Part shown: positions 1-55,409 of the stretch, piece after piece
Position numbering within the stretch: position 1 is the stretch's first letter
Layout of the letters: every line of letters starts with the position of its first letter
IMG/VR virus record: IMGVR_UViG_2531839531_000009
Direction: 5' to 3' (one strand)
DNA: 55,409 nucleotides
From: a virus
Taxonomy: Duplodnaviria; Heunggongvirae; Uroviricota; Caudoviricetes
The notes under the pieces: generated by a model
Databases searched by the model: none
What the model was told of the DNA's origin: nothing
What the model saw: the letters and a program-made list of their open reading frames with translations, nothing else
Made by a program: the position numbers and the translations under genes

Positions 1-70
1 TCACAAAAACGTAACCACACTGCCAATAGCCAGAGAAATATAATTTTTTTTGCGATTTTTTAGAACTGAC

Positions 71-130
71 ACAACGTGAAACAACGAGACACCACGACGA
101 ACAACGGCGAACAATCTGGAACAAACTTGA
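71..130. repeat. six direct repeats phased at 10 bp (AC[A/C]A-initiated decamers) upstream of alpA
   Basis: Read directly: acaacgtgaa / acaacgagac / accacgacga / acaacggcga / acaatctgga / acaaacttga in consecutive decamers. Confidence 0.5.
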
Positions 131-410
131 TTAACATCTGACTGACACCCTAAAAAGTTGATTTTCAGTCGTTTTACTGGCTTTTTGTACATTGGCGAAT
201 CACTCTTAAAAACATGTAAAAAAGGCGTAAAAACAGAATTTTATGCCTTTGCACCACAATGAATTAAAAGAGTTTTTATTCTCATTACCACACTTCTGTA
301 AAATGACCGCCGCCAGTGTTTGCCATTCCATAAACACCCTGACACAATCCGACGCACCACAACACAATAGGACACCAAATAACTCTTTAAGAAATATCAA
401 AGGGGGAATT

Positions 411-599
411 GTGTTAAGCACAGATCGCTTTATACGTGAAAAAGAATGTCAGCAACTTACAGGCTTGAGCCGTTCATGTCGGTACCGCCTGGAAAAAACC
501 GGACAATTCCCATCACGGCGTAAGCTCGGCGGTCGTTCCGTTGGCTGGTCTTTATCCGAAGTTCTGGCATGGAAGGAAAGCTGCGAGGCAGTTCACTAA
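411..599 (+). CDS. alpA: AlpA-family HTH transcriptional regulator
   Basis: GTG start inside ORF 243..599; ...LSTDRFIREKECQQLTGLSRSCRYRLEKTGQFPSRRKLGGRSVGWSLSEVLAWK resembles AlpA-type regulators of P4-like and PICI elements. Confidence 0.7.
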   Translation: MLSTDRFIREKECQQLTGLSRSCRYRLEKTGQFPSRRKLGGRSVGWSLSEVLAWKESCEAVH

Positions 600-651
600 T
601 CAGGCTGGCGGCACACAGCCGCCACCCATCCACTAATACAGAGATCTAACC

Positions 652-1842
652 ATGAATACTGGATATTCTCCCGAACAAGGGCGGGGCTTCGTTCGTCCTG
701 AAAAACAGAATCTGCAAAATTTTGCCGAAATTATTCCGGTTATTTCCGGCCTTACTGGCGGGAGTGAAACCAATATTGTTAACGCCAGAGCGTTGCAGAT
801 GTTTGATGATAAAAAGGGAGTAAATTTAACTTACACCCCTGACGGCAATCAGAATATGAGCATTATCTCTGAGTCAGGTTTCTACAAACTAATAAAAACA
901 AAAAGCGCCCCGTTGCCGGAGCGCCTTTGTGAACAATTAACCTACTGCGCAAAAAATGAATCTGAGCAGTGGGATTATATCAACCGTGTGGCGAAGCGCC
1001 ACAATTGCCGGATAACAGGCAAAACAAAGGCCACCCGCAACGGTGGCCCCTCGACACAAGCTACACGTTATCCCCAACGCATGAGCATCACCAACAATGC
1101 CACATTTGCGGCTGGTGGGCAATGTGATCAGTCAGATTTGGTTCGTTCCAAGGTTTGCAACGAGAGCTTTTTCCTGTGCTCTTTAAGGAATTTCTCAAGA
1201 GCAAAAGCACATGGCGCGAATCTTTCTGATTCATGCTCTATCTTTCTGCGCCGTCTTTTCCGTGCCGGTGATAATGTTTTGGTCAATTCTTTATCGGTCA
1301 TTGTGTTGTCCTGCATAGCAATGCGCCGTAATACCTTACACCACGGCGCTGATGGTGATTACTCTGGTTCTTTGGTCTTGCGACGCTGGAGTTCTTCGCG
1401 TGCAACGGTGACAAGCTGCCCGATTTCTTCCGCTGCTTTGATGCCGATTTGTTCGACCTTAGCCAGGGCATCCAGTGACGACACAAGGGGATTTTCTCCG
1501 CTGCCTTCTGCTTGGCGGCGGGCTATTTCTCCGCGCATGGCGGTTACGATAAATCCGGCATTGCTTTCGCCGTCCAGCTTAACGGATTCCATCCCTTGCA
1601 TAACATCTAGTGGGACTCTGACAGTTGTCAGTTGTGATTTTGCGTTTTTGTTAGCCGTTGCCATTTCTGAAACTCCTAATCATCGGTGTGTTTCAGTATA
1701 CACAAAAAAAGAAATACAAAAAGCCTTGACGTGTGTTTCATGCGCTCATAACATGAAACACACCAAAAGAATTGTTGAAATACAAAGAGCAACGCCCCGC
1801 AGTGCCGGAAACACATACGGGGCGTCTAACCACCAACGATAG
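652..1842 (+). CDS. hypothetical protein; 3' extent uncertain
   Basis: 396-codon open frame with no recognisable SD; the C-terminal third is low-complexity and overlaps a well-supported minus-strand gene at 1359..1664. Confidence 0.3.
   Translation: MNTGYSPEQGRGFVRPEKQNLQNFAEIIPVISGLTGGSETNIVNARALQMFDDKKGVNLTYTPDGNQNMSIISESGFYKLIKTKSAPLPERLCEQLTYCAKNESEQWDYINRVAKRHNCRITGKTKATRNGGPSTQATRYPQRMSITNNATFAAGGQCDQSDLVRSKVCNESFFLCSLRNFSRAKAHGANLSDSCSIFLRRLFRAGDNVLVNSLSVIVLSCIAMRRNTLHHGADGDYSGSLVLRRWSSSRATVTSCPISSAALMPICSTLARASSDDTRGFSPLPSAWRRAISPRMAVTINPALLSPSSLTDSIPCITSSGTLTVVSCDFAFLLAVAISETPNHRCVSVYTKKEIQKALTCVSCAHNMKHTKRIVEIQRATPRSAGNTYGASNHQR
1359..1664 (-). CDS. hypothetical small protein
   Basis: 101-aa ORF with protein-like, balanced composition; AGGAG about 9 nt upstream of the ATG on the minus strand. 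Confidence 0.45.
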   Translation of the reverse strand: MATANKNAKSQLTTVRVPLDVMQGMESVKLDGESNAGFIVTAMRGEIARRQAEGSGENPLVSSLDALAKVEQIGIKAAEEIGQLVTVAREELQRRKTKEPE

Positions 1843-1861
1843 CAAGATTATCGAGGCTGCT

Positions 1862-2068
1862 ATGAGAAATCATACCATACACCCGCAAGGGCGGGACTCG
1901 CACAACCTGAATAAATACATCTGGCGTTTTATCGCCCTGAGTACGGCACAACCGCGCGTGATTACCATTGAGGCCACCAGCGAACAGGAAGCCCGTCAGC
2001 AATCACCGGCTGGCTGCGTGATGGTATTCGCCGCCCGTATTCGTCAGGGGGTGCACCATGTGCAATAA
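1862..2068 (+). CDS. small protein, possibly Icd-like
   Basis: Internal ATG of ORF 1772..2068; ...NKYIWRFIALSTAQPRVITIEATSEQEARQQSPAGCVMVFAARIRQ resembles what I recall of Icd-like proteins of P4-type elements; weak. Confidence 0.3.
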   Translation: MRNHTIHPQGRDSHNLNKYIWRFIALSTAQPRVITIEATSEQEARQQSPAGCVMVFAARIRQGVHHVQ

Positions 2069-2282
2069 CACCCGTCCGGACGCAGCCGCCGAAGCAATCA
2101 AAACACTGATTGATATTTCTGTTATCGCGGACAGGGCGCATAAGCACGCTACCAGTGAAACAGAATATGCCGGGGCTTTCGTTCCTCATTCACTGGCTGT
2201 AATGCAACTTAGTGCTGATATGGCACTGAATGAGGCCAGCAAAATTATCATGGCTGATATGGAGGTGGTGAGCCATGAATAA
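2058..2282 (+). CDS. hypothetical protein
   Basis: ORF whose ATG follows a GGGGG run and overlaps the upstream stop; part of a tightly packed + strand operon. Confidence 0.35.
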   Translation: MCNNTRPDAAAEAIKTLIDISVIADRAHKHATSETEYAGAFVPHSLAVMQLSADMALNEASKIIMADMEVVSHE

Positions 2283-2487
2283 TAATGAAGCGCACTTATC
2301 TGTAGTGCTGAATGTGCCGTCAGATTATACGGGGCGCGTACTGGTGTATCTGGAAAAAGGCCGGGTTAAATGCCAGTGCCGTTTAATGGAAAACGAATTT
2401 ATCAGCACTCTTGCGGGATTTTCTGAAATGCTCACTAAATCGGGTGTTAGTGCAGACCAGTTACGCGGGGGCGATTATGCGAAATAA
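2275..2487 (+). CDS. hypothetical protein
   Basis: ORF with GGAGG-like SD (ggaggtggtgagccATG); translationally coupled to neighbours. Confidence 0.35.
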   Translation: MNNNEAHLSVVLNVPSDYTGRVLVYLEKGRVKCQCRLMENEFISTLAGFSEMLTKSGVSADQLRGGDYAK

Positions 2488-2695
2488 ACATGATATTGAA
2501 GACCTGGCATTTGAAGCCCTGCACTCTGCGAAAAAAATCAGGGAAGTCGTCAATATGTGGATGAACAGCCTTAGCACCGATGAATCCGATAGCAGAGAGG
2601 AAATTCTTATTTCTTTGTTGTTAGACCTGGCAAATACACAGGTTTCTCTGACATCTGATATTGAACTCGCCGCTAAAAATCTGCCTCTGGAGTAA
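2477..2695 (+). CDS. hypothetical protein
   Basis: Internal ATG of ORF 2411..2695 preceded by GGGGG (gcgggggcgattATG). Confidence 0.35.
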   Translation: MRNKHDIEDLAFEALHSAKKIREVVNMWMNSLSTDESDSREEILISLLLDLANTQVSLTSDIELAAKNLPLE

Positions 2696-2701
2696 AAAAA
2701 C

Positions 2702-3001
2702 ATGAAACAGAAAAATTCTGGCTTTACTGCCAGTGGTCTCCCTCGGCCTGAAATCCGCCCCGGCGATATTTTCCGGGATAACTACGGTGGCACGGTAACG
2801 ATTAAAAGCGTGGCGGGGCGGTGCGTTACTTACCGCCGTGATGGGTACGGCTATGACTGCGTGATGCCTGCTTATCAGTTCCGGCGTGATTTTTCACTGA
2901 TACAGGCCACACCACGCAAACAGCCCACCAGCAACGCAAAGGCACGGGCAAATATTCAGAAAATGAAAAACATGATTAACGCATTCAGGGGCAAAAAATG
3001 A
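2702..3001 (+). CDS. hypothetical protein
   Basis: 99-aa ORF; its stop overlaps the ATG of the replication gene (ATGA). Confidence 0.4.
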   Translation: MKQKNSGFTASGLPRPEIRPGDIFRDNYGGTVTIKSVAGRCVTYRRDGYGYDCVMPAYQFRRDFSLIQATPRKQPTSNAKARANIQKMKNMINAFRGKK

Positions 3002-4413
3002 AACTGGCACCGAACTTAAAAAAACAGCCACACGACAAAATGACCGAAGTCATTATTTTTGCGGGTAGTGATGCCTGGGCGCACGCGAAACAGTGGCAGG
3101 AACAGGACGGGCGACTTGCTGGTGATAACGTCCCGCCTGTATGGCTGGGAGACAGCCAGCTTGACGAACTGGCAGACCTGAAAATTATCGACGATGGTCG
3201 CTATTGTGTCCGGCTGTACAAGGCAGGCCACATCAAGCCGTCAAATATTAATGCTATCGGGCAAAAGCTGGCGGCGGCAGGTGTACGGGATGCGAATTAT
3301 TACCCTGATGGAATGCACAGCCAGAAGCTGGAGAACTGGCACGACTACCTGCAACGGATCCGCGAACAGGCAGAGCGCGGGGAAATACTTACTGACGAGC
3401 AATACAGCCAGCGAAAAACCACGCTACCAATGAGCATTGGATCTGCAGGGTACGACACACAGCTTGATTATGTCGTTAAGGGCGTGATTCCGGCTAATTC
3501 ATTGTGCAGCACATACGGCGCGAGCGGTTCCTATAAATCGTTCCTCGCGTGTTCCTGGGCGTGTCATGTTGCCACTGGCCGTCACTGGGGAGGCCGCAGG
3601 GTGGCGCATGGTTCGGTGATGTATGTTGTCGGTGAAGGTGGCATTGGTGTCCCCCGCCGTATCAAGGCATGGGAAATCGTTAATGATGAACGGGTGGAAA
3701 ATCTGTACCTGGTAAACCGCCCGATTTTTCCGGCAGTCCCGCTTGATGTTGATGAAATGGTCATCGCTTCCCGCCAGGTTGAACGGGAAACGGGTAAACC
3801 GGTACGCATGATTATTCTTGATACGCTGGCGCGTTGCTTTGGCGGTAATGATGAAAATGACGCGCGGGATATGGGGGCGTTTATCCGTGGATGTGACGAA
3901 CTGAAACGCCGCACAGGGGCCACGGTGCTGGTGGTTCACCATTCCGGCAAGGATGAAACAAAGGGGGCGCGTGGTTCCAGTGCATTTCGTGCATCTCTGG
4001 ACGCTGAATACCGTATTCGCCGTGAAGGTGCAGACAGTGAAGCCCTGGTTATCTCCTGCACAAAAATGAAGGACGCGGAGGAACTGAAAGAGGCCGCATA
4101 CGATTTACGTGTGGTGGAGCTTTTTACCGACACTGACGGGGAGTTAATCACGTCGCTGGTTGTTGTGGATAAGCCGCGCCCACCCGTTGAACTGGAGCGC
4201 ATCGAGGAAGCCGGGAACAAGACGGAGAATCATGCCGCGCTATGGGGCTGTATCCGTTCACGCACACAGCGCGGAGATAAATGCACTATTCCGTTGTTGC
4301 GCGATGATATGAAAAAGCTGGGGTATGAGATGAAACACTTCCGGCGCTGGCTGTACAAGCTGGAAGGTGATGGCGTTATTGCTATTGACGGTGATGACGT
4401 GCGCCCACTGTAA
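2998..4413 (+). CDS. replication protein with RecA-like (RepA/DnaB-type) ATPase domain
   Basis: 471 aa; Walker A-like YGASGSYKS and Walker B-like RMIILDTLAR...VLVVHHSGKD; resembles primase-helicase/Rep proteins of satellites and genomic islands. Confidence 0.75.
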   Translation: MKLAPNLKKQPHDKMTEVIIFAGSDAWAHAKQWQEQDGRLAGDNVPPVWLGDSQLDELADLKIIDDGRYCVRLYKAGHIKPSNINAIGQKLAAAGVRDANYYPDGMHSQKLENWHDYLQRIREQAERGEILTDEQYSQRKTTLPMSIGSAGYDTQLDYVVKGVIPANSLCSTYGASGSYKSFLACSWACHVATGRHWGGRRVAHGSVMYVVGEGGIGVPRRIKAWEIVNDERVENLYLVNRPIFPAVPLDVDEMVIASRQVERETGKPVRMIILDTLARCFGGNDENDARDMGAFIRGCDELKRRTGATVLVVHHSGKDETKGARGSSAFRASLDAEYRIRREGADSEALVISCTKMKDAEELKEAAYDLRVVELFTDTDGELITSLVVVDKPRPPVELERIEEAGNKTENHAALWGCIRSRTQRGDKCTIPLLRDDMKKLGYEMKHFRRWLYKLEGDGVIAIDGDDVRPL

Positions 4414-4607
4414 AAAGTGGGTAGTAAAAGTGGGGAGTGTGGGGAATTTAACAAAATTGAAACGTGATTCCCCACTTTCCCACCTGTATATACCCCAAAA
4501 AGTGGGGAATAAAAAACACATTGAAAAACATCACGTTAGAATCACAAAAAAAAGAAGTGGGGAGACGTTGGGTAATTTCAAAAAGTGGGTAGTAAAAGTG
4601 GGGAGCA
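4411..4607. repeat. iteron array (putative replication origin) just downstream of the replication gene
   Basis: 25-bp direct repeat aaaagtgggtagtaaaagtggggag at 4413..4437 and 4581..4605, plus extra AGTGGGGA cores and one inverted copy (tccccactttccc) between them. Confidence 0.6.
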
Positions 4608-4614
4608 GTGAGGA

Positions 4615-4866
4615 ATGACCAGAAAAACCAGAGATAAGACAGCGCCAAAATATAAAGCGTTAGACATGACAGAGCACGCCTTAAAGGTGGCAATCAGAAC
4701 GATAGACCGCCACGCTGGGGAAGGATACGCGAAAGCACACCCCGAACTGATAAGCGCATTCATGACCACGACGGCGGCAAACTTTGCCACGCTGACAGAA
4801 CGGGAGATTGCCGAAGCGGAACAGGTGACAACCATCAACATTAAAACTGGAGAGCAGACAGCATGA
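4615..4866 (+). CDS. hypothetical protein
   Basis: 83-aa ORF starting just after the iterons; stop overlaps the next start. Confidence 0.4.
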   Translation: MTRKTRDKTAPKYKALDMTEHALKVAIRTIDRHAGEGYAKAHPELISAFMTTTAANFATLTEREIAEAEQVTTINIKTGEQTA

Positions 4867-5219
4867 CAGCACAGATAGCGGCTTACGGGCGGCTGGTGGC
4901 TGACCCGCAGTTAAAGACCACCAGCAAGGGTACACAAATGACGATGGCTAGTATGGCGGTCCCCCTTCCGTGCAGCCAGGCAGATGACGGAACGGCGACG
5001 ATGTGGTTATCCGTCCTGGCGTTTGGCAGACAGGCCGACGCACTGGCAAAACACCACAAAGGCGAACTGGTGAGCGTGGCGGGTAACATGCAGGTAAGGC
5101 AGTGGACAGGCCAGAACGGCGAAACGCGGCAGGGCTGGCAGGTTATCGCAGACAGTGTAATCAGTGCCAGAACGGCGCGACCGGGCGGCAAAAAAAGGTC
5201 AACAGGACCAGGCTACTGA
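4863..5219 (+). CDS. putative single-stranded DNA-binding (SSB-like, OB-fold) protein
   Basis: 118 aa; ...WLSVLAFGRQADALAKHHKGELVSVAGNMQVRQWTGQNGETRQGWQVIADSVI has the pattern of short SSB proteins; by eye only. Confidence 0.5.
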   Translation: MTAQIAAYGRLVADPQLKTTSKGTQMTMASMAVPLPCSQADDGTATMWLSVLAFGRQADALAKHHKGELVSVAGNMQVRQWTGQNGETRQGWQVIADSVISARTARPGGKKRSTGPGY

Positions 5220-5503
5220 CGCACTGAACAGGGCAAAACAACAGTCGGGGAATGATGATCCGTACGGCGATAATATACCGTTTTAAATTCTGCAAATAAA
5301 AAAATGCCGGAAGAAAATAGATTTTCCGGCATGCTACATAAATCCCGACCAAAGGAAGTAAATACATTAACACGAATTATCAGCACTGAAGTTGTCACGG
5401 CAGATTTTATACAACATTGCACTTGGTTGCATGTATTCGCATAGCAAATATCGGTGATAGCATATATCCACAATTATTTTTAATGAATGCAAAGAGGATG
5501 CGT

Positions 5504-6544
5504 ATGGTTGATTTATATTCGCCTGCCCAGCTTGTGCAGGTGGCTAATGCTGAAGATGTGCAAAAAAAATTAAATGCGTTGTTTACCAGTTTGTTTTTCA
5601 CTCGCTCGGTAATGTTTGAATCGAGAGACATTATTCTTGATACGATCGACGATCCAAATATCCCGATCGCGGCGTTTTGCTCTCCTATGGTGGGCAGTAA
5701 GGTTTCACGAGATGAGGGATACGAATCAAAAACAATTCGCCCTGGCTATATGAAACCGAAAAGCAGCATTGATCCAAATAAGTTAGCTGTGCGCCCTGCT
5801 GGTGTGTCACCTGAGCAATACAATGCTTTTGGGGCGCGTAATATTAAAGTTAAACAGGCGATTGTAAATCAGGCTAAAGCTATTCGTGCACGTATTGAAT
5901 GGCTTGCTGTTCAGGCAATCACAACGGGGAAAAATATCATTGAGGGCGATGGTATTGAACGTTATGAGCTGGACTGGAATATAAAACCACAAAATATTAT
6001 CACGCAGTCTGGCGGTGCTGAGTGGTCAGGTAAGGATAAAGAAACTTTTGATCCAAATGATGATATTGAGAGCTACGCAGAATTTAGTGAGGGCGTCACT
6101 AATATCATCATTATGGGCGGTAATGTATGGAAGAAATACCGTTCATTCAGAGCGATAAAAGAGGCTCTGGATACCCGTCGTGGTTCTAATTCCGAACTGG
6201 AAACGGCCCTTAAAGACCTTGGTGATTCGGTGAGTTTTAAAGGGTATATGGGCGATGTTGCGATTGTTGTTTACAGCGGACGTTATACCGACGAGGACGG
6301 AACTGAAAAACATTTCCTTGATCCTGATTTGATGGTGCTTGGCAATACGGCTCTTCAGGGGATTGTCGCCTATGGCGGTATTCAGGATCCGGAGCTAATC
6401 CGAATGGGGCTGACTAAAGCCGAACTTGCACCGAAAAACTATATTGTGCCTGGTGATCCGGCTATTGAGTACGTACAAACGCACTCTGCACCACAGCCAA
6501 TACCGGCCCGCATCAATCGTTTTGTTACCGTTCGCATTGGCTAA
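5504..6544 (+). CDS. major capsid protein, lambda gpE family
   Basis: Translation from ATG 5504 (AGAGGA SD) aligns by eye along its length with lambda gpE, e.g. ITQSGGAEWSGKDKETFDPNDDIESYA and LDTRRGSNSELETALKDLG...YMGDVAIVVYSG. Confidence 0.85.
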   Translation: MVDLYSPAQLVQVANAEDVQKKLNALFTSLFFTRSVMFESRDIILDTIDDPNIPIAAFCSPMVGSKVSRDEGYESKTIRPGYMKPKSSIDPNKLAVRPAGVSPEQYNAFGARNIKVKQAIVNQAKAIRARIEWLAVQAITTGKNIIEGDGIERYELDWNIKPQNIITQSGGAEWSGKDKETFDPNDDIESYAEFSEGVTNIIIMGGNVWKKYRSFRAIKEALDTRRGSNSELETALKDLGDSVSFKGYMGDVAIVVYSGRYTDEDGTEKHFLDPDLMVLGNTALQGIVAYGGIQDPELIRMGLTKAELAPKNYIVPGDPAIEYVQTHSAPQPIPARINRFVTVRIG

Positions 6545-6553
6545 GGGGGAGCA

Positions 6554-6895
6554 ATGGCTACTCATTACACTGAACTCATGTCTGGCACTGAAGCACTGGT
6601 TACTACGCTGGGGATATTTTCAGCCAATAAAGGGGTAATACCTGCGTTTACGCCACTGATGCAGGAAGATGCAACTGGTGCGCTAGTGGTATGGGATGGA
6701 ACGAGCGCAGGCAAAGCGGTTTATGTTTCCGCTGTACAAATCGACACAGCGAAAAAAACACAGGCACAGGTTTATAAGACAGGTGTTTTAAATGTTGATG
6801 CTCTGAACTGGCCTGAGTCTGTAAAAGAACTGTCGGCAAAGGTTGCCGCGTTTGTTGGCTCAGGTATTTCTGTTCAGCCGCTGGCTCGTGTGTAA
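6554..6895 (+). CDS. head decoration protein, lambda gpD family
   Basis: 113 aa; TPLM, LVVWDGT, YKTGVLNVDALNWPE and AFVGSGISV match conserved gpD blocks (TPLM, LVAWDGT, YKSGTFRYEDVLWPE, AFAGTAISI). Confidence 0.75.
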   Translation: MATHYTELMSGTEALVTTLGIFSANKGVIPAFTPLMQEDATGALVVWDGTSAGKAVYVSAVQIDTAKKTQAQVYKTGVLNVDALNWPESVKELSAKVAAFVGSGISVQPLARV

Positions 6896-6906
6896 AGGGG
6901 GATACA

Positions 6907-7290
6907 ATGCAGAATCATTACAATGACCTTAAGCCAATTGCCGAAATGATGTATCCGGATCCAGCAGTAGAGGAATTAAAGGCTATTGCTGACAAAATGC
7001 GTTTAAGTGAACGCCTTGTTGATATGAATCAGGTGATGGAACTTACTACCCTTAGCCGTCGCACATTGCTAAACCTTGAGGCTCGCGGAGAGTTCCCCGA
7101 ACGCGTACAGGTTACGGAAGGGCGTAAGGCCTGGTATTTAAGCGAAGTGATCGACTGGATAAACAATATTCCTCGAGCTTCTGAATATTGCCGCGTACCT
7201 GTCCCAAAAAAGCCAGATGCGGCGCTATGCCTCAAGATTGAGCGTGTACGCCGCAATGCACGGGATGGTCGCTATAAGTTGATTGGTTGA
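6907..7290 (+). CDS. second AlpA/excisionase-like HTH protein
   Basis: 127 aa; ...LSRRTLLNLEARGEFPERVQVTEGRKAWYLSEVIDWI is an AlpA-type helix-turn-helix. Confidence 0.55.
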   Translation: MQNHYNDLKPIAEMMYPDPAVEELKAIADKMRLSERLVDMNQVMELTTLSRRTLLNLEARGEFPERVQVTEGRKAWYLSEVIDWINNIPRASEYCRVPVPKKPDAALCLKIERVRRNARDGRYKLIG

Positions 7291-7345
7291 TGAAATTAGG
7301 GCCCGTTCTGGCTGGCGGGTCCTTTCCGGCGATCCGGTAGGCTAC

Positions 7346-7380
7346 GGGGCGGCGACCTTGCGGATTTTCGCTATTTATGA
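7346..7380. other. lambda-type cohesive-end site (cosN-like)
   Basis: ctacgGGGCGGCGACCTtGCGGaTTTTCGCTATTTATGA matches the lambda left cohesive end GGGCGGCGACCT and the following ~20 nt with two mismatches as recalled; lies ~110 bp upstream of the Nu1-like gene. Confidence 0.6.
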
Positions 7381-7491
7381 GCCTTTTCGGGTTGGTGGTG
7401 GTGGTTTTGTTTTTCGCTCTATCTCTATGAATAAAAAGGGAAAGATAACACCAACACACCAACCTGAAACCTTAACTAAGTGGGGATATTG

Positions 7492-8034
7492 ATGAAATCG
7501 CACCTGATGAACAAAAAAACTATGGCGCAAAGCTGCCGCGTAAGTGCGACAGCGTTCGACAAGTGGGGAGTAACTCCCGTTGAGCGTAAAGGCCGTGAGG
7601 CGTTTTATGATGTTGCTAGCGTGATAGACAATAGGGTTAACAATGCAATTAACCAGCTTACAAACGACAAAGGCGAGATTGATGATGATGAACTTTTACG
7701 CGTAAGAATCAGATTGCTGACAGCACAGGCGGAAGCGCAGGAACTTAAAAACGAGCGCGAACGCGGCGAGGTGATTGATACAAAGTTTTGCATCTACGCG
7801 ATTTCAAAACTAGCGAGTCAGATTTCATCAATCATGGACAGCCTCCCGCTCACAATGCAAAGGCGCTTTCCCGATATAAGGCCGTATATGCTGGATGAAC
7901 TAAAAAGGGAAATAGCCAAAGCATGTAACGCATGTGCAAGACTTGACGAAAACCTGCCACAGATACTGGCTGATTACCTGATGGAAACTACCGGAAGCGC
8001 GCCTGAGAAGTTGCTACAGAACAAAGGCGAGTAA
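7492..8034 (+). CDS. terminase small subunit, lambda Nu1 family
   Basis: Conserved blocks shared with Nu1: LTAQAEAQELKNERERGEVIDTKFC, SIMDSLPLTMQRRFPD; start 7492 (GGGG 6 nt upstream) or 7507. Confidence 0.8.
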   Translation: MKSHLMNKKTMAQSCRVSATAFDKWGVTPVERKGREAFYDVASVIDNRVNNAINQLTNDKGEIDDDELLRVRIRLLTAQAEAQELKNERERGEVIDTKFCIYAISKLASQISSIMDSLPLTMQRRFPDIRPYMLDELKREIAKACNACARLDENLPQILADYLMETTGSAPEKLLQNKGE

Positions 8035-8107
8035 CCGCCGCCCCGTAACGGGCCATAATTCCAGGAAGGACCTGACGACACCAGGCTATCAGAGCGATGG
8101 GGGCACA

Positions 8108-8389
8108 ATGACAGAAGCCGAAATACTGCGATTAATCCGCCGCGTTACCGGAATCAGCCAGCAGGCTGACGAACAGGCCACGCAGCCGGACAGCGTGACC
8201 GCTGAAAATTATGTGCGTGTTGTTGCTGAGGTGATGCGCCGTGACGGTATCGAGCTTAACGGCGTGGATATGCGCAACATACGCACCAGAGTTCTGGAGA
8301 TGTTGTCGTACCGTCGCCGCGTGCAGATGTACCAAGAGAAAGAAAAAATTACTTACCACTGGAAGAAGCCGGAACGGTTACGACGTTAA
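8108..8389 (+). CDS. hypothetical protein
   Basis: 93-aa ORF directly after the small terminase gene; no recognisable family. Confidence 0.4.
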   Translation: MTEAEILRLIRRVTGISQQADEQATQPDSVTAENYVRVVAEVMRRDGIELNGVDMRNIRTRVLEMLSYRRRVQMYQEKEKITYHWKKPERLRR

Positions 8390-8395
8390 CTTGTG

Positions 8396-8430
8396 GTGAC
8401 ATACCGTGACGGAGAGTGACACACAGTGAC
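8396..8430. repeat. four GTGAC motifs at exact 10-bp spacing
   Basis: GTGAC at 8396, 8406, 8416 and 8426, immediately after the last island gene. Confidence 0.5.
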
Positions 8431-9163
8431 AAAAAAGACGGTATTTAAATCGGGTGGTGTTTAATACCCCCAGGGGGATAGAAATCCCTACACCTCATTG
8501 CTTATGGGACCGCCCGCCTACCCTTGTTCACATCGCCACAGGTTCGAAAACTTTTTTTGGGAAGGTGTGCACGGGATTGATAGATGAGGTCTATCTATAA
8601 AAAATCACAAAATCCGCGCCATTGCTGGATCCGCCAAAAATCCCCCACCTTACGGCAGACAAAGAAAACGCGAATTATGGGCCTGTTGCAGAGAAAAAAG
8701 GTCTCACTAGTTTTGCGCACCCTAGCATCGAGGTTCGTCAGCCTCCCATCAGCAACCAGATAACTAATCTCGCTGGTGGGCATGATGCCGATATGGGGAC
8801 TTCCATAACGGTTTATCCGTGATCATCCACCAGCTTCATGGCGGATAGCCGGAAAATGATAACGGTATAGCCCGTCGCTTGTGTCTATTTGTTCCGCATT
8901 GTTGCATACAGTGCACCGAACGGTGTAGTTAATGGTGTAGTTAATTTGCGATTTTTAACGTTATTTGCAGCGATGTTTGTTGGTTAAATTCAATAAGTTA
9001 TGCGCATTTAATTATAAATATCGTGAATGAATAATCATGCATAAGCATTTTGCTTAAAATATCGGCAATATTTGGAACTTATTACTGGAATTTTGGGTAA
9101 TACGTTGTTGGACCGACCCGGTCTGGTTATCATATCGCGCTCTTAATTGCGGGAGGATGTAAC

Positions 9164-9727
9164 ATGAACCTTGACGACAAATCGCTGTTTCTTGACGCCA
9201 TGGAAGATGTCCAGCCGCTGAAACGTGCTACCGATGTCCACTGGCATCCAACGCGTAACCAACGTGCGCCGCAGCGTATCGACACGCTGCAGCTTGATAA
9301 TTTCCTCACCACCGGATTTCTCGACATCATCCCACTAAGTCAGCCGCTGGAGTTTCGGCGGGAAGGGTTGCAACATGGGGTGCTGGATAAGCTGCGCAGT
9401 GGTAAATATCCGCAACAGGCGAGCCTGAATCTTTTGCGCCAGCCGGTGGAAGAGTGCCGCAAAATGATGTTCAGTTTCATTCAACAAGCCATGGCTGATG
9501 GTTTGCGTAACGTGCTGATTATTCATGGCAAAGGACGGGATGATAAATCGCATGCCAATATTGTCCGCAGCTATGTGGCGCGCTGGCTGACCGAATTTGA
9601 TGATGTTCAGGCATATTGCACTGCGCTACCGCATCATGGCGGCAGCGGGGCGTGTTACGTCGCACTACGTAAAACGGCGCAGGCGAAGCAAGAAAACTGG
9701 GAGCGCCACGCTAAGCGCAGTCGTTGA
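9164..9727 (+). CDS. smrA: Smr-domain endonuclease SmrA (YdaL)
   Basis: 187-aa ORF with the Smr-domain motif LIIHGKGRDD...VRSYVARWL; position upstream of dgcM as in K-12. Confidence 0.85.
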   Translation: MNLDDKSLFLDAMEDVQPLKRATDVHWHPTRNQRAPQRIDTLQLDNFLTTGFLDIIPLSQPLEFRREGLQHGVLDKLRSGKYPQQASLNLLRQPVEECRKMMFSFIQQAMADGLRNVLIIHGKGRDDKSHANIVRSYVARWLTEFDDVQAYCTALPHHGGSGACYVALRKTAQAKQENWERHAKRSR

Positions 9728-9747
9728 TCTCGAGACGCATCCGCGGC

Positions 9748-10980
9748 TTATGCCGCCAGCACGCGGTTGCGTCCATCATTTTTCGCCCGATACAAAGCAT
9801 CATCAACGCGTTTAAACAGTTCATCGATGCTTTCATTTCCTTCGTGATGCGCCACACCAATGCTGACGGTAAAGCGTGGTAAGCCCGAAATACTCACTTT
9901 TGCCACGCTTACACGGATAGTTTCAGCCAGCGAAAGCGCGGTATCCAGTGGGGTTCTTGGTAGCAATAAGACAAACTCTTCGCCTCCCCAACGAAACACC
10001 AAATCGCCTTTGCGAGCGCAACTTTCAAGGGTGCGGGCGAGGGCGCATAACACCTCATCACCTTTAGAATGCCCATAGAGATCGTTAATGTGTTTAAAAC
10101 GATCGGTGTCGATGAGCAACAAGCTGTAATCCTGAGCGATGGCGAGATGCTGCATTTGGCCTGGCTCGGTAATGTGATAAAACTGTCGCCGATTCAGTAA
10201 TCCGGTCATCGCGTCATGGTGAGCAGCATGTTCCAGCTGCTCCTCCAGCAGTTTTTGCTCAGTAATATCATGCACAATACATAACATGAGCTTGTCGCCA
10301 TAAATTTCAATCGGCCCGGCATAGGTCTGCACATGACGAGTAGATCCATCCGCCAGTTTATGAACAAAATTCAAAGGTTTATGACCGCCGGGTAAATGCG
10401 AAATTTCATGCATGATAGGCATGACGCGACGCCCGAGCATATTAATTTCCCAGGTATGTTTCTGGCACATCGTTTCATGGTTATAACCATAGAAATTGAG
10501 CGCGGCGAGGTTAGCATCGACGATTTGGCCATCTCGTGAGGGGTCAATCAACAACATTGGTGCAGAGTTAGTCAGAAAAAAGCGCGCATAAAAACCTTGT
10601 TTTTTGCGCTGATAATTTGCCGAGCGACTGGCTTTTAAACCCAGCGTTGCCGGCGCTTCGATACCTTCGAAAATAATCACCGGTTCTGTTTCTGTCAGCT
10701 CTCGCAAAACAAGCCGACAGCTTAATGCTGTTTCCTCTTCTTTACGCTGAACAGTGAGGATTTCGATAATATCGTGTTGGTTTTGCAGATCGGAGAGGTA
10801 TTTCGGCAGTTCTTTTTGTGAGGAGACGGAATAGGGTCCGGTTCGTAGCTGACTAAACGTGAGGTCTTGCATCAACAGTCGCGCCGCGCTATTGGCATAA
10901 ATTAACTGTTCCTCAAAGGGCGAAACAATCCAGACAGGACTGGTGAGTAAGTCCAGGGTATTGAAGTTGTGCGTAATCAT
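9748..10980 (-). CDS. dgcM: diguanylate cyclase DgcM (YdaM), PAS-GGDEF
   Basis: 410 aa from the internal ATG; GGEEF active-site motif (RWGGEEFVLLL) and PAS region; K-12 gene order. Confidence 0.85.
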   Translation of the reverse strand: MITHNFNTLDLLTSPVWIVSPFEEQLIYANSAARLLMQDLTFSQLRTGPYSVSSQKELPKYLSDLQNQHDIIEILTVQRKEEETALSCRLVLRELTETEPVIIFEGIEAPATLGLKASRSANYQRKKQGFYARFFLTNSAPMLLIDPSRDGQIVDANLAALNFYGYNHETMCQKHTWEINMLGRRVMPIMHEISHLPGGHKPLNFVHKLADGSTRHVQTYAGPIEIYGDKLMLCIVHDITEQKLLEEQLEHAAHHDAMTGLLNRRQFYHITEPGQMQHLAIAQDYSLLLIDTDRFKHINDLYGHSKGDEVLCALARTLESCARKGDLVFRWGGEEFVLLLPRTPLDTALSLAETIRVSVAKVSISGLPRFTVSIGVAHHEGNESIDELFKRVDDALYRAKNDGRNRVLAA

Positions 10981-11213
10981 TGAGATCCCGTTATTTTTAT
11001 CAATTTTTGTTGCTATCCGATCGCAAAAAAGCCACGTCATATGATCAGATAATTCTGATAATGATAGACGCTATTTAACACTTCACACGGTTTGTATACG
11101 GAAAAGCATTTTGCTTTTTGTATTCAATTTAGACAGAATTTTATTAATCATTTCAGGGTAATGGGGTGATGAGATGTTGCGTAACAGGGCCAGAAGGCTA
11201 GACTACAAAATAA

Positions 11214-12218
<1,005 letters not shown>

Positions 12219-12264
12219 CAAAAGCAATTTTTCCGGCTGTTTGTATACAAAAACGCCGCAAAGT

Positions 12265-12278
12265 TTGAGCGAAGTCAA
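12265..12278. promoter_or_regulatory. FNR-box-like site upstream of fnrS
   Basis: TTGAG-CGAA-GTCAA resembles the FNR consensus TTGAT-N4-ATCAA and is centred about 42 bp upstream of the predicted fnrS start. Confidence 0.45.
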
Positions 12279-12313
12279 TAAACTCTCTACCCATTCAGGG
12301 CAATATCTCCCTT

Positions 12314-12435
12314 GCAGGTGAATGCAACGTCAAGCGATGGGCGTTGCGCTCCATATTGTCTTACTTCCTTTTTTGAATTACTGCATAGCACAATTGATTC
12401 GTACGACGCCGACTTTGATGAGTCGGCTTTTTTTT
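12314..12435 (+). ncRNA. fnrS: FnrS small RNA
   Basis: gcaggtgaatgcaacgtcaagcgatgggcgttgcgctccatattgtc... ending in hairpin gacgccgactttgatgagtcggc plus T8 matches my recollection of E. coli FnrS; between zntB and dbpA as in K-12. Confidence 0.7.
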
Positions 12436-12695
12436 GCCTGTTATTTATCAGCGTCTACCCTTTAAGAGTCCACCCAATGACCGGAGGGAAATATGACGAC
12501 ACTTATTTATTTGCAAATTCCTGTCCCTGAACCGATTCCTGGCGATCCTGTTCCAGTGCCCGATCCGATCCCTCGCCCGCAACCCATGCCTGACCCACCA
12601 CCTGATGAAGAACCGATTAAATTGTCGCATCGTGAGCGTAGATCTGCGAGGATACGCGCCTGCTAACTTTGCGTCGATGACCACGAGAATAGATT

Positions 12696-14069
12696 GTGAC
12701 CGCTTTTTCTACCCTGAATGTTTTGCCTCCCGCCCAACTCACGAACCTTAATGAGTTGGGTTATTTAACCATGACGCCGGTGCAGGCCGCCGCGCTTCCG
12801 GCGATCCTTGCCGGAAAAGATGTTCGCGTGCAGGCGAAAACCGGCAGCGGCAAAACGGCGGCTTTTGGCCTCGGCTTGTTACAGCAAATTGATGCGTCGC
12901 TATTTCAAACCCAGGCTTTAGTGCTGTGTCCTACGCGTGAACTGGCGGATCAGGTGGCAGGTGAATTGCGTCGGCTGGCGCGTTTTCTGCCAAATACCAA
13001 AATTTTGACGTTGTGCGGTGGTCAACCGTTCGGTATGCAGCGTGATTCGTTGCAACATGCGCCGCATATTATCGTGGCAACGCCGGGTCGTTTGCTGGAT
13101 CACTTGCAAAAAGGCACGGTATCACTGGATGCGCTGAATACTTTGGTGATGGATGAGGCCGACCGCATGCTGGATATGGGATTTAGCGATGCCATTGATG
13201 ATGTCATCCGTTTTGCGCCTGCATCTCGACAGACGCTTCTGTTTTCGGCAACCTGGCCGGAAGCCATCGCCGCAATCAGCGGACGAGTGCAACGCGATCC
13301 TTTGGCGATTGAAATTGACTCAACAGATGCTTTGCCACCCATTGAACAACAATTTTATGAGACATCCAGTAAAGGCAAAATTCCTCTGTTGCAACGGTTA
13401 TTAAGTTTGCATCAGCCATCCTCTTGTGTGGTGTTTTGCAATACCAAAAAAGATTGCCAGGCTGTCTGCGACGCGCTGAATGAAGTAGGGCAAAGTGCAT
13501 TGTCGTTACACGGCGATCTGGAGCAACGCGATCGCGATCAGACCCTGGTACGTTTTGCTAACGGTAGCGCCCGTGTACTGGTTGCGACTGATGTTGCTGC
13601 GCGTGGTCTGGATATTAAATCGCTTGAGCTGGTGGTGAACTTTGAGCTGGCGTGGGACCCTGAAGTTCATGTACATCGCATCGGCCGTACAGCTCGTGCA
13701 GGAAATAGCGGTCTGGCGATCAGTTTCTGTGCTCCGGAAGAAGCACAGCGGGCCAATATCATTTCTGACATGTTGCAGATAAAACTTAACTGGCAAACGC
13801 CGCCAGCTAATAGTTCCATTTTGCCGCTGGAAGCAGAAATGGCAACGTTGTGTATCGATGGCGGGAAAAAAGCCAAAATGCGCCCGGGTGATGTATTAGG
13901 TGCGCTGACAGGAGACATCGGGCTTGATGGCGCAGATATTGGCAAAATCGCCGTGCATCCGGCGCATGTCTATGTCGCGGTGCGTCAGGCTGTTGCTCAT
14001 AAAGCATGGAAACAGTTACAGGGCGGGAAGATTAAAGGAAAAACGTGCCGGGTGCGGTTATTAAAATAA
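12696..14069 (+). CDS. dbpA: ATP-dependent RNA helicase DbpA (DEAD-box)
   Basis: 457 aa, GTG start; motifs AKTGSGKT, PTRELA, DEAD (VMDEADRML), SAT, HRIGRTAR. Confidence 0.9.
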   Translation: MTAFSTLNVLPPAQLTNLNELGYLTMTPVQAAALPAILAGKDVRVQAKTGSGKTAAFGLGLLQQIDASLFQTQALVLCPTRELADQVAGELRRLARFLPNTKILTLCGGQPFGMQRDSLQHAPHIIVATPGRLLDHLQKGTVSLDALNTLVMDEADRMLDMGFSDAIDDVIRFAPASRQTLLFSATWPEAIAAISGRVQRDPLAIEIDSTDALPPIEQQFYETSSKGKIPLLQRLLSLHQPSSCVVFCNTKKDCQAVCDALNEVGQSALSLHGDLEQRDRDQTLVRFANGSARVLVATDVAARGLDIKSLELVVNFELAWDPEVHVHRIGRTARAGNSGLAISFCAPEEAQRANIISDMLQIKLNWQTPPANSSILPLEAEMATLCIDGGKKAKMRPGDVLGALTGDIGLDGADIGKIAVHPAHVYVAVRQAVAHKAWKQLQGGKIKGKTCRVRLLK

Positions 14070-14116
14070 TGAAATGTTGAATTGCCGGGTGCAAGAGTAA
14101 ACATCTTATGCGGGAT

Positions 14117-14190
14117 TGCCGGATGCGACGCTGGCCGCGTCTTATCCGGCCTCCATAAGAGTAGCCCGATACGCTTGCGCATCGGGCGCT
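14117..14190. repeat. REP (repetitive extragenic palindrome) elements
   Basis: tgccggatgcgacgctggccgcgtcttatccggcct followed by gcccgatacgcttgcgcatcgggcgc, classic REP-type palindromes between convergent dbpA and ttcA. Confidence 0.5.
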
Positions 14191-14197
14191 ATCCTGG

Positions 14198-15133
14198 TTA
14201 TTTCACTTCAACCACATTCAGCCGTAACTCATCCAACTGATTTTCATCTTCTTCTGGCTGCCAGCCCGCCGGTTGTAGTGGGATCTCTTCGCGATCAAAC
14301 GCCAGATCACCCCCGTTAACCACTTCAGAACCGTGGGTAATGCCTTTGAAATCGAACAGGTTGGTATCGCACAGATGCGACGGCACCACATTCTGCATCG
14401 CGCTGAACATCGTCTCGATACGCCCTGGATAACGTTTATCCCAGTCACGCAACATGTCAGCAATCACCTGACGTTGCAGGTTAGGCTGTGAACCGCACAG
14501 GTTGCACGGAATAATCGGGAACGCTTTTGCATCGGCAAATCGCTGAATATCTTTCTCGCGGCAGTAGGCCAGCGGACGAATAACGATATGTTTGCCATCA
14601 TCGCTCATCAGTTTCGGAGGCATACCTTTCATCTTGCCGCCGTAGAACATATTTAAGAACAACGTTTGCAGGATATCGTCACGATGGTGACCCAACGCGA
14701 TCTTCGTCGCCCCCAGTTCCGTTGCGGTACGATAAAGGATACCGCGACGAAGGCGAGAACACAGTGAGCAAGTGGTTTTGCCCTCTGGAATCTTCTCTTT
14801 CACGATACCGTAAGTATTCTCTTCAACAATCTTGTACTCAACGCCCAGCTTTTCAAGATACTCGGGCAGAACGTGTTCCGGGAAGCCCGGTTGCTTTTGA
14901 TCGAGGTTAACAGCCACCAGCGAAAAATTGATTGGCGCGCTTTGCTGCAAATTGCGCAGAATCTCCAGCATGGTATAGCTGTCTTTACCCCCGGAGAGGC
15001 AAACCATGATGCGATCGCCTTCTTCAATCATATTGAAGTCAGCAATGGCTTCGCCCACGTTACGACGCAGACGTTTTTGTAATTTGTTCAGGTTGTATTG
15101 TGCTTTCTTTGTAATTTGTTGATTTTCTTGCAT
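14198..15133 (-). CDS. ttcA: tRNA 2-thiocytidine biosynthesis protein TtcA
   Basis: 311 aa; PP-loop SGGKDS and CxxC motifs ([16 protein letters not shown]). Confidence 0.9.
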
Positions 15134-15184
15134 TATTTCAGTTCTCTGGTACTAAATGGGGCATATTGAGGGCAAACTTTGCAA

Positions 15185-16420
15185 CTACGATAACCGTGCA
15201 TTCAACATGGCTACCTGTTCGTCGTTCATGTCATCAATCCACATACCGTAAATTTCATACACCATCTGCGCAGTTTCATGCCCCATTTGGCTGGCTATAA
15301 ATGCCGGGTTCGCTCCTGCCGTCAACAGCCAGCAGGCAAAAGTATGCCGCGTATGGTACGGATTACGGCGGCGAATACCAGCACGTTTTACTGCTGCATT
15401 CCACCTTGCCCCCAAACTGCTTACCGAGTAATAAGGTTTTTGTTTTCCGTTACACACCCTGGGCATGAAAACAAAATGCAGTTTTTGCTTTTCGGTTCTG
15501 CCGTACTCCCGATGATAAAAGGTGATTTCGCTTTTGCGATGATGCCCGGTCAGTTTGTATTGCTCCTTCAGTGCTTCAAGAGCAGGCTGCAGTAGTGTTA
15601 CTGTCCGGATCCCGGCATTTGTTTTTGGGGGACCGAACATATCAAGTATCGTCAGGTTTCTTCTGACATTCACTATTCCCTTTTCGAGATCCACATCCTC
15701 CCACGCCAGAGCTGCCAGTTCCCCGTGACGAAGTCCTGAGTAAACGGCAAATTTCCACAAGTTCTGGCTCTGTCCTTTTTCACTTTCCATTAATGCATTG
15801 AATTCTGTTTTAGATAACGGATCAGGCTTTATTCTGTTTCGCTGTAATTTTTTTACTCCTTCAAATGGTTTGGTTGATATAAATCCCGACTGATACGCAA
15901 AACGTAACAGCGAACAGAGCAGGGCGATATAGTTATCAACTGTGCGTACGGTTCTTCCTTTTTTGTTGGATCTTGGATTATCCAGGTAAAGCGTTTCTCC
16001 ATGCAGCAGTTCATTCCGGTAATTTAAGATATCGCTATAACGAATATGTGATATCGGGGTACTTTCACAAATTATTATTCTGAGTGTTTTTAATTGTGAT
16101 TTCGTTTTCTTCATTGTGTTTGTTGTTAACTCTGTTTCTTTAATTTTTGTCCAGATATCACAAAGCTCCCCGAACGTTTTTATGACTCTCGTTGTCACCA
16201 TTTTTGCCCCAGTGCTGGACTGGGGAAAACGTCTTAAATACTCAAATTCACCGGAGTTTATTTCATGAACTATCAGCGCTCTTAAATTTCCGGCCTTTTT
16301 AATATTACTGTTTGTAATCTCCCAGCCTTTTAATGTTTCCCGACATCGTTTTCCTCGAAACATGAACCAGATGCGAATGTATCTACCTCTAATCTCGACA
16401 CCTGTTGGTAATTTAGACAT
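15185..16420 (-). CDS. intR: tyrosine integrase, Rac-type
   Basis: 411 aa; C-terminal catalytic region with RHTFACWLL and HETAQMVYEIYGMW; adjacent to ttcA as in K-12 Rac. Confidence 0.85.
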   Translation of the reverse strand: MSKLPTGVEIRGRYIRIWFMFRGKRCRETLKGWEITNSNIKKAGNLRALIVHEINSGEFEYLRRFPQSSTGAKMVTTRVIKTFGELCDIWTKIKETELTTNTMKKTKSQLKTLRIIICESTPISHIRYSDILNYRNELLHGETLYLDNPRSNKKGRTVRTVDNYIALLCSLLRFAYQSGFISTKPFEGVKKLQRNRIKPDPLSKTEFNALMESEKGQSQNLWKFAVYSGLRHGELAALAWEDVDLEKGIVNVRRNLTILDMFGPPKTNAGIRTVTLLQPALEALKEQYKLTGHHRKSEITFYHREYGRTEKQKLHFVFMPRVCNGKQKPYYSVSSLGARWNAAVKRAGIRRRNPYHTRHTFACWLLTAGANPAFIASQMGHETAQMVYEIYGMWIDDMNDEQVAMLNARLS

Positions 16421-16421
16421 A

Positions 16422-16637
16422 TCATGATTCTTTGATAAACTGATTTATCTTTGGATAGTTGTACCAGATAATTCCTCGTTTGCTGTCTGGCTTACCTAAA
16501 GGAGATACTCGTTTGAAGTGGAAGCCCTCCACCCAACAGTTCTGGCGGTATGCTTCAATTTGTCTGACCCCCAGACCAGTGCGAAGCATCAGGCCGTATT
16601 CAACCATCCACTCTTCATTAAAGATTACTTGTGCCAT
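16422..16637 (-). CDS. xisR: excisionase-like protein
   Basis: Small ORF immediately upstream of int on the same strand; AGGTGA SD before the internal ATG; start uncertain. Confidence 0.55.
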
Positions 16638-16736
16638 CGCATCACCTCTGGCAGGCGCCAATGTTAGACTGAAATTGACGCCCGATGTTGATTATTAATA
16701 ATCAGCTATGAAGTTTTAATTTGAATACAATGCAAC

Positions 16737-16937
16737 TCACGAGGACTGAAGTTTCTCGCAATTGAAATTAATCAGTTTTACTTTCTGCTCTCTGGAAACT
16801 CCTGCTTCTTTTTTACCTGAGAGCATTTTTTCGCATTCTGATTTCGTTAGTTTAGATTTTGAATATCTTGTCCAGTTAGTAGGAGTGCCACCTTCCTTTT
16901 CAATAGTGGCGGTAATTTTATACATGAACATCTCCAT
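16737..16937 (-). CDS. ydaC: YdaC-like small protein
   Basis: ORF between xis and ralR; start uncertain (ATGs at 16937, 16931, 16925) because the longest frame overlaps ralR. Confidence 0.45.
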   Translation of the reverse strand: MEMFMYKITATIEKEGGTPTNWTRYSKSKLTKSECEKMLSGKKEAGVSREQKVKLINFNCEKLQSS

Positions 16938-17112
16938 TATTATTTCCAGTGGTTCGTTTATTCCATCTTTCGAGTGCTTCTTTTTCACTTCCACCATAAC
17001 CGGTTCGGGATTCGCATGCGTTACACTTCGCTCGGTAATATCCTGAAATGGCTTTCACCGTTACTGATGGACAACCACAAAATGGACATGGTTTGACTTT
17101 TTCATACCGCAT
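16918..17112 (-). CDS. ralR: restriction alleviation protein RalR (Lar)
   Basis: MRYEKVKPCPFCGCPSVTVKAISGYYRAKCNACESRTGYGGSEKEALERWNKRTTG matches Lar as recalled. Confidence 0.65.
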   Translation of the reverse strand: MRYEKVKPCPFCGCPSVTVKAISGYYRAKCNACESRTGYGGSEKEALERWNKRTTGNNNGDVHV

Positions 17113-17175
17113 TGTCTTTTCTCTCATATAATAAAATTTTGTGATGGCGGTGAGGCTACACCGCCAAAGTCAATA

Positions 17176-18279
17176 TTAGGATCCGATATATTCTGGTTTC
17201 ATATCTGTCAGTGTCGTTTTATACGCCTCATATAATTCACCCAGATGTGGTCGAGCAGCATTCAGCGTATTTTCCAGAGCAGTAAATTTTTGTTCTGCTT
17301 CTGGATCACCTGATGAAGGCAGGTCATTTATCATCTTCTCGATACTGGCAATAGCATTGAGACGGTGATGACGCCGAACCACTTTTCCTTTAAGCTCGGC
17401 AAAGAATTCGCCGATCTGGTTTTTCTGATCCTCTATCTCTTGGCGTAATGCAGTGGTTTCCTCAGTCGTGGCCGCGCTTTCGACACGCTGCCGGAATTCA
17501 TCAATCCACGCTTCGTCAATACGCTGTTCGATGGTTTCTGTTCGCTGCTCGCTTACCTCTCTATAATTCTGTACCGGCACAGGATTGATGATTTTTTCCT
17601 GTGGCTCTTCCAGTTCGTCCGGGGTATACACGCCCAGGATGACGTCAGGACAATAAAGGCGAGCCCAGTATTTCAACGCCAGATAGGCGAGCTGTTGTTT
17701 CGGGTTTGAGGTCCATAAAGGAGAATTACGCGTAATCACGCTGGAAAGAAACACCGGTTCTCCCCAGGTAATCTCACTTTCACCGCGAAGAACTGCACCA
17801 ACTCGAACGGATAGACCATACTCATCTTCACTGGTCCAACATGGGATCGTTTCTTTTTTCTCATAGATTCCGCCTCCTTTGGCCGTTTTCTTAACGGTCT
17901 CCACTCGGGCGCGAGAGCATTTCTCCCAGTCTCCCTCGTACTTGTAATGGAAGCGGCCTACAATTGCACTTGAGCTAGAGATCACAGCGTTAACAAGTTG
18001 TGCTTCATAACCCAGAACTCCGTTTACCAGGTGTGTTTTCTGAGCCACAGCGTAGGGGTTCATGCCCCATTGCATGGCTTGCATGATGATTGCCATGCAG
18101 TCGGCAGGTTTTCCGCGAAGGTGATCGGGAACTGTGACGGTGGCCTGTGACATCAACCCGGCTACTTCCTGAAGTTGCGTCAACGCCTGAACGTTAAAAA
18201 TAGTGTTACTGGCAGAAATGGTATTTGGTGTCTGCTCTGTCGTGATGATATTGGTATTTTGCATGGTCAGGTTCTCCAT
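17176..18279 (-). CDS. single-strand annealing recombinase, RecT/Red-beta family, with long C-terminal extension
   Basis: 367 aa; core resembles RecT/Bet (QWGMNPY...GVLGYEAQLVN...NPKQQLAYLALKYWARLY) but differs from K-12 RecT as recalled; about 100 extra C-terminal residues. Confidence 0.6.
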   Translation of the reverse strand: MENLTMQNTNIITTEQTPNTISASNTIFNVQALTQLQEVAGLMSQATVTVPDHLRGKPADCMAIIMQAMQWGMNPYAVAQKTHLVNGVLGYEAQLVNAVISSSSAIVGRFHYKYEGDWEKCSRARVETVKKTAKGGGIYEKKETIPCWTSEDEYGLSVRVGAVLRGESEITWGEPVFLSSVITRNSPLWTSNPKQQLAYLALKYWARLYCPDVILGVYTPDELEEPQEKIINPVPVQNYREVSEQRTETIEQRIDEAWIDEFRQRVESAATTEETTALRQEIEDQKNQIGEFFAELKGKVVRRHHRLNAIASIEKMINDLPSSGDPEAEQKFTALENTLNAARPHLGELYEAYKTTLTDMKPEYIGS

Positions 18280-21200
18280 TAAGCCAGATGCAGTGCTTCA
18301 AGACGACGAAGATCAAAGTCGTTTAATTCGTCGGTATAACTTTCGGTAATCGGTGCTGGCCAGTTGTTTGTCTCTAGGGCTTCGTTTATCTGGCGTAGCG
18401 TCCGGCGATATTCCTGTCGACCAAGTTCCAGGAGTTCCTGCGAGGCTTCCACGACTGCCACCCAGTGATAGCCAACATCTTTGTTGACGAAGATCCAGAA
18501 AAATTTGTCCAGGTTTGCCACATCACAATACATTGCGGCGCTGAGGTGATAATCACGCTCAATAATTTCACGGTGCAGGCGATCTTTAAGTCGTTCCTGC
18601 CGCACATAACCGAGGCTGACTGACTTCACGTCAGCGCAAATGCTTTCGTATGGCAGCCGGATTTCGATATCAGGACGGACCCTGATTTCCAGCCCGGTTT
18701 CTTCATCAAACCCGAAATAGCTGATTTCAGATTTGCGATCCGGGTGGTTGAGTAGCCTTGCTGTATCGGTATTGTTTTGCAGTGCCGCGTGAATATTTTT
18801 TGCCTGTTCATACATATCCGCACTGATAAACGTTTTCCCGGCGTTTTCTTCTTGCTGTCGTTTTTGCCAGTCCTCCAGTGTCACCAGTTCCGGGCGAATT
18901 TTCCGTGCGATTTCGGTTAATTGCTCTTTTGTGCCACTGATGTTGTAAGGCAACGATTTAGCACGTTCTTTTTTTGCCAGTTCTGGATCTACAGTTTCAA
19001 TTTGCTCCAGAAGCTGCTCCCGTGTTCCACTGGTTTTCAGCAGAGGAGGGAGGCTTGCGTTGTATTCTTTAATACAGGCTTTCATTGCTGATGCTGTGTG
19101 TTTTTCCCCCTCAGGAATACGCCGAAATTCCTCCGGAAGCGAACCGTAAAGGATGCCTGTTTCTTCGGTCCCAGCGCTTACCGACAGAGGCTGTATAAGA
19201 GTGCTGTTGTAGCTTTCGATCCACTCTTTCATCTGCTCTGGTGTCATCAGTGATGGCAGACTGGCATTGTATTTTTTAATGATGGTGATCAGTTCGTTAG
19301 AAGTAGTAACCACATATTCAGGAACCGGTACCGGAATGGCATATTCATCAGCGAATTTATCCGTTTCCAGAACGTAGCTGTGAATGATCCGCCCACGCAG
19401 CAATGCATCACTTTCCTCGTTCGGAATAGTCCCGGCAATGTGCCGCCCGTGGTAATACATCAGACTGATGCGGGCATCCTTCAGCATTGTGCTGCTTATT
19501 CCGTTGGCGGAGTGATAAACCTCGTTCGGGAGGTTTTCATAGCGGCCAGGCTCGAAATATGACGGCCACATGATTTCAGTTGCTACATTAGCTGACGCTT
19601 CACCAGTTTCATCACTGCAATCGTGATGCGGATGGTTGCCAGCATTCTCCTTGTGTGGATGTTCAGCGCTTTCCATTTCCTCCGGATCATTTTCCTGAAC
19701 TTCAACCTGATTCTCTTCATCGAATGTTTCCTGGTATGTTGCGTCGCCCATCACCGCACCACAATCAGGGCAGTTGCCGCCGTCGGTCTGACCGCAGGCG
19801 GCGCAGGCTTTTTCCGGCTCCTGTTGCGTTATTGGCTCGGATTGTTTCGTTTCTGGCTCGTTTTGTTGCGCATTTCGGCTGTTTTGTTCCGCTTTCTGGT
19901 CGTTCTGTTCCGTTTCTTGCTGGTTCTGATTCACTGAATCGCGGGTTTCAATCCCCTTCACCCATTTCGGATCGTTCGGGTCGCTAATTCCGTCAACAAA
20001 TTCACCACGTGATGCTGCAAGTAATTTATCGGCATCGACAGGATTTTTTGATGGAATGTTTTTCCGGGCTTCATGGAGTTCTGCCCGCAGTTCCTGATAT
20101 TTCGCATCAACAGAATTTACCTGTGACTGAGCATCCAGCGGCTGCGTGTCCTGATGATGTTCAGTTGCATTCGGTTCCACTGTTTCAGCCGTTGCCTGTT
20201 CATCTGCCATTGCGCCAGATGGTTGTGGCTTTTCTTCATCGTCCTGTTTTCCTTCTTCTGTCACACGCTGCGGCATCGGGGCAGAGGAGCGACCGCAGGC
20301 AATATCCACGATTTCCGGATCAGGGTTGGCATGATCAGTTTCAGTCAGTACTTTGTTCAGATATTCAGTGACGTGCGCGGGGATGACCTCGATCCCAATT
20401 GGTGCTTCTTTCACGGACGCAACCACGGTGGCGCGGGAATAATCCAGCCCGCCAGGCATGGTGATGAATTTGTCGCGGAAAACAGAAAAGGGCGGTTTAT
20501 TTTCAGCGATAATTTCCTCAATGCGTTTAGCGTGTGCCGGATGAAGGTTATAGATGTCCACGTCCATTGAACGGGCCAGTACGCCAGTGGCTACATCGCG
20601 TGCCAGTGACGTCAGATCGTGGACGAAACCTTCGCCGCGATCGGTGAGGTTCCCGCCGCCAGCATTAGCACCGGAAGCCGTGCGAGTGATGCGTGAAACA
20701 CGATTCCCTTTCCTCCATTCTTTTGTCAGAAGACCACGATCAATGTGTTCGGTATCCAGCCAGGCTGAAATGAAATTCTTAAATTCATAGGGCTGATGTT
20801 TTTTCGTGATAGAGAAAACTGCCTTAATTGCATCAGTCAGGCGGAGCAGGGCGGCATTATCCAGAGTTGTCGGTTCTGCCATGCCGCGTATGGCCAACAG
20901 CAGATTCTGGACATAGCTGTTTTCCTGGCCCATCTCAAGAGCAGTAATGTGTTCGCGTTGTTCACGGGTGGCATGATGCAGGTATTTCCGATCCCCGGCC
21001 GCATATGTAAAAATGTGCAGAAGACGCTGTGTGAACCGCAAAGTGGCTACAGAAACTTCGCAATCCTGGCAATCCCCGTGGGCGTCTGCCTGCGCGTTTT
21101 CTTCCTGGCCTCCCGCCAGTTCTTTGGTTTCCTGGGTATTCTCCTGATGGTGAACGTCGTCTGGTGCTGCACCCGGTTTTAGTTCCCAGGTGATGGAGTC

Positions 21201-21446
21201 CTTGCCGAGTTGATAGCGTTCACACCACGTAAAATCGATCTCACCTTCAGGGGGAAGGTCATTAACGACAGGAAAATTAGTTGCAACAGTTTTAAAATAG
21301 TTGCTCAGTTTTTTACCTGACTTAACGATCAGGTAGTCCAGAGTGGCACTGGTCGATTCAAAATCGTCGCTTGCCCACAGGACGACGTCAGGTTCACCGG
21401 ATGATTTTTTCGCTTTCCGTAAAAGGAAGAGTGGTTTTGTGCTCAT
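18279..21446 (-). CDS. recE: exodeoxyribonuclease VIII (RecE family), 1055 aa
   Basis: N-terminal ~450 aa match K-12 RecE as recalled ([26 protein letters not shown]..., [25 protein letters not shown]); acidic Q/E/N-rich region; C-terminal region diverges and holds internal repeats. Confidence 0.8.
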
Positions 21447-21545
21447 TGTTTTTTAACCTCAACTCAGATTAAAATTACTGCGAGTGATGAATAAATGTCC
21501 CAGGTTCTTCACTCAGGCCTGCACACTGTGCAGGCTTTCTTTTTT

Positions 21546-21821
21546 TCAGATTTCACCGTTTAATTTCATTGCGATCAGAGTTGCCAGAAATCCAGCTTTT
21601 TTTTCTGCGGGCAGATTCTTTCCGATGTGAACCAGGCACATTTTTGTGACACCTTCATCAAGTGTTTTAACGTTGCCTGATGGACCGTCGATATCAACCA
21701 CAGTGAAAGGGGTTTCTTTATTTTCTGTTTTAATCACGTAGCCAATGCGCTTTCCTTCCAGATTCACCTCGTGAACAATGTCATCGGTAGTTACAACAGT
21801 GGCTTCATAATTGGTAATCAT
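21546..21821 (-). CDS. racC: RacC-like protein
   Basis: 91 aa from the internal ATG with AGGAG SD; position upstream of recE as in Rac. Confidence 0.5.
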   Translation of the reverse strand: MITNYEATVVTTDDIVHEVNLEGKRIGYVIKTENKETPFTVVDIDGPSGNVKTLDEGVTKMCLVHIGKNLPAEKKAGFLATLIAMKLNGEI

Positions 21822-21895
21822 GTTTTTCTCCTTAATTAAGGTTGAGCGAATCTCTACCATTTCTGGCATAAATTCAGTTTCGAATAGTCAATTAA

Positions 21896-22065
21896 TTAAA
21901 GTTCGTGTGCCATCTGGTCTTTTTCGGCACAGATTTCACTACAATATTTTTTCATTTCCGTCGTTGGTATAACTCCACGCATGAAATGAAGTGGTCTTGT
22001 AATGATTTTGCTTTCTTCAATTTCTTTATTGCAAAGGTGATAAGCACATTTTATTTTCTTAGTCA
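21896..22065 (-). CDS. ydaE: YdaE-like zinc-ribbon protein (56 aa)
   Basis: Minus-strand ORF below the ORF-track size cutoff: [56 protein letters not shown] with two Cys pairs; its start abuts the kilR stop. Confidence 0.5.
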
Positions 22066-22287
22066 TTACCATGACTCCGCCTTTACAGGTAAACCATCAC
22101 GACCGAGGAAGACTTTAATCATGCAGTCAGAAATGCATGTTTTTGTAGTCAGGCTACGAATATAAAGTTTTCGCTTTTTAATATTGTTTGCCGAGGCGAT
22201 ATATGTCCGACCTTCATGAAGAACATAATCGCCAGGGGTCACACACTGACGTGGTATTTCATCAGTTCCGAAGTGATGAGCAATCAT
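22066..22287 (-). CDS. kilR: KilR, prophage FtsZ inhibitor
   Basis: [73 protein letters not shown] matches KilR as recalled. Confidence 0.7.
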
Positions 22288-22695
22288 AATTATCTCCATT
22301 TTTACAAATGAATTTTGTCGATGCGGTGCCTGGTGCCTCCAGGTGACGTTAACCAGTTAACAATTAACGCCGGATAATCCACCCATAACACTGATGCTTT
22401 TAACTGCGCCGCGTGCGCTTAGCCGCATTCACCGCATCACAAAATTCACTTTAAAAAGGGGCGGCAGGGCAGCTACGGAGTAGAACTGATGCCGCCAAAA
22501 ACTAGACACAGCAATGTCGTTATTTACAACCGGAGGCGCACTCCCACCATTTAAATTTAACAGACAAGACCGACTCTTTATGGATACCGGAAATGCGCCT
22601 TCGTATTGTGCCCGGTTTTATTTCACCACCTCCGGGCTTTGGTGGCCTCGGCTATACCCCTACAGCAAGAATATTGAATTAATCCAATAAATGGT

Positions 22696-22848
22696 TTAGC
22701 TGGTATTTTTGGCAAGCCAGCGACGTGCGCCAGCTTCGGTTTTAAACGATTTGCTTTTGGTATACGTCATGGCGGTGAATGTGCCGTCCTGATTGGGAAA
22801 CACGCCACATACCAGAGATTCGTTGTTGCCAAGATCGATAGTATCCAT
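22696..22848 (-). CDS. ydaF: YdaF-like small protein
   Basis: 50-aa ORF from the internal ATG (MDTIDLGNNESLVCGVFPNQDGTFTAMTYTKSKSFKTEAGARRWLAKNTS). Confidence 0.4.
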   Translation of the reverse strand: MDTIDLGNNESLVCGVFPNQDGTFTAMTYTKSKSFKTEAGARRWLAKNTS

Positions 22849-23153
22849 GTTGACCTCATTTCCCCTTAACGCCGGGTGGCGGAACGTTTTATCTACTGCG
22901 CTTTGTATCAATCAACAACTGCCGTCATGTTCGTATGCCTCAGGCTGGCTACTTAGCCCTGTTCAGTGGCTGGATAACTCGAGGTATTGTCCTGCCGTTC
23001 TCTGGTGGGGCGTTGTTTGGATATGCTTATTAAACACAATGTGTTTTCTTATGTCAACACGAAATGTGTTTTATGGTGGGTATCATATGATGATGGTACA
23101 AAAAAGCCCGCTGATAGCGGGCTGATTGGCATATTACTGTGATAGCAAGATCA

Positions 23154-23573
23154 TTACTCCGGTGGGGGATTATCTTTAAGCCTGCCTCTCAAATATTTTT
23201 CTACATACTCATCGATTTCTTTTAGCCGGACTTCAAATAGCTCAATCATTCGTTGTTGTTCTGAGCCCGGTAGCTGGTTAAACAACTCAAGAAGTTTTCG
23301 TTGGGATTCATTTAACCACAATTCAGAAGATTCCTGTTCTCCAAAGAGGAGCTCAGGAGGAGATATGCCAAGTGCCTTTCCCAATACGACAGCGTCATGC
23401 ACTCCAACATTTCTGCTGCCCGCCTCATAGTTACCTATACGCGATTGCGTCCATCCGCAGATTTCAGCAAGTTTTCCTTGAGATAAACCAAGCTTCTGCC
23501 TGCGCTCTTTAAGACGCATTGCAATTTTGTCATTGAGCCTACTAGCGGCAATTTTTTCGTTTTCTTTTTCCAT
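23154..23573 (-). CDS. racR: XRE/cI-type HTH repressor, RacR-like
   Basis: 139 aa with HTH (LGLSQGKLAEICGWTQSRIGNYEAGSR); divergent from the ydaS-like gene. Confidence 0.7.
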   Translation of the reverse strand: MEKENEKIAASRLNDKIAMRLKERRQKLGLSQGKLAEICGWTQSRIGNYEAGSRNVGVHDAVVLGKALGISPPELLFGEQESSELWLNESQRKLLELFNQLPGSEQQRMIELFEVRLKEIDEYVEKYLRGRLKDNPPPE

Positions 23574-23669
23574 TGCATCCTTGTATCACGAATCGTGATT
23601 TACATAAAACACAAAACAGCTTGACCATATAACACAAGATGTGTTTAAAATTGTCATCGGAGGTTTTCA
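23574..23669. promoter_or_regulatory. divergent promoter/operator region between racR and ydaS
   Basis: Perfect 15-bp palindrome ATCACGAATCGTGAT (23585..23599) and inverted repeat AACACAagaTGTGTT (23631..23645). Confidence 0.5.
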
Positions 23670-23912
23670 ATGAACAAAATTTCAACATATCGAAAACAGC
23701 TTGGGCTGTCTCAAAGACAACTTGCTGTTCAGTTAGGGTGGATACAAAGCCGACTGGCAAATTACGAAGCAAATTTTCGTACCCCTGGACTAGAGGAGTG
23801 CAGAAAAATTGTTTCTACCCTTAATCGGCTTGGCGCTCATTGTGGACTTGACGATGTATTCCCCCCAGACGGTAAGCATAGCGAAAACAGCATAGGAGCG
23901 GTTGATTCATGA
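23670..23912 (+). CDS. ydaS: Cro/YdaS-like HTH protein
   Basis: 80 aa with HTH (LGLSQRQLAVQLGWIQSRLANYEAN), transcribed divergently from racR. Confidence 0.65.
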   Translation: MNKISTYRKQLGLSQRQLAVQLGWIQSRLANYEANFRTPGLEECRKIVSTLNRLGAHCGLDDVFPPDGKHSENSIGAVDS

Positions 23913-24331
23913 AAATCAGGCATGAGCACATCGAATCAGTGTTGTTAGCCCTGGCAGCCGAAAAAGGGCAGGCGTGGGTCGCTAACGCAATTACTGAAGA
24001 ATATCTGCGCCAGGGGGGCGGCGAATTGCCCCTTGTACCAGGCAAGGACTGGAACAATCAGCAGAATATCTATCACCGTTGGTTGAAAGGTGAAACGAAA
24101 GCGCAAAGGGAAAAAATTCAGAAACTGATTCCTGCGGTTCTGGCAATTCTTCCGCGCGAGCTGCGTCACCGACTCTGCATCTTCGATACCCTGGAACGCC
24201 GTGCATTACTGGCGGCGCAGGAAGCGTTGAGTACGGTAATTGATGCGCATGATGATGCAGTTCAGGCCGTTTACCGGAAAGCACATTTCAGCGGTGGTGG
24301 TTCGTCCGGCGATTCTGTTGTTGTTCATTAA
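23909..24331 (+). CDS. ydaT: YdaT-like protein
   Basis: 140-aa ORF coupled to ydaS (overlapping stop/start); position as ydaT in Rac. Confidence 0.6.
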   Translation: MKIRHEHIESVLLALAAEKGQAWVANAITEEYLRQGGGELPLVPGKDWNNQQNIYHRWLKGETKAQREKIQKLIPAVLAILPRELRHRLCIFDTLERRALLAAQEALSTVIDAHDDAVQAVYRKAHFSGGGSSGDSVVVH

Positions 24332-24337
24332 GGTGAT

Positions 24338-24640
24338 GTGGTGATGGAAAAATATGAACTGAAAAAATACCGACTTAAAACACTGGAAGGCGAAACATTG
24401 CTTCAGCGTATAGCCCGAAATGTTGCCTGGTATGCCATACGACTCTCTCTGCATCGCCATCTTGTTAACGGGTATCCCTCGTCAACGCTGTTGTTCATCA
24501 ATATCAAAGATAAAGAAAAAGCCGCAGAACACATTCGGTGGATGGAACTGGCGCAGGGACAAGCTCTTGATATTGAGTATGGCGATGAGATCGACTACAG
24601 CAAAGCTCAACCGCTGCGCCACGTAATTTTTAGGGGGTGA
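24338..24640 (+). CDS. hypothetical protein
   Basis: 100-aa ORF; convergent with and abutting the minus-strand ORF 24641..24892. Confidence 0.4.
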   Translation: MVMEKYELKKYRLKTLEGETLLQRIARNVAWYAIRLSLHRHLVNGYPSSTLLFINIKDKEKAAEHIRWMELAQGQALDIEYGDEIDYSKAQPLRHVIFRG

Positions 24641-24892
24641 TTATGACATCTTTTCTTTTAGCTTTTGTAGGACAACGATCGGTTCATCAATTTGGGTTGC
24701 ATCCATTATCAACTCCAGTTTGTGATAAGCCCCGTAATTTAGCTCCTGTGTGTGGAATTCCTGGGCAAGTATTTTTACTCCTCCGCGATTGAGCATTCCT
24801 GAGGTGCTAAAAATTTTTGACTCGGTTCCAGTAATACTGTCCACCCAAAAATTTTGGGGGAATGGAGCAGACTTATCAAATGTAAAAGACAT
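24641..24892 (-). CDS. hypothetical protein (opposite orientation to surrounding operon)
   Basis: 83-aa ORF with AGGAGG SD 6 nt upstream of its ATG; AT-rich. Confidence 0.45.
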   Translation of the reverse strand: MSFTFDKSAPFPQNFWVDSITGTESKIFSTSGMLNRGGVKILAQEFHTQELNYGAYHKLELIMDATQIDEPIVVLQKLKEKMS

Positions 24893-24971
24893 GTCGAACC
24901 TCCTTTGGTTCTGTTGATTGGGGAATCACAGATTATATCCGGAGGAAGGTTCGACACCAGATGAGGCAATT

Positions 24972-26090
24972 ATGGTTAAGGCTAAAAATATGCCAAATCC
25001 CATGCCAAAAACTAAGGCAAACAATGAGCCTTATCGCAAGGTAAAAATAACGATATGGGATGATCCCAAATTTAGGGCGTTATCTCCTCTGCCTCCAAGT
25101 GGACAGAGTTTGTTTATTTATCTGCTGACCAGTCCATTTACCGGGATTATTCCTGGGTTGTTTAAAGCCGGGCGGGCAGCAATGGCTGAAGAGTTGGGGT
25201 GGGATATCGAAGCCTTTAACTTAGCCTTAGGAGAAGTCATGAATCTTGGCATGGTGAAAGCAGATATCAAAGCCAGAGTTTTTTGGCTCCCGAATGCTGC
25301 GAAACACAATCCGCCAAACTCGATAAATGTCATTAAATCCTGGGCAAAGGCATTCGCTTTAATTCCTGATTGCCCTCTCAAATGGGAGGCCAGAGAATCG
25401 CTGAGAGCCGCGTCCTACGGGGTTTCTGAGGCTTTGGGGATGGCATTCGATAAGGCAATCCCTTTGCCTGAGGATAAGCCTAAGGATAAGGCTAACGCTT
25501 TGTCATGCGGTATCCAGATAACAGATAACAGATATATAAACCCCACACATAACGCGCGCGAGAGTGCTCCGGCCAGTGAGGCAAATGGCGTGCCGTTGCA
25601 GACAGCGGAACCTGATTACCTGGAAGGCCTGAGCGAACCCATCGGGAAATTTCCGATGACCGATGGCTGGCATCCGTCGCCGGATTTTCGACGACGGGCG
25701 GCTCTGTGGGGAGTGGCTCTGCCGGAGCCGGAATTTACACCTGCTGAACTTGCCGCCTTCCGGGACTACTGGGCAGCGGAGGGGAAAGTTTTCACGCAGG
25801 TTCAGTGGGAGCAGAAATTCGCCCGTCACGTACATCACGTCAGGGCGCAGGTTAAACCAGTCAGCAAGGGGGTGAGCCATGCAGCAGCACCAGGCGGCAC
25901 CGCATCACGGGCAGTTCAGGAAATTCGGGCAGCACGTGAGCAGTGGGAACGTGAAAACGGATTTATCAGCGACGGAAACGGCGTGGAAGCTGTGGGAACT
26001 CATGGGGGAGGTTTATTCGAACCGCTGGACCCAGAAGAACGGGGCCGCACCTTCGAAGCCCTGGATTGCACAGATTGGTGCGATGACTGA
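24972..26090 (+). CDS. replication initiation protein (O-like/YdaU-like, DnaT-like C-terminal region)
   Basis: Start at internal ATG 24972; C-terminal segment TDGWHPSPDFRRRAALWGVALPEPEFTPAELAAFRDYWAAEG resembles DnaT-type domains; the 3' 212 nt overlap the next gene in another frame. Confidence 0.55.
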   Translation: MVKAKNMPNPMPKTKANNEPYRKVKITIWDDPKFRALSPLPPSGQSLFIYLLTSPFTGIIPGLFKAGRAAMAEELGWDIEAFNLALGEVMNLGMVKADIKARVFWLPNAAKHNPPNSINVIKSWAKAFALIPDCPLKWEARESLRAASYGVSEALGMAFDKAIPLPEDKPKDKANALSCGIQITDNRYINPTHNARESAPASEANGVPLQTAEPDYLEGLSEPIGKFPMTDGWHPSPDFRRRAALWGVALPEPEFTPAELAAFRDYWAAEGKVFTQVQWEQKFARHVHHVRAQVKPVSKGVSHAAAPGGTASRAVQEIRAAREQWERENGFISDGNGVEAVGTHGGGLFEPLDPEERGRTFEALDCTDWCDD

Positions 26091-26544
26091 GCAGCAAATC
26101 CGGCAGGTCTGCTGCCAGTGCATGGACCGCTGCCGGGCGGGTGAAACATGGCCTCCGGACCTGGCTGAGTTTGTGGCGCTGATTTCGGAAAGCGGAGCCA
26201 ATCCATTCGGTCTGACGGTGGATGCCGTGATGGAGGAGTACCGACGCTGGCGCAATGAGTCCTGGCGATACGACGGAAGCGATAAATACCCGTGGACTCA
26301 GCCTGTGCTGTATCACATTTGCCTCGAGATGCGTTCAAAGGGGATTGAGCGTCAGATGACCGAAGGGGAGTTAAAACGACTTGCAGAACGGCAACTGGCG
26401 AAATGGGCAAAGCATGTTGGTGATGGCTTCAGCGTTCCGCCCGTACGGCGGCAACTGGCAGCACCAGAACGCCCGTCGGGACCAACACCAATTGAGTTGC
26501 TGAAACAGGAATATGAACGCCGGAAAGCGGCGGGGTTTGTTTGA
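25879..26544 (+). CDS. replication protein P-like helicase loader
   Basis: AAGGGGG SD before ATG 25879; ...[11 protein letters not shown]...[19 protein letters not shown]...[20 protein letters not shown] parallels lambda P (...PSPGQFVAWC...YPWKSNAHYWLVTNLYQNM...TDAELRRKAADELVHM). Confidence 0.65.
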
Positions 26545-26578
26545 GTTGAGAAGTGATTTTTACCGGGAGGAAATTTTA

Positions 26579-26728
26579 ATGGAGACCGTTTTTGACGCAC
26601 TGAAAGCAATGGGAAAAGCCACGTCGGTAGAGCTGGCTGAGCGACTTGATATCAGTCGTGAAGAAGTACTGAACGAGCTGTGGGAACTGAAAAGGGCTGG
26701 CTTCGTTGATAAAAGCGTATACACCTGA
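26579..26728 (+). CDS. small winged-helix-like protein
   Basis: 49 aa from internal ATG with GGGAGG SD; [43 protein letters not shown]. Confidence 0.35.
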
Positions 26729-26731
26729 CGT

Positions 26732-27340
26732 GTGGCTGATAACAACGTTCAGCAGGAACAGCCAGCGCCAGAAGAACAGCCGGAAGAAACCACCACGGCG
26801 ACAGTAGCGAAAATCTCAAAGTGCGATTTAACCGCAACGATTGAACAACGCGGACCACAAACGGCTGATGAGCTGGCTACATTGTTTGGTACCACATCAC
26901 GCAAAGTGGCTTCAACGCTGGCAATGGCAATCAGCAAAGGTCGTCTGATTCGCGTAAATCAGGGCGGTAAATTTCGTTACTGCATACCGGGCGATAATTT
27001 ACCAGCAGAGCCGAAAGCAGCATCGGTAGCGGAAACTGATGGTAAGGCCTTTCCTCAGCCCGCAGGTGTTGCATTACCAGTACAGGAGGCTGCAACACAG
27101 GAAGATATTAAAACAGAAACGGTGGCGGACATTGTGCAATCGCTGCCATCGTTTACTGAAACGCGAGCGGATGACCTGGTTTTACCATCGCTGCATATGG
27201 CAAACCGCGAACTGCGTCGGGCGAAAAATCATGTCCAGAAGTGGGAGCGAGTCTGCGCCGCGCTGCGGGAGCTGAACAAGCACCGGGATATTGTTCGACA
27301 GATTGTCGATTCCTCCAGTCGTATTGTGTCGGAAAAGTGA
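26732..27340 (+). CDS. hypothetical protein with winged-helix-like segment
   Basis: 202-aa ORF, GTG start; acidic N-terminus then [31 protein letters not shown]. Confidence 0.4.
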
Positions 27341-27355
27341 TTGCCGGAGGCACCT

Positions 27356-27778
27356 ATGGCAAAAGTATTTACACCAGAAGAGCGGGAAAAAATTAAAGGG
27401 CAGGTTGTTGAACTTGTACGTCTGAGCGGTCGCGAGACGTTACGGGCTCTGGAGGCTAAAACCGGTGCATCAAGGTATTACATAAGCACTCTCGCCAGAG
27501 AACTGGTCGCCAGTGGTGATGTTTACAATTCAGGCTACGGATTATTCCCGTCTGAGCAGGCGCGTAAAGACTGGCAAAACGCCCGCAAAAAACTCTCAAG
27601 GGCAAATCTGAAGAAACCATCTGTGGTTGATCCGGATCTTATCTGGTCATTACCAGATGGAGAAATACGCCGCTACAACAGGCGTCTGAACATAATTTGC
27701 CGTGAGTGCCGGAAGAGTGAGGTTATGCAGCGAGTGCTGGCGTTTTATCAGGGGAAATTTCAGGAGGTGATGCTGTGA
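27356..27778 (+). CDS. hypothetical protein
   Basis: ATG preceded by GGAGG; 140 aa. Confidence 0.4.
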   Translation: MAKVFTPEEREKIKGQVVELVRLSGRETLRALEAKTGASRYYISTLARELVASGDVYNSGYGLFPSEQARKDWQNARKKLSRANLKKPSVVDPDLIWSLPDGEIRRYNRRLNIICRECRKSEVMQRVLAFYQGKFQEVML

Positions 27779-28029
27779 GCGAATCAAAATGTCAGGTTAA
27801 TGGCAATCAGATAGAACCGTGTACGGCACTGGCAAAATCCCTTGAGCATGATGCTGAATACACGACGCGAAAAGGTCTGCTGATATACAAAATCTGGAAT
27901 GAGAATTTAACTCGCGACCCTGATTTGGTGATGTTGCGTTCCGGTGAATTTTCTAAATTACCAGTGCGGGTTTCATTTTGTCCGTTCTGTGGTGAAAGTC
28001 TGAAAACGTGGGAGAACAGAAATGAATGA
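27775..28029 (+). CDS. hypothetical zinc-ribbon protein
   Basis: 84 aa with CxxC-like pair (CPFCGESL); overlapping start/stop with neighbours. Confidence 0.4.
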   Translation: MSESKCQVNGNQIEPCTALAKSLEHDAEYTTRKGLLIYKIWNENLTRDPDLVMLRSGEFSKLPVRVSFCPFCGESLKTWENRNE

Positions 28030-28333
28030 AATTAGAGAAATACCAGTAGTACGTGATGAATATGGCTGCTGGACGCATCCTGAATATGAAAAATTCTGTG
28101 ATGGTAGAGAACTTATTTCAACGGAAGAGTTTAACGCCTGGATGGAGGAAAATAATCTTCAATACGTCCTCTGCTTCAGAGATGAAGGATGTGCTGACCT
28201 TGATGCGTGTGATGCTGATATTTCTGCATGGGAACCGGAACGACCAGAGGGCAATGGATGGTTTATTGGTTCAATACATGACACCGAAGATGGCCCGGTT
28301 TGTGTATGGCTGAGAAATAAGGCCGAAGCATAA
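28022..28333 (+). CDS. hypothetical protein
   Basis: 103-aa acidic ORF at the end of the nin-like small-gene run. Confidence 0.4.
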   Translation: MNEIREIPVVRDEYGCWTHPEYEKFCDGRELISTEEFNAWMEENNLQYVLCFRDEGCADLDACDADISAWEPERPEGNGWFIGSIHDTEDGPVCVWLRNKAEA

Positions 28334-28638
28334 AGGCTATAAACCGACTAACAACTAAATACTGAAGATTTAAATCAGAAACGATTTTTATTAAATCCTT
28401 AACCGGAGGGATTCTGCACCCTCAGAACATCAGGAGGCCGACTGAAAGGGCGGAACAGATAATGCTTACGTTGAAACATTTTATCGACATACCAACATGG
28501 TTAGCCGTCATTGCTTTTGTTAAAATACACATCCACTTTTCTGTGCAATGTTTAACCACTGGTCATATCAAATGGCATTCATGCGAACCATGATATAGAA
28601 TCATGGCTTGAGAGAGTCGATGAAAGCGCAACTATGGT

Positions 28639-29211
28639 ATGAGAGACATTGATGTAAGAAAGGCTGTGCATGCCAAGATTCTGAGAGATCATCATAAAGA
28701 TCCTGACACCCTAATCATTGATGAGTTTACGATGAATCTAGGGGCTAGCAGAGCTGATATAGCAGTGATCAATGGGCTTATACATGGTTATGAGTTGAAG
28801 AGCAAGAGTGATAACTTGCTCAGATTACCAGCGCAGGTGCAACATTACTCATCAGTGATGGATAAAGTAACGTTGGTTGTCTCTGATTGCCATCTTTATG
28901 ATGCTTTAAGCATAGTTCCATCATGGTGGGGGATAAAGCAAGTTACGCAAGGTGCACGGCAAGGTATCCATTTAAAAACAATTCGAACTAGCAAGTTGAA
29001 TCCACAAGTGGACAAACTTTCCTTAACAATGCTTCTTTGGAAAGATGAATTGCTTTCCCTATTAAGTGATGTAGGGGAGCTACAGAATTTGAAAAATAAA
29101 CCTAAACGCGTCTTATGGTCAAAACTCGCCAATAGTATGGATGTTGGCGAGCTTCGTGAAGCTGTTCGAGTTAAACTTAAAGCCCGTAAAGAGTGGCGAG
29201 TTGCTCAATAA
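28639..29211 (+). CDS. PD-(D/E)xK nuclease-like protein (resembles proteins I recall annotated as sce7726 family)
   Basis: 190 aa; LIIDEF...RADIAVINGLIHGYELKSKSDN fits a PD-(D/E)xK D...D...E-x-K pattern; AT-rich coding sequence; 3' end overlaps the convergent partner by 35 bp. Confidence 0.6.
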   Translation: MRDIDVRKAVHAKILRDHHKDPDTLIIDEFTMNLGASRADIAVINGLIHGYELKSKSDNLLRLPAQVQHYSSVMDKVTLVVSDCHLYDALSIVPSWWGIKQVTQGARQGIHLKTIRTSKLNPQVDKLSLTMLLWKDELLSLLSDVGELQNLKNKPKRVLWSKLANSMDVGELREAVRVKLKARKEWRVAQ

Positions 29212-30274
29212 CCTTAGTTATGTGATGGTTTTGCCCAATCCTACGCCATACCTCTGGGCTACCAAATTTATAGTTACCAGAGGGATTGGCTTTGTAGGCT
29301 TGATACTCGTTTGCATAATATTCTATGTCTCTATCTCCCGCACAGAATGTAGGCCCTGAATATTCTCGATGAGCAAGAATATCCTCACTATGTTTACCAT
29401 ATTGTTCATAACCAAAGCGATTAGCTACTCTTCCTCGAAATACCCAAAAGTCATTATCTCCAGAGTATCTGACGCTGGCAGATACGCTAGGGAATCGCGT
29501 CGAAAGCCTATTAAAGTCGGGGTGCTGTACTCCATAATCACTATAAATCACATTTCTGGCAAGTTCTTTTCTATTCATTAAACTCTGCCATAAAATCCAC
29601 TCGATTCGAGGTTGAGAATATAGACCAACAGAAATATCACTGAGATCTGTAGGAAATGAACCCCCAGAAATAATCACTTTCCTGTATTCATTGAGGTGCG
29701 CCAGATTGTTTATCAATCCCATTGCCAAAGTATATAGTTCGCCGGAATTAAGTTTATCCTCGGTTAACTCATCTCTTAAGTCAATAATTATATCAAAATT
29801 TGATAAAGGAATTCCCAGATGATTAATGTAATGCGTTATTAATTGTGGGTTAACCAGATCTAACGTAGTTAATCTCAAGCATATTTCATTCTGCATTAAT
29901 TCATCAATCGCTCTTTTATAGTTAGATGGGCGAGTTGGTGAACTGACAGGAATAACTCTTATTCCCATATCTCTAACTTGATTAACCGCATTCATTATAG
30001 GGTAATGATCTTCAGGAGAAATAAAATGCTCTTCAATTAATAATCCATCAATATAAACACCTTGCATATCTGAGCAAGATTTTGAGACTTTCTTTCCGAA
30101 CTCTATAAGAGTCTCGTTATAACTCTTTAAGGCAATACCTGAATCAGGGTCAATTGGCACTGGTTCAATTTCGAGTAATGGCAAAATTTTTGATTTCTTT
30201 TCAATGGATAGCTGCGATAAAGCTGATAACTCAGAACGTTTCGCTTTCAGAATAGGAATATATGAAATTGTCAT
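29177..30274 (-). CDS. hypothetical 365-aa protein (resembles proteins I recall annotated as sce7725/beta family)
   Basis: Long AT-rich ORF convergent with the nuclease-like gene; no motif identifiable by eye. Confidence 0.6.
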   Translation of the reverse strand: MTISYIPILKAKRSELSALSQLSIEKKSKILPLLEIEPVPIDPDSGIALKSYNETLIEFGKKVSKSCSDMQGVYIDGLLIEEHFISPEDHYPIMNAVNQVRDMGIRVIPVSSPTRPSNYKRAIDELMQNEICLRLTTLDLVNPQLITHYINHLGIPLSNFDIIIDLRDELTEDKLNSGELYTLAMGLINNLAHLNEYRKVIISGGSFPTDLSDISVGLYSQPRIEWILWQSLMNRKELARNVIYSDYGVQHPDFNRLSTRFPSVSASVRYSGDNDFWVFRGRVANRFGYEQYGKHSEDILAHREYSGPTFCAGDRDIEYYANEYQAYKANPSGNYKFGSPEVWRRIGQNHHITKVIEQLATLYGL

Positions 30275-30830
30275 GTTAATACCTTATACAGAATCAATTA
30301 ACAATTAATGGTTCTTCGGACATTGAAATTTATATCGCAAAAATTGGCAAACTCTCCTCGACTACTCACTTGTGGGTATCCTGGCGTAAAAGGAATGACT
30401 TGGCAATACCCGGTGTGATCATAAGTCATTGAAAATGATCATTTTTATCAGCCTTTCTTCCATGATGAATGCTAATGCCATTTGATTTGTTGAGGTGAAA
30501 ACTATTAAAAATCAAAACGATGTAATTGAAATGAACGTTCGGTAGCATTCACGCTTTAAATGTTTCTTTTGTGCTGATTGGATGAATTTTGGTCACTTAT
30601 GATGAGAGATGTTGCAGGAAAAGAAGTTGGCATTGATCTATTGGATAGTTAGAATTGCTGCGGGTGCTTGAGGCTATCTGCCTCAGGCATGAACACCAAA
30701 AGGCAGATAGAGAAAAGCCCCAGTTAACATTACGCGTCCTGCAAGACGTTTAACATTAATCTGAGGCCATATCTATGCGACACATAGAGATTAGCCTCTT
30801 ACGGACCGAAAGGTCAAGGAGAAGCAGGCT

Positions 30831-30986
30831 ATGAAGCAGCAAAAGGCGATGCTAATCGCCCTGATCGTCATCTGTTTAACCGTCATAGTGACGGCACTGG
30901 TAACGAGGAAAGACCTCTGCGAGGTACGAATCCGAACCGGCCAGACGGAGGTCGCTGTCTTCACAGCTTACGAACCTGAGGAGTAA
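30831..30986 (+). CDS. hokD: Hok/Gef-family type I toxin (HokD/RelF-like, 51 aa)
   Basis: Unlisted short ORF: MKQQKAMLIALIVICLTVIVTALVTRKDLCEVRIRTGQTEVAVFTAYEPEE; preceded by a short overlapping mok-like frame and followed by hairpins. Confidence 0.75.
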   Translation: MKQQKAMLIALIVICLTVIVTALVTRKDLCEVRIRTGQTEVAVFTAYEPEE

Positions 30987-31055
30987 GAGACCAGGCGAGG
31001 GAGAAATCCCTCGCCACCTCTCATGTGTCAGGCATCCTCAACGCACCCGCACTAA

Positions 31056-31077
31056 ACCCGCTTCGGCGGGTTTTTTG
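31056..31077 (+). terminator. rho-independent terminator after hok
   Basis: CCCGC-TTCG-GCGGG hairpin followed by TTTTTTG. Confidence 0.5.
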
Positions 31078-31261
31078 TTGCGTGCTGAATGCGCAGGGTG
31101 AAAAATAACCATATATTTGATTATATACACAACAAAAAATAAAAGTCATTGTACCTGCACATTAAATAATCAAATATACAGCGTGAAATAAATATTTTTC
31201 AGATTAATATTTTTGTCTCTATGTGGATATAACCGTTTGTACTTATAAACTCGGAGGCATC

Positions 31262-31474
31262 GTGGAAAAAATAAAGAAACTATTTAGTTGCAAATACGCA
31301 GTCATACGTCGTGATGACCTGTCAGTTATAGTCGAAATGGATTACTTCCCTGAACCCCCAAAATCAATGATGTATCGTAATGGTCGAAAGGCAATTTTTT
31401 TACCGATGAGGGTAAGTGACATTATGGGAAATGATAAACTGCTGGATGAATTGCGAGTCAGAGCATCCTGTTAG
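31262..31474 (+). CDS. small protein, Rem-like by position
   Basis: GTG start preceded by CGGAGG within ORF 31223..31474; gene order hok, small gene, DUF1367-like, Q resembles K-12 Qin (hokD, rem, ydfU, quuQ) as recalled. Confidence 0.4.
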   Translation: MEKIKKLFSCKYAVIRRDDLSVIVEMDYFPEPPKSMMYRNGRKAIFLPMRVSDIMGNDKLLDELRVRASC

Positions 31475-31545
31475 TATTGGCATTAATTCTGGTATACTAC
31501 ATAACGGGCTGAACACCCATTCTACTGCGCCAGCGGAGAACTACG

Positions 31546-32145
31546 ATGGCGCATATACAACTGGTCAAACAAACCTCTTCCGGATTACTTCTCCCGGCGA
31601 CGCCGGAGAGTTGCGATTTTTTGCATCAAATCAAAATAGGTGAGTGGATACACGCAGACTTTAAGCGGGTGCGTAACTACGCATTCCACAAGCGTTTTTT
31701 CAAACTCCTGCAACTGGGATTCGATTACTGGACTCCGGTCGGTGGGGCGATCACGCCTCGCGAACGAAAACTGGTATCAGGCTTCGTTGATTACCTGTGC
31801 GAATCAGTAGGTCGGGAACACACTCCAGCCCTGAGTGATGCCGCAGAGCAATACCTTAATACAGTTGCGACATGCAGAACCCGGGATACGGCATTGCTAA
31901 AGTCGTTTGACGCTTTCCGCGAGTGGGTAACCATTCAGGCCGGATTTTACACCGAGCATATTTATCCTGATGGTAGTCGTGGGCGCAGGGCAAAATCTAT
32001 CGCATTTGCGAACATGGACGAAACCGAGTTTCAGCAGGTTTATAAATCTGTACTGAATGTGCTGTGGAACTGGATCCTGTTCCGTAAATTTTCCTCTCCG
32101 GAGGAAGTCGAAAATGTGGCCGCGCAGTTACTGGAGTTTGCGTAA
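31546..32145 (+). CDS. phage protein (YdfU/DUF1367-like)
   Basis: 199-aa ORF upstream of the Q-like gene. Confidence 0.5.
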   Translation: MAHIQLVKQTSSGLLLPATPESCDFLHQIKIGEWIHADFKRVRNYAFHKRFFKLLQLGFDYWTPVGGAITPRERKLVSGFVDYLCESVGREHTPALSDAAEQYLNTVATCRTRDTALLKSFDAFREWVTIQAGFYTEHIYPDGSRGRRAKSIAFANMDETEFQQVYKSVLNVLWNWILFRKFSSPEEVENVAAQLLEFA

Positions 32146-32435
32146 TGGTGGATTTACGTAAAGCGGCGCGGGGGCAGATGTGCACCGTCAGAATTCCTAG
32201 CTACTGCAATCACAATCCCGAAACTTCTGTGCTGGCGCATTACAGGCTGGCGGGGACGTGCGGAACAGCGATAAAGCCACACGATATGCAGGCAGCGATT
32301 GCCTGTAGCTCGTGCCACGATTTAATCGACGGGCGGGTAAAAACCAGCGATTACACCAAAGAAGAATTACGCCTGATGCATGCAGAAGGTGTTTTTCGCA
32401 CACAAGAAATCTGGAGAAAGGAGGGATATTTATGA
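32145..32435 (+). CDS. hypothetical Cys-rich protein
   Basis: 96 aa with several Cys/His (CTVRIPSYCNH...CSSCHD); start overlaps the upstream stop. Confidence 0.45.
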   Translation: MVDLRKAARGQMCTVRIPSYCNHNPETSVLAHYRLAGTCGTAIKPHDMQAAIACSSCHDLIDGRVKTSDYTKEELRLMHAEGVFRTQEIWRKEGYL

Positions 32436-32974
32436 TTTACCCAACGAATACAGGAAAAAGCGGAGAACACCTTCGTCTCACCACGCTGGAAAGTGTCTGG
32501 ATTCAGGGAAAACTGCGCATGTGGGGGCGCTGGTCGTATATTGGCGGCGGTAAGACGGGGAATATGTTCAACCAGTTGTTGGCCTCTAAAAAGCTGACAA
32601 AAACGGCAATTAACGAGGCGCTCCGGAGGATGAAAAAAGCAGGTCTGAACAAGTCTGAACTTGAGGCTTTTTTGCGGGATATGATTAACGGTAAGCAAAA
32701 GAGCTGGCTGGCGCATTGTACTGATGCAGAGGCGTTATGTATTGATCGGGTGATTAGTGAAGTGCTGGCAGAACACCCAGGATTGATTTTTATCCTCCGG
32801 CAACGATATGAAGGGAGGGGGATGACTAAGCGAAAAATGGCTGAATTGCTAAATGATGCACACCCTGAGTGGTGTTTTAGCACATGCGAAAAGCGAATTG
32901 CTAATTGGTTGGCTGTTGCTGAGTATGCGCTGTACGTTCCCATGCGAGAATCATTCGCTCAAAAAATAGCTTGA
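32432..32974 (+). CDS. late-gene antiterminator, Q-like (QuuQ-type)
   Basis: 180 aa from internal ATG with GGAGGG SD; followed by a short hairpin with T-run and then tRNA and lysis genes. Confidence 0.6.
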   Translation: MIYPTNTGKSGEHLRLTTLESVWIQGKLRMWGRWSYIGGGKTGNMFNQLLASKKLTKTAINEALRRMKKAGLNKSELEAFLRDMINGKQKSWLAHCTDAEALCIDRVISEVLAEHPGLIFILRQRYEGRGMTKRKMAELLNDAHPEWCFSTCEKRIANWLAVAEYALYVPMRESFAQKIA

Positions 32975-33059
32975 TTTTTTACGCATAAACTGCTTCAATC
33001 CCGGTATGCTTCGCAAAGCTGTATCGCGAGGCGAATAGCAGTTTTGAACATCTAAAGAC

Positions 33060-33081
33060 CCCGTTTAATGCGGGTTTTTTT
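33060..33081 (+). terminator. candidate tR'-like terminator downstream of Q
   Basis: CCCG-tttaatg-CGGG hairpin followed by T7; short stem, so weak. Confidence 0.35.
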
Positions 33082-33328
33082 ATGCCCAAAAACGAAGTAG
33101 TGCGTTAAAATGTGATGGTCGGGAGTATACAGACTTTTATATAGCACTGCGTAAAAATCAATTTATCCGGGGTAAATGTCAATTTGCTTATAAAAAAACA
33201 AAAAGATAAATTTATAGCAATTGTGTTTCTTTGGGTTGAAAGTTTTAATGTCGTCAGTATTATCTGAAGCGGTTCTGAGGAGGGGGTTTCCATTGCTCGG
33301 CCACGATACTTCCGAGGAACCAATTAAC

Positions 33329-33404
<76 letters not shown>

Positions 33405-33407
33405 TAT

Positions 33408-33482
<75 letters not shown>

Positions 33483-33846
33483 GCAGAGGACGATGCTAGG
33501 CTGTTTCAGGCACTGACACATTATATGTGTGGGATGTTTTACCCTAACTCCTTACCACATCCTGTTCTGTAATGAATATTATTTATTACGGTACCAGTGT
33601 TGTTTTTTTACAATAGTGGAATGGTGCATTACTGGTGGAGATTTGTATTTCCTGGCAGGGCTGGTAATGTATCATTCCGGTGTTGTAAATAACACCCCAG
33701 AGACGTTCCTCAGTGCGAGGGTGGTTGAAAGAGTCGGTTTTGCGGGAAACCACAGCATCCATGCAGGACTGGATGTTTCGGGAGGCCCCGACGTCTCTGG
33801 TCATAATAAAATCATAGTGTTCTCTTCATGCCATTTTATGCCATAG

Positions 33847-33871
33847 ACCGCCACGCCAGGCGGTTTTTTTT
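33847..33871 (+). terminator. rho-independent terminator
   Basis: ACCGCC-acgcca-GGCGGT hairpin followed by T8. Confidence 0.5.
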
Positions 33872-34053
33872 ATTCAGAATTCAGTATTTATGCGGCTCGC
33901 TACGGCGGGCCTTTTTCATATCCGCGCCACGCCCGGCGCATATCAAAAACCACAGAGCCTTTCAGGGGTGAGCTTACGGGATGGTCAGTGTGACTTTCTC
34001 TGTGGGCTGGTCACCCCCGGGCGCAGGCCCACCCACTAAGAGGAAACGTCACG

Positions 34054-34480
34054 ATGTTTGGTATTTTCAAAAAGAAAACCCGCAAGGCCATTACCGAAGT
34101 GAAGAAGATGGAGAACCGTGACGCAGTGGAGGCGACCGTCTGGGGCGCGTACTCCATTGCATACGCTGACGGCACCTGTGACGCGAAAGAAATCGCGGTA
34201 CTGGAAAAAAACCATTGCAGCACTTCCTGTCTTTGCGCCGTTCTCCGGTGAGATTGCACAAATGAGTGCAAATATCCGCGCCCGTTATGAAGCGTCGCCG
34301 CGTTCTGCCAATGCCGAAGCTCTTCGTCAGCTGGCTGATGTTGCCGGTACTGATGATGCAGTTAATGTGCTGTGCCTGTGTCTGGATATCGCTGACCAGG
34401 ACGGTATCGGTCAGGAAGAAGAAGCGCAACTGAAGAAAATTGCGCAGGCGCTGCAGTTGCCGCTGGAGCAGTACCTGTGA
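34054..34480 (+). pseudogene. TerB-like protein gene split by a frameshift at an A7 tract
   Basis: ORFs 34054..34251 and 34118..34480 together read as one TerB-like protein; the frame change maps to gaaaaaaacc (A7 at 34205..34211). Confidence 0.45.
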
Positions 34481-34715
34481 AAAGTGCGCGCCTTGTGCTG
34501 GCTGTCATCCTGTTGTTTCTGGTAGTGGTGGTTGATTTCACCGGACGACTGATGTCGGTGCTGGCAGATGGTGTGCTGGTGGCGATGGCGCTGGTCGTGC
34601 TCCGGCCTTTACTGCGTAAATCTGAATAACATCACACAAAAGGCATCTGCGGATGCCTTTGACGGGGTGTTTTTTACGGGGCGCTGGTGGCCCTTTTTTA
34701 TTTTCAGGAGGAAGT

Positions 34716-35108
34716 ATGTCTGAACCCTTATCCGGTTCCGGCACGGCTGCTGCGCTGGGTGGCGCGACGGTATTCGGGCTGTTTACCGGGATGGATTTCG
34801 GGATTGTGTTTGGCGCGTTCGCCGGGGCGTTATTTGTGGCAACGATGCCGCAGTCACTTTCAGTCTGGCGCGTGGTGGCACATTTTCTGGTGTCGTTTAT
34901 TGTCGGCGTGCTGGGAGCGCGTGTGCTGTCAGCCTGGATTGCATCAAAAACAGGGTATGACGGTACATCAGCAGATGCGCTTTGCGCGGTGCTGGTCTCG
35001 GTTGTGTCGGTGAAGATTCTCTCGTTCATCCACCAGCAGGATATTGCATCGCTGGTGTCCGGTGTGTTCTCCCGCCTGCGGGGTGGAGGAGGCGGCAATG
35101 TTAAGTAA
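34716..35108 (+). CDS. putative holin-like membrane protein
   Basis: ATG with AGGAGG SD; hydrophobic Gly/Ala-rich segments typical of small membrane proteins; directly upstream of the endolysin. Confidence 0.45.
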   Translation: MSEPLSGSGTAAALGGATVFGLFTGMDFGIVFGAFAGALFVATMPQSLSVWRVVAHFLVSFIVGVLGARVLSAWIASKTGYDGTSADALCAVLVSVVSVKILSFIHQQDIASLVSGVFSRLRGGGGGNVK

Positions 35109-35373
35109 CCTTCCCGGATTGCTGAATGTGGTGTTATGCACAGTTATCGTGCTGACGCTCTTTTTTTATCGTCGCCGTGATTCCAGACATAAACCGCTGG
35201 TGTCATGGCTGGCCTGGCTGCTGATGCTGCTGTATGCCTTTGCGCCCCTCAGCTATCTGTGTGGTCGCCCGTTAGCAACGGGCTGGCTGGAAGTGTTTTT
35301 TAACCTGCTGTTCTGCGTGCTGGTGATACGCGCACGCGGGAACGTCACAAAAATCTTTCCATTGTTGAGGTGA
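35098..35373 (+). CDS. small membrane protein (holin/antiholin-like)
   Basis: ATG preceded by GGAGGAGG; predicted transmembrane segments. Confidence 0.4.
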   Translation: MLSNLPGLLNVVLCTVIVLTLFFYRRRDSRHKPLVSWLAWLLMLLYAFAPLSYLCGRPLATGWLEVFFNLLFCVLVIRARGNVTKIFPLLR

Positions 35374-35375
35374 AT

Positions 35376-35753
35376 ATGTCGGGTAAATTCAGATTTAGTC
35401 GTCGCAGCGAAAAGAATCTGGAGGGCGTTAAACCACAGCTGGTTGCTGTCGTTCGCCGTGCGCTGGAGCTGACGGAGGTTGATTTCGGTATTACGGAAGG
35501 GCTGCGCACGAAAGAACGCCAGAAACAGCTGGTCGCGGAAGGGAAAAGCCAGACCATGAACAGCCGCCACCTGACCGGTGATGCGGTGGATGTTGTTGCC
35601 TGGGTTGGCAGCCAGGTGTCATGGGACTGGCCTCTGTACGAGAAAATCGCGCAGGCATTTAAGCAGGCTGCCGCAGAGCTGGGAACTGCCATCGAATGGG
35701 GCGGGGACTGGAAAACACTGAAAGACGGACCTCACTTTCAGTTGAAACGCTGA
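35376..35753 (+). CDS. endolysin, peptidase M15-like
   Basis: 126 aa; GITEGLRTKERQKQLVAEGKS...SRHLTGDAVDVV...GGDW...DGPHFQL matches the M15 hedgehog/DD-peptidase pattern. Confidence 0.65.
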   Translation: MSGKFRFSRRSEKNLEGVKPQLVAVVRRALELTEVDFGITEGLRTKERQKQLVAEGKSQTMNSRHLTGDAVDVVAWVGSQVSWDWPLYEKIAQAFKQAAAELGTAIEWGGDWKTLKDGPHFQLKR

Positions 35754-35767
35754 TAACCAGGTGTGTT

Positions 35768-35950
35768 ATGAGCAGAAAACACTGGACACACAGAATACCG
35801 CGAGTGGCGGCGAAATGGGCACTGGTAGCGATACTGGTGCCTTTTTTATTGGTGGGATGCGTCAGCCTGGATAAGGCGCGCCAGCTTTCCGATACAGCTT
35901 CTCAGGTCTGTGAAATTGTCGACGGTGTTCGGCAGTGTATGCAGAACTGA
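35768..35950 (+). CDS. spanin-like lipoprotein
   Basis: 60 aa; signal peptide with lipobox LLVGC; directly after the endolysin. Confidence 0.45.
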   Translation: MSRKHWTHRIPRVAAKWALVAILVPFLLVGCVSLDKARQLSDTASQVCEIVDGVRQCMQN

Positions 35951-36354
35951 TCGCCTGTAATAGCAGAATATTTTACTGAAAAATGAAGGGTGCGCCAGCG
36001 TCCGGAAAGCATGAAATTCTGCTGCGTGTGCCAATTTTATCTTATTCATCCTAAATCTTGCCGAATCAAGATGAACTTTGATCAACTGCCTGGCGGCAAG
36101 GGGCATTAAAACAGGAGAAAATTATGTGGAAATCTACAGGTGACAAGTTAATCACCGCGTTGATTGACGGCAAGCCACAATACTTACGCATTGAAATGAG
36201 TGGTCAGCATGCTCGTTTGATTCGTGAGTAACAGGCATTACAGCAGCCCTTCAGTGTGAGGGGCTGCGATAATGTCAAAGCTCGTTATCAGCACCCGCCG
36301 CGCACCCAGCGCACTGGCCGATAGCGGGCTTTTTTATTCATAAAGCGAGTCTGT

Positions 36355-37146
36355 ATGAGCGAGAAATTGAAGATTGGCTATCGCCCTTTACAAGAACTGT
36401 CTCCGTATGCACACAACGCCAGGACACACAGCCCTGAGCAGGTGGCACAACTGGTAGAAAGCATTAAGCAATTCGGCTGGACTAATCCGGTGCTGATTGA
36501 TGAAAAGGGCGAAATTATTGCTGGTCACGGTCGCGTTATGGCGGCTGAAGTGCTCAAAATGGATTCCATTCCGGTCATCGTTCTGTCTGGTTTGATGGAT
36601 GATCAGAAAAAGGCGTACCGCCTGGCAGATAATCGCCTGCCGATGAATGCTGGCTGGGATGAAGATCTGTTACGGATGGAGCTGTCGGACCTAATCAATG
36701 CTGATTTTGATGTCTCCCTGACAGGCTTCAGCCCGACAGAAATTGATGAACTGTTGACGGATGTTTTGCCCGGTACAGGAAATGAGGAGGAGCCGTATAC
36801 GACGAAAATTGATACGCCTGTTTATGAGCCGTCGGGCGGTAAACCGGATATCAGTGAACTGTACGACGATACGAAAACTCAGGAGCTGATCAGCCGGATA
36901 CGTTCGGCGTCCCTTGATCCTGATATTGAGAAATTCCTCCTGTGTGCGGCAGAACGTCACACGGTGTTTAATTTCAGCAGAATTGCGGACTATTACGCTC
37001 ACGCCCCCGCTGAAATTCAGTGCCTTTTCGAGGATTCGGCGCTGGTGATCATTGATTATCAGCAGGCTATTGAAAATGGATTTGTCCGGATGACGCAGCG
37101 CATGGTGGAGATCATGCATGGCGGGGAGGAGGAGGAATATGCGTGA
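36355..37146 (+). CDS. ParB N-terminal domain (ParB/Srx-like) protein
   Basis: 263 aa; N-terminal LSPYAHNARTHSPEQVAQLVESIKQFGWTNPVLIDEKGEIIAGHGRVMAA is a ParB-N signature; no methyltransferase motifs. Confidence 0.65.
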   Translation: MSEKLKIGYRPLQELSPYAHNARTHSPEQVAQLVESIKQFGWTNPVLIDEKGEIIAGHGRVMAAEVLKMDSIPVIVLSGLMDDQKKAYRLADNRLPMNAGWDEDLLRMELSDLINADFDVSLTGFSPTEIDELLTDVLPGTGNEEEPYTTKIDTPVYEPSGGKPDISELYDDTKTQELISRIRSASLDPDIEKFLLCAAERHTVFNFSRIADYYAHAPAEIQCLFEDSALVIIDYQQAIENGFVRMTQRMVEIMHGGEEEEYA

Positions 37147-38071
37147 TGATTTTTGCGCCTTTATTCTGACTCACGGGCGACCGGACAAAGTTCTGACTTA
37201 CCGGACGTTGCGTCGTGCTGGCTATACCGGGAAAATTTTTATCGTTGTTGATGATGAAGATAAGACACGGCATCAGTACATAGCTGAATTTGGTGAACAG
37301 GTGCTGGTGTTTTCCAAATCCGATATCGCCAGTCGTTTTGACGAAGCCGATAATTTCGGTGACCGCCGCTCAATTTTTTACGCCCGTAATGCTTGTTTCG
37401 ACCTGGCAAAACTGGTCGGGTGTAAATTCTTCATTCAGCTCGATGATGATTATCACGAGTTCCAGTTTCGGGTGGATCGCAACTATGACCAGGCCTATTT
37501 TCCGATAAGAAAACTGGATGCGATCCTTTCTGAAATGCTGGCGTACTACGAATCAATACCTGCGCTTTCCATCGCTATGTCGCAGGGCGGGGATTTTCTT
37601 GGTGACAATGGCGGCCATGCTTCGTGGGTGAAACGCAAGGCAATGAACAGCTTTATCTGTTCGGTTGATCGACCGTTCTCATTCATGGGACGCATTAACG
37701 AGGATGTGAATACGTACACGAATCTCGGTCGCTGTGGTGAATTGTTTATGACGATCGGTGCTGTCCAGTTAGGGCAGAAACAGACGCAGAAAAACAGCGG
37801 CGGAATGACCGAGCTGTATCTGGATTCCGGAACCTACGTTAAAAGTTTTTACTCCGTCATGTATGCGCCGTCGTGCGTAAAAATCTCACTGATGGGTGCC
37901 AGCCATAAACGCATTCACCATCAGGTCACCTGGAACAACGCTGCAGTAAAAATCCTTCACGAAAAATACAGGAAGAAGACACCCTGCATATCAATGGGGG
38001 TGACAAATGATTCCGTATTCGAAAGTCGAGTCTCTGGCAGCGTGCCGGATGACTGCACAACAAATCGCTGA
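37139..38071 (+). CDS. putative GT-A-like nucleotide-sugar transferase (DxD motif)
   Basis: Strong SD GGGGAGGAGGAGG; N-terminal AFILTHGRPDKV...IFIVVDDEDK and FFIQLDDDY resemble GT-A/GT2 signatures; assignment by eye. Confidence 0.4.
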   Translation: MRDDFCAFILTHGRPDKVLTYRTLRRAGYTGKIFIVVDDEDKTRHQYIAEFGEQVLVFSKSDIASRFDEADNFGDRRSIFYARNACFDLAKLVGCKFFIQLDDDYHEFQFRVDRNYDQAYFPIRKLDAILSEMLAYYESIPALSIAMSQGGDFLGDNGGHASWVKRKAMNSFICSVDRPFSFMGRINEDVNTYTNLGRCGELFMTIGAVQLGQKQTQKNSGGMTELYLDSGTYVKSFYSVMYAPSCVKISLMGASHKRIHHQVTWNNAAVKILHEKYRKKTPCISMGVTNDSVFESRVSGSVPDDCTTNR

Positions 38072-38258
38072 CGTTCTGGATGTTGATCTGAACCGACTGA
38101 AAGAAAATCGGGAAGCAATGACAAATTTTTATGCGTCCATCCGTAAGGGCAGAGCGAAAGGTGAAGCCGAGCTACGGGCGGCATTGTTTAAGCTTGCCAG
38201 AAAAGGGGATGCCTTTGCCCTGCGCGAACTACTCAGGGTGGATAAAAATCAGGATTAA
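38049..38258 (+). CDS. hypothetical small protein
   Basis: Internal ATG of ORF 38007..38258; helical, basic. Confidence 0.35.
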   Translation: MTAQQIADVLDVDLNRLKENREAMTNFYASIRKGRAKGEAELRAALFKLARKGDAFALRELLRVDKNQD

Positions 38259-38261
38259 CTG

Positions 38262-39353
38262 ATGAGCAGACCGGACTGGGGGGCGTTGCAGCAGGAGTAT
38301 ATTGCTGAATACACCCGCTCCGGTATATCTCCGGTGGCATGGTGTGAAGCAAGGGGACTGAATTACGCAACAGCCCGTCGTTACATCAAAAAACCTCCGA
38401 AAAATGCGCAGACAGAAATGCGCAAAACTGCGCAAAAAAGTGCGCAGAAAAAATCTGCGCAGACTGCGCAAAAGCAGAACGGAAAATCTCAGAAAAAAAA
38501 GCCAGTATCCGATGCGTGCCTGAATAAGGGCGACACGGAGGAATTTTCGTTCTGTCCCGATGAATTCGGCATCTCAGAGCAGCAGACGAAATTTGCGATG
38601 CTGGTTGCACAGGGGAGAAAACTCGTTGAGGCATATCGCCTGGCAGGATACGAGTCAGAGGGGAATGCGGCCTACGTCACTGCCAGCCAGCTCCTAAGAA
38701 ATCCTAAGGTTTATCGGGCTATCTCATGGTTCCGCAATCAGTACCAGAAACGCTATACCGCAGACCTAGATTTACTGGTGAGTCAGTTGATGGCCATTGT
38801 CCAGGCCGACCCCAATCAGTTGGCACAATTTCGCCGTGTTAACTGCCGTTATTGCTGGGGCGAGAATCATCTCTACCAGTGGCGTGATATTGCAGAATTC
38901 GATAAGGCAGCAGCACAGGCCTCCAGAGATGGCAAACCCGAGCCGGAATATGGAGGCCTCGGCTTTGTTGATAACGCCATACCCAATCCGGATTGTCCGA
39001 AGTGCTGCGGTGAGGGAACGGGACAGCTTTATATGGCTGATACCACTCTGCTTGATGGGGATGCGCGACAATTATATGCAGGGGCAAAGCTCGGGAAATT
39101 TGGTGTTGAGATCCTGCTGGAGGATAAGGCTGCCGCCCGGCGCGAACTTATCAAGCTGATAATGGCGACGAAAGGAGGTTCTGCTAGTGGTGCAACTGAC
39201 AGTCGCAATGATCTGGAGCTTGAAGGACTGAGACTTCGCAACGAAAAGCTGCGCACTGAGATTGAAAACCTCAAAAAAGGCGTGGGTGGTGAGAATAACG
39301 AAATAATTATCCACAACTCTCTGCCGATGCCGGGAGTGGATAATGTCGATTGA
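38262..39353 (+). CDS. putative terminase small subunit
   Basis: 363 aa with N-terminal HTH (GISPVAWCEARGLNYATARRYIKK) directly upstream of the large terminase; contains a short AQK(S/T)AQK repeat. Confidence 0.55.
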   Translation: MSRPDWGALQQEYIAEYTRSGISPVAWCEARGLNYATARRYIKKPPKNAQTEMRKTAQKSAQKKSAQTAQKQNGKSQKKKPVSDACLNKGDTEEFSFCPDEFGISEQQTKFAMLVAQGRKLVEAYRLAGYESEGNAAYVTASQLLRNPKVYRAISWFRNQYQKRYTADLDLLVSQLMAIVQADPNQLAQFRRVNCRYCWGENHLYQWRDIAEFDKAAAQASRDGKPEPEYGGLGFVDNAIPNPDCPKCCGEGTGQLYMADTTLLDGDARQLYAGAKLGKFGVEILLEDKAAARRELIKLIMATKGGSASGATDSRNDLELEGLRLRNEKLRTEIENLKKGVGGENNEIIIHNSLPMPGVDNVD

Positions 39354-40671
39354 AATCTACCTCCCAAAACCTCATGAGGGGCAAATAGCTGCATGGACGG
39401 CGGCAATAGAGGAACGCTTCCACGCGGTATGCTGTGGTCGTCGCTGGGGTAATACGGTGATGCTGGTGAACATCGCTACCAGTTTCGCGACGCGGAAATT
39501 TGCCGTTCCTACCACCGGGCAGCTTATCGCGGGTAGGGTGGGGATTTTTACCGCACAATACCGACAGTACCAGGAAATCTGGGATGAAATTAGCGCCGTT
39601 CTGCAACCGCTGATCCTCAGTCAGTCAAAAAATGAAAAGCGCATCATTCTCCGGAACGGTGGCCGCATCGACTTTTGGGTAACGGACAATAACAAACTGG
39701 CCGGGCGTGGGCGTAAATATCACGCTGTGCTGATTGATGAGGCCGCATTCACTAAATCGCCGGAAATGCTCGAAGAAATCTGGCCCCGCGCTATACGCCC
39801 GACGCTTGTCGATTACCGCGGCTGTGCGTGGGTATTTTCCACACCAAACGGTATCGACGAGAGCAATTTTTTCTACGCGATATGCCACGATGAATCCCTG
39901 GGATTTGTCATGCACCATGCGCCAACTTCATCGAATCCGTATATTCCGAAAGAAGAACTGGAGGAAACGGAGAAGAAATCCGATCCGCGCGTCTGGCAGC
40001 AGGAATATCTTGCCGAGTTCGTGGACTGGTCCAAAGATGCGTTACTCGATGTCGATAAGCTGCTGGTGGACGGTCAGCCGATTGAGATGCCACCGCATTG
40101 CGACATGATTTTCGCAGTGATGGATACGGCGCTGAAAGGCGGGACCGAAAATGATGGTACTGGCATGGTGTATTTCGCTTATGAGTCAACGTATTCGGAC
40201 GAGCCAAAACTGACGATTATTGACTGGGATGTGACGCAAATTAAAGCGTCATTGCTTCCTGAATATATCCCCGGCGTTTATGACAACCTCGAGCGCCTGG
40301 CGAAATTATGCCGTCCGCGTCTGGGCAGCCAGGGAATTTTTATGGAAGACGCTGCGATGGGGGCAATCCTCAACCAGAAGGCGGAAACCGAAGGTTGGGA
40401 TATGACGCCGATTAAATCGGCACTAACCAGCAAAGGCAAAGACGAACGGGCGGTGATGGCATCCAGCTACCACTATCAGGGGATGTGCAAAATCGTCCGG
40501 GAGGCTTACGACAAGACCGTTTCATTCAAACGCACCACCGCAAACCACCTCATTAAGCAAATAGCCGGGTTCCACCTGGCAGACAAAGACGCACATAAAC
40601 GTGCTGATGACCTTTTCGATTGTTACACCTACGGATTGATTATCGCGCACGGTAATTACGCGGAATTGTAA
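39343..40671 (+). CDS. terminase large subunit
   Basis: 442 aa; Walker A-like CCGRRWGNT, Walker B-like YHAVLIDEAA, C-terminal nuclease-like region. Confidence 0.85.
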   Translation: MSIEIYLPKPHEGQIAAWTAAIEERFHAVCCGRRWGNTVMLVNIATSFATRKFAVPTTGQLIAGRVGIFTAQYRQYQEIWDEISAVLQPLILSQSKNEKRIILRNGGRIDFWVTDNNKLAGRGRKYHAVLIDEAAFTKSPEMLEEIWPRAIRPTLVDYRGCAWVFSTPNGIDESNFFYAICHDESLGFVMHHAPTSSNPYIPKEELEETEKKSDPRVWQQEYLAEFVDWSKDALLDVDKLLVDGQPIEMPPHCDMIFAVMDTALKGGTENDGTGMVYFAYESTYSDEPKLTIIDWDVTQIKASLLPEYIPGVYDNLERLAKLCRPRLGSQGIFMEDAAMGAILNQKAETEGWDMTPIKSALTSKGKDERAVMASSYHYQGMCKIVREAYDKTVSFKRTTANHLIKQIAGFHLADKDAHKRADDLFDCYTYGLIIAHGNYAEL

Positions 40672-40689
40672 AAATCTGGATTTTTTCTG

Positions 40690-42126
40690 ATGGCTGAGAT
40701 CGAGATTTCTGTAAATCTCAGTTCTTCGCTGATGCGCATTCTTGAGGCTGAAGAAATTCAGCCGGGAACCGACATTGGCTATGAACTGTGTAAACTGCTG
40801 TGGCAGTACCACCCGCTGGGCGGGAAACTTGTCGAAAAACCCATACTGATGGCGATGTGTAAGCCGCGCCAGTACAACGTGGAGACAGACCCTGACGAGC
40901 GGGTTGTGCGGCGTTTTCAGGAGGTATGGGAACGTATGAAGGTTAACGAGAAGATTAAAAATCTTTTTTTTCTGTCTCGTTGCTACGGTGCTGCAGCGAT
41001 CGGCGTGGGCACCGACAGTGTTTCATGTCGTGAACCGCTTCCGACGTTCGGACTGACAGAAGAGGATGTGTATATCAACGCGTGGGATCCGTTGAACGCT
41101 TCCGGTTCGATGGTGACTGACCAGAATCCAAACAGTCCGTTTTTCCAGGAAGCCAATAAAAAGCTGAAGATTGGCGGAAAAGACTGGCATCCGTCACGCA
41201 CACTAAAAATCTTCAACGGCACACCGATTTATCTGGAGTTTCAGAGTTCATCGTTCGGATTCACCGGGCGAAGCGTATTTCAGCGCGTTCTTTATTCCCT
41301 GAAATCCTATATCAATACGATGGAGGCGAATGATCTCGTCAGCCAGAAGGCGGGCGTACTGGTAGCTAAAGTTGTGCAGTATGGCTCGAAACTTGACGGG
41401 ATCATGGCTGCCGCCACGGGACGAAAAAGGGAAAACGTCAAAGAGGCAAAAAATAAAGGTGTGCTTAGTATCGGGAAGGATGAGGATGTTACCTCGCTGA
41501 ATCTACAAAACATCGATGGTGCGCTAAACGCTGCACGCGACAATATTATTTCCGATATTGCGTCAGGGAGTGACGTTCCGGCGATCCTCATTAAAGAGGA
41601 AGCCTTTTCGAATGGTTTCGGTGAGGGGACCGAAGATTCGAAAGCCGTCAGCCAGTATATCGATGGTGTACGCCAGCAGATTGAACCTGTGATGGATTAT
41701 TTCGAACGCCTGGTGCAGTACATCGCCTGGAACGAGGAATTTTATCAGTCGCTGAAAAATGATTACCCGGACATCATAACCGACGACTATAAAACCACGT
41801 TTTACCAGTGGCGACGTGAATTTACCGCGACGTGGCAGGAGCTGGTGGAGGAGTCGCCGGACAAACGCCGGGAAAGCGACAGTAAAGTGATTCAACAGGC
41901 GATAGCACTTTTCTCTGCCGTGTCGCCACAGGTTGATCCTGAAAACCGTGCCGCCGTCACTGAATGGCTGGCAAGCCTTGTTAATGCCACGCAAACCTAT
42001 GGCGAAGCTCCACTCATCATTGATGTGGGCGCGCTGGCGAATTATGAACCACCGAAGCAGGAGACGCCTGATGGCAATTTCCAGCCGGGCGGGGAGGAGG
42101 AAGAGACGGATCAGGACGCTGTATGA
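40690..42126 (+). CDS. putative portal protein
   Basis: 478 aa directly after the large terminase; acidic C-terminus. Confidence 0.6.
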   Translation: MAEIEISVNLSSSLMRILEAEEIQPGTDIGYELCKLLWQYHPLGGKLVEKPILMAMCKPRQYNVETDPDERVVRRFQEVWERMKVNEKIKNLFFLSRCYGAAAIGVGTDSVSCREPLPTFGLTEEDVYINAWDPLNASGSMVTDQNPNSPFFQEANKKLKIGGKDWHPSRTLKIFNGTPIYLEFQSSSFGFTGRSVFQRVLYSLKSYINTMEANDLVSQKAGVLVAKVVQYGSKLDGIMAAATGRKRENVKEAKNKGVLSIGKDEDVTSLNLQNIDGALNAARDNIISDIASGSDVPAILIKEEAFSNGFGEGTEDSKAVSQYIDGVRQQIEPVMDYFERLVQYIAWNEEFYQSLKNDYPDIITDDYKTTFYQWRREFTATWQELVEESPDKRRESDSKVIQQAIALFSAVSPQVDPENRAAVTEWLASLVNATQTYGEAPLIIDVGALANYEPPKQETPDGNFQPGGEEEETDQDAV

Positions 42127-42904
42127 GGTTCTGACGGATGCCGTTAACTACTACGTAAATCACGGGTGGGATAGCGAAAAATCATTGCTCGAATGGTGCC
42201 GGAAACTCCGTGTAGCCGCTCAGCGAGAAACCCCTGATGATACCGTAGCCAGAAAACATCTCACCGCTATCTACAGCCGTCTTGTCATCGACGGCGGGGC
42301 ATTACGGGATCAGCCTCCTGACGGCCCTAAAAAAATCACTGTTGAAAAACTGAAACCTGAGTTTCGCAAGGAACTCGACAGGCGAATTTTCGCCAGTGCC
42401 AACCTGATAAAACTCAACCGAGAACAGGCCATCGAGAAAACCATACAGCGTTTTCAGGGGTGGGTTACGTCCATTCCGCCTGACGGGGTGAGCGAAATTG
42501 ATCGCCGGGAAGTGAAGTCCAGTTTTCAGAAGTCCGTGAAGGATATGGATTTTATCAGTCGCCGGGTGGCAATTGACCAGGGGCATAAGCTGGCAAGCAA
42601 CGTTAAGTATCTGCTGGCTGTTCAGAGTGGTGCGATTGCTCTGCGCTGGCATTCGAACTGGCGGCGTCCGGGCTACAAATACCGACAGGACCACAAAGAG
42701 CGCGACGAGAAAATTTATCTCCTCCGCGATTCTTGGGCGCTGGAGCAGGGGCTGATTAAGCCCGTATATGGTTTTTATGACGAAATCACTGCTGCCGGGG
42801 AGGAGGTTTATTGCAGTTGCGATGCACTGCCGATCTACGCCCCTCAGAAACTACCTGACGAATTTTTAACGGAGAAGGGCAAACGTGAGTTTAACCGAGC
42901 TTGA
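42071..42904 (+). CDS. putative head morphogenesis / minor capsid protein
   Basis: Internal ATG of ORF 41933..42904; typical position after the portal. Confidence 0.45.
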   Translation: MAISSRAGRRKRRIRTLYEVLTDAVNYYVNHGWDSEKSLLEWCRKLRVAAQRETPDDTVARKHLTAIYSRLVIDGGALRDQPPDGPKKITVEKLKPEFRKELDRRIFASANLIKLNREQAIEKTIQRFQGWVTSIPPDGVSEIDRREVKSSFQKSVKDMDFISRRVAIDQGHKLASNVKYLLAVQSGAIALRWHSNWRRPGYKYRQDHKERDEKIYLLRDSWALEQGLIKPVYGFYDEITAAGEEVYCSCDALPIYAPQKLPDEFLTEKGKREFNRA

Positions 42905-44207
42905 AGTGGCAGAACGCATCAGGGACGGAACCGTACCGTCTCCGGTGAAATTCTCCAACATGTGGCTGGTGAATTTGCGAATAACCGGAACCGGGCTTGC
43001 CTATCGCGCCGGGCTGAAAGAGCACGTATGGCGTGATCCAAAGCTCTATCTGAACGAGGAGTTTTTAAGGCGATGCAATGGCCTTCCGGTTATCGCAAAC
43101 CATCCTGACGACGCAGTTCTGACGGAGGAGGATTTTAAATCGCGGATCGTCGGCAGTGTCATGCTGCCGTATATCCGGGGTGACGAGGTATGGGCGGTGT
43201 GCCGCGTTTATCTCCAGAGCATTGTTGAAGAAATCACTGAGGGGGATGTTTCGACAAGTCCGTCGGTGGTGTTCAACAGCACATCAGGAAATGTGGAAGT
43301 ACAGGAAGGTGACACCAATTTTTTAATCGAGGGCGTTCCTTTCCTTGTTGATCACATCGCCCTGGTGACGAAAGACCACGGCTCGCTGGGCGTGTGGGAT
43401 AAAGACCGGATCCCCGCAGGGGTTGAAGTGACAAATACAGGTGAAATTGAGATGGAAAAAGAAGAACTCCAGGCCCTGTTACAGGGGGTGGTTAACGATG
43501 CCCTGAGCGGCATTAATCAGAAAATCGATGGAGTAGTCACGCGCATGGACTCACTGGAACAGCGGGACAAAGCGCGGGCGGACGCCGAAGATCAGGCGAA
43601 AAAAGAGGCCGAAGAAAAGGCCAAAGCCGATGAAGCCGCAGAGGAACAGCGTAAAGCTGATAAAGCTGCGGCAAAGGAGGCGGAAGAAAAAGTCAAAGCT
43701 GACGAGGCGGCAGCTAAAGACGCTGAGGAGAAAGCAAAGGCTGATTCCGAAGCGGAAGAACAGCGTAAGGCTGACGAGGAGGCAGAAAAAGAACGCAATG
43801 ACTCTGCCCTGGCAGAAGCACAGGCTAAAGCCGACTCCGCATTCAGTGCCTGCGGTAAAAACGCGCCAGCACCGTTTTCTGGTGAAAATGCGCTGGACTA
43901 CCGCAAGCGTGCGCTAATCGCTATGCAGAAACACTCTCCGGCACATAAGGACGTCAATATTCGCGCGATTGCGGATTCTGCAACGCTGGCTGTGCTTGAG
44001 GACGCAATTTTCAGTGCTGCCCGTCAGTCCATCGAAAAAGAAATGATGAGTACGCAGGGGCAACTGCATAAACGTATCCGCAACGATGAAGCCGGGCGTC
44101 GCATTACTGAATATCAGGGCGATCCGAACGTCTGGCTAAGTGTTTTCAAAATTCCGGGGCGTCGTCTGGCAAAAATTAACACTCAAGGGAGCCTGAACAA
44201 TGGCTGA
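42885..44207 (+). CDS. putative scaffold/protease-like protein with Ala/Glu/Lys-rich coiled-coil repeats
   Basis: 440 aa, GTG start; central KADEAAEEQRKADKAAAKEAEEKVKADEAAAKDAEEKAKADSEAEEQRKADEEAEKE repeat. Confidence 0.5.
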   Translation: MSLTELEVAERIRDGTVPSPVKFSNMWLVNLRITGTGLAYRAGLKEHVWRDPKLYLNEEFLRRCNGLPVIANHPDDAVLTEEDFKSRIVGSVMLPYIRGDEVWAVCRVYLQSIVEEITEGDVSTSPSVVFNSTSGNVEVQEGDTNFLIEGVPFLVDHIALVTKDHGSLGVWDKDRIPAGVEVTNTGEIEMEKEELQALLQGVVNDALSGINQKIDGVVTRMDSLEQRDKARADAEDQAKKEAEEKAKADEAAEEQRKADKAAAKEAEEKVKADEAAAKDAEEKAKADSEAEEQRKADEEAEKERNDSALAEAQAKADSAFSACGKNAPAPFSGENALDYRKRALIAMQKHSPAHKDVNIRAIADSATLAVLEDAIFSAARQSIEKEMMSTQGQLHKRIRNDEAGRRITEYQGDPNVWLSVFKIPGRRLAKINTQGSLNNG

Positions 44208-44817
44208 TATTAACTTTCATCCGTTTAAAAACCGTGGAGCATTTGGTGGCCTTTTTAACGTCGAATCCCGTGGGCTGATGCAGGGGGATGCGCAGGATGA
44301 TCCGGCAATTCGTCTGCAACTTTGCTCCGGTCGACTGGACAGCAAAATCACTGAGCCGGTATGGGGTGGCGTTGGAGTTATGGAGTGCATTGCTCCCGCG
44401 AAAGACAGCGTTAACGGCGCGGTAATTAAGCAGGCTACACAAAACGCATGTAACGCCTTTACGGTCTTTAATCAGGCATTTCATGGCATTACCACGCCGG
44501 ATAATCCGGTGCCGTTATATCTCGCGGGTGGCTTTGTTCACTATTACCGCGTTGGCTCAGGTGCCCGCATTCCTCTCCCTGTCAGTGCAGAAGTTGTTGC
44601 GCTGGCTGATGGTAATAACACCGTTGCTGCCAGTGGTTTTGTGTGGGATCTGACGAAAAACATGGTTGATGTTTATTCGGGATCACCCGGAGCTAATCCG
44701 AAAGTGGATATTAAATTGCTGATGGTTTCAGTTGACGGAAACCTGACGGTGAAAAAAGAGGATGGCGGTAACGTTGTCTGGGAAATCGGCAAGCCGTGCG
44801 GCCTGTTTTTAATTTAA
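44200..44817 (+). CDS. hypothetical head protein
   Basis: 205-aa ORF between scaffold-like and capsid genes. Confidence 0.4.
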   Translation: MADINFHPFKNRGAFGGLFNVESRGLMQGDAQDDPAIRLQLCSGRLDSKITEPVWGGVGVMECIAPAKDSVNGAVIKQATQNACNAFTVFNQAFHGITTPDNPVPLYLAGGFVHYYRVGSGARIPLPVSAEVVALADGNNTVAASGFVWDLTKNMVDVYSGSPGANPKVDIKLLMVSVDGNLTVKKEDGGNVVWEIGKPCGLFLI

Positions 44818-44831
44818 GGGGATATTAATTA

Positions 44832-45860
44832 ATGAGCGCATTTACTCCTGCGACTACTATTGTGTCGCCGTCAATGGTGCTGCCGGAAATGATCGTGCAA
44901 CAGAGCATGGCTTCCGGTGCGTTTGAAGTCCTGGCTGGCGGTGCTCCAGCGGTAAAAATCAGTTCCAGTGATTTGATGGTCTATCAGAAATATTTACGTA
45001 TGACCTCGCAGGCGCAGGTCAGCCAGTCTCTGCCGGGCCAGTTGCCGTCTTCCAGTATTTCTGGCGGCTATGACGGGATGATGACTTACCGAATTTCTTC
45101 CCGCTCGCAATACAGCTATCTCGATACTGATGCAGCAGATCGCTGGGGCTATTCTCTGATTGAAGGCCTGCGCCTGGCTAACCGCCAGGGACACGCTCAA
45201 ATGTTGCGTAATATGCTGCTGTATGGTGTGAATGCAGCTAATAACGAGGGGATCACCAACTCCCCGAACGCAGTGACGCTGAATCTGGGCAACGACAGCA
45301 AAGGGAATGATTCATATACCACTTGGGATTCCGGCGAGATGGCTAAATTTATGCTTGGCCTGATTGCTGACCAGAAAACCCGCATGTTGCTGCTGGGGCA
45401 GCCATTAACGACTGTCATTCTGAGTCCGCAGCGATTCATGAAGGCGCTGGAGTGGACAGGAATTGTTGAGCTGACCAGTTACCAGCGTCCTGGTGGCGGT
45501 ACCGGAACGGTGGGAACGGTGGTTAAAGACGTCGCTGATAAGGCGACAGGCGATGACATCATTTTCTGCCAGGACGACACGCTGATCGGTAAAGGCGCTG
45601 GTGGTAATGATCTGATCATCGTTACGAACCCGACGATTGAGGTGCCGGAAGCGCGTCACGCCATTAACACCAATATCTTCTCCACGCTGGTTCCGAACCA
45701 GCAGGCCGTCAACGTGATGTTCTGCGATATGGCAGCGCCGACGGAGATCCCGTCCCCTATGCCGGATGGCGGCCTGACCACGTTGTATACCATGCGCGCG
45801 ACGCCGGGCTGGAACTTCCGCCCTGAGGGGATCACCCTGTTGTCTGCCAAATACGCATAA
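44832..45860 (+). CDS. putative major capsid protein
   Basis: 342 aa; followed by a strong intrinsic terminator, as is typical for highly expressed capsid genes. Confidence 0.55.
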   Translation: MSAFTPATTIVSPSMVLPEMIVQQSMASGAFEVLAGGAPAVKISSSDLMVYQKYLRMTSQAQVSQSLPGQLPSSSISGGYDGMMTYRISSRSQYSYLDTDAADRWGYSLIEGLRLANRQGHAQMLRNMLLYGVNAANNEGITNSPNAVTLNLGNDSKGNDSYTTWDSGEMAKFMLGLIADQKTRMLLLGQPLTTVILSPQRFMKALEWTGIVELTSYQRPGGGTGTVGTVVKDVADKATGDDIIFCQDDTLIGKGAGGNDLIIVTNPTIEVPEARHAINTNIFSTLVPNQQAVNVMFCDMAAPTEIPSPMPDGGLTTLYTMRATPGWNFRPEGITLLSAKYA

Positions 45861-45878
45861 ACGTTCAATCTGATAACG

Positions 45879-45905
45879 CGGGGAGCTAAATGCTCCCCTT
45901 TTTTG
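45879..45905 (+). terminator. rho-independent terminator after capsid gene
   Basis: GGGGAGC-taaat-GCTCCCC hairpin followed by TTTTTTG. Confidence 0.55.
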
Positions 45906-45917
45906 TGGGAAAAATTT

Positions 45918-46388
45918 ATGAAGCTCTACATCGCTAACTGTTCACGTCAGCCGCACACGTTCAACTACAAACTCCCCGAAAAAACGCAGTCGTTCGGTGT
46001 GACAATTCCGTCCGGACGTCAGCATATGATCGAAAATCAGTCCGATATTATCGACCACATCATCCGACAGCATGAGCCTTACGGATTCCAGCGTTGTGAC
46101 AAGGTGGACAAGAATTTTTCCGGTATCTGCTATTCCATCGATAAACCTGTGAGTGTCGGTCGCATTGAGGATTGCGCGGAGCAGAAAACGGAAAATCTGG
46201 AATCCATGTCAGAGGAAATTCTCGCGGCCAGCGCCGTATCGCTGAATAACGCAGTGGATCAGGCAGTGATTCAGAGCGGCGAAAAACCTCAACCTGGCGG
46301 TATTGAGATGGAAATCACCGGGGAAGCGATCAACACCGAACAGGAAAATCCGCCCAGCACAAAGCGAAATATTAAGGTTAAAAAATAA
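45918..46388 (+). CDS. hypothetical protein
   Basis: Internal ATG of ORF 45903..46388. Confidence 0.4.
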   Translation: MKLYIANCSRQPHTFNYKLPEKTQSFGVTIPSGRQHMIENQSDIIDHIIRQHEPYGFQRCDKVDKNFSGICYSIDKPVSVGRIEDCAEQKTENLESMSEEILAASAVSLNNAVDQAVIQSGEKPQPGGIEMEITGEAINTEQENPPSTKRNIKVKK

Positions 46389-46828
46389 TGACCCTGCGTC
46401 CGTCACTGGAGGGATTTATTCGCTTTGTTCGTGATGACATGAAAGTACCGGTTCACGCTATTGCTGACGATGATCCGACGCTGGAATGTTGCTTTCAGTC
46501 TGCGATGGAGGAAATCCCTCACGATCAGGGGCTGGAGCGTTTACCCATCATCTATGTGCGAACGGTTTATAACGCTGCCGCCTCATTCCTCCTGAATTTC
46601 GCCCCAGGCTCGTGGTTTGCTGACCTGAGAAAAAAACTCAACCTCGGGAAACTGGCTACCGGGCTTGTCAGCGCGGCAGCAGACCAGGGGACATCGGGTT
46701 CGATCACTATCAGCGACGCGCTGAGAAATCTGTCTTTGCTGGATTTGCAGATGTTGCAGGATCCGTATGGACGACAGGTTGTTGCGGTGCTGATGCAGAT
46801 GGGTACGGTATGGGGTTACACGCCATGA
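46388..46828 (+). CDS. hypothetical head-tail joining protein
   Basis: 146-aa ORF in the structural operon. Confidence 0.4.
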   Translation: MTLRPSLEGFIRFVRDDMKVPVHAIADDDPTLECCFQSAMEEIPHDQGLERLPIIYVRTVYNAAASFLLNFAPGSWFADLRKKLNLGKLATGLVSAAADQGTSGSITISDALRNLSLLDLQMLQDPYGRQVVAVLMQMGTVWGYTP

Positions 46829-47265
46829 AACTCTGTTTTGGTGTTGTCGACCAGCCGTATGACTACGGCGACGAACCGGGAAAAACCACGTTTGACGTGG
46901 CCTGTGACCTTGAGGAGCGATACGAAATTTTTACGCACTTCTGGGAAATGCATAAGGACGAGATTATCCAGGAGGCAGGTACTGAACTGGCGTACCAGTG
47001 GGTCAATCGCCTTAAACATAAGGCTCCGCTACCAGGCGAGCATTTTCTGGAAGGGACTGAGAAGATTTTCCATATTTTTCTTGAAACTGAAGAAATGGCC
47101 GGGATGACGATTAACGGAAACCCTGTGCCAACTCAGGCCGCGCTACTGGGCGTTAACTCCAGGCTTAAGGACAAATATACCGGAGAGCGGCGTCCGTCAT
47201 TCATAGACGGCGGCCTGTTTAAGGGCAGCTTTATAGCGTGGATAGATAACAATGCCGAGTCTTGA
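46825..47265 (+). CDS. hypothetical protein
   Basis: ATG overlapping the upstream stop (ATGA); alternative start at 46810. Confidence 0.4.
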   Translation: MKLCFGVVDQPYDYGDEPGKTTFDVACDLEERYEIFTHFWEMHKDEIIQEAGTELAYQWVNRLKHKAPLPGEHFLEGTEKIFHIFLETEEMAGMTINGNPVPTQAALLGVNSRLKDKYTGERRPSFIDGGLFKGSFIAWIDNNAES

Positions 47266-48196
47266 GGAATTAGCCGAACAGCACAGTTCGCAGCTCTCAT
47301 CCGTTCTTAAATCCGCAGTTGAAACCATCTCGTCAGACCAGGAAATCACGTTCAGGCTCTATGTCCGGCAGGTTCTGCCGCTGGATGGTTTTGTCTATTG
47401 GGTTAATGCGGAAATCATCAGTTGCGATGAACTGTGTCGCCTGAATATTGAGTCACCAACTCGTCTGAAAATCAAAGGCAGCCTGCATCGTCAGGTTATT
47501 GCAATTCAGGACGAGTCTGTCTCGAAGGATGTGAACAACATTATTTTCACGCCTGTTCAGCAGGTTGATGATTTTAATGTGGAAAATCCCGATGCGATCT
47601 ATCTCGGTGAGTACGGCGGCGTCCAGTTCGCTTTTTCACGAATGGAGAGCCGTTATCAGCAGTCGGGTATTTTTCATTATCGAGGCATGGCGATTTTACC
47701 AACTATGCGTTCTCAGATTATCGACTGCGAGGAGGATATCAGCGACGAGCAGATCATCTCCAACAGCATCCCGATCTGGCTGCAAATGAAAGATGCCGCG
47801 ACCGTGTATCCGTCTTACCTGGTACCTCAGAACCTTCGCCCTCCGTATATCGCGGTGGATGTTCGCAACAGTATTCCGTTGCAGGTGGCTCCCGTTGTTT
47901 TCGGTGGTGAGCGATTCCAGCTCGTCCAGGATTCGGTTCGCCTGACGCTTTACGGATTCAGCAACAAAATGGCGCTGGATCTTGTCGACTCGGTGGTGAA
48001 CAGGGCGCTGGAGGAGGAAAAGTTTGGTGTAACCAATATTCCGGTGGTTCAGGACGCAAAGTCGGGACAGGTTGAAATCAACGCTCTGGCGAAGAAAAAG
48101 ATTGTCGATTTTGACGTGAATTACTACCAGAGCACCGCTCGGGAAATATCCCGGCAGTTGATTGAAAAAGTTATTTGTAAATATGAGGTTAAATAA
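47252..48196 (+). CDS. hypothetical structural protein
   Basis: 314-aa ORF; stop overlaps the next start. Confidence 0.4.
   Translation: MPSLEELAEQHSSQLSSVLKSAVETISSDQEITFRLYVRQVLPLDGFVYWVNAEIISCDELCRLNIESPTRLKIKGSLHRQVIAIQDESVSKDVNNIIFTPVQQVDDFNVENPDAIYLGEYGGVQFAFSRMESRYQQSGIFHYRGMAILPTMRSQIIDCEEDISDEQIISNSIPIWLQMKDAATVYPSYLVPQNLRPPYIAVDVRNSIPLQVAPVVFGGERFQLVQDSVRLTLYGFSNKMALDLVDSVVNRALEEEKFGVTNIPVVQDAKSGQVEINALAKKKIVDFDVNYYQSTAREISRQLIEKVICKYEVK

Positions 48197-55409: not shown

Follow-up and report, generated by a model that had tools for sequence, protein, structure and literature searches.

A mosaic recE-recT module in a Rac-type prophage, with a nuclease domain and RecT related to those of Gifsy-1 and Gifsy-2

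The window, i.e. the whole 55,409-nt stretch of viral DNA that we analysed, carries at positions 17176–21446 a two-gene homologous-recombination module that belongs to the early-left operon of a Rac-type prophage, integrated at ttcA. The module is flanked by ttcA, intR, xisR and ralR on one side and by homologues of racC, ydaE and kilR on the other; the prophage reaches more than 40 kb beyond attL, and a direct-repeat search in the window gave no candidate for attR. The two genes are:

18279..21446, minus strand: recE-like gene (mosaic exodeoxyribonuclease VIII), a 1055-aa open reading frame with Pfam and NCBIfam matches
17176..18264, minus strand: recT-like gene, 362 aa if counted from M6, the likely start, with matches to Pfam RecT and PHROG 561

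Both frames listed by an earlier sequence-only reading of this DNA (18279..21446, 1055 aa, and 17176..18279, 367 aa, each on the minus strand) are present, and their products fall into PHROG families 607 and 561 (E 1.5e-152 for RecT). The longest recT frame begins at 18279 and overlaps the recE stop by 1 nt; translation probably starts at M6 (nt 18264), as judged from a GGAG 8 nt upstream, from homologues that begin with MQNTN or MENTN, and from an identical PGAP start. Values of dN/dS are 0.05–0.29 in the segments with estimable dS, well below 1, which indicates purifying selection. The Gifsy recE and recT are named genes of the early-left operon, and recE-lacZ fusions are induced upon prophage induction (PMC3121763).

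The RecE/RecT pair of the K-12 Rac prophage (b1350/b1349) shares prophage type, integration site, gene order and operon with the module described here. Compared with K-12, the module is a mosaic of the following parts:

19599..21446, minus strand: K-12-like N-terminal region of RecE, aa 1–616 (from BLASTP and windowed identity; DNA ~89.5% identical)
20742..21134, minus strand: second divergent patch, within this N-terminal region, aa ~105–236 (no blastn match to K-12; 18–55% amino acid identity)
17167..19597, minus strand: exchanged DNA segment, comprising the nuclease domain and the whole of recT (no K-12 blastn match; K-12-matching DNA on both sides)

Residues 1 to ~100 and 237–616 of RecE are ~90% or more identical to K-12 RecE (in BLASTP and windowed comparisons, 90–95% in the first stretch and mostly 82–100% in the second, with a fall to 50–72% at aa ~481–560 around a 14-aa insertion). 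The sequence-only reading had recognized this likeness correctly, but had limited it to the N-terminal ~450 aa; it extends to aa 616 and encloses the divergent patch. By blastn, positions 19598–20741 and 21135–22670 match K-12 DNA at ~89.5% identity and positions 13001–17166 at 98.4%, and neither 20742–21134 nor 17167–19597 has a K-12 counterpart; the second of these segments replaces the K-12 stretch L001:5978–7631. Both of its breakpoints are sharp: one, in the linker that precedes the nuclease domain, follows E616 of RecE (E585 in K-12); the other lies 10 nt past the recT stop. The first 616 codons of recE are of the K-12 Rac type and give way, within an acidic linker, to a PD-(D/E)XK nuclease of the Gifsy-1/2 type, with a Gifsy-type RecT next to it and K-12-like DNA resuming beyond. 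The N-terminal region carries Pfam Exonuc_VIII (PF06630; aa 2–182, E 9.7e-65), and RecE as a whole passes the NCBIfam RecE equivalog NF007259 (1346.7 bits; cut-off 1269), mainly by virtue of its K-12-like first 616 aa. Muyrers is said to have placed, in 2000, the boundary of a minimal RecE at aa 588. The nuclease domain of K-12 RecE is given as aa 564–866 in a review (PMC11611040).

The C-terminal part of RecE holds the nuclease domain and its catalytic residues:

18282..19598, minus strand: Gifsy-type PD-(D/E)XK nuclease domain, RecE aa 617–1055 (28% identical to K-12, 51–52% to Gifsy-1/2 RecE)
19380..19382, minus strand: His689, the equivalent of K-12 RecE His652 (nearly invariant column H70 of alignment A1)
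18624..18671, minus strand: catalytic motif D926 ... D939-V-K941, equivalent to K-12 D748, D759 and K761 (invariant columns of A1)

At only ~28% identity this region is indeed unlike K-12 RecE, as had been claimed. A domain search of the RecE C terminus, the check proposed with that claim, identified Pfam DUF3799 of the PD-(D/E)XK type (aa 867–1031, E 2.6e-13), and the domain matches the K-12 RecE nuclease of known structure (PDB 3H4R) at E 4.6e-6. Judged from alignment A1, which takes in K-12 RecE, the catalytic H/D/D/K residues are intact; these residues and the Pfam families of both proteins are common to K-12 and the window. The nuclease domain has dN/dS values of 0.05–0.23. The AF2 model is poor in the nuclease core (pLDDT ~30 over aa ~905–1000); when the model of the whole C-terminal domain was compared with the PDB by Foldseek, 3H4R alone was returned, at E 0.012, and this result was set aside because the model core is too poor.

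Within the nuclease domain lies an insertion with internal repeats:

18843..19310, minus strand: all-helical insertion, RecE aa 713–868, 156 aa (from the alignment gap relative to K-12 and AF2)
19200..19301, minus strand: repeat unit U1, aa 716–749, helix-LPSLMT-helix (shuffle test, AF2, positions)
19143..19241, minus strand: repeat unit U2, aa 736–768, with a 24-letter segment; shares one helix with U1 (shuffle test, AF2, positions)
18990..19094, minus strand: repeat unit U3, aa 785–819, with a 20-letter segment (shuffle test, AF2, positions)
18897..18986, minus strand: repeat unit U4, aa 821–850, with a 20-letter segment (shuffle test, AF2, positions)

In the alignment the insertion occupies the place of a disordered channel-rim loop of K-12 RecE (residues 665–698); it is 156 aa long in 63 of 73 homologues, and its dN/dS is 0.09–0.25. 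AF2 predicts aa 700–885 confidently as all-helical (pLDDT 91.5, pTM 0.68), with four helix-loop-helix units. Local alignment scores between the units exceed those of shuffled sequences (U1–U3, z = 10.4; U3–U4, z = 7.1; U2–U3, z = 5.5), with none of 2000 shuffles attaining the observed score. The sequence-only reading had noticed three related segments of ~25 aa here; the repeats are real, but they number four, U2 having been overlooked. Pfam SAP passes its threshold within the homologous insertion of one homologue (P0375; 27.5 bits vs. 23.9) and is sub-threshold in that of another (P0286); searched against Pfam SAP (PF02037), the window's own units gave SAP_new25 only, at E 0.05–0.07, below threshold. 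A profile of U3 found no SAP chain among PDB sequences; its sole match, 11 residues long, was to the WH2 repeats of N-WASP, which we regard as a chance likeness of short motifs with no bearing on the SAP assignment. The K-12 RecE loops at residues 665–698 are described as projecting from the channel rim, presumably capturing dsDNA (PMC11611040). Four helix-loop-helix, SAP-like units stand in for this disordered rim loop, and the insertion most likely helps to catch duplex DNA, or to keep hold of it, at the channel mouth.

RecT is composed of three parts, here in the numbering of the 367-aa frame:

17599..18159, minus strand: annealase core, Pfam PF03837, aa 41–227 (126.5 bits vs. a cut-off of 24)
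17503..17598, minus strand: variable linker, aa 228–259 (alignment A4)
17179..17502, minus strand: C-terminal domain (CTD), aa 260–367, absent from K-12 RecT (dN/dS 0–0.23; co-varies with nuclease type)

The core is highly conserved among Gifsy-type RecTs and, as had been proposed, unlike that of K-12 RecT: BLASTP detects no similarity between the two proteins, though both match PF03837 (E 1.2e-36 for the window RecT, 9.7e-56 for K-12 RecT). K-12 RecT scores 464.5 and 415.7 bits on NCBIfam NF007351 and TIGR00616, neither of which is matched by the window RecT (no NCBIfam match at E <= 0.001). An hhalign comparison of the RecT alignment with K-12 RecT does not reach significance, owing to the shallowness of that alignment, and neither the single sequence nor the profile matches any PDB sequence. 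Comparison with K-12 RecE and RecT returns 28% identity in the RecE nuclease and no BLASTP similarity in RecT, and not near-identity over their full length. The tail of ~100 aa previously assigned to RecT exists, but is longer: as the Pfam domain stops at aa 227 of 367, it measures ~140 aa (the linker plus a domain of ~105 aa), compared with 25 aa in K-12 RecT. Classes of RecT C-termini have already been discussed (PMC13490951, 2026).

By sequence, the exchanged pair belongs to a cassette that is already known, the Gifsy-1/Gifsy-2 type of RecE/RecT, which is widespread in Enterobacterales. The nuclease is 51–52% and RecT ~61% identical to the proteins of Gifsy-1/2, SPN3UB, mEp237 and HK225, and of 80 loci from across the Enterobacterales, 77 have a recT frame directly downstream of the nuclease. 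Alignments A1, A3 and A4 contain both marks of the type: in the nuclease, the ~156-aa insertion with YNxxLP / SGT+xxL; and directly after it, a RecT whose CTD carries ...ELKxK..HHRLNAIA...DMKPEY. Salmonella Gifsy-1 and Gifsy-2 thus share with the window the nuclease subtype, the four-unit insertion, the RecT subtype with its CTD and the adjacency of the genes; their RecE N-terminal region, in contrast, is homologous but much more divergent, whereas the N-terminal two thirds of the window RecE are of the K-12 Rac type. The window allele forms a sub-branch of its own, with its nearest relatives outside E. coli at 71–84%. Gifsy-type RecT is often mislabelled "enterohemolysin".

Among 5426 complete E. 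coli genomes, the cassette of the window occurs in 196 and that of K-12 in 1751, and the conserved middle of recE is found at 7949 places in 4119 genomes; K-12 recET is just one allele among E. coli. Annotations of the window cassette already exist, both in RefSeq genomes of E. coli and for Escherichia phage Rac-SA53 (KU052037), which has essentially the same genes (97.5% amino acid identity in the nuclease domain); E. coli 214-4 (NZ_CP025840) is 99.9% identical in DNA across the whole 4.3 kb. In both, the genes carry the annotations recE and recT/RecT family and differ in no substantive way from those of the window; a search of the searchable literature found neither their function nor their structure described.

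The nuclease domain and the annealase have thus been replaced together relative to K-12, between sharp breakpoints, as the sequence-only reading had suggested for the exonuclease-annealase pair. Comparison among alleles shows, however, that the unit of exchange is finer than the pair: the RecT core has been swapped alone in other alleles, with the CTD staying with its nuclease type. The O145 and FDAARGOS_946 alleles have nucleases 95–100% identical to that of the window and RecTs whose last ~65 aa are 97–100% identical, but whose cores are only 17–50% identical over aa 1–180; and at another locus (L037), a RecT whose core resembles that of K-12 (31% identity, E 4e-27) and is fused to a window-type CTD (30% identity, E 2e-12) adjoins a Gifsy-type nuclease. 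Across 73 pairs, nuclease distances correlate with CTD distances (Spearman 0.59, Mantel p 2e-4) and less with core distances (Spearman 0.23), distance being a crude measure (identity times coverage) and the 73 loci phylogenetically related; the partial correlation of nuclease with CTD given the core is 0.57 (p 5e-4), vs. −0.08 for nuclease with core given the CTD. This co-variation could partly reflect shared ancestry of the flanking DNA.

Our preferred reading, to which we assign a probability of about 0.8, is that of a mosaic recET module in which nuclease and CTD are co-adapted, the CTD serves as an adaptor and the insertion sits at the channel mouth. By homology to RecE/RecT and to lambda Exo/Red-beta, the nuclease would be a 5'→3' dsDNA exonuclease that trims back the 5' strand at double-strand ends, and RecT would receive the 3' tail and pair it with single-stranded DNA of complementary sequence. 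Nuclease domain and RecT CTD would act as one co-adapted unit and therefore travel together. Lambda Exo/Red-beta is the same kind of two-component exonuclease-annealase system, and the CTD of Red-beta binds its own exonuclease and SSB; by analogy, with the Red-beta CTD as the model, the CTD of the window RecT is most likely an adaptor through which RecT docks on the nuclease that is its partner. The likeness has bounds: lambda Exo is a single-domain trimer with neither the N-terminal region nor the insertion of the window RecE, and the core and CTD of Red-beta have no detectable sequence similarity to the window RecT. We more tentatively suggest a further step, which we hold to be somewhat improbable as a whole: in this large RecET subfamily, partner specificity may be encoded by an exchangeable unit of nuclease (with its four-unit SAP-like array) and RecT CTD (~105 aa), the CTD being graftable onto unrelated cores, and the array may be an elaboration of the rim loop seen in K-12 RecE and may capture DNA ends. 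If this is true, a graft of the CTD alone would be enough to re-pair another annealase with a window-type nuclease.

The insertion might instead not bind DNA, but form a docking platform for the RecT CTD or host SSB, or an oligomerization element; we consider this unlikely, yet it is the strongest of the alternatives. The CTD co-varies with the insertion and with the nuclease core alike (0.59 each; partials 0.19 and 0.18), so that partial Mantel tests do not discriminate between the two as its contact site; K-12 RecE lacks the insertion and K-12 RecT lacks the CTD, and the two extras therefore appear together; and the window's own sequence gives the SAP assignment little strength. On the other hand, the insertion lies at rim loops thought to face the incoming dsDNA (PMC11611040), one homologue's unit does pass the Pfam SAP threshold, and two loci with insertions of 58 or 105 aa (L083 and L085) adjoin RecT frames that match the window RecT at E 2e-127 or better, with CTD scores (41) resembling those of full-length Gifsy-type loci.

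It is less probable still that the joint replacement is neutral mosaicism between recombination-prone flanks, with any RecT working with any RecE nuclease. Lambdoid prophages recombine extensively, and the breakpoints do lie in conserved flanks (the widely distributed recE middle on one side, ralR on the other). The RecT core, however, although placed on the DNA between the nuclease domain and the CTD, is the part that fails to co-vary with the nuclease, and linkage alone would predict the opposite pattern; moreover, partner specificity between K-12 RecE/RecT and lambda Exo/Beta has been established experimentally, in the terms in which PMC11611040 cites Muyrers 2000. That the genes are decaying remnants without working products, as might be supposed from K-12 Rac, which is cryptic and whose recET is silent unless activated (sbcA mutants), is very improbable given intact reading frames, conserved catalytic residues, dN/dS well below 1 in every segment with an estimate, the same genes in the complete phage genome record of Rac-SA53, and the length of the prophage beyond attL.

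In conclusion, the swap is a case of the usual mosaicism of prophages, to which two neat structural details are added, the four-unit insertion and the co-variation of the CTD, and none of these results overturns current understanding. They do mean that the name "recE", as applied to E. coli prophages, takes in two or more nuclease/annealase cassettes with no more than 28% identity or no detectable relationship, which hang on one conserved N-terminal gene body, and that the NCBIfam equivalog name hides this difference. The breakpoints mark where domains can be swapped, and the co-variation lends comparative support to binding of the exonuclease by the RecT CTD, a use of this domain listed as unknown in a 2023 review (PMC11611040). 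For recombineering, the Gifsy-type pair is a natural and widespread candidate alternative to K-12 RecET that would work in the same hosts.

We show that nuclease and annealase have been replaced jointly relative to K-12. The module swap proposed by the sequence-only reading is real but ordinary: a known Gifsy-type recET cassette (nuclease domain plus recT, of the Salmonella Gifsy-1/Gifsy-2 subtype) sits on a Rac-type gene body. The two ORFs that reading had called were both found:

18279..21446, minus strand: recE-like ORF, 1055 aa
17176..18279, minus strand: recT-like ORF, 367 aa

Pfam matches in RecE are Exonuc_VIII (aa 2-182) and DUF3799 of the PD-(D/E)XK family (aa 867-1031); RecT matches Pfam RecT (aa 41-227). 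PHROGs places both over their full length, RecE in 607 (exonuclease VIII) and RecT in 561 (RecT-like annealase).

The K-12 Rac region served as reference at the protein and DNA levels. RecE is highly identical to K-12 RecE over aa 1-~100 and aa 237-616, and past aa 616 identity drops to ~28%; the K-12-like N-terminal part is therefore real but longer than the ~450 aa first estimated, and it is not uniform, as a divergent patch at aa ~105-236 had been overlooked. At the DNA level, identity to K-12 is 98.4% over 13001-17166 and ~89.5% over both 19598-20741 and 21135-22670; no match to the K-12 Rac region was found for 17167-19597 or for 20742-21134. The upstream breakpoint falls after RecE E616 (K-12 E585), in an acidic linker that immediately precedes the nuclease domain; the downstream one lies 10 nt past the recT stop. 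We take the minimal recombination-proficient fragment of K-12 RecE to be aa 588-866. The K-12 nuclease domain has been given as aa 564-866 (PMC11611040), and the RecE junction is at the domain boundary whether aa 588 or aa 564 is taken as its start. BLASTP of the window RecT against K-12 RecT found no similarity, and the window RecT lacks matches to the NCBIfam RecT models that K-12 RecT matches strongly; Pfam RecT is common to both. Near-identity to K-12 RecE/RecT over the full length was thus not found, and the swap reading stands.

The segment 20742-21134 (RecE aa ~105-236) forms a second mosaic patch in recE. In the O145 and FDAARGOS_946 alleles RecE differs across the entire aa 1-240, which together with the divergent patch indicates that recE is made of at least four exchangeable segments. 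The N-terminal region also holds a conserved C-x2-C-x8-C-x2-C knuckle (aa 548-562; 19761-19805), present in K-12 RecE at aa 517-531; a Pfam search gave no match at the knuckle, which may be a zinc-binding element.

Homologue searches assign the swapped-in cassette to the Gifsy type. Its nuclease domain shares 51-52% identity with the RecE proteins of Gifsy-1, Gifsy-2, SPN3UB, mEp237 and HK225, and its RecT shares ~61% with Gifsy RecT, which often carries the wrong label 'enterohemolysin'. E. coli 214-4 has the same arrangement at 99.9% identity (annotated recE and RecT family recombinase), and phage Rac-SA53 (complete genome) has a 97.5% identical nuclease domain. The cassette is not new, having been sequenced and annotated many times already. 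The exchanged segment is present in 196 of 5426 complete E. coli genomes, the K-12 segment in 1751, and the conserved recE middle at 7949 places in 4119; these counts indicate that the recE middle is a common body with several alternative 3' cassettes. A cross-species scan (one genome per species) yielded 80 loci, nearly all from named Enterobacterales, the few labelled otherwise being MAGs or suspect records; a recT ORF lies directly downstream of the nuclease in 77. The nuclease domain of PP818812.1, 'Actinobacillus phage vB_Apl-pPE4', is 97.9% identical to the window's E. coli one, and contigs labelled Sphingomonas and Streptomyces (loci L037 and L076) carry Enterobacterales-type recET; host misattribution or assembly contamination likely explains these labels.

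The prophage is of Rac type, integrated at ttcA. On the side of recE/recT opposite ttcA lie racC, ydaE and kilR homologues and the immunity region. The ttcA 3' end does not recur (as attR) within 15084-55409, so the prophage exceeds 40 kb and continues beyond the window end, whereas K-12 Rac is a 23-kb remnant. The immunity region (23154-23912) is unlike K-12 racR/ydaS, and K-12-like DNA resumes at ydaT (23903-24332). A low-GC island (0.39-0.41) holds a convergent gene pair, possibly an incomplete cassette for anti-phage defence.

14198-15133: ttcA, on one flank of recE/recT
15185-16420: intR, same flank, with xisR and ralR
23154-23573, minus strand: HTH_3 repressor-like ORF, facing the next
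23670-23912, plus strand: small ORF, HTH transcriptional regulator per PGAP in strain 214-4
28639-30274: low-GC island, with an sce7726-like protein (190 aa; PADLOC 'cll', E 2.4e-28) and a Beta_protein (365 aa; PF14350, E 2e-52; PADLOC PD-Lambda-2_C, E 1.5e-41)

Rfam matches at gathering score were, opposite ralR, the RalA antitoxin sRNA; within the early-left operon, a DicF-like RNA; adjoining hok, a sok antitoxin; two tRNAs of the prophage; and, in the chromosome that flanks it, FnrS. The matches lie at 16741-16919(+), 22459-22510(-), 30662-30833(+), 33329-33479(+) and 12314-12431(+).

The catalytic residues are kept (H689, D926, D939 and K941 align with K-12 H652, D748, D759 and K761), and dN/dS is 0.05-0.29 for nuclease core, insertion, RecT core and RecT C-terminal domain (against four to five relatives, where dS was estimable). 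RecT probably starts at M6 (nt 18264): homologues and the PGAP call share this start, and a GGAG is found 8 nt upstream of it. A consensus scan found no sigma-70-like promoter on the minus strand from the immunity region to recT, consistent with putative expression of recE/recT from the early-left operon. The recE-recT genes of Gifsy prophages belong to the early-left operon, and prophage induction turns on recE-lacZ fusions (PMC3121763).

The relation among the three repeat segments originally noticed in RecE is significant (z = 7-10 versus shuffled sequences; 0 of 2000 shuffles reach the score), and a fourth unit lies between the first two (z = 5.5 to unit U3). Together the four make up an insertion of 156 aa (aa 713-868), which is absent from K-12 RecE and is kept in homologues down to 20-30% identity, stand-alone ~430-aa nucleases included. 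It measures 156 aa at 63 of the 73 loci; the 58-, 105- and 207-aa variants (L083, L085, L072, L075 and one other locus) fit the removal or addition of ~50-aa helix-loop-helix units, and would serve as natural deletion mutants for the insertion's role. AF2 models aa 700-885 with confidence (pLDDT 91.5, pTM 0.68) as all-helical, with four helix/extended loop/helix units, and alignment places the insertion inside K-12 residues 665-698, the rim loop. For SAP-like units the evidence is mixed; on the negative side, the best SAP match for the window's own sequence reached only E 0.05, and a unit profile found no SAP chain among PDB sequences. We regard a tandem helix-loop-helix array at the rim that faces the DNA as well supported, and its most likely role is predicted to be DNA capture.

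K-12 RecT stops 25 aa beyond its Pfam domain, and the window RecT extends ~140 aa beyond its own. The sequence-only reading was right about a core unlike K-12 and an added tail, but its ~100 aa covered too little, as the tail comprises two parts:

RecT aa 228-259: variable linker
RecT C-terminus, ending DMKPEY: conserved domain of ~105 aa (CTD)

In two other E. coli alleles, O145 RM9872 and FDAARGOS_946, identity is 95-100% for the nuclease domain and 97-100% for the final ~65 aa of RecT, and just 17-50% for the RecT core over aa 1-180. Across 73 nuclease/RecT pairs, the similarity of the nucleases goes with that of the CTDs (Spearman 0.59, Mantel p 2e-4); its correlation with the similarity of the cores is far weaker (0.23). 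The partial correlation is 0.57 (p 5e-4) for nuclease and CTD given the core, and -0.08 for nuclease and core given the CTD. Simple linkage predicts the opposite pattern, since the core sits between nuclease domain and CTD on the DNA. A comparison of insertion and nuclease core as the part that the CTD follows gave no discrimination. At L037 the RecT adjoining a nuclease of the window's type combines a core resembling that of K-12 (31% identity, E 4e-27) with a window-type CTD at its end (30%, E 2e-12); the RecTs of L038, L040 and L078, with the same weak score and ORF length, are probably built likewise. The Red-beta CTD is an adaptor to lambda Exo, as shown structurally, and by analogy the RecT CTD fits a putative adaptor to its cognate exonuclease. 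Whether the RecT CTD binds exonuclease was listed as unknown in a 2023 review (PMC11611040); a 2026 paper (PMC13490951) has already sorted RecT C-termini into classes, an extended helical bundle among them, and predicted that RecT and RecE make contact close to the C-terminus.

In conclusion, our additions are modest, namely the insertion of four helical units where K-12 has the rim loop, and the co-variation of nuclease and CTD, which together yield a testable prediction on partner specificity.

Follow-up and report, generated by a model that had tools for sequence, protein, structure and literature searches.

The CI-Cro-CII switches of lambda and 434 combine a tripartite OR between divergent promoters with an OL at PL, and their operators are common to repressor and Cro. 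The outer half-sites of these operators are contacted and the centre is not, and the site of the CII-type activator overlaps the 5' end of its own coding sequence. In lambda, the operator centres lie near -19, -42 and -65 from the repressor start.

For PaaR2-YdaS-YdaT of CP-933P in O157:H7, a CI/Cro/CII-analogue switch is supported by experiments (PMC8630535, PMC9986795). It comprises a divergent region of about 97 bp, OR and OL operators and a leaderless repressor mRNA, and its YdaT binds a described box, TTGATT-N6-AATCAA, at the ydaS/ydaT junction (PMC9986795). CII-like activation was shown experimentally for the YdaT homologues of both K-12 and CP-933P (PMC11879457, PMC8630535, PMC9986795); CP-933P YdaT is about 30% identical to YdaT of K-12 Rac, a figure that relates to the K-12 protein and not to the one described below (PMC11879457, PMC8630535). 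In K-12, the YdaT box ATGATTCATGAAAATCAA was footprinted and activates leftward transcription, from a promoter that was placed about 190 bp away and not adjacent to the box (PMC11879457). In Qin, DicA is a dual regulator: it represses dicC and dicB, and it activates dicA itself (PMC3441716).

Here we describe the corresponding locus in a window of 55,409 nucleotides (the whole stretch of viral DNA analysed, IMG/VR record IMGVR_UViG_2531839531_000009). Very probably, this locus is the repressor/Cro/CII-type lysis-lysogeny (immunity) switch of a Rac-family lambdoid prophage, with a specificity unlike that of K-12 Rac. We read it as a switch of the ordinary type in an E. coli Rac-family prophage, a toxin module being the less likely reading.

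Genes of the probable switch and their relatives

Three intact open reading frames were found:

23154..23573, minus strand: repressor gene, 139 aa, CI analogue, with N-terminal HTH_3 and a DicA-type helical C-terminal domain
23670..23912, plus strand: Cro-like gene, 80 aa, HTH_3 (open reading frame and Pfam)
23909..24331, plus strand: ydaT, 140 aa, CII analogue (PF06254, PHROG 163)

The ORF calls reproduce the sizes of 80 and 140 aa given in the first-pass annotation to the genes that it called YdaS-like and YdaT-like. From the repressor ATG (23573, minus strand) to the Cro-like ATG (23670), the divergent gap measures 96 bp (23574-23669). According to the annotation of a near-identical prophage in strain 214-4, the element is integrated at ttcA, with intR, xisR, ralR, recT, recE and kilR to the left, and the repressor diverges from a cro/cII-type pair, in the position that RacR has in K-12.

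The window prophage and K-12 Rac (PMC5700373, PMC5700377, PMC11879457) are of one prophage family, with the same ttcA site, a leftward repressor gene and a rightward Cro-type gene and ydaT. Their left arms (recE, kilR, DUF1391 gene) are 75-89% identical, and in both the YdaT box lies on the ydaT start codon. In contrast, RacR and YdaS are unrelated in sequence to the window repressor and Cro, the operators and the intergenic region are likewise unrelated, and the downstream replication genes differ too. K-12 Rac is defective, whereas the window prophage looks complete, with terminase, structural, lysis, replication, int and xis genes present. Similarity to K-12 Rac DNA ends at 23012 and restarts at 23903, and the segment 23013-23902 is a swapped immunity cassette relative to K-12 Rac. 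Among 5426 complete E. coli genomes, 153 (about 3%) have the cassette with at least 95% identity, and 135 of these with at least 99%; the carriers include O103, O111, O145, O55:H7 and O157:H7 strains.

The first-pass annotation had proposed an alignment to K-12 racR-ydaS-ydaT, which succeeds for YdaT and fails for the two other proteins. The name racR was not confirmed, as the best BLASTP segment between the repressor and RacR (b1356) covers 36 aa with an E-value of 2.0. BLASTP against K-12 DicA gave a full-length match with both domains aligned (29% identity, E = 2e-15); the two proteins have a C-terminal LLELFNxLPxSEQ motif in common, and both are without S24. On the NCBIfam DicA model (NF007257) the repressor reached 57.2 bits, under the 101-bit cut-off. 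From these comparisons, the repressor is a distant full-length DicA homologue outside the curated DicA subfamily. Three isolated phages, Chris1, pAEv1818 and pPE4, have repressors that are 58-66% identical to it; in Chris1 and pAEv1818, the member of this family is the sole repressor-like gene at the corresponding position. An AlphaFold model from the single sequence had a mean pLDDT of 64, with low confidence for the C-terminal helices.

The Pfam search of the repressor returned HTH_3 (4.7e-13) and no other match; Peptidase_S24, the self-cleavage domain that scores 88.6 bits in mEp213 cI, was not among the matches. Not every lambdoid repressor has this domain; DicA and RacR are without it. 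A search for LexA-box cores, as would mark an SOS-controlled antirepressor, gave a single match in the window (2119-2134), which lies in the host flank and not in the prophage.

The YdaS-like label did not survive comparison either, since BLASTP of the 80-aa protein with K-12 YdaS gave no alignment. K-12 YdaS scores 107.7 bits with PF15943 (COG4197), whereas the window protein matches HTH_3, HTH_19 and HTH_31 only. It shares 54-62% identity with annotated Cro proteins from viable lambdoid phages such as VT1-Sakai, mEpX1 and mEp213, is 100% identical to Cro of pPE4, and is matched by PDB 28tn_A (E = 8e-15). Its recognition helix (GWIQSRLANYE) resembles that of the repressor (GWTQSRIGNYE), and its gene has a Shine-Dalgarno sequence, GGAGG, at 23659-63. 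DicC was considered as a relative of this Cro and rejected, no similarity being found.

For YdaT, the first-pass label was correct. The protein is 95% identical to K-12 YdaT, matches PF06254 at 4.3e-11 (43.5 bits, gathering cut-off 21) and PHROG 163, 'CII-like transcriptional activator', at 2.5e-36, and also matches PDB 8bt1 and 3c4r. In the alignment with K-12 YdaT, the DNA-contact residues H56 and R57 are conserved, as is W58. The Pfam family carries the name 'YdaT_toxin'.

Within the module, YdaT alone is thus common to the window and K-12 Rac; with its own repressor, Cro and operators, the window prophage would have a different, uncharacterised immunity specificity. Compared with CP-933P, the window repressor is of another family, PaaR2 has a toxin-antitoxin pair downstream, and the CP-933P YdaS is a COG4197 protein. 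In Qin, the leftward operon under DicA control also contains a DUF1391 gene, DicF and a division inhibitor, but the DicA operator Oc (TTGTTAGTCATAACTAACAA) is unrelated, and DicC is of P22_Cro type and unrelated to the window Cro. The immunity types of mEp213, mEpX1 and VT1-Sakai have the same operator family ([A][ATC]CAC-N5-GTG..) and promoter/operator layout, with 3 + 3 sites in mEp213, whose cI DNA-binding domain and Cro are 58% and 55% identical to those of the window. However, mEp213 has a cI with an S24 self-cleavage domain, a lambda-type CII and an N antiterminator, and the window element has a DicA-type C-terminal domain and YdaT instead.

An Rfam scan of 21000-25500 gave DicF as its sole match and nothing within the switch, and a PADLOC scan of the three proteins gave generic HTH 'control protein' matches only.

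Operators, candidate promoters and the predicted YdaT box

The sites are as follows (operators and YdaT box without strand):

23585..23599: OR3-like operator ATCACGAATCGTGAT, a perfect palindrome that overlaps the candidate repressor promoter
23608..23622: putative OR2-like operator AACAC-AAAAC-AGCTT, with one good and one degenerate half-site
23631..23645: OR1-like operator AACACAAGATGTGTT, within the spacer and -10 element of PR
23033..23047: OL1 operator, AAAAC-ACATT-GTGTT on the minus strand, with one mismatch, in the spacer and -10 element of PL
23056..23070: OL2 operator AACACGAAATGTGTT, adjoining the PL -35 element
23621..23649, plus strand: candidate PR, TTGACC (23621-26), 17-nt spacer, TTTAAA (23644-49)
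23029..23057, minus strand: candidate PL, TTGACA (23057-52), 17-nt spacer, TTTAAT (23034-29)
23580..23588, minus strand: candidate PRM with extended -10, TGaTACAAG
23105..23123, minus strand: intrinsic terminator 3' of the repressor gene, 8-bp stem with 6 G-C pairs, then a T-run
23902..23919: predicted YdaT box TTGATT-CATGAA-AATCAG, across the start codon of ydaT and the stop codon of cro
23875..23880, minus strand: tentative candidate -10, TATGCT, of a YdaT-dependent, PRE-like leftward promoter, 21 bp downstream of the box

Both inverted repeats that had been noted earlier, a perfect 15-bp palindrome and a second repeat, can be read in the 96-bp gap, as ATCACGA-A-TCGTGAT (23585-23599, perfect 7-1-7) and AACAC-AAGAT-GTGTT (23631-23645, arms AACACA/TGTGTT). 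A single perfect 15-bp palindrome is not rare, with 8 in the window against 3.4 +/- 1.9 in shuffles. The pattern AWCACNNNNNGTGWT had 3 matches in 55 kb against 0.14 expected (at least 3 in 0 of 100 shuffles), all of them in a stretch of less than 600 bp that surrounds the repressor gene. Two further sites, one at 23033-23047 with a single mismatch and one at 23608-23622 that is half-degenerate, have a spacing of exactly 23 bp to their neighbours. This brings the AWCAC-N5-GTGWT sites in 23-bp register to five: OR consists of the three in the divergent gap, and OL of the two past the repressor terminator. The two sites left of the repressor gene had been overlooked in the first-pass annotation. 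The perfect palindrome AAACACAATGTGTTT (23032-46) was considered as a 7-1-7 operator and rejected because its CAC-N3-GTG form is not conserved in relatives, unlike the 5-5-5 register at 23033-47, which is kept.

Conservation was assessed on 31 distinct intergenic sequences from relatives with repressors at least 84% identical. Half-site columns never varied (0 of 20), whereas 34 of the 76 other columns did (Fisher p = 4.9e-5), and within the sites the variation is located in the 5-nt central spacers. The operators keep their distances to the repressor ATG in relatives with as little as 60% identity. OR3 has invariant half-sites and keeps its offset of -26 in all of these, and OR1, at a fixed offset of -72, varies in its spacer bases alone. 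OR2 is spaced exactly 23 bp from OR1 and likewise from OR3; its left half and spacer do not vary, and AGCT does. Relatives carry a half-site there, and OR2 adjoins the -35 element of PR in the same relative placement as OL2 has to its own. OL1 keeps its GTGTT and AAAAC halves around a variable spacer in relatives, and OL2, again with a variable spacer, is conserved in all of them. On this pattern of conservation, the palindromes are evidently real, conserved operators.

The OR and OL sets each overlap one candidate TTGACx-17-TTTAAx promoter, called by eye and by conservation; this arrangement, with an operator in the spacer, recurs in Chris1 and mEp213. With its repressor and cro genes transcribed divergently and three sites, spaced in a 23-bp register, over candidate PR and PRM, the region has the layout of a lambdoid switch, and the second cluster (OL1 and OL2 over TTGACA-17-TTTAAT) is conserved in relatives. 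Transcription from PR would start near 23656. An alternative PR -10 is TAAAAT at 23646-51, with a spacer of 19 nt. The PL candidate is directed into the DUF1391 gene, DicF, kilR, recE and recT, and its layout recurs in relatives and in mEp213. The terminator separates the repressor gene from OL/PL, and relatives have one in the same place.

Since the PRM candidate stops 6 nt short of the repressor ATG, the repressor mRNA is predicted to be leaderless or nearly so. The candidate corresponds base for base to TGaTATAAA of mEp213 and to GTG[GA]TAAAA of other relatives; several relatives have no Shine-Dalgarno sequence. Leaderless translation is not required in the window, since the repressor has a Shine-Dalgarno-like AAGGA. 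A promoter consensus scan reported none of PR, PL and PRM, whose -10 elements are imperfect; the scan accepts only -10 elements with A in the second position, and for this reason it missed PR and PL.

The YdaT box differs from the published TTGATT-N6-AATCAA by one mismatch. At the 3' end of K-12 ydaS, which is unrelated in sequence, TATGAT lies 20 bp from the YdaT box, comparable to the tentative TATGCT of the window. A box that lies upstream of xisR, in K-12 as well, may be a further YdaT target.

Proposed working of the switch

The genes and their homologies were observed here, as were the sites, how well they are conserved and their register; from these we infer the binding partners, where the promoters lie, translation without a leader and which way regulation runs, as follows. 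The DicA-type 139-aa repressor, presumably as a dimer, would bind the 15-bp AWCAC-N5-GTGWT sites OR1-OR3 and OL1-OL2. Occupation of OR1 and OR2 would turn off PR (cro, ydaT, replication genes), and occupation of OL1 and OL2 would turn off PL (DicF, kilR, recE, recT, xis, int). With the centre of OR2 at about -42 from the predicted repressor start and OR3 over the predicted -10, positive and then negative autoregulation would be possible, as in lambda. Cro, with its near-identical recognition helix, would compete for the sites of the repressor. YdaT, bound to the box on its own start codon, would drive leftward transcription and thus yield more repressor, as lambda CII does at PRE.

The arrangement of OR and OL, the CII-type activator box and the operator centres (about -19, -42 and -65 from the PRM candidate) appear to match lambda and 434. 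In contrast to these phages, YdaT has no detectable sequence relationship to its lambda counterpart, the window repressor is without a RecA-dependent cleavage domain, and OL has two sites only. The lambda paradigm is unchallenged by the present results.

Toxin reading, other alternatives and immunity type

An 'immunity or toxin switch' had been suggested for the locus, and the phage-switch half of this suggestion stands, on the OR and OL operators and the divergent repressor/Cro-like/YdaT layout. The other half, a repressor-controlled toxin locus or atypical toxin-antitoxin module whose main job is the silencing of toxic YdaS-like and YdaT-like products, is improbable. It draws on K-12, where racR is essential, derepression or over-expression makes ydaS and ydaT toxic (PMC5700377, PMC5700373) and YdaT leads to filamentation and death via RcsA (PMC11879457). 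The near-identity of the two YdaT proteins, with H56 and R57 kept, and the Pfam name point the same way, and the K-12 YdaT toxicity data are probably transferable to the window protein. The YdaS data are not, because the Cro-like protein is not a YdaS. However, the K-12 toxicity has been reinterpreted as that of Cro/CII-type regulators that are harmful only if over-expressed (PMC5917428, PMC8630535, PMC9986795, PMC11879457), and CP-933P YdaT is non-toxic, with YdaS and YdaT acting as Cro and CII analogues (PMC8630535, PMC5917428). The layout also differs from that of a type II toxin-antitoxin module, in that the regulator is divergently transcribed and both rightward genes encode predicted DNA-binding proteins; the literature on homologues argues against such a module as well (PMC5917428, PMC8630535). 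Full OR and OL phage-switch architecture in a seemingly complete prophage adds to this. Finally, the classic killers kilR and DicF lie in the PL operon, so that lethality on derepression can be explained without a dedicated toxin, and it likely comes from these two rather than from Cro and YdaT.

That the locus is a decayed remnant of an immunity region, its palindromes being fossils without a present regulatory role, is more improbable still. Many Rac-type elements are defective, K-12 Rac included, and in strain 214-4 one nucleotide is missing immediately downstream of the PR -10; yet all three reading frames are intact, half-sites are invariant while adjacent bases drift, and the cassette recurs nearly unchanged in the 135 genomes, with a full prophage gene set around it. 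We give hardly any credence to the idea that the inverted repeats arose by chance or form RNA hairpins, and are not protein-binding operators. Perfect 15-bp palindromes are not uncommon in the window (8 versus 3.4 expected), and conserved arms around a variable centre would also fit a stem-loop, but the five sites follow one motif in 23-bp register, in promoter spacers upstream of the predicted starts, a 5-bp A/T-rich stem would be unstable, and the repressor genes of distant relatives are flanked by the same motif.

The main value of reading the locus as a phage immunity switch is a correction: this copy should neither be labelled racR/ydaS nor be treated as a toxin switch. In addition, footprinting and the immunity typing of Rac-like prophages have ready targets in the operator map.

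In Rac-like phages of the pPE4 type, the repressor's DNA-binding domain is only 58% identical to that of the window repressor, and OR1 and OL have CTCAC/TTCAC half-sites, not AACAC. The sole half-site common to the two types is of the ATCAC type (repressor-proximal OR3). It is a speculative and rather doubtful proposal that one Cro allele serves both of these heteroimmune switches. If Cro acted mainly at OR3, Cro from one immunity type could keep a resident prophage of the other from making repressor, and, if true, this would mean cross-induction between heteroimmune Rac-like prophages.

Repressor, Cro-like protein and operators

The locus is a new, uncharacterised immunity type. The kind of system to which it adds is thoroughly known, and we judge it to be of low interest.

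Genes and operators of the switch
23154-23573, leftward: repressor gene, intact, 139 aa
23670-23912, rightward: Cro-like gene, intact, 80 aa, separated from the repressor gene by a 96-bp gap
23909-24331, rightward: ydaT, intact, 140 aa, overlapping the Cro-like gene by 4 bases
23585-23599: operator OR3, ATCACGA-A-TCGTGAT, a perfect 7-1-7 palindrome in the 96-bp gap
23631-23645: operator OR1, AACACAAGATGTGTT, a second inverted repeat in the same gap
23608-23622: operator OR2, AACAC-AAAAC-AGCTT, a half-degenerate fifth site halfway between OR1 and OR3
23105-23123: terminator of the repressor gene, from a terminator scan
23056-23070: operator OL2, third match to AWCAC-N5-GTGWT, past this terminator
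23033-23047: operator OL1, a fourth site, found when one mismatch was allowed

By sequence comparison, the repressor and the Cro-like protein are not RacR and YdaS, with which they had been equated. BLASTP of the repressor against K-12 RacR gave E = 2.0, and the Cro-like protein neither aligned with K-12 YdaS nor matched PF15943, for which K-12 YdaS scores 107.7 bits. DNA similarity to K-12 Rac covers the left arm up to 23012, is lost, and returns at 23903, one base into the YdaT box; 23013-23902 is therefore an exchanged immunity cassette. Qin DicA is a distant homologue of the repressor over its full length (29% identity, E = 2e-15); the two share the C-terminal LLELFNxLPxSEQ motif, and the repressor scores below the DicA cut-off of NCBIfam. 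Between the repressor's DNA-binding domain and that of mEp213 cI, identity is 58%; mEp213 cI, unlike the window repressor, carries an S24 self-cleavage domain. Annotated Cro proteins of VT1-Sakai, mEpX1, mEp213 and others share 54-62% identity with the Cro-like protein, whose recognition helix (GWIQSRLANYE) closely resembles that of the repressor (GWTQSRIGNYE).

The perfect 15-bp palindrome and the second inverted repeat noticed earlier in the divergent gap are both present on reading the sequence. One such palindrome alone is unremarkable, since the window has 8 versus 3.4 +/- 1.9 in shuffles. The two repeats are members of one site family, however, and the palindrome observation is confirmed and widened to five operators. 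In the 55 kb searched, AWCAC-N5-GTGWT has three matches versus 0.14 expected, all flanking the leftward gene, and site centres are exactly 23 bp apart inside each cluster. A perfect palindrome at 23032-46 was rejected as an operator; it is accidental, the register kept in relatives being 23033-47.

For comparison, we used 80 IMG/VR loci encoding relatives of the repressor. Where the adjoining repressors were at least 84% identical (31 distinct intergenic sequences), none of the 20 half-site columns varied, as against 34 of the 76 remaining columns (Fisher p = 4.9e-5). Substitutions cluster in the 5-nt site centres, which fits a dimeric helix-turn-helix protein touching the outer bases only. 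Relatives down to 60% repressor identity have sites at fixed offsets near -26 and -72 from the repressor ATG, with a half-site at the position between them; in these relatives the operator sequences drift while the offsets stay fixed. The left cluster is also conserved among relatives, and in mEp213 this operator family recurs as 3 + 3 sites. In a sister immunity group (IMG/VR loci L042-L061; repressor 84% identical, operators the same), the gene that follows the Cro variant of 84 aa is a different one in place of ydaT, which shows that the CII-type module is swapped independently of repressor and Cro.

Candidate promoters

Promoters predicted from the sequence
23621-26 and 23644-49, rightward: PR candidate, TTGACC, 17 nt, TTTAAA
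23057-52 and 23034-29, minus strand: PL candidate (leftward operon), TTGACA, 17 nt, TTTAAT
23588-23580, minus strand: best candidate for the repressor promoter, extended -10 TGaTACAAG

OR1 lies within the spacer of the PR candidate and OR2 adjoins its -35 element; OL1 and OL2 hold matching places in the PL candidate. Citrobacter phage Chris1 and mEp213, a viable lambdoid phage, also have TTGACx-17-TTTAAx with embedded operators. With GGAGG 6 nt ahead of its ATG, the 80-aa Cro start at 23670 is the credible one, because an ATG inside OR1 is out of frame with Cro in the window. In strain 214-4 (NZ_CP025840.1 4526661-4526690; window 23639-23669), the A-run after the PR -10 is one base shorter, so that PGAP calls a 90-aa Cro from the ATG inside OR1.

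The extended -10 aligns base for base with TGaTATAAA of mEp213 and with GTG[GA]TAAAA of other relatives, several of which have no Shine-Dalgarno sequence before the repressor. From this candidate, the repressor transcript is predicted to start at or beside the A of the ATG, and OR3, OR2 and OR1 would then lie near -19, -42 and -65, in agreement with lambda PRM. CP-933P paaR2 has been reported to be leaderless too (PMC8630535).

YdaT and the toxin reading

23902-23919: YdaT box, TTGATT-CATGAA-AATCAG, overlapping the ydaT ATG, one mismatch to the published consensus

The 140-aa YdaT-like protein proved to be a true YdaT (PF06254; PHROG 163, 'CII-like transcriptional activator'; 95% identity to K-12 YdaT), with H56, R57 and W58 of the K-12 protein kept. 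The equivalent K-12 box has been footprinted and is needed for a 29-fold YdaT-dependent rise in leftward transcription and racR expression (PMC11879457). CP-933P YdaT binds TTGATT-N6-AATCAA and activates a PRE-like promoter (PMC8630535, PMC9986795). A -10-like hexamer is found 20-21 bp leftward of the box, TATGCT here and TATGAT in the unrelated 3' end of K-12 ydaS; we weakly infer that, if it serves as a -10, the box would be centred near -42. The K-12 authors place the YdaT effect at a promoter ~190 bp from the box (PMC11879457), and their construct, which retained the natural intervening DNA, fits both models alike.

TTGATTATTAATAATCAG (16688-16705) is a second YdaT-box-like site, and its half-sites match those of the box at the ydaT start codon. 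It precedes the xisR ATG by 51 bp; on the minus strand, a -10-like TAACAT occurs 21 bp downstream of it. K-12 Rac has the identical site (NC_000913.3 1413503-1413520). The site could act in a PI-like manner or as a roadblock; the PI-like role is disfavoured by the report, in the 2025 NAR paper on YdaT, that YdaT by itself fails to trigger Rac excision. That paper nowhere mentions xisR.

The first-pass annotation of a racR/ydaS/ydaT-like toxin switch is only partly supported: the switch and YdaT stand, the assignment to racR and ydaS is mistaken, and a toxin switch is an unlikely reading. The K-12 papers naming YdaS and YdaT toxins were answered by Jobling (PMC5917428), and subsequent studies show the two proteins regulating in the manner of Cro and CII. 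No toxicity was seen for CP-933P YdaT (PMC8630535); K-12 YdaT is toxic on over-expression, via rcsA (PMC11879457), and the window YdaT seems close enough to share this property. YdaS toxicity data say nothing on the window Cro, because Cro is unrelated to YdaS. DicF sRNA (22459-22510, minus strand; Rfam RF00039, 54.6 bits) and kilR (22066-22287, minus strand), well-known division inhibitors, belong to the leftward operon that follows the predicted PL. Their control by the same repressor would be sufficient reason for the repressor to be indispensable.

Mosaicism and prophage context

The most unusual thing found is a mosaic relationship with the Rac-like genome pPE4 ('Actinobacillus phage vB_Apl-pPE4'), which is compatible with ordinary lambdoid mosaicism. 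Its cro and ydaT DNA is 95% identical to the window's and its Cro protein 100% identical; the C-terminal half of the repressor is 74% identical (DNA), whereas neither OR nor the part encoding the repressor's DNA-binding domain can be aligned. The pPE4 operators have TTCAC/CTCAC half-sites, and the ATCAC-type OR3 half-site is the sole one common to both immunity types. The record (PP818812.1) was deposited with an Actinobacillus host, a label that looks doubtful because, across recE, kil, cro, ydaT and the primosomal gene, the DNA matches this E. coli Rac-like prophage at 93-98% identity.

At 99.7% identity, the window matches a prophage that occupies ttcA in E. coli 214-4, with intR, xisR, ralR, recT, recE and kilR leftward of the switch and replication, lysis, terminase and structural genes rightward. 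Of 5426 complete E. coli genomes, 153 carry the repressor together with the intergenic region and 162 carry the cro gene; ~1460 have a match to some part, whichever, of a 22950-24700 query. Among the phage matches listed, a few cover the ydaT part only.

Two small ORFs between ydaT and the replication genes, 24338-24640 (plus strand, 100 aa) and 24641-24892 (minus strand, 83 aa), had no match in Pfam, PHROG, NCBIfam or PADLOC and are missing from the corresponding position in K-12 Rac. A convergent pair at ~28636-30271 (L002 11687-13322), annotated 'sce7726 family' and 'beta family protein', matches the PADLOC models 'cll' (2.4e-28) and PD-Lambda-2_C (1.5e-40) and is probably anti-phage defence cargo of the prophage.

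Follow-up and report, generated by a model that had tools for sequence, protein, structure and literature searches.

A 212-nucleotide two-frame overlap, most likely real and conserved, between a DnaT-domain initiator gene and a lambda P-like helicase loader gene

The initiator and loader genes of a Rac-like prophage

The window (the whole 55,409-nucleotide stretch of the IMG/VR Caudoviricetes record IMGVR_UViG_2531839531_000009 that was analyzed here) presents a Rac-like lambdoid Escherichia coli prophage setting, with a dicA-like repressor, dicC, ydaT, a replication initiator, a helicase loader, and a DUF1627 ydaW-like gene. Most of this region is found in approximately 1,250 of 5,426 complete E. 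coli genomes, and a human stool isolate is 99.7% identical across it. The coordinates of the initiator and loader genes and of the segments discussed below are collected in Table 1; the reading frames of the initiator and the loader are referred to as the O frame and the P frame, respectively.

The O frame is open on the plus strand from 24918 to a TGA at 26088–26090. The candidate initiator starts are TTG 24918 and ATG 24972, 24990, and 24999, the exact one being uncertain, and the start used in RefSeq (25182) is probably too late. The loader ORF opens with ATG 25879–25881, just 3' of AAGGGGGTGA, which matches the TAAGGAGGTGA-type extended Shine-Dalgarno (SD) consensus at nine of ten positions and has its core 6 nt from the ATG. 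Further ATGs in the P frame occur at 26002, 26083, and 26122, the second of which shares bases with the initiator stop as ATGACTGA. A sequence-only reading of this DNA had claimed a 212-nt overlap of two plausible proteins, with an excellent SD and ATG at 25879 and an O-like frame that stays open until 26090. All of this is borne out: both frames can be read in the sequence from ATG 25879 to the TGA, the spacing and match of the SD are as given above, and each of the two proteins has a Pfam domain well above its cutoff.

The initiator contains the DnaT DNA-binding domain PF17948 at amino acids 227–293, numbered on its 372-aa version (64.4 bits, cutoff 25), and its residues 223–292 match DnaT chains in the PDB (E=2e-20; PDB 6aep, C-terminal ssDNA-binding domain). 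PHROG 1408, annotated as a replication initiation protein, covers residues 20–353 (E=7e-90). A Pfam search of the window initiator at E<=0.01 returned no match to the lambda O domain Phage_rep_O (PF04492). The designation O-like thus holds for the position and role of the gene and fails for its family; judged by its sequence, the protein is one of the DnaT-domain initiators (PF17948, PHROG 1408/3992). E. coli DnaT (primosomal protein I), whose C-terminal ssDNA-binding domain is the part matched here, is a 179-aa host restart protein that has no tail of the kind described below, and its gene is not known to overlap a loader gene. Direct or inverted repeats of at least 12 nt that could represent iterons were not found in 24600–26600, a search that degenerate iterons escape.

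The loader matches PF06992 (Phage_lambda_P; 58.5 bits, cutoff 26), with residues 57–188 aligned to profile positions 29–161, and PHROG 109 (P-like helicase loader; E=3.4e-61), with residues 19–220 aligned to positions 22–235 of 236. In addition, phmmer aligns its residues 84–194 with residues 92–203 of lambda P in PDB 8v9t. These alignments indicate collinearity between the 221-aa ORF and lambda P (233 aa). Based on its sequence, the protein is a member of the lambda P-type helicase loader family and is predicted to load DnaB. It belongs to a distinct subfamily, characterized by KNG and WPPDLAEF motifs, that is ~20–30% identical to lambda P over the alignable part.

The pair of genes therefore resembles the lambda O-P module in gene order and roles and in having a collinear loader of the lambda P family, but its initiator has a DnaT domain in place of the lambda O domain. 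The ydaU-ydaV pair of the E. coli K-12 Rac prophage lies in the same prophage type and the same neighborhood (dicA/racR-like repressor, ydaT, initiator, loader, and DUF1627 ydaW). However, K-12 YdaU is tail-less and is followed, with no long overlap, by the DnaC-like ATPase YdaV, whereas the window has a P-type loader.

Table 1. Coordinates of the genes and segments at the overlap locus (window numbering)
Feature	Position	Strand	Remarks
Initiator (O-like) gene	24972..26090	+	372 aa if ATG 24972 is used; ORF, PF17948, PHROG 1408
DnaT-like ssDNA-binding domain	25650..25850	+	wholly upstream of the overlap; PF17948 and PDB DnaT matches
Shine-Dalgarno of the loader gene, AAGGGGGTGA	25866..25875	+	inside the initiator coding frame
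Lambda P-like helicase loader gene, full length	25879..26544	+	221 aa; PF06992, PHROG 109
Dual-coding overlap	25879..26090	+	212 nt; P frame +1 relative to O frame
Segment conserved in the O frame	25902..25958	+	same bases encode the poorly conserved, disordered loader leader (~aa 8–27)
Linker, variable and indel-prone in both frames	25959..25983	+	all three codon positions 0.39–0.57
Segment constrained in both frames	25984..26087	+	domain II helices of the loader and acidic terminus of the initiator
Alternative loader start ATG, Met42	26002..26004	+	start of the 180–181-aa PGAP proteins of Salmonella, Klebsiella, and Citrobacter
Alternative loader start ATG, Met69	26083..26085	+	used by RefSeq for E. 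coli, PP818812, and KU052037 (153 aa)

Conservation of the arrangement and the start of the loader

We fetched 40 species-level loci, and 33 from Enterobacterales have the arrangement; with two Vibrio phages these make up 35 lineages. The Enterobacterales loci span Escherichia, Citrobacter, Enterobacter, Klebsiella, Salmonella, Pectobacterium, Serratia, Rahnella, Rouxiella, Erwinia, Yersinia, and Limnobaculum. Without exception among the 35 lineages, the loader is +1 of the initiator, and the initiator stop lies 149–227 nt (median 212) past an SD-preceded loader ATG. The upstream ORF of the 33 Enterobacterales loci comprises 307–394 codons and runs past this ATG, which is located 126–159 nt upstream of the invariant KNG, while the upstream stop falls 17–89 nt downstream of it. 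The Vibrio phages D75 and D68 have overlaps of 212 and 200 nt, respectively, with loaders only ~31% identical and weaker SDs. In contrast, the overlap at loci with a lambda-type P is marginal, ranging from a few to ~30 nt (L040–L043 and phage TL-2011b). Among 66 distinct close relatives in IMG/VR, the ATG is intact and the initiator stop is at +212 in every one, and the 221-aa loader ORF is present in 65.

Recurrence of the same arrangement in 35 diverged lineages and in 66 of 66 close relatives indicates that the overlap of the two ORFs is beyond chance. The openness of the frames as such cannot carry this argument, because a stop-avoidance simulation gives per-locus probabilities of ~0.22 that the O frame is open given the loader protein and ~0.65 that the P frame is open upstream given the initiator protein.

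The loader has an independent start signal at 25879 that is kept at synonymous sites of the O frame. Most of the 33 Enterobacterales loci carry a GGAGGT-type SD at this position, and most loci with Gly-Gly in the O frame there write it as GGA GGT, although outside this site each of the two makes up only ~24% of the Gly codons in these genes. The loader ATG lies within an O-frame codon of the form NAT followed by G, so that the initiator residue varies (His, Asn, Tyr, or Asp) while the ATG is invariant. The persistence of SD and ATG at this position in all 35 lineages favors a real long overlap, the first of the options left open by the sequence-only reading. We consider it likely, from these sequence comparisons, that the initiator is read through to TGA 26090 and that ribosomes initiate the loader separately, at ATG 25879 behind its own SD.

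Current annotations place the loader start elsewhere. It is set at 26083 (153 aa) in GenBank PP818812 and KU052037 and in RefSeq, at 26122 (140 aa) in the LC5678xx records, and at the equivalent of ATG 26002 in the 180–181-aa proteins named replication protein P by PGAP in Salmonella, Citrobacter, and Klebsiella. Loaders of 215–223 aa appear in older NCBI entries and among gene calls from metagenomes, and homologues of this length are found down to ~50% identity.

In an alignment of 31 homologues (identity down to ~45%), conservation of the loader family begins at approximately residue 36, with the pattern AWxLWE.MxEIYSNRW..KNG..PS..W. Upstream of Met69, residues M42, W50, K53, N54, G55, P58, and W62 each reach a conservation of at least 90%. 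AlphaFold2, run with the family alignment, predicts residues 1–27 to be disordered (pLDDT <50), followed by a helix at residues 29–46 (pLDDT >80) and further helices at 48–54 and 60–67. Lambda P is reported to have a flexible N-terminal lasso (domain I, residues 1–29/40), likely disordered in solution, and a compact domain II from approximately residue 30–40 (PMC12661323). The predicted layout of the window loader is consistent with such a division into domains I and II, although the leader shows no sequence similarity to the lasso. Only the 221-aa version is collinear with lambda P over its full length, domain II included; the 153-aa version would miss about half of domain II. Orphan Erwinia P genes, which have no upstream initiator, start 10–26 residues before the AWxLW motif.

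These data bear on the suggestion, also made in the sequence-only reading, that the loader starts at ATG 26083 (Met69), coupled to the initiator stop through ATGACTGA, in which case the long overlap would be an illusion of ORF calling. Such a start would form a classic 8-nt start/stop overlap and has the support of RefSeq, PP818812, and KU052037, and it agrees with a general prior, as PMC2478687 attributes most annotated prokaryotic overlaps longer than 60 bp to misprediction. However, Met69 is present in only 23 of the 35 lineages and absent in the other 12, and a start there would delete W50, K53, N54, G55, P58, and W62 together with all three predicted helices (29–46, 48–54, and 60–67) of the folded domain. 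Moreover, the Pfam match already begins at residue 57 (profile position 29), and the P-frame codon-position signature extends from residue 36 onward (see below). Because family conservation, the AlphaFold helix, and the PHROG and Pfam profiles begin upstream of 26083 and of 26002 as well, the RefSeq/GenBank start is untenable, and we rejected 26083 as a very improbable start. Alignment of both proteins to homologues, the check proposed with the suggestion, thus places the beginning of loader conservation before 26083 and shows the initiator tail kept in frame.

A start at ATG 26002 (Met42) would yield a 180-aa loader and an 89-nt overlap, leaving the upstream 41 P-frame codons as untranslated by-products. 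Met42 is nearly invariant (32 of 35 lineages), PHROG 33198 begins there, and it is the start of the 180–181-aa PGAP proteins, the NCBI pipeline picking either Met42 or Met69; residues 2–20 of the loader also evolve with an O-frame signature, and chance alone would often leave the P frame open upstream (~0.65). On the other hand, the Met42 codon is CTG in three loci (L023, L025, and L046) in which the upstream ATG is the only consistent start, and it sits within predicted helix 29–46, so that initiation at 26002 would cut this first helix and the AWxLW motif. We found no well-spaced SD for ATG 26002; the GGGAGG-like strings nearby end within 3 nt of the ATG and are forced by Trp-Glu codons. In addition, the upstream SD and ATG are kept at synonymous sites, and PHROG 109 aligns from residue 19. 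Initiation at 26002 is accordingly regarded as unlikely, and Met42 is considered an internal methionine of a loader that starts at 25879. If so, the 140-, 153-, and 180–181-aa versions are all probably truncated at the N-terminus, and anyone expressing or modelling the annotated loader would miss part of domain II.

Constraint on the two frames

Codon-position diversity, measured as the mean pairwise nucleotide difference among 20 collinear loci, differs along the overlap. Across loader residues 2–20 it has an O-frame signature (0.39–0.41, 0.29–0.31, and 0.51–0.53 at the first, second, and third O-frame positions, compared with 0.32/0.32/0.53 in the O-only region), whereas residues 36–70 show a P-frame signature (0.24, 0.22, and 0.455 at the first, second, and third P-frame positions, compared with 0.25/0.20/0.57 in the P-only region). 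The intervening residues 21–35 are variable at every codon position and prone to indels. Clear protein-level constraint was not seen in loader residues 1–28, where codon-position diversity follows the O frame. Given the initiator protein, P-frame conservation in the 5' part of the overlap reaches z ~6 versus 3–4 in O-only controls, a modest margin.

In 16 deeply diverged sequences, conservation of the O frame was compared with a null in which a randomly chosen synonym took the place of each loader codon. It exceeds this null by z=4–6 in every window of the overlap, whereas no window downstream of the initiator stop is above it (z −2.7 to +1.3). O-frame stops number 0–1 inside the overlap versus 6–22 in control windows outside. 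The restriction of this excess to the overlap indicates that 25984–26087, where the P-frame signature prevails, is constrained in both frames.

Among the deep lineages, P-frame synonymous diversity at residues 36–70 does not drop significantly relative to the P-only region (0.537 vs 0.567, p=0.2), because synonymous sites are saturated; the comparison with the synonymous-shuffle null and the tests of single codons told more. Exceptions with reduced synonymous diversity are Gly43, Gln52, and Lys53. The last is encoded by AAG in 30 of 33 loci against a background of 34% (binomial p=1.7e-11, a value that ignores relatedness), and the codon before it ends in G in 26 of 33; together these choices preserve Glu-Glu in the O frame.

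These sequence comparisons show a constraint that is partitioned, with the 5' third under the O frame, the middle free, and the 3' half under the P frame with extra O-frame constraint. The 212-base stretch is thus most likely a real, conserved two-frame region that encodes both the tail of the initiator and the start of the lambda P-like loader, and it would be an exception, with good support, to the general expectation that long overlaps in prokaryotes are mispredicted.

The 66 close relatives differ less in the overlap (diversity over all sites 0.017) than in its two flanks (0.081 and 0.054). This trough spans roughly −63 to +296, counted from the loader ATG, and thus exceeds the overlap on both sides; recombination history may have a part in it, and we take the trough only as supporting evidence.

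An initiator tail that accompanies the loader subtype

The bodies of the initiators differ among loci and contain DnaT, Phage_rep_O, HTH_36/DnaD_N, or DUF1376 domains, or no Pfam domain, and yet the same tail of ~70 residues ends all of them: a segment of the type ES.A.QQ[IV], a variable Gly-rich linker, and a terminus of the form G.L.EPLD.EE[RW]G....LD..D..D. One relative (L019) has the same tail as the window initiator and carries PF04492 Phage_rep_O. Neither the tail nor a long overlap is seen with YdaU of the K-12 type, whose partner is the DnaC-like YdaV, and phage TL-2011b combines the same DnaT domain with another, short tail, a lambda-type P, and a 29-nt overlap. In these sequences, the tail is specific to the loader subtype of the window and absent with DnaC-like or lambda-type loaders. 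The distribution of the tail was taken from the fetched loci and Pfam; a search of the 71-aa tail alone against a database of 5.8 billion proteins gave only six fragmentary E. coli matches and is uninformative in this respect.

The DNA similarity between the window and TL-2011b ends at ~25846, ~20 nt before the loader SD. This break indicates that the exchangeable unit begins just upstream of the ribosome-binding site of the loader, and an exchange boundary there provides independent support for a cistron start at that point.

The distribution of the tail also addresses the remaining suggestion of the sequence-only reading, that the initiator is frameshifted or run-on in the window copy and truly ends before 25879. 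There are DnaT- and YdaU-type initiators whose sequence stops shortly after the last domain (TL-2011b and K-12 Rac), but their partners are loaders of other types. At every locus with this loader subtype, by contrast, the ~70-aa tail is in frame. Its length and sequence pattern agree among all lineages, it is conserved in its own frame beyond the synonymous-shuffle null, and the stop at +212 recurs in all 66 close relatives; intact initiators ending before 25879 are thus not seen with this subtype. Since the same tail follows at least four unrelated architectures whenever this loader subtype follows, we regard a frameshift in the window initiator as excluded for practical purposes.

A programmed +1 ribosomal frameshift within the overlap, producing an initiator-loader fusion protein, would be another way of using both frames. 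In-frame fusions of the two proteins occur in databases (P0113 and P0095), and both proteins match PHROG 15931 (482 positions). However, the gene calls are fragmented on the contig that encodes P0095, a long-read "tig" in which an indel error is likely, no conserved slippery or stall motif was apparent by eye in the alignments of the variable linker, and the loader has its own conserved SD and ATG. We judge such a fusion to be extremely unlikely compared with separate translation of the two genes.

In the reading that we favor, with the two genes translated separately, the first ~80 nt of the overlap are shaped by the initiator frame, and the first ~28 residues of the loader form a poorly conserved, predicted-disordered leader that would be analogous to the lambda P lasso; a linker of ~25 nt is free in both frames; and the last ~105 nt are shaped mainly by the first folded helices of the loader, with additional constraint on the acidic terminus of the initiator. 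Lambda O contacts P through its C-terminal part, which recruits the P-DnaB complex, and this matches the role envisaged for the window tail. By analogy with lambda biology, the shared tail may be a loader-specific docking element. With its coding sequence lying within the loader cistron, the tail would travel together with the loader, as a single module, whenever initiator bodies are swapped.

A tentative extension of this model, which we think possible though on balance doubtful, is that the 5' end of the loader gene acts as a portable adaptor: read in the −1 frame, it would provide a C-terminus of ~70 aa to any initiator recombined in phase ahead of the loader ribosome-binding site, and this peptide, with its acidic EPLD.EE[RW]G terminus, would dock the loader or DnaB. 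If this hypothesis is correct, a single recombination event would suffice to make at least four unrelated origin-binding proteins loader-compatible, and the partner surfaces (the initiator tail and the N-terminal region of the loader) would be encoded by the same DNA and be inseparable. It would also explain how the specificity between initiator and loader survives lambdoid mosaic shuffling, from Enterobacterales to Vibrio phages. If the tail is indeed a docking element, it would be a short, transferable peptide with which to probe the recruitment of P-type loaders to origins.

The overlap may also affect expression of the loader, as ribosomes elongating on the initiator would cross the loader start site and probably modulate or temper loader synthesis. 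Lambda P is toxic when expressed, likely via sequestration of DnaB (PMC4926192). RNA folding of 25810–25950 gave no significant structure masking the ribosome-binding site of the loader (z=−0.8), and we do not claim structure-mediated coupling on that account.

In the searchable literature we found no description of the overlap or of the shared tail, and as the search was non-exhaustive this does not prove novelty. The arrangement is not categorically new, in that long functional overlaps in phages are already known. In the overlapping genes of lambda Rz/Rz1, phiX174, and MS2, one strand is read in two phases and the downstream gene begins within the upstream one, and the same is true of the window overlap. 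It differs from these cases in being terminal instead of embedded, in joining two replication proteins that, by analogy with lambda, would interact, and in that its shared segment, attached to unrelated upstream genes, behaves like a component of a mobile module. The clean partition of constraint between its frames makes it a good test case for methods that detect dual coding.

Apparent initiator–loader fusions and diversity at the junction

The databases hold proteins in which initiator and loader are joined in frame (P0113 and P0095), and PHROG 15931, a family of 482 positions, has matches to both the O tail, the roughly 70-residue initiator C-terminus encoded within the overlap, and the P-like loader. 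The fusion junction falls in the linker, which is without constraint in either frame. The contig that carries P0095 was assembled from long reads and its gene calls are fragmented. In Leclercia NCTC13032, the reading frame of P shifts to that of the O tail. We consider P0113, P0095, and the Leclercia slip to be probable indel errors; alternatively, they could represent a natural initiator-loader fusion allele.

Among the 66 close relatives (distinct IMG/VR copies of the region), the trough in nucleotide diversity extends beyond the overlap, covering window positions 25816–26175, or −63 to +296 relative to the loader ATG at 25879. This excess width suggests either that the flanks are under additional constraint or that a block of recombination is centered on the initiator/loader junction.

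Related loaders in Vibrio phages and Erwinia

The N-terminal 132 residues of the loader have matches in about 124 Vibrio phage records. The C-terminal half of these Vibrio phage proteins differs from that of enterobacterial loaders. In Vibrio phage D75, the annotated start of the P-like gene (1834) is internal to an ORF that itself opens at 1501, inside the gene annotated as "replication initiation O-like".

Two Erwinia genomes encode orphan loaders. One of these adjoins a gene similar to ttcA, the locus at which Rac integrates in E. coli, and the other follows a gene for a PTS transporter. Both may be what is left of prophages, or loaders that have become domesticated.

Coordinates of loci and genes compared with the initiator-loader region
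Feature	Source	Coordinates	Remark
Apparent in-frame fusion P0095	L049	3001–4158	
Slip from P frame to O-tail frame	Leclercia NCTC13032 (L036)	2438–2689	
Initiator-loader locus	Vibrio phage D75 (L046)	852–2160	
Initiator-loader locus	Vibrio phage D68 (L047)	798–2034	
P-type loader gene	Erwinia sp. CGal63 (L030)	2492–3118	intact; no upstream initiator
P-type loader gene	Erwinia sp. MMLR14_017 (L038)	2474–3043	intact; no upstream initiator
83-aa ORF	window	24641–24892	minus strand; between ydaT and initiator

Initiator start and record PP818812.1

Annotations of the initiator start conflict within window positions 24918–25182, with RefSeq placing it at ATG 25182 (303 residues) and PP818812 at ATG 24972. 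Because the alignment to PHROG 1408 ("replication initiation protein") begins as early as residue 20 of the 24972 version, the RefSeq model is probably missing about 70 residues from its N-terminus. In the same place as the 83-residue ORF, PP818812 carries an annotation for a longer hypothetical protein on the minus strand.

The PP818812.1 record, "Actinobacillus phage vB_Apl-pPE4" (L001), gives its host as Actinobacillus pleuropneumoniae. It is 97% identical to the window's E. coli Rac-like prophage across 1.7 kb and has the gene order dicA/ydaT/initiator/P/ydaW in common with it; the stated host looks doubtful.

Follow-up and report, generated by a model that had tools for sequence, protein, structure and literature searches.

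The closest described relatives of the gene pair analysed here belong to two defence systems. In satellite phage P4, gop (247-648) and beta (651-1718) are encoded on the plus strand and cII (1746-2540) on the minus strand; RefSeq names beta as a 'beta family' and cII as a 'sce7726 family' protein. The P4 gop-beta-cII locus confers protection from lambda and P1; in the absence of beta, Gop is toxic, and gop-beta has been described as toxin-antitoxin (TA)-like (PMC9122126). With gop-beta-cII, expression of phage orf184 results in cell death (bioRxiv 10.1101/2023.04.06.535777). PD-lambda-2, as published from E. coli ECOR42 by Vassallo et al. 2022, consists of three genes and includes no nuclease; a convergent cII gene is not mentioned (PMC9519451). 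Its component A is HigB-like, component B combines an Xre-HTH with an ImmA peptidase and is toxic alone, and component C is P4-beta-like (PMC9519451). [quoted passage not shown]

Here, we analyse a two-gene cassette in a 55,409-nt stretch of viral DNA (Caudoviricetes; IMG/VR record IMGVR_UViG_2531839531_000009), which in its full length is referred to as the window. The first gene, geneA (28639..29211, plus strand), encodes a 190-aa protein of the sce7726/phage P4 cII family with a predicted N-terminal PD-(D/E)xK core and a C-terminal helical domain. The second, geneB (29177..30274, minus strand), encodes a 365-aa protein of the P4 beta family, which is predicted to form a divergent TIM barrel. 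An earlier note, made from the letters of this DNA without database searches, knew of no established function for such a pair. That statement is outdated, as homologues of both geneA and geneB are part of P4 gop-beta-cII, a validated system, and beta also corresponds to component C of PD-lambda-2.

Results

A convergent, overlapping gene pair in AT-rich DNA

The ORF listing of the window contains exactly two ORFs at the cassette, geneA and geneB, which converge and share 35 bp at their 3' ends (29177..29211), where both strands are coding. Convergent transcription with an overlap of this length, as described in the earlier note, is thus confirmed by the ORF coordinates. The AT-richness that had been noticed there by eye is equally evident from base counts: GC content is 0.408 in geneA, 0.372 in geneB and 0.386 in the segment 28334-30830, as compared to 0.484 in the whole window and about 0.49-0.50 in the flanks. 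The segment has the second lowest GC content among 530 sliding windows of 2.5 kb. Both genes are coding sequences and not chance ORFs, as their family-model scores are far above the respective cutoffs. In comparisons with orthologues from two-gene loci, pN (0.19-0.28) was far below pS (0.70-0.87), indicative of purifying selection; given saturated dS, the comparison is expressed only in this form.

Cassette-specific AT-rich DNA extends over approximately 2.2 kb (28454..30649), as delineated by the ends of matches in other genomes and by the GC profile. With positions 28400-30700 as query, partial matches ended at query positions 1-54 and 2251-2301; in the coordinates of the window they end at about 28453 and resume at about 30650. 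The DNA beyond 28454-30649 recurs in numerous further lambdoid prophages as well as in Stx phages.

A scan of the region for promoters and terminators gave no signals above shuffled controls. A sigma-70-like site (ATGGCA-18-TAGAAT; 28572..28601, plus strand), located 38 bp 5' of the geneA start, might nevertheless serve as geneA promoter. For geneB, the promoter is expected in the AT-rich leader (30275..30649, minus strand), in which no site reached the threshold. A 16-nt motif (ATCAAATGGCATT core) is present 5' of both genes, at 28564-28579 for geneA and at 30474-30489, within the leader, for geneB. It was considered and rejected as a shared operator, because only near-identical E. coli copies of the cassette carry the motif and diverged orthologues are without it. 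The two mRNAs are expected to be mutually antisense, because no recognisable terminator precedes the point at which either of them enters the other gene.

A variable slot next to hokD in a Rac-type prophage

The prophage that carries the cassette is lambdoid and of the Rac type, with recE, kilR, RalA and DicF; the RalA and DicF RNAs are encoded in the window together with FnrS. In E. coli 214-4, which has a near-identical copy, recE, kilR, ydaT, replication genes, genes for DUF1627 and DUF977 proteins, and two small ORFs are followed by the sce7726 and beta genes and then by hokD, behind which lie DUF1367, DUF1364 and DUF1133 genes, tRNA-Thr, tRNA-Gly, and lysis genes. The cassette of the window is located just 5' of an intact hok/sok locus, with hokD at 30831-30986 and the sok region (Rfam RF01794, 108 bits) kept at 30662-30833. 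The earlier note had placed the pair between nin-like genes and hokD, which agrees with DUF977 and the small ORFs on one side and hokD on the other.

The prophage is not Qin, and homology of the window to Qin does not extend beyond 30817-31075 on the hokD side. In K-12 Qin, also a lambdoid prophage, relB-relE lie directly 5' of hokD and represent an alternative cargo at this position, encoding proteins unrelated to those of geneA and geneB. The suggestion that both cargoes share one slot therefore holds relative to hokD but not for the other flank, which is not homologous. In Qin, homology begins 14 bp before hokD and the sok region is replaced, whereas hok/sok is intact in the window.

That the slot adjoining hokD is swappable, as also proposed from the sequence, was substantiated by related prophages with the same flanks but other cargo, e.g., DUF551 genes or a gene for a 187-aa hypothetical protein, in addition to relBE in Qin. 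These alternative cargoes are not obviously defence genes. Among 5426 complete E. coli genomes, 93 (1.7%) contain the whole cassette at about 99% identity and with both ORFs undisrupted, and the copy in phage Rac-SA53 is interrupted by IS1. The geneA-geneB pair is an AT-rich accessory (moron-like) cassette in a variable prophage slot.

geneA is a predicted PD-(D/E)xK nuclease of the sce7726/P4 cII family

geneA matches the NCBIfam model sce7726_fam (NF033832) over model positions 1-184 of 184 with 191.1 bits (cutoff 70), the PADLOC 'cll' model at 2.4e-28, and phrog_984, and Pfam PF26915 (Phage_P4_cII) is present in all 120 listed geneA homologues. Alignment with P4 cII (hhalign) reached a probability of 98.7%, and the catalytic E/D/ExK residues are retained in P4 cII. 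Across 41 aligned homologues that share 46-81% identity with geneA, residues E29, D40, E52, and K54 do not vary. The AlphaFold2 model (pLDDT 94.8) has an alpha-beta-beta-beta-alpha-beta core, in which D40 maps to strand 2 and E52-x-K54 to strand 3, and ends in a helical domain at the C-terminus. Residue conservation and predicted structure thus uphold the PD-(D/E)xK-like motif that had been read in the first protein, and membership of geneA in the PD-(D/E)xK nuclease superfamily, as a predicted nuclease, is well supported.

The PD-(D/E)xK nucleases that come closest to geneA are 3dnx (SPO1766), Can2/Card1 effector domains, NucS, and type II restriction enzymes. A sequence search of the PDB with the profiles of both the geneA and the geneB family returned nothing significant. 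cII-like genes without beta are also found inside phage early operons (Mx4, L048).

geneB is a P4 beta-family protein

geneB matches Pfam Beta_protein (PF14350) over model positions 1-341 of 342 with 179.1 bits (cutoff 27; 2.2e-52), and alignment with P4 beta (hhalign) covered the full length with a probability of 97%. The PADLOC 'beta' model weakly matched the N-terminus only (9e-5). Conserved polar residues (K12, E35, D76, R115, R134, D165, D246, R269, H351) appear to be positioned at or just after predicted strands, as in TIM-barrel enzymes, a placement that was read from a secondary-structure map and not from a superposition. Fold searches returned generic TIM barrels only and no specific enzyme assignment. 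The beta family comprises 4311 clusters at 50% identity (E <= 1e-3); a literature search on PF14350, sce7725, and PF26915 found nothing mechanistic.

The earlier note had likened the pair to sce7726/sce7725. This stands for geneA (191 bits) and fails for geneB, which scored 12.3 bits against the NCBIfam sce7725 model (NF033831, cutoff 60) with only residues 5-39 aligned. The likeness to the NCBIfam pair is therefore limited to geneA. The sce7725 model was likewise matched by none of ten diverse beta-family partners of sce7726 genes.

Convergence and overlap phase are conserved across phyla

About 140 loci were gathered by searching viral contigs with the cII profile and one genome per species with the beta profile, and by individual look-ups; both genes were placed in each locus by HMMs and duplicates were then removed. 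Every locus with both genes has them in convergent orientation (83 of 83 distinct beta-cII pairs from at least 12 phyla). Carriers include Enterobacterales and Firmicutes, Actinobacteria with their phages, as well as Nitrospirae, Chloroflexi, Gemmatimonadota, Verrucomicrobia, Saccharibacteria, and a Methanosuratincola archaeon. Except for P4 and the L049/L113 pair, in which gaps of 27 and 14 bp, respectively, separate the two genes, they overlap, by 8-140 bp, in 81 of the 83 pairs. In 79 of these 81, the overlap length is 2 mod 3 (binomial test against one-third, 3e-35). Because indels and stop shifts in doubly coding DNA change the length by multiples of three, a fixed phase corresponds to a continuously kept ancestral overlap; judged from these sequence comparisons, it is the signature of an overlap maintained since the common ancestor. 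The overlap at 29177-29211 encodes conserved C-terminal motifs on opposite strands, LKxRxxWR in geneA and QLxxLxxL in geneB. Such a near-universal convergent, overlapping, and phase-locked layout is unusual for a two-component system.

Additional genes are found next to beta in some lineages only

In Enterobacterales and Firmicutes, no third gene abuts beta and the loci are two-gene forms. In eight loci of other phyla, a gene matching PD-Lambda-2_B (down to 4e-162) lies directly 5' of beta, and in six of these eight a HigB_toxin gene lies 5' of PD-Lambda-2_B. In a wider sample of about 39 loci, PD-Lambda-2_B was matched by 12 of 139 neighbouring proteins. Natural PD-lambda-2 operons are thus followed by a convergent, overlapping cII/sce7726 gene. 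HigB and Xre-ImmA pairs are also found without beta and cII and thus represent a separable module. In another class of loci, an uncharacterised gene of about 200 aa abuts beta. Integrases, resolvases, P4-type primases, and prophage genes are further neighbours of the pair, and known defence genes nearby include DarT-DarG with a DpnII-like gene, SIR2, GajB (in two loci), and BrxL. On sequence grounds, the two-gene form is a maintained state, with no third gene next to the pair in Enterobacterales and Firmicutes, pN far below pS, and intact copies in 93 of 5426 genomes.

We also looked for the additional components of the named systems at the cassette. In a blastp search with P4 Gop against all window ORFs and 90 loci, P4 alone was matched, and gop is absent from all of about 140 other loci. 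The ORFs 5' of geneB are only 40-43 aa long and unconserved, and PADLOC and Pfam scans of neighbouring ORFs revealed neither a HigB-like A nor an Xre-HTH plus ImmA/IrrE B component flanking the pair. Neither in the flanks nor in the 550-bp leader of geneB did we find a hidden gene of the gop-like or HigB/Xre-peptidase type. When plasmids were searched by tblastn for an E. coli relative of PD-lambda-2, the E. coli matches were limited to HigA-like HTH fragments, and no E. coli entry was among the PD-lambda-2-type beta proteins recovered with a profile. The PADLOC models of both named systems require components that are absent here; defence finders would miss the pair because current models require the accessory toxins. 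A type II toxin-antitoxin module was rejected as a classification of the cassette, as the genes are convergent and encode proteins of 190 and 365 aa that both have enzyme-type folds.

Discussion

In our analysis, the evidence speaks most strongly for a role of the pair in defence or abortive infection, and we infer that it most likely shields the lysogen from other phages. We assign a probability of roughly 55% to the proposal that the cassette is an ancient mobile module reduced to its two-gene minimum and functions as prophage-borne defence, in which the nuclease acts as effector and beta serves as regulator or sensor. In this minimal form, the nuclease would be the only recognisable effector. 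Beta is read as a regulator or sensor because it neutralises Gop in P4 and is needed for PD-lambda-2 defence, though not for toxin neutralisation. Briefly, beta would keep the effector silent until infection, whereupon the cII-like nuclease might be released and cut DNA, so that phage replication is blocked or the cell is killed (abortive infection). With the 3' end of each mRNA antisense to the other, expression of both genes could be coupled via transcriptional interference or RNA duplexes, and the antisense overlap may thereby couple the levels of the two mRNAs. Other elements would add toxin modules 5' of beta in the same operon, namely Gop in P4 and HigB plus the Xre-ImmA peptidase in PD-lambda-2.

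Several observations sit less easily with this explanation. The known toxins are Gop in P4 and component B in PD-lambda-2, and neither is cII. The enzyme-like conserved residues of beta make a purely regulatory role questionable. Phage early operons contain cII-like genes without beta, the components required by PADLOC are absent from the cassette, and its promoter and terminator signals stay within the range of shuffled controls. In addition, the validated PD-lambda-2 clone includes no more than 396 bp beyond gene C, which leaves no room for a complete convergent cII gene. Should ECOR42 carry such a gene, it would have been truncated in the clone and dispensable for PD-lambda-2 defence.

Among alternative explanations, a restriction-modification (R-M)-like logic comes first, although we regard it as unlikely. 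Beta could modify DNA or the nucleotide pool and thereby mark self, and the cII-like nuclease could cut unmodified (or modified) incoming DNA. Convergent genes for restriction and modification are a common layout of R-M systems. However, the DpdA/TGT scores of geneB fall inside the range of generic TIM barrels and no specific relative was found. R-M logic also leaves unexplained that P4 beta neutralises the membrane toxin Gop, and it is at odds with the action of PD-lambda-2 as abortive infection.

We give still less credence to an addiction or stabilisation function, i.e., TA-like post-segregational killing or prophage maintenance without a real anti-phage role. The location of the pair at the position of Qin relBE and adjoining hok/sok, its occurrence almost solely on mobile elements, the description of gop-beta as TA-like (PMC9122126), and an antisense overlap reminiscent of type I TA regulation would all be compatible with such a function. 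Yet related three-gene systems confer phage resistance, and the pair is also present in chromosomal defence islands beside DarTG, SIR2, Gabija, and BREX genes. Its proteins are moreover large and enzyme-like, and they are not encoded in a co-directional operon of the TA type.

The nin region of lambdoid phages is home to nucleases of the RusA/NinG type, and geneA could thus be a MmcB-like repair or recombination nuclease of this region that serves replication or recombination of the prophage, with beta as an auxiliary enzyme. This is improbable given the foreign base composition of the cassette, the location of beta on the strand opposite to the early operon, and the rarity of the cassette (93 of 5426 genomes) relative to its flanks, which occur in thousands. 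Furthermore, the same pair is found outside phages, in defence islands and in archaeal or CPR genomes, and is homologous to components of defence systems.

That the cassette is a decayed and now inactive remnant of a three- or four-gene system, from which gop or the HigB/Xre-peptidase genes were lost, is very improbable: the extra components of the named systems are indeed absent and the Rac-SA53 copy is broken by IS1, but 93 genomes contain nearly identical copies in which neither ORF is disrupted, two-gene loci are the norm in Enterobacterales and Firmicutes, pN remains far lower than pS, and all catalytic and conserved residues are kept.

Returning to the reading as a minimal defence module, it is tempting to go one step further and to propose, tentatively and with considerable doubt, that beta-cII is an ancient, self-sufficient immune core that was phase-locked tail-to-tail before its bacterial, CPR, and archaeal carriers diverged. 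Antisense coupling would be part of its switch, P4 gop-beta-cII and PD-lambda-2, which are currently listed as unrelated three-gene systems, would be elaborations of this core, and PD-lambda-2 would have the nuclease as a fourth component that has been overlooked. Irrespective of this proposal, the common two-gene core, which is very widely distributed across phyla, connects gop-beta-cII with PD-lambda-2, both of them catalogued defence systems, and provides PD-lambda-2 with a predicted nuclease partner that is absent from its published description. With about 2.2 kb, the cassette is a compact test object for the role of the enigmatic P4 beta protein, and its layout offers a direct handle on whether antisense coupling matters.

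Comparison with P4 gop-beta-cII and PD-lambda-2

The cassette resembles P4 gop-beta-cII (DefenseFinder Rst_gop_beta_cll) in that beta and cII are convergent, as are geneB and geneA, in that both proteins are homologous, and in that the genes are carried by a mobile element. It differs in that P4 beta and cII are separated by a 27-bp gap with a terminator whereas the cassette genes overlap, and in that P4 cII is longer than geneA (264 vs 190 aa) at low identity (about 24-28%). P4 gop encodes a 133-aa membrane protein that has no counterpart in the window. PD-lambda-2 is related to the cassette through geneB, which matches PD-Lambda-2_C (PDLC03983) over its full length (residues 4-362, 1.5e-41), and natural operons of the PD-lambda-2 type contain the same convergent, overlapping cII/sce7726 gene as the cassette. 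In contrast, the window has neither the HigB-like component A of PD-lambda-2 nor its toxic component B, which combines an Xre-HTH with an ImmA/IrrE peptidase. The cassette belongs to neither gop-beta-cII nor PD-lambda-2 and holds the part that is common to both.

Results

The predicted nuclease gene of the cassette, geneA, encodes 192 aa in most E. coli copies (the comparison locus L011 among those compared), ending in ...WRVAQQP and overlapping the convergent beta-family gene, geneB, by 41 bp, whereas in the window and a minority of E. coli copies it stops two codons earlier, at ...WRVAQ (window 29206-29211), with an overlap of 35 bp. This pair of overlaps illustrates how overlap length changes in steps of three. 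Both genes have two short motifs in identical order, either ahead of the coding sequence or at its beginning: ATCAAATGGCATT at 28564-28579 and 30474-30489, and AAGAAAGGCTG at 28652-28666 and 30449-30463. Both are absent from diverged orthologues and present only in near-identical E. coli copies; the pairs could represent a shared operator, a duplication remnant, or chance.

The right side of the cassette directly adjoins an intact hok/sok locus (30662-30986), composed of sok (30662-30833; Rfam RF01794, 108 bits) and the hokD open reading frame (30831-30986; PF01848). In the K-12 prophage Qin, by contrast, relBE takes the place of the sok region. At the cassette boundary, directed towards hok, is the top-scoring sigma-70-like site of the region (30627-30655, 10/12 matches). 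Just 3' of hokD, Rfam gives a sub-threshold match to the Hfq-binding sRNA IsrK (30995-31076; 31.3 bits at E 3.6e-4, gathering score 50). This match overlaps a GC-rich hairpin that resembles a terminator and precedes a run of T residues.

Other RNAs of the window, called by ARAGORN or by Rfam matches that exceed the gathering score, comprise the sRNA FnrS (12314-12431), probably located in the chromosomal flank, RalA (16741-16919), the antitoxin RNA of the Rac type I toxin-antitoxin system RalR/RalA, DicF on the minus strand (22459-22510), and a tRNA-Thr(UGU)/tRNA-Gly(UCC) pair (33329-33482) downstream of the Q-like gene.

Discussion

Genes of the sce7726/cII family are also found apart from beta. 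In Myxococcus phage Mx4 (p30; L005) and in L048, cII-like genes have no beta partner and are co-directional within phage early operons; phages therefore also use the nuclease family on its own. At other loci (L119, L126, L127, L128, L007/L008), an uncharacterised, roughly 200-aa gene without a Pfam match abuts the start of beta and may constitute a further accessory module of the beta-cII core. In L119, L127, and L128 it is preceded by an open reading frame of about 330-400 aa, which may be PD-Lambda-2_B-like, as 12 neighbours in the sample match the PD-Lambda-2_B model.

In NDM-1 plasmids, including A. baumannii pAC1633-1 (L146), an ImmA/IrrE peptidase gene adjoins the IS30-flanked blaNDM-1 region, and the map of this same region includes an sce7726 gene (bioRxiv 10.1101/2020.10.08.331108). 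The presence of both genes suggests that the resistance transposon of these plasmids inserted into a PD-lambda-2-type locus.

Six loci (L109, L110, L116, L118, L121, L124) combine HigB, PD-Lambda-2_B, and beta with a convergent cII gene. In L120 and L133, a protein of 155-171 aa occupies the HigB position; it probably corresponds to the DUF6932 (Pfam) match found among the neighbours. In Nitrospirae, Saccharibacteria, and other phyla, canonical PD-lambda-2-type operons have at their 3' end a convergent sce7726/cII nuclease gene that overlaps them and falls outside the three-gene definition published for PD-lambda-2.

What the first reader, a model, noticed from the sequence alone, without database searches (positions are those of the whole stretch)
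30700..31077. HokD-like type I toxin locus adjacent to the cargo cassette
A 51-aa Hok-family toxin is encoded with a short overlapping upstream frame (MRHIEISLLRTERSRRSRL) and fold-back hairpins, but without the relBE partners I recall in Qin. Two toxin-type loci side by side suggest a prophage addiction/defence hotspot.
Basis: partly seen in the sequence, partly recalled or inferred. Interest (0 to 1): 0.35.

Follow-up and report, generated by a model that had tools for sequence, protein, structure and literature searches.

The report
Complete hok/mok/sok toxin–antitoxin module in prophage
This is an ordinary, intact copy of the well-known hok/sok RNA-controlled toxin–antitoxin module, sitting in a Rac-like prophage; thousands of E. 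coli genomes and many sequenced phages carry the same module, so it is real but not new.

Summary
Window 30831-30986 (+) encodes a 51-aa Hok protein identical to E. coli K-12 HokD. No relB or relE is present anywhere in the window.

The locus is larger than reported. It is a full hok/mok/sok type I toxin–antitoxin module of about 450 bp (30627-31079), with these parts:
- a promoter and the hok mRNA 5' end (tac);
- the matching 3' element (fbi);
- the ucb/mok Shine-Dalgarno switch;
- a 19-codon mok frame whose UGA overlaps the hok AUG;
- a 3' protective hairpin and a terminator;
- on the minus strand, a Sok-like antisense gene (about 30781 to 30707) with a positionally conserved promoter.

K-12 hokD shares only the part from about 15 nt upstream of the hok AUG onward. 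The window therefore holds the intact form of what is truncated in Qin.

The same module occurs in 4724 of 5426 complete E. coli genomes, 79 deposited phage genomes and 733 plasmids. Phage Rac-SA53 has the identical gene order with mok and hok annotated.

The "defence hotspot" idea is only partly supported. The slot upstream of hok is variable, and here it holds a defence-candidate gene pair. That neighbour is not a known toxin.

Verdict: already known; low interest.

The parts
30627..30655 (+). hok promoter: -35 TTGGCA (30627-30632), 17-nt spacer, -10 TAGAAT (30650-30655)
   Evidence: The consensus scan gives 10 of 12 matches. The -10 sits 7 nt before the conserved mRNA 5' end. A -10-like hexamer (TAGAAT, TATAAT, TAAGAT or TACAAT) holds this position in 25 homologs even though the DNA further upstream is unrelated.
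30662..31079 (+). full-length hok (mok-hok) mRNA, about 418 nt
   Evidence: The Rfam RF01794 model starts at 30662. The terminator is at 31054-31073. MFE is -176.3 kcal/mol, z = -8.8.
30662..30673 (+). tac element (mRNA 5' end, GGGUGCUUGAGG)
   Evidence: It pairs with 31036-31048 in the MFE. It is invariant or nearly so in 26 homologs. Position 12 changes G to A in Kluyvera, with compensating changes in both of its alternative partners.
30664..30690 (+). 5' metastable hairpin (tac paired with the sequence immediately downstream)
   Evidence: The local fold is -19.6 kcal/mol. RNAalifold predicts it as the consensus; pair 12-20 is GC:16, GU:8, AU:5.
30715..30721 (+). ucb / anti-SD box (AAGCCCC). 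It pairs with the mok SD region in the closed form and with tac in the open form.
   Evidence: Closed-form pairs 30717-19 with 30765-67 appear in the MFE. The open-form tac/ucb helix is 99.5% paired in 26 homologs but invariant, so this is not independent proof. It matches the Rfam consensus structure.
30707..30781 (-). predicted Sok antisense RNA, about 75 nt (ends inferred by homology)
   Evidence: The ends are mapped from annotated K-12 sokC (16952-17010) through alignment A4. It folds as a 5-nt free 5' end, a short 5-bp helix closing the two ends and a long hairpin, with a U-rich 3' stretch (most of it paired in that closing helix): -28.4 kcal/mol, z = -5.7. The hairpin has 6 pairs with compensatory changes. 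It carries a 17-18 nt insertion at the hairpin tip relative to hokC-type loci.
30788..30817 (-). sok promoter candidate: -35 TTGACC (30817..30812), 18-nt spacer, -10 TAATCT (30793..30788)
   Evidence: Read from the minus strand. TAATCT lies at -12..-7 of the homology-mapped Sok start. The A at position 2 and the T at position 6 of the -10, and the TTG of the -35, are invariant in 26 homologs from Escherichia to Erwinia and Photorhabdus. The stricter consensus scan did not pick it up.
30763..30766 (+). mok Shine-Dalgarno (GAGG)
   Evidence: It lies 8 nt before the mok ATG. It is invariant (G102 A103 G104 G105). The GAGGC/GCCUC target hairpin is 100% paired (helix 5).
30775..30834 (+). mok leader frame: 19 codons plus UGA, which overlaps the hok AUG (AUGA)
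   Evidence: Translation. The ATG is conserved in homologs. This 19-codon form occurs in 17 of 123 modules; 102 have mok in frame with hok and 3 have it out of frame.
30816..30821 (+). hok Shine-Dalgarno (AAGGAG)
   Evidence: It lies 9 nt before the hok ATG and is conserved.
30831..30986 (+). hok toxin gene, 51 aa, identical to K-12 HokD
30964..30978 (+). small hairpin presenting UUACGAA around the Tyr47 codon (TAC 30969-30971); a TadA-type A-to-I editing site (Tyr to Cys)
   Evidence: The 3-bp stem is 98.7% paired, with 2 pairs showing compensatory changes. Editing of K-12 hokD mRNA at this Tyr is reported at about 6% (PMC12214031). Editing in this copy is inferred only.
30994..31015 (+). G+C-rich 3' stem-loop (likely 3' end protector of the processed, truncated mRNA)
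   Evidence: The 8-bp helix is 97.6% paired, with 4 pairs showing compensatory changes. The role is taken from R1 work summarised in PMC9841398.
31036..31048 (+). fbi element (CCUCAACGCACCC), complementary to tac
   Evidence: 12 bp with one bulged C in the MFE. 97.8% of cells are paired in 26 homologs. One pair shows a G-C to A-U compensatory change.
31054..31079 (+). intrinsic terminator (stem 31054-31073 plus T run)
   Evidence: It is conserved in most phage copies.

Best explanation
The locus is a complete hok/mok/sok type I toxin-antitoxin module of the HokD lineage. It is carried as a self-contained cassette of about 450 bp in the early-right region of a Rac-like lambdoid prophage.

The mechanism below is inferred from the R1 paradigm and from the elements found here.
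1. The promoter at 30627-30655 makes a stable mRNA of about 418 nt.
2. During synthesis the 5' end is held in a local hairpin.
3. In the finished RNA the 5' tac box pairs with the 3' fbi box, and the ucb box covers the mok ribosome-binding site. The RNA is then neither translated nor bound by Sok.
4. Slow 3' trimming back to the 30994-31015 hairpin removes fbi.
5. tac then pairs with ucb, which exposes the mok SD and start inside a target hairpin.
6. If the short-lived antisense Sok RNA (about 30781 to 30707, minus strand) is present, it pairs there, blocks mok, and the duplex is cleaved.
7. If Sok is lost, ribosomes translate the 19-codon mok frame, terminate at the UGA that overlaps the hok AUG, and start hok. 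Sok could be lost because the prophage is gone, or because an infecting phage has shut off transcription.
8. The 51-aa Hok peptide then depolarises the inner membrane.

Shown here: every sequence element, their complementarity and their conservation or covariation. Inferred: transcription starts, processing, Sok instability, killing, and the biological role (prophage retention and/or abortive infection).
For: - Toxin: Pfam HOK_GEF at 1.2e-23, and 100% identity to K-12 HokD.
- Leader: Rfam RF01794 at 108 bits against a gathering score of 59, covering model positions 1-157 from the mRNA 5' end to the hok AUG.
- Promoter: TTGGCA-17-TAGAAT directly upstream, with a positionally conserved -10.
- 5'-3' closure: the tac/fbi pairing is in the MFE. 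It is 97.8% paired in 26 homologs. The G12 to A change is compensated both in fbi and in the metastable-hairpin partner.
- Antisense gene: the ends map onto annotated sokC. Key promoter positions are invariant. The hairpin covaries. The fold has z = -5.7.
- mok: the SD and ATG are conserved. In R1, mok translation is needed only up to the hok SD, and the part of mok upstream of hok is likewise 19 codons (PMC9841398).
- 3' hairpin: it covaries.
- Context: the whole unit is a portable block bounded at about 30650-31075. It is found in 4724 of 5426 E. coli genomes, 79 phage records and 733 plasmids. In phage Rac-SA53 the same gene order is annotated with mok and hok.
Against: - There are no expression data. 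The Sok ends are transferred by homology only.
- The sok -10 (TAATCT, 18-nt spacer) is weak, and the consensus scan missed it.
- The tac/ucb helix is invariant, so it offers no covariation support.
- MFE folding of the 3'-truncated RNA gives the local 5' hairpin rather than tac/ucb.
- The mok frame here is the minority 19-codon form (17 of 123). Its target loop is 3 nt shorter than in hokC and lacks a YUNR motif, so Sok binding kinetics could differ.
- Intact chromosomal hok/sok loci tested in the past did not give post-segregational killing, as summarised in 10.1101/2025.08.07.668861.
Confidence: 0.85

Rival explanations
1. The locus is a structurally intact but functionally silent passenger. 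All elements are present, yet, like the chromosomal hok/sok loci tested earlier, it gives neither killing after loss nor phage exclusion. It simply hitch-hikes with the lambdoid cassette.
For: [quoted passage not shown] The sok promoter is weak by consensus. Some copies elsewhere are interrupted by inserted DNA or truncated (L086, L116, L107, K-12), which shows the module can be lost without harm.
Against: The Hok protein is identical or nearly so in 66 or more of about 130 sampled modules. RNA helices keep pairing through compensatory changes. Promoter key positions are invariant. This pattern indicates purifying selection on function.
Confidence: 0.2
2. The molecular device is the same, but its main role is abortive infection or exclusion of superinfecting phages, acting with the neighbouring defence-candidate pair. 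Prophage addiction would be secondary.
For: The adjacent ORFs match PADLOC models: PD-Lambda-2_C at 1.5e-41 and 'cll' at 2.4e-28. The slot upstream of hok is a variable cargo position. hok is enriched in prophages. From my own knowledge, R1 hok/sok is reported to exclude T4.
Against: The same preprint found no enrichment of hok next to defence systems. Other upstream cargo sampled gave no strong PADLOC hits. The hok module has its own promoter and terminator and moves independently of the neighbour; only 4 of 83 loci share this upstream DNA.
Confidence: 0.3
3. The locus is a Sok-less hok remnant like K-12 hokD (relF), with the upstream frame a chance ORF.
For: The Hok protein is identical to K-12 HokD, and PGAP names such copies hokD.
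Against: K-12 homology stops about 15 nt upstream of the hok AUG, where relE sequence begins. The window keeps the full 170-nt leader, which matches the Rfam model end to end. The mok ATG and SD are conserved across genera.
Confidence: 0.03

Closest known systems
hok/sok (parB) of plasmid R1, the paradigm type I toxin-antitoxin system
   Same: It has the same parts list: Hok/Gef toxin, mok leader frame starting about 56 nt upstream, cis-antisense Sok over the mok start, tac/fbi 5'-3' closure, ucb anti-SD switch, metastable 5' hairpin and 3' protective hairpin (mechanism as reviewed in PMC9841398). In R1 the part of mok upstream of hok is also 19 codons.
   Different: In R1 mok is 70 codons and overlaps hok out of frame. 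Here it stops at a UGA that overlaps the hok AUG. The Sok hairpin is 17-18 nt longer. The host replicon is a prophage rather than a plasmid. I did not align the R1 sequence directly.
E. coli K-12 hokC/mokC/sokC (gef) locus
   Same: The leader, mok start, Sok region and hok are alignable. The annotated sokC ends map to 30781 and 30707. The hokC-type loci L014-L021 align over the whole module at 75-76% identity.
   Different: mokC is in frame with hokC (69 aa). K-12 hokC has IS186 just downstream. The window has an extra hairpin-tip insertion and a 3-nt shorter target loop.
E. coli K-12 hokD (relF) in cryptic prophage Qin
   Same: The Hok protein is identical and the DNA is about 98% identical from just upstream of the hok SD through the terminator.
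   Different: In K-12 everything upstream of about -15 is replaced by relB-relE. That copy has no hok promoter, tac, ucb, mok start or sok. The window has the intact form and no relBE.
mok/hok of Escherichia phage Rac-SA53 (KU052037) and other lambdoid or Stx phages ('hokW/mokW', 'gef phage maintenance protein', 'host killer protein')
   Same: The gene order is the same: cII-like (sce7726), beta, mok/hok, DUF1367 (irsA), ybcO, Q. The hok module is 93-96% identical in 79 phage records.
   Different: Rac-SA53 and most phage copies have the 70-aa in-frame mok. The window has the 19-codon variant, shared with 16 other sampled modules.

Membership tests
[quoted passage not shown] | Small Hok/Gef membrane toxin ORF (about 50 aa, Pfam PF01848) | tested here: met
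   E 1.2e-23, 82.9 bits against a cut-off of 22. 100% identical to K-12 HokD.
[quoted passage not shown] | Conserved hok mRNA leader (Rfam RF01794, which in practice models the plus-strand leader from +1 to the hok AUG) | tested here: met
   108.3 bits against a gathering score of 59, model positions 1-157 of 157, window 30662-30833 (+).
[quoted passage not shown] | Long-range tac/fbi pairing of the mRNA 5' and 3' ends | tested here: met
   12 bp in the MFE. 97.8% paired in 26 homologs, with one compensatory pair. In silico only.
[quoted passage not shown] | ucb anti-SD that can pair either with the mok SD or with tac (conformational switch), plus a metastable 5' hairpin | tested here: inconclusive
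   All three pairings are possible and conserved. However, tac/ucb never varies, so there is no covariation. The MFE of the truncated RNA prefers the local hairpin.
[quoted passage not shown] | mok leader frame with its own SD, starting upstream of hok and translated through the hok SD | tested here: met
   SD GAGG at 30763-66 and ATG at 30775. The 19 codons run through the hok SD and end at AUGA. This is shorter than the usual 55-70 codons. Per PMC9841398, translation beyond the hok start is dispensable.
[quoted passage not shown] | cis-encoded antisense Sok RNA with its own promoter and terminator, complementary to the mok translation-initiation region | tested here: met
   Candidate promoter TTGACC-18-TAATCT. 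The homology-mapped ends are 30781 and 30707. The hairpin is followed by a U-rich stretch. This is sequence-level only; transcription was not observed.
[quoted passage not shown] | Toxicity of Hok, instability of Sok relative to hok mRNA, and killing on loss of the locus | not testable with these tools
   Requires wet-lab assays.
K-12 Qin-type relB-relE-hokD arrangement | relBE operon immediately upstream, with the hok leader truncated about 15 nt before the AUG | tested here: not met
   No relB or relE in the window. The full leader is present.
PD-Lambda-2 defence system (considered for the neighbouring cassette only) | Three-gene system with A, B and C components | tested here: not met
   Only the C-like model hits the 365-aa ORF (1.5e-41). 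The partner ORF hits the PADLOC model 'cll' and NCBIfam sce7726, not PD-Lambda-2 A or B. Only the two adjacent ORFs were scanned.

The most novel reading that the evidence does not exclude
The window carries a minority hok/sok variant that may define its own Sok specificity class. In this variant mok is reduced to a 19-codon upstream ORF ending in AUGA, and the Sok-target loop is 3 nt shorter and lacks a YUNR U-turn motif. More generally, the patch around the mok start and the Sok 5' tail (30765-30788) is the most variable part of otherwise near-identical prophage modules. It might be under diversifying selection so that the several hok/sok modules co-resident in one E. coli (median 2, up to 10) do not cross-neutralise. 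My small test found co-resident modules different in 8 of 9 same-genome pairs. That is about what the type frequencies alone predict, so the idea is neither supported nor excluded.
Probability: 0.15. Interest if true: 0.35.

Novelty: already known. Interest (0 to 1): 0.1.

Why it matters
The finding has little novelty value. Its use is for annotation:
- It shows that the "hokD" which automated pipelines label in most E. coli prophages is not the crippled K-12 relic. It is a full hok/mok/sok module whose mok frame, Sok gene, promoter and RNA switch elements go unannotated.
- It gives exact coordinates for those elements in this window.
- It documents that the mok frame comes in three interchangeable forms. 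This fits the published view that only ribosome transit up to the hok start matters.
- It corrects the impression that a missing relBE is an anomaly.

Tried and rejected
1. A consensus sigma-70 scan for the antisense promoter found nothing on the minus strand between 30760 and 30840 at its default stringency. The candidate was found only by reading the strand and by homology to sokC.
2. RNAalifold on 29 homologs did not recover tac/fbi, because it chose the competing local 5' hairpin. Three IS-interrupted rows added noise. I therefore tested named structures on a cleaned 26-sequence alignment.
3. MFE folding of a 3'-truncated RNA did not yield the expected tac/ucb open form.
4. I assumed the 83-aa ORF at 31223-31474 was Rem of Qin. 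tblastn with K-12 Rem found no match, so I dropped the assumption.
5. I tested whether co-resident modules avoid sharing the same Sok-target type. Eight of 9 same-genome pairs differ, which is indistinguishable from the random expectation of roughly 0.88 from type frequencies. This gave no support, and the test is underpowered.
6. I tested whether the upstream variable slot generally holds defence genes. Six proteins from other upstream clusters gave no convincing PADLOC hit; the best was mad2 at 8e-5.
7. I did not follow up the sub-threshold Rfam hits on the hok 3' UTR: isrK at 31.3 bits against a gathering score of 50, and rsmX at 27.8 against 56. They look like generic hairpin-plus-terminator matches.
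8. I did not use protein homology, structure prediction or fold searches, because the Hok family assignment was already unambiguous.

Full report
**What is at the coordinates**

The plus strand carries an intact 51-codon ORF at 30831-30986.
- It matches Pfam HOK_GEF at E 1.2e-23, 82.9 bits against a cut-off of 22.
- Its product is 100% identical to E. coli K-12 HokD.
Window 30775-30834 translates to MRHIEISLLRTERSRRSRL*.
- The stop of that frame (UGA, 30832-30834) overlaps the hok AUG (30831-30833).
- tblastn with K-12 RelB and RelE finds nothing credible anywhere in the 55-kb window, and there is only one hok copy.

**The unit is larger than reported**

Rfam family RF01794 ("sok") matches 30662-30833 on the plus strand. 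It scores 108.3 bits against a gathering score of 59, over model positions 1-157 of 157.
- The model begins at GGGUGCUUGAGG and ends at the hok AUG.
- In practice it therefore describes the hok mRNA leader, which contains the complement of Sok.
- A sigma-70-like promoter sits immediately upstream: TTGGCA, 17 nt, TAGAAT, at 30627-30655, with 10 of 12 matches.
- An intrinsic terminator lies at 31054-31073.
- blastn against 53 genomic loci shows that the block shared with other copies runs from about 30650 to 31075.

**Relation to K-12 hokD**

In K-12, hokD lies 71 nt downstream of relE in the cryptic prophage Qin.
- In a three-way alignment, K-12 matches the window only from about 15 nt upstream of the hok AUG through the terminator.
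- Upstream of that point K-12 has relE sequence.
- The window therefore holds the intact form of a module that is truncated in K-12.
- This agrees with the literature statement that K-12 hokD was inactivated by a genomic rearrangement (PMC12214031).

Absence of relBE is the normal state, not an oddity.

**RNA architecture**

The 418-nt transcript 30662-31079 folds at -176.3 kcal/mol, z = -8.8, and no shuffle folds as well.

*tac/fbi closure.*
- In the MFE, the 5' end 30662-30673 (tac) pairs with 31036-31048 (fbi) as 12 bp with one bulge.
- I aligned 26 non-redundant homologs from Escherichia, Shigella, Kluyvera, Pseudocitrobacter, Photorhabdus, Erwinia, Kalamiella and IMG/VR phage contigs.
- On this alignment the helix is 97.8% paired.
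- Its twelfth pair changes from G-C to A-U in four Kluyvera-clade sequences (three Kluyvera species and a related Enterobacteriaceae isolate).
- The same tac position also covaries with its partner in the local 5' hairpin (GC:16, GU:8, AU:5).
- This is the coupled covariation expected if the 5' end uses alternative partners.

*Other helices.*
- The hairpin that forms the body of Sok on the other strand has six pairs with compensatory changes.
- The GAGGC/GCCUC stem that encloses the mok start is 100% paired.
- The G+C-rich 3' stem-loop 30994-31015 is 97.6% paired, with four compensatory pairs.

*Caveats.*
- The tested structures were derived from the window sequence itself, which favours them in the slide control.
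- The tac/ucb helix is invariant and therefore uninformative.
- The MFE of a 3'-truncated RNA gives the local hairpin rather than tac/ucb.

**The antisense gene**

- K-12 sokC is annotated at 16952-17010. It overlaps the first 9 nt of mokC.
- Through the alignment of hokC with the window, those ends map to 30781 (5') and 30707 (3') on the minus strand. That gives an RNA of about 75 nt.
- This RNA is 17-18 nt longer than SokC because of an insertion at the hairpin tip.
- Upstream on the minus strand are TTGACC (30817..30812), an 18-nt spacer and TAATCT (30793..30788). The hexamer sits exactly at -12..-7 of the mapped start.
- The A at position 2 and the T at position 6 of the -10, and the TTG of the -35, are invariant in all 26 homologs.
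- The predicted RNA folds at -28.4 kcal/mol, z = -5.7. It has a free 5-nt 5' end, a short 5-bp helix closing the two ends, and a long hairpin, with a U-rich 3' stretch, most of it paired in that closing helix.
- The consensus scan did not report this promoter because it requires at least 4 of 6 matches in each hexamer.

The evidence for Sok is comparative, not experimental.

**The mok frame**

I examined 123 modules collected from genome contigs and from IMG/VR.

| mok form | modules |
|---|---|
| ATG about 56-58 nt upstream, in frame with hok (a 68-70-aa extended Hok, as annotated for mokC and for Rac-SA53 mok) | 102 |
| The window's form: 19 codons ending in AUGA | 17 |
| Out of frame, overlapping hok as in R1 | 3 |
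| No SD-preceded ATG | 1 |

- In R1, mutational scanning showed that mok must be translated up to the hok SD, but not beyond the hok start. The mok segment upstream of hok is also 19 codons there (PMC9841398).
- The window's short mok is thus compatible with normal coupling, most simply by termination-reinitiation at AUGA. That last step is my inference.

**Distribution and prior knowledge**

- The 501-bp region has matches in 4724 of 5426 complete E. coli genomes, and 3828 hold at least 80% of it. The median is 2 copies per genome and the maximum 10. NCBI's pipeline names the gene hokD.
- The module is found in 79 deposited phage genomes. These include Rac, mEp460, Stx2 phages and PPompW phages. 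It is annotated there variously as mok/hok, MokW, HokD toxin, host killer protein or "gef phage maintenance protein".
- It is also found in 733 plasmid records.
- Phage Rac-SA53 (KU052037) has the same gene order as the window: cII-like protein, beta, mok/hok, rem, irsA (DUF1367), ybcO, Q. Its mok and hok are annotated.
- The window itself is a Rac-like prophage next to fnrS, with RalA and DicF.
- A 2026 preprint catalogues about 44,000 Hok homologs and reports enrichment in prophages (10.1101/2025.08.07.668861).

The finding is therefore already known in kind and in place.

**The "hotspot" interpretation**

The adjacent convergent pair is as follows.
- 28639-29211 (+) is an sce7726-family protein: NCBIfam 1.6e-56, PADLOC model 'cll' 2.4e-28.
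- 29177-30274 (-) is a Pfam Beta_protein (2.2e-52) that also matches PADLOC PD-Lambda-2_C at 1.5e-41.

This is a defence candidate, not a known toxin, and it does not meet the three-gene PD-Lambda-2 definition.

Across 83 loci with enough flank, the 1.5 kb upstream of hok falls into 40 sequence clusters. The downstream 1.5 kb falls into 20, and the largest of those holds 43 loci. hok therefore sits at the edge of a variable cargo slot.
- Six proteins from other upstream clusters gave no convincing PADLOC hit.
- The preprint found no enrichment of hok next to defence systems.

**Side observations**

- Within 96 HokD-clade modules, the most variable patch is 30765-30788. This is the mok start and the target of the Sok 5' tail. 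It has about eight main sequence types.
- Co-resident modules differ in 8 of 9 same-genome pairs. That is what type frequencies alone predict.
- The Tyr47 codon (30969-30971) lies in a covarying mini-hairpin with loop UUACGAA. This is the position where K-12 hokD mRNA is reported to be A-to-I edited at about 6%.

**Verdict**

The locus is a real, complete and canonical hok/mok/sok module.
- Novelty: already known.
- Interest: low (0.1).
- The only mildly unusual feature is the minority 19-codon mok form with a shortened target loop.

Noticed in passing
window 12314-12431 (+), 16741-16919 (+), 22459-22510 (-), 33329-33482 (+): Rfam gathering-level hits are FnrS, RalA (antitoxin RNA of the ralR/RalA system), DicF and tRNA-Thr/tRNA-Gly. 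The window is a Rac-like prophage beside fnrS. It carries a second RNA-antitoxin system besides hok/sok.
   Followed up: partly
window 28639-29211 (+) and 29177-30274 (-): This is a convergent, slightly overlapping gene pair. One gene encodes an sce7726-family protein (PADLOC 'cll'). The other encodes a Pfam Beta_protein matching PADLOC PD-Lambda-2_C at 1.5e-41. The same pair precedes hok in phage Rac-SA53 and in E. coli 214-4. Its function is unknown; it is a defence candidate.
   Followed up: partly
window 30765-30788; loci L058-L177: Inside otherwise near-identical HokD-clade modules, the most variable patch is the mok start and Sok 5'-tail target, with about 8 main sequence types. Co-resident modules differ in 8 of 9 same-genome pairs, which is no more than chance predicts.
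   Followed up: partly
window 30964-30978: A mini-hairpin presents UUACGAA (similar to the tRNA-Arg ACG anticodon loop) around the Tyr47 codon TAC 30969-30971. Its stem covaries. It matches the reported TadA A-to-I editing site that recodes Tyr to Cys in hokC, hokD and hokE (PMC12214031).
   Followed up: partly
window 30995-31076 (+): A sub-threshold Rfam match of the hok 3' UTR plus terminator to isrK scores 31.3 bits against a gathering score of 50, E 3e-4. IsrK is a Salmonella prophage sRNA. A weaker match is to rsmX. Both are probably generic hairpin-plus-terminator resemblance.
   Followed up: no
window about 30650 and 31075; 83 loci with flanks: The hok module is a sharply bounded portable block. 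The 1.5 kb upstream falls into 40 clusters and the downstream 1.5 kb into 20, the largest holding 43 loci. This suggests hok marks the right edge of a cargo slot in lambdoid phages.
   Followed up: partly
L028 2271-2695 and 2833-3257; L086, L116, L107: An Enterobacteriaceae gut isolate carries two tandem hok modules about 560 bp apart. Three IMG/VR phage contigs have hok modules disrupted by unrelated sequence: from the hok start onward in L086 and L116, and an IS186-like end in the 3' hairpin of L107.
   Followed up: no
window 31080-31545: An AT-rich spacer carries two minus-strand promoter-like sites (31149..31120 and 31202..31173). An 83-aa ORF at 31223-31474 has no Pfam, NCBIfam or PADLOC hit and no similarity to K-12 Rem.
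   Followed up: no
L017 (Acinetobacter idrijaensis), L022 (Xanthomonas pisi), L055 (Candidatus Scatousia MAG), phage PP818812 (Actinobacillus phage vB_Apl-pPE4): Near-identical E. coli-type hokD sequences appear on very short contigs, or in records attributed to distant hosts. These are likely contamination or mis-attribution rather than true host range.
   Followed up: no

Follow-up and report, generated by a model that had tools for sequence, protein, structure and literature searches.

An adenine homopolymer in the late region of an Escherichia coli prophage raises the question of whether a small cargo gene is broken, has been misread, or is expressed through a shift of the reading frame. 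The window, that is, the whole stretch of DNA that was analyzed (55,409 nucleotides; IMG/VR record IMGVR_UViG_2531839531_000009, class Caudoviricetes), contains at positions 34054..34480 two overlapping open reading frames (ORFs), which a preliminary description read as the two parts of one TerB-like protein, with a change of frame at a run of seven adenines. Three explanations were offered at the time: a pseudogene, a sequencing error, and slippage-controlled expression. Of these, the first has held up, and the seven-adenine (A7) form of the gene, tciA, is very probably a genuine, inherited loss-of-function allele; the allele recurs in independent assemblies, which argues against an error, and the shift of frame is not conserved, which argues against expression controlled by slippage.

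The homopolymer, GAAAAAAACC, lies exactly where it had been placed, at 34205..34211 on the plus strand, and frame 0 reads across it as CTG GAA AAA AAC CAT, with GAA AAA AAC as the codons of the frameshift site. The disrupted tciA (34054..34480, +) is 427 nt long; with six adenines (A6), the gene comprises 426 nt and encodes 141 amino acids. The first of the two frames, ORF1 (34054..34251, +), starts with the ATG at 34054, stops with the TGA at 34249-34251, and encodes 65 amino acids, namely, TciA residues 1-52 followed by 13 out-of-frame residues (NHCSTSCLCAVLR). In the +1 frame, no stop codon interrupts the sequence upstream of the tract or beyond it up to the TGA at 34478-34480, and segment 34211..34480 (+) of this frame encodes TciA residues 53-141 (TIAALPVF...LEQYL) and ends with that stop codon. 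Within this segment, gene callers report in broken alleles a 72-aa ORF (34262..34480, +) that begins at Met70, with its ATG 10 nt beyond the stop codon of ORF1, and that encodes a putative product. Removal of one A (A6) yields a single ORF of 141 codons and addition of two (A9) yields a single ORF of 142 codons, whereas A8 leaves a dead frame; the frame is restored by A6 or A9 only. The expectation that either A6 or A8 would give an intact frame is thus correct for A6 and wrong for A8, in the place of which A9 works. Because the window contains 16 A runs and 14 T runs of seven or more nucleotides, the A7 run alone is unremarkable; the signal is not the run itself but one protein family that continues across it in two frames.

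Profile searches place the two frames in one family. The A6-repaired, 141-aa protein matches PHROG 632 (labeled ‘tellurite resistance’, moron category) over its full length (residues 1-141 of 143, E 2.8e-64), which supports the earlier reading of the two overlapping ORFs as a single TerB-like protein, and its C-terminal half additionally matches PHROG 9865, a family of ~74-aa C-terminal fragments. Once joined, the protein also exceeds the cut-off of the Pfam TerB family (PF05099; 32.4 bits, E 1.3e-7, against a cut-off of 24.4), in agreement with a TerB-like gene interrupted at the A7 run, whereas ORF1 alone scores 20.2 bits and stays below it. A precomputed PF05099 match is present in nearly all full-length homologs. 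An intact prophage protein of E. coli (P0151, 258 contigs) has exactly the sequence of the repaired protein, which is, over all 141 residues, 85.8% identical to TciA of phage P1.

The predicted structure of TciA is a six-helix bundle, and the repaired protein has, by prediction, the all-helical fold of TerB-like proteins. A PDB sequence search with TciA returned nothing significant, so that sequence alone points to no solved structure and a fold comparison was needed; NCBIfam and PADLOC contain no match for either TciA or its neighbor TciB. Two sets of residues, D39, G40, D43 and E46 on the one hand and D111, D114, D116, G117 and E122 on the other, are invariant or nearly so in 51 homologs, and these two acidic helix-loop motifs are the presumed metal-binding site. 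The frameshift falls between the two conserved acidic ADG-type motifs and separates them. Because the break point lies inside predicted helix 2 and the start of the 72-aa ORF inside predicted helix 3, neither the N-terminal nor the C-terminal piece would constitute a complete structural unit.

The gene directly after tciA is tciB (DUF3927; 34477..34629, +), which is intact and encodes a hydrophobic protein of 50 amino acids that matches PF13064 (E 1.4e-14) and PHROG 1470 (TciB-like; E 3.3e-23). Its GTG start overlaps the tciA stop codon (GTGA), with GGAG 7 nt upstream. Similarity to TciA over the full length of the protein, together with the TciB-like small membrane protein encoded immediately downstream, identifies the pair as a TciA/TciB cassette. 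As the reference for the comparison, we used P1 TciA (AAQ14152.1; AF234173 / NC_005856) of the tciABC operon with its GenBank annotation. In P1, as in the window, the next gene encodes the small hydrophobic TciB (PHROG 1470 / DUF3927) and tRNA genes adjoin, and the P1 gene has the identical A6-forming codons GAA AAA ACC. The differences are that tciA is intact in P1 whereas the window copy has one extra A, that the third P1 gene, tciC, has no counterpart in the window, and that P1 is a plasmid-prophage whereas the cassette described here resides in the late region of a lambdoid prophage.

In the P1 record, the function of TciA is stated ‘by homology’ only, with 41% identity reported between P1 TciA and putative TerB proteins. 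The TerB protein of the terZABCDE system (PF05099, COG3793; structures 2h5n and 2ou3) differs in its genomic partners, TerC and TerD in place of TciB/DUF3927. Genes of the ter operon (terC, terD, terE and related genes) were not found among the neighbors of the cassette. Any role of TciA in resistance to tellurite or colicins, or in phage inhibition, is putative. The tciA gene of the window is a stand-alone, TciA-type TerB-like gene that lies outside any ter operon.

At ttcA (the Rac site), E. coli strain 214-4 has an integrated prophage with the genes intR, xisR, recE/recT and kilR, and positions 9008..52344 of the window are collinear with this prophage at 99.4% identity. Upstream of the cassette are the prophage genes for tRNA-Thr and tRNA-Gly (33329..33482), themselves preceded by a DUF1133 gene with a faint Phage_antitermQ signal and followed by a terminator-like hairpin with a T run (33845..33875, +). 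The interval that separates the tRNA genes from the terminators contains a long hairpin (33602..33694), whose matches to microRNA-precursor models are weak and below threshold and indicate only a long stem-loop. On the other side, a terminator-like hairpin with a T run closes the cassette (34678..34702, +) just before a holin gene (34717..), and the downstream neighbors are two holins and an M15 endolysin. Within this Rac-site lambdoid prophage of E. coli, the cassette has the Q-like antiterminator and tRNA genes on one side and the lysis genes on the other.

The tciA gene is preceded by a conserved leader of ~160 nt (33894..34053, +), with a second terminator-like hairpin (33894..33911 plus a T run) at its 5' end and the Shine-Dalgarno sequence AAGAGGA (34038..34044) at its 3' end. 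Conservation of this leader stays at ~90-95% even where the tciA types that follow it share only ~41% protein identity (phages PPyecE_EH1910 and JLK-2012). Compensatory base changes are present in the first hairpin-terminator, and the folding z-score of the leader is -1.9. Rfam contains no family that matches in or around the cassette, the leader included, at either threshold, and a scan for sigma-70 promoters found none between the upstream terminator and the tciA ATG.

The surroundings of the cassette vary among prophages and include tRNA-Thr/Gly genes, tRNA-Ile/Arg/Arg genes with a methyltransferase gene, and nanS-like or iraM genes, so that the cassette represents variable cargo between conserved phage genes. 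The term ‘moron’ (in the sense of Hendrix and colleagues) that was originally applied to the gene is therefore reasonable but only partly demonstrated: the cassette is variable cargo, and terminator-like hairpins (33894..33911 and 34678..34694) flank it, but a promoter of its own was not found.

The A7 allele is widespread. Exact matching of a 76-nt query centered on the tract retrieved 9 complete E. coli genomes of several backgrounds, namely, 214-4, E275a, four CDC isolates of enterotoxigenic E. coli (ETEC; two of them recorded as O169:H41), B4103-1 (O27:H7), MB06101 (from seawater) and LR882990, and in all five A7 genomes that were inspected, including 214-4, the gene is marked ‘frameshifted’ by the NCBI annotation pipeline PGAP. 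The comparison of A-tract lengths in related prophages that had been suggested as a check was carried out as a degenerate pattern scan of IMG/VR, which yielded 69 contigs: 35 with GAGAAAA, 28 with A6 and 6 with A7. Hence 63 of the 69 close alleles are intact; neither A8 nor A9 occurs among these contigs, and A5 is not detectable by the pattern. The same kind of scan returned 0 matches in the genome_contigs collection, which holds one genome per species and is uninformative on allele frequency. At the protein level, exactly this truncated product of 65 amino acids, out-of-frame tail included, was found on 452 contigs (NCBI, MGnify, Logan and ENA) as well as in 803 index blocks, compared with 258 contigs for the exact intact A6 parent, and ten further contigs that encode the truncated product, one of them a metagenome scaffold, all carry A7. 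The tciA sequence of the window is identical to that of IMG/VR locus L066.

The intact relatives indicate how the allele could have originated. At the site, they read either GAA AAA ACC (A6) or GAG AAA ACC, and the commonest A6 haplotype (B7A, observed 8 times) is the gene sequence of the window minus one A. We propose that Glu51-Lys52-Thr53 was ancestrally encoded by GAG AAA ACC, that a synonymous G-to-A change created the A6 run GAA AAA ACC, and that A7 resulted when one more A was added, with replication slippage as the most likely mechanism. Translation would then depart from the native frame once Lys52, within predicted helix 2, has been read, and would end after 13 further codons. The A7 allele probably arose once or at most a few times and subsequently spread by prophage descent and recombination, to become common today, mostly in enterotoxigenic E. 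coli.

The flanking sequences are consistent with this scenario. Among the alleles with readable flanks, 9 of the 10 with A7 share the upstream context with tRNA-Thr/Gly, and all 28 with A6 occupy another context (tRNA-Met/Arg/Arg); the one remaining A7 allele (L066) is found in the A6-type context. Furthermore, A7 occurs on two 5' gene haplotypes, the second of which is similar to that of a GAGAAAA allele in the Thr/Gly context. This pattern of flanks and haplotypes is accounted for by a single origin with later recombination, and L066 in its A6 context may represent a second, independent origin of A7. The same A6 run in the P1-type tciA is unchanged in 22 of 22 IMG/VR copies and exactly preserved in 154 of 193 plasmid records, and the non-exact plasmid matches listed include substitutions only and no indels within the run. 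With no indel in this identical run among these copies and the plasmid matches listed, the gain of an A appears to be a rare rather than a recurrent event.

Downstream of the break, the A7 alleles look to be under relaxed constraint. A CTGTGY hexamer that is present in 2 units in the window (34370..34381, +; encoding LCLC) is expanded to 3-5 units in 8 of 22 A7 alleles compared with none of the 50 scorable intact alleles, all of which have 2 units (Fisher p 2.7e-5, ignoring relatedness). An absolute rule that expansion occurs only in broken alleles is ruled out by an intact, 143-aa allele with one extra unit in the protein database (P0001), so that the argument from the hexamer stays statistical. 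In addition, the O169:H41 sub-lineage (141 contigs) has become fixed for Y78H, a substitution at a nearly invariant position (conservation of 90% or more). A point on the other side is that the downstream frame contains neither a stop codon nor a second frameshift in any A7 allele examined; this lack of further decay counts against a pseudogene, though little time has passed.

Taken with these signs of relaxed constraint downstream, the one-base gain in a short A run, the intact close relatives, the inheritance of the allele and its annotation as a pseudogene by PGAP and RefSeq are all features of ordinary homopolymer frameshift pseudogenes. There is no substantive difference, although the A7 allele is unusually frequent (452 contigs), probably owing to heavy sampling of ETEC. 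RefSeq already lists the A7 tciA as a pseudogene, and it is an ordinary one, caused by a homopolymer frameshift, in a phage cargo family that is known but functionally uncharacterized. The sequence implies that TciA would be lost or reduced to trace levels in A7 carriers. The lysis genes and tciB of the A7 prophage remain intact; tciB retains a GGAG-GTG start of its own and was undamaged in every A7 allele examined, but loss of translational coupling might affect TciB. In a CRISPRi screen, tciA, tciB and tciC of P1 were nonessential for phage growth (PMC10695390), so the loss of tciA should be tolerated.

The numerical excess of A7 over its intact parent might stem from the sampling of clonal ETEC lineages, or A7 might confer a selective advantage. 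In another reading, A7 would be a tuned-down or adaptive state, either because low-level slippage of tRNA-Lys (+1 or -2) on the A run or re-initiation at Met70 supplies useful amounts of TciA, or because loss of TciA with retention of tciB is favored in ETEC. An adaptive loss would explain why the broken allele is found on more contigs than the exact intact parent, and the A7 allele may be leaky, although any full-length TciA would presumably come only from non-programmed, low-level events, that is, a +1 or -2 slip of tRNA-Lys or the omission of one A by RNA polymerase. We regard such a tuned-down or adaptive state as unlikely.

Somewhat less probable still is phase variation, with tciA as a contingency locus that is switched ON (A6) and OFF (A7) by replication slippage at a useful rate. 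The two states do occur on otherwise identical gene haplotypes, and A7 is found in two flanking contexts. However, a phase-variable locus is expected to show several tract lengths and repeated switches among close relatives, and here only two lengths appeared in the IMG/VR scan (no A8 or A9, with A5 outside the reach of the pattern), nearly all A7 alleles (9 of 10) belong to a single linked haplotype group, and the main A7 flanking context yielded no A6 allele and hence no sign of reversion. The P1-type A6 run, without an indel in its 22 IMG/VR copies and among the plasmid matches listed, points in the same direction, and known contingency tracts are usually longer than A6 or A7.

Programmed recoding, whereby a ribosomal +1 or -2 shift or transcriptional slippage at A7 would make full-length TciA at a set ratio, is very unlikely. 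Genes that depend on such events include IS elements and Thermus dnaX, with transcriptional slippage at A9/T9 runs, and prfB, with +1 frameshifting. The resemblance consists in an A run at the junction of two frames that jointly encode one protein; tciA differs in the length of the run (7 nt compared with 8-9 or more), in the need to lose one A, in the lack of conservation of the site, and in the lack of a stimulator. Judged against +1 frameshift sites such as that of prfB with respect to stimulators and the type of A-site codon, the tract has no Shine-Dalgarno-like stimulator upstream, its A-site codon AAC is neither rare nor a stop codon, and the fold downstream is no stronger than that of shuffled sequence (z -0.25).

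In favor of recoding, a +1 move of tRNA-Lys from AAA to AAA would keep the pairing perfect and give the exact wild-type junction LEKTIAAL within the peptide EIAVLEK/TIAALPVFAPFSGEIAQMSANIR (EIAVLEK-TIAALPVF), and after a -2 slip the product would be wild-type TciA with one additional Lys. Frameshift suppression of the non-programmed kind has been found in E. coli to reach 1-10% in aggregate across the cases studied, but these were -1 events (PMC10861913). The in-phase A_AAA_AAC heptamer favors a -1 shift, and -1 frameshifting on it was rejected as a route to TciA since it leads to a stop 18 codons later.

With respect to transcription, selection against runs prone to RNA polymerase slippage becomes evident at ~9 nt in many bacterial genomes (PMC1088944), and slippage at A/T runs in E. 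coli transcripts produces insertions, with homopolymer deletions very rare (PMC5574713). The 7-nt run falls short of that length and the event needed is a deletion, the direction that RNA polymerase does not favor; addition of one A by the polymerase was discarded as well, given that the resulting A8 is in the wrong frame. Finally, 94 of 94 phage homologs align in one piece, that is, in a single frame, the close IMG/VR alleles are predominantly intact (63/69), the P1-type copies uniformly retain A6 (22/22), and the downstream half of the A7 alleles shows relaxed constraint. The site is therefore neither conserved nor a productive slippery sequence with a stimulator or a run of ~9 nt, such as programmed frameshifting employs.

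A functional split gene, in which the 65-aa piece and a 72-aa piece re-initiated at Met70 act separately or reassemble, is highly improbable. The ATG at 34262 is located 10 nt after the ORF1 stop, with GGTGA upstream, the 72-aa ORF is widely called, and PHROG 9865 collects such pieces; against this, the predicted break in helix 2 and the start of the C-terminal ORF in helix 3 would leave both pieces structurally incomplete, the C-terminal piece gathers the repeat expansions and Y78H, and translation of the 72-aa ORF is purely putative.

That the true genome has A6 and an intact gene is scarcely credible. Homopolymer indels are a common type of error in long-read assemblies, and the A6 haplotype differs from the window by a single base. 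As a general explanation, however, error is excluded, since one and the same A7 allele was obtained repeatedly in separate assemblies: it is present in 9 complete genomes that different laboratories produced and in 6 IMG/VR contigs, and its truncated product is found on 452 contigs drawn from four sources, a metagenome scaffold among them. The same accession series also includes intact A6 assemblies such as that of ATCC 43886, and the A7 alleles share a linked flanking haplotype, as random errors would not. The identity of the window gene to L066 makes an error in the window itself very unlikely.

Annotators should accordingly leave the A7 site unrepaired, as a true sequence and not an error. 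The broken gene is a nonessential cargo gene whose intact form is the uncharacterized TciA of P1. The natural A6/A7 pairs, with identical tciA and mostly different prophage flanks, offer a starting point for the study of TciA and TciB function.

Several other features of the window and of related prophages deserve mention. Inside the prophage lies a low-GC (0.40) module of two genes (28639..29211, +, and 29177..30274, -) with matches to PADLOC ‘cll’ (E 2.4e-28) and ‘PD-Lambda-2_C’ (E 1.5e-41) and to Pfam Beta_protein (E 2.2e-52); PGAP names the counterparts of this pair in 214-4 ‘sce7726 family’ and ‘beta family protein’. By these matches, the module looks like anti-phage defense cargo. In the head-morphogenesis region, the 214-4 gene that is collinear with window positions ~40697..42133 (L081 13198..14634) is annotated as ‘anti-CBASS protein Acb1 family protein’.

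Positions 1..9008 of the window are not collinear with strain 214-4. The ORFs of this stretch match an AAA_25 ATPase (2998..4413), major capsid protein E (5417..6544) and an Nu1-like small terminase (7480..8034), and smrA (9164..9727) adjoins it; its gene content suggests a small island that resembles a phage satellite and includes a capsid gene of its own. At the other end, where collinearity with 214-4 ceases (52344), an IS3-family transposase pair (HTH_Tnp_1 and rve; 52438..53783, -) probably interrupts the late region of the prophage.

Rfam matches at the gathering threshold comprise RalA (16741..16919), sok (30662..30833, adjoining hokD), DicF (22459..22510, -) and FnrS (12314..12431), that is, the RalA antitoxin sRNA, the sok antitoxin, DicF and the host sRNA FnrS, a typical set of small RNAs for Rac/Qin-type prophages. 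Among the relatives of the cassette, a record deposited as ‘Actinobacillus phage vB_Apl-pPE4’ (PP818812.1; L001) shows 94% DNA identity to the E. coli prophage region and contains an intact tciA-tciB pair and the same lysis genes, so that its Actinobacillus pleuropneumoniae host label looks doubtful.
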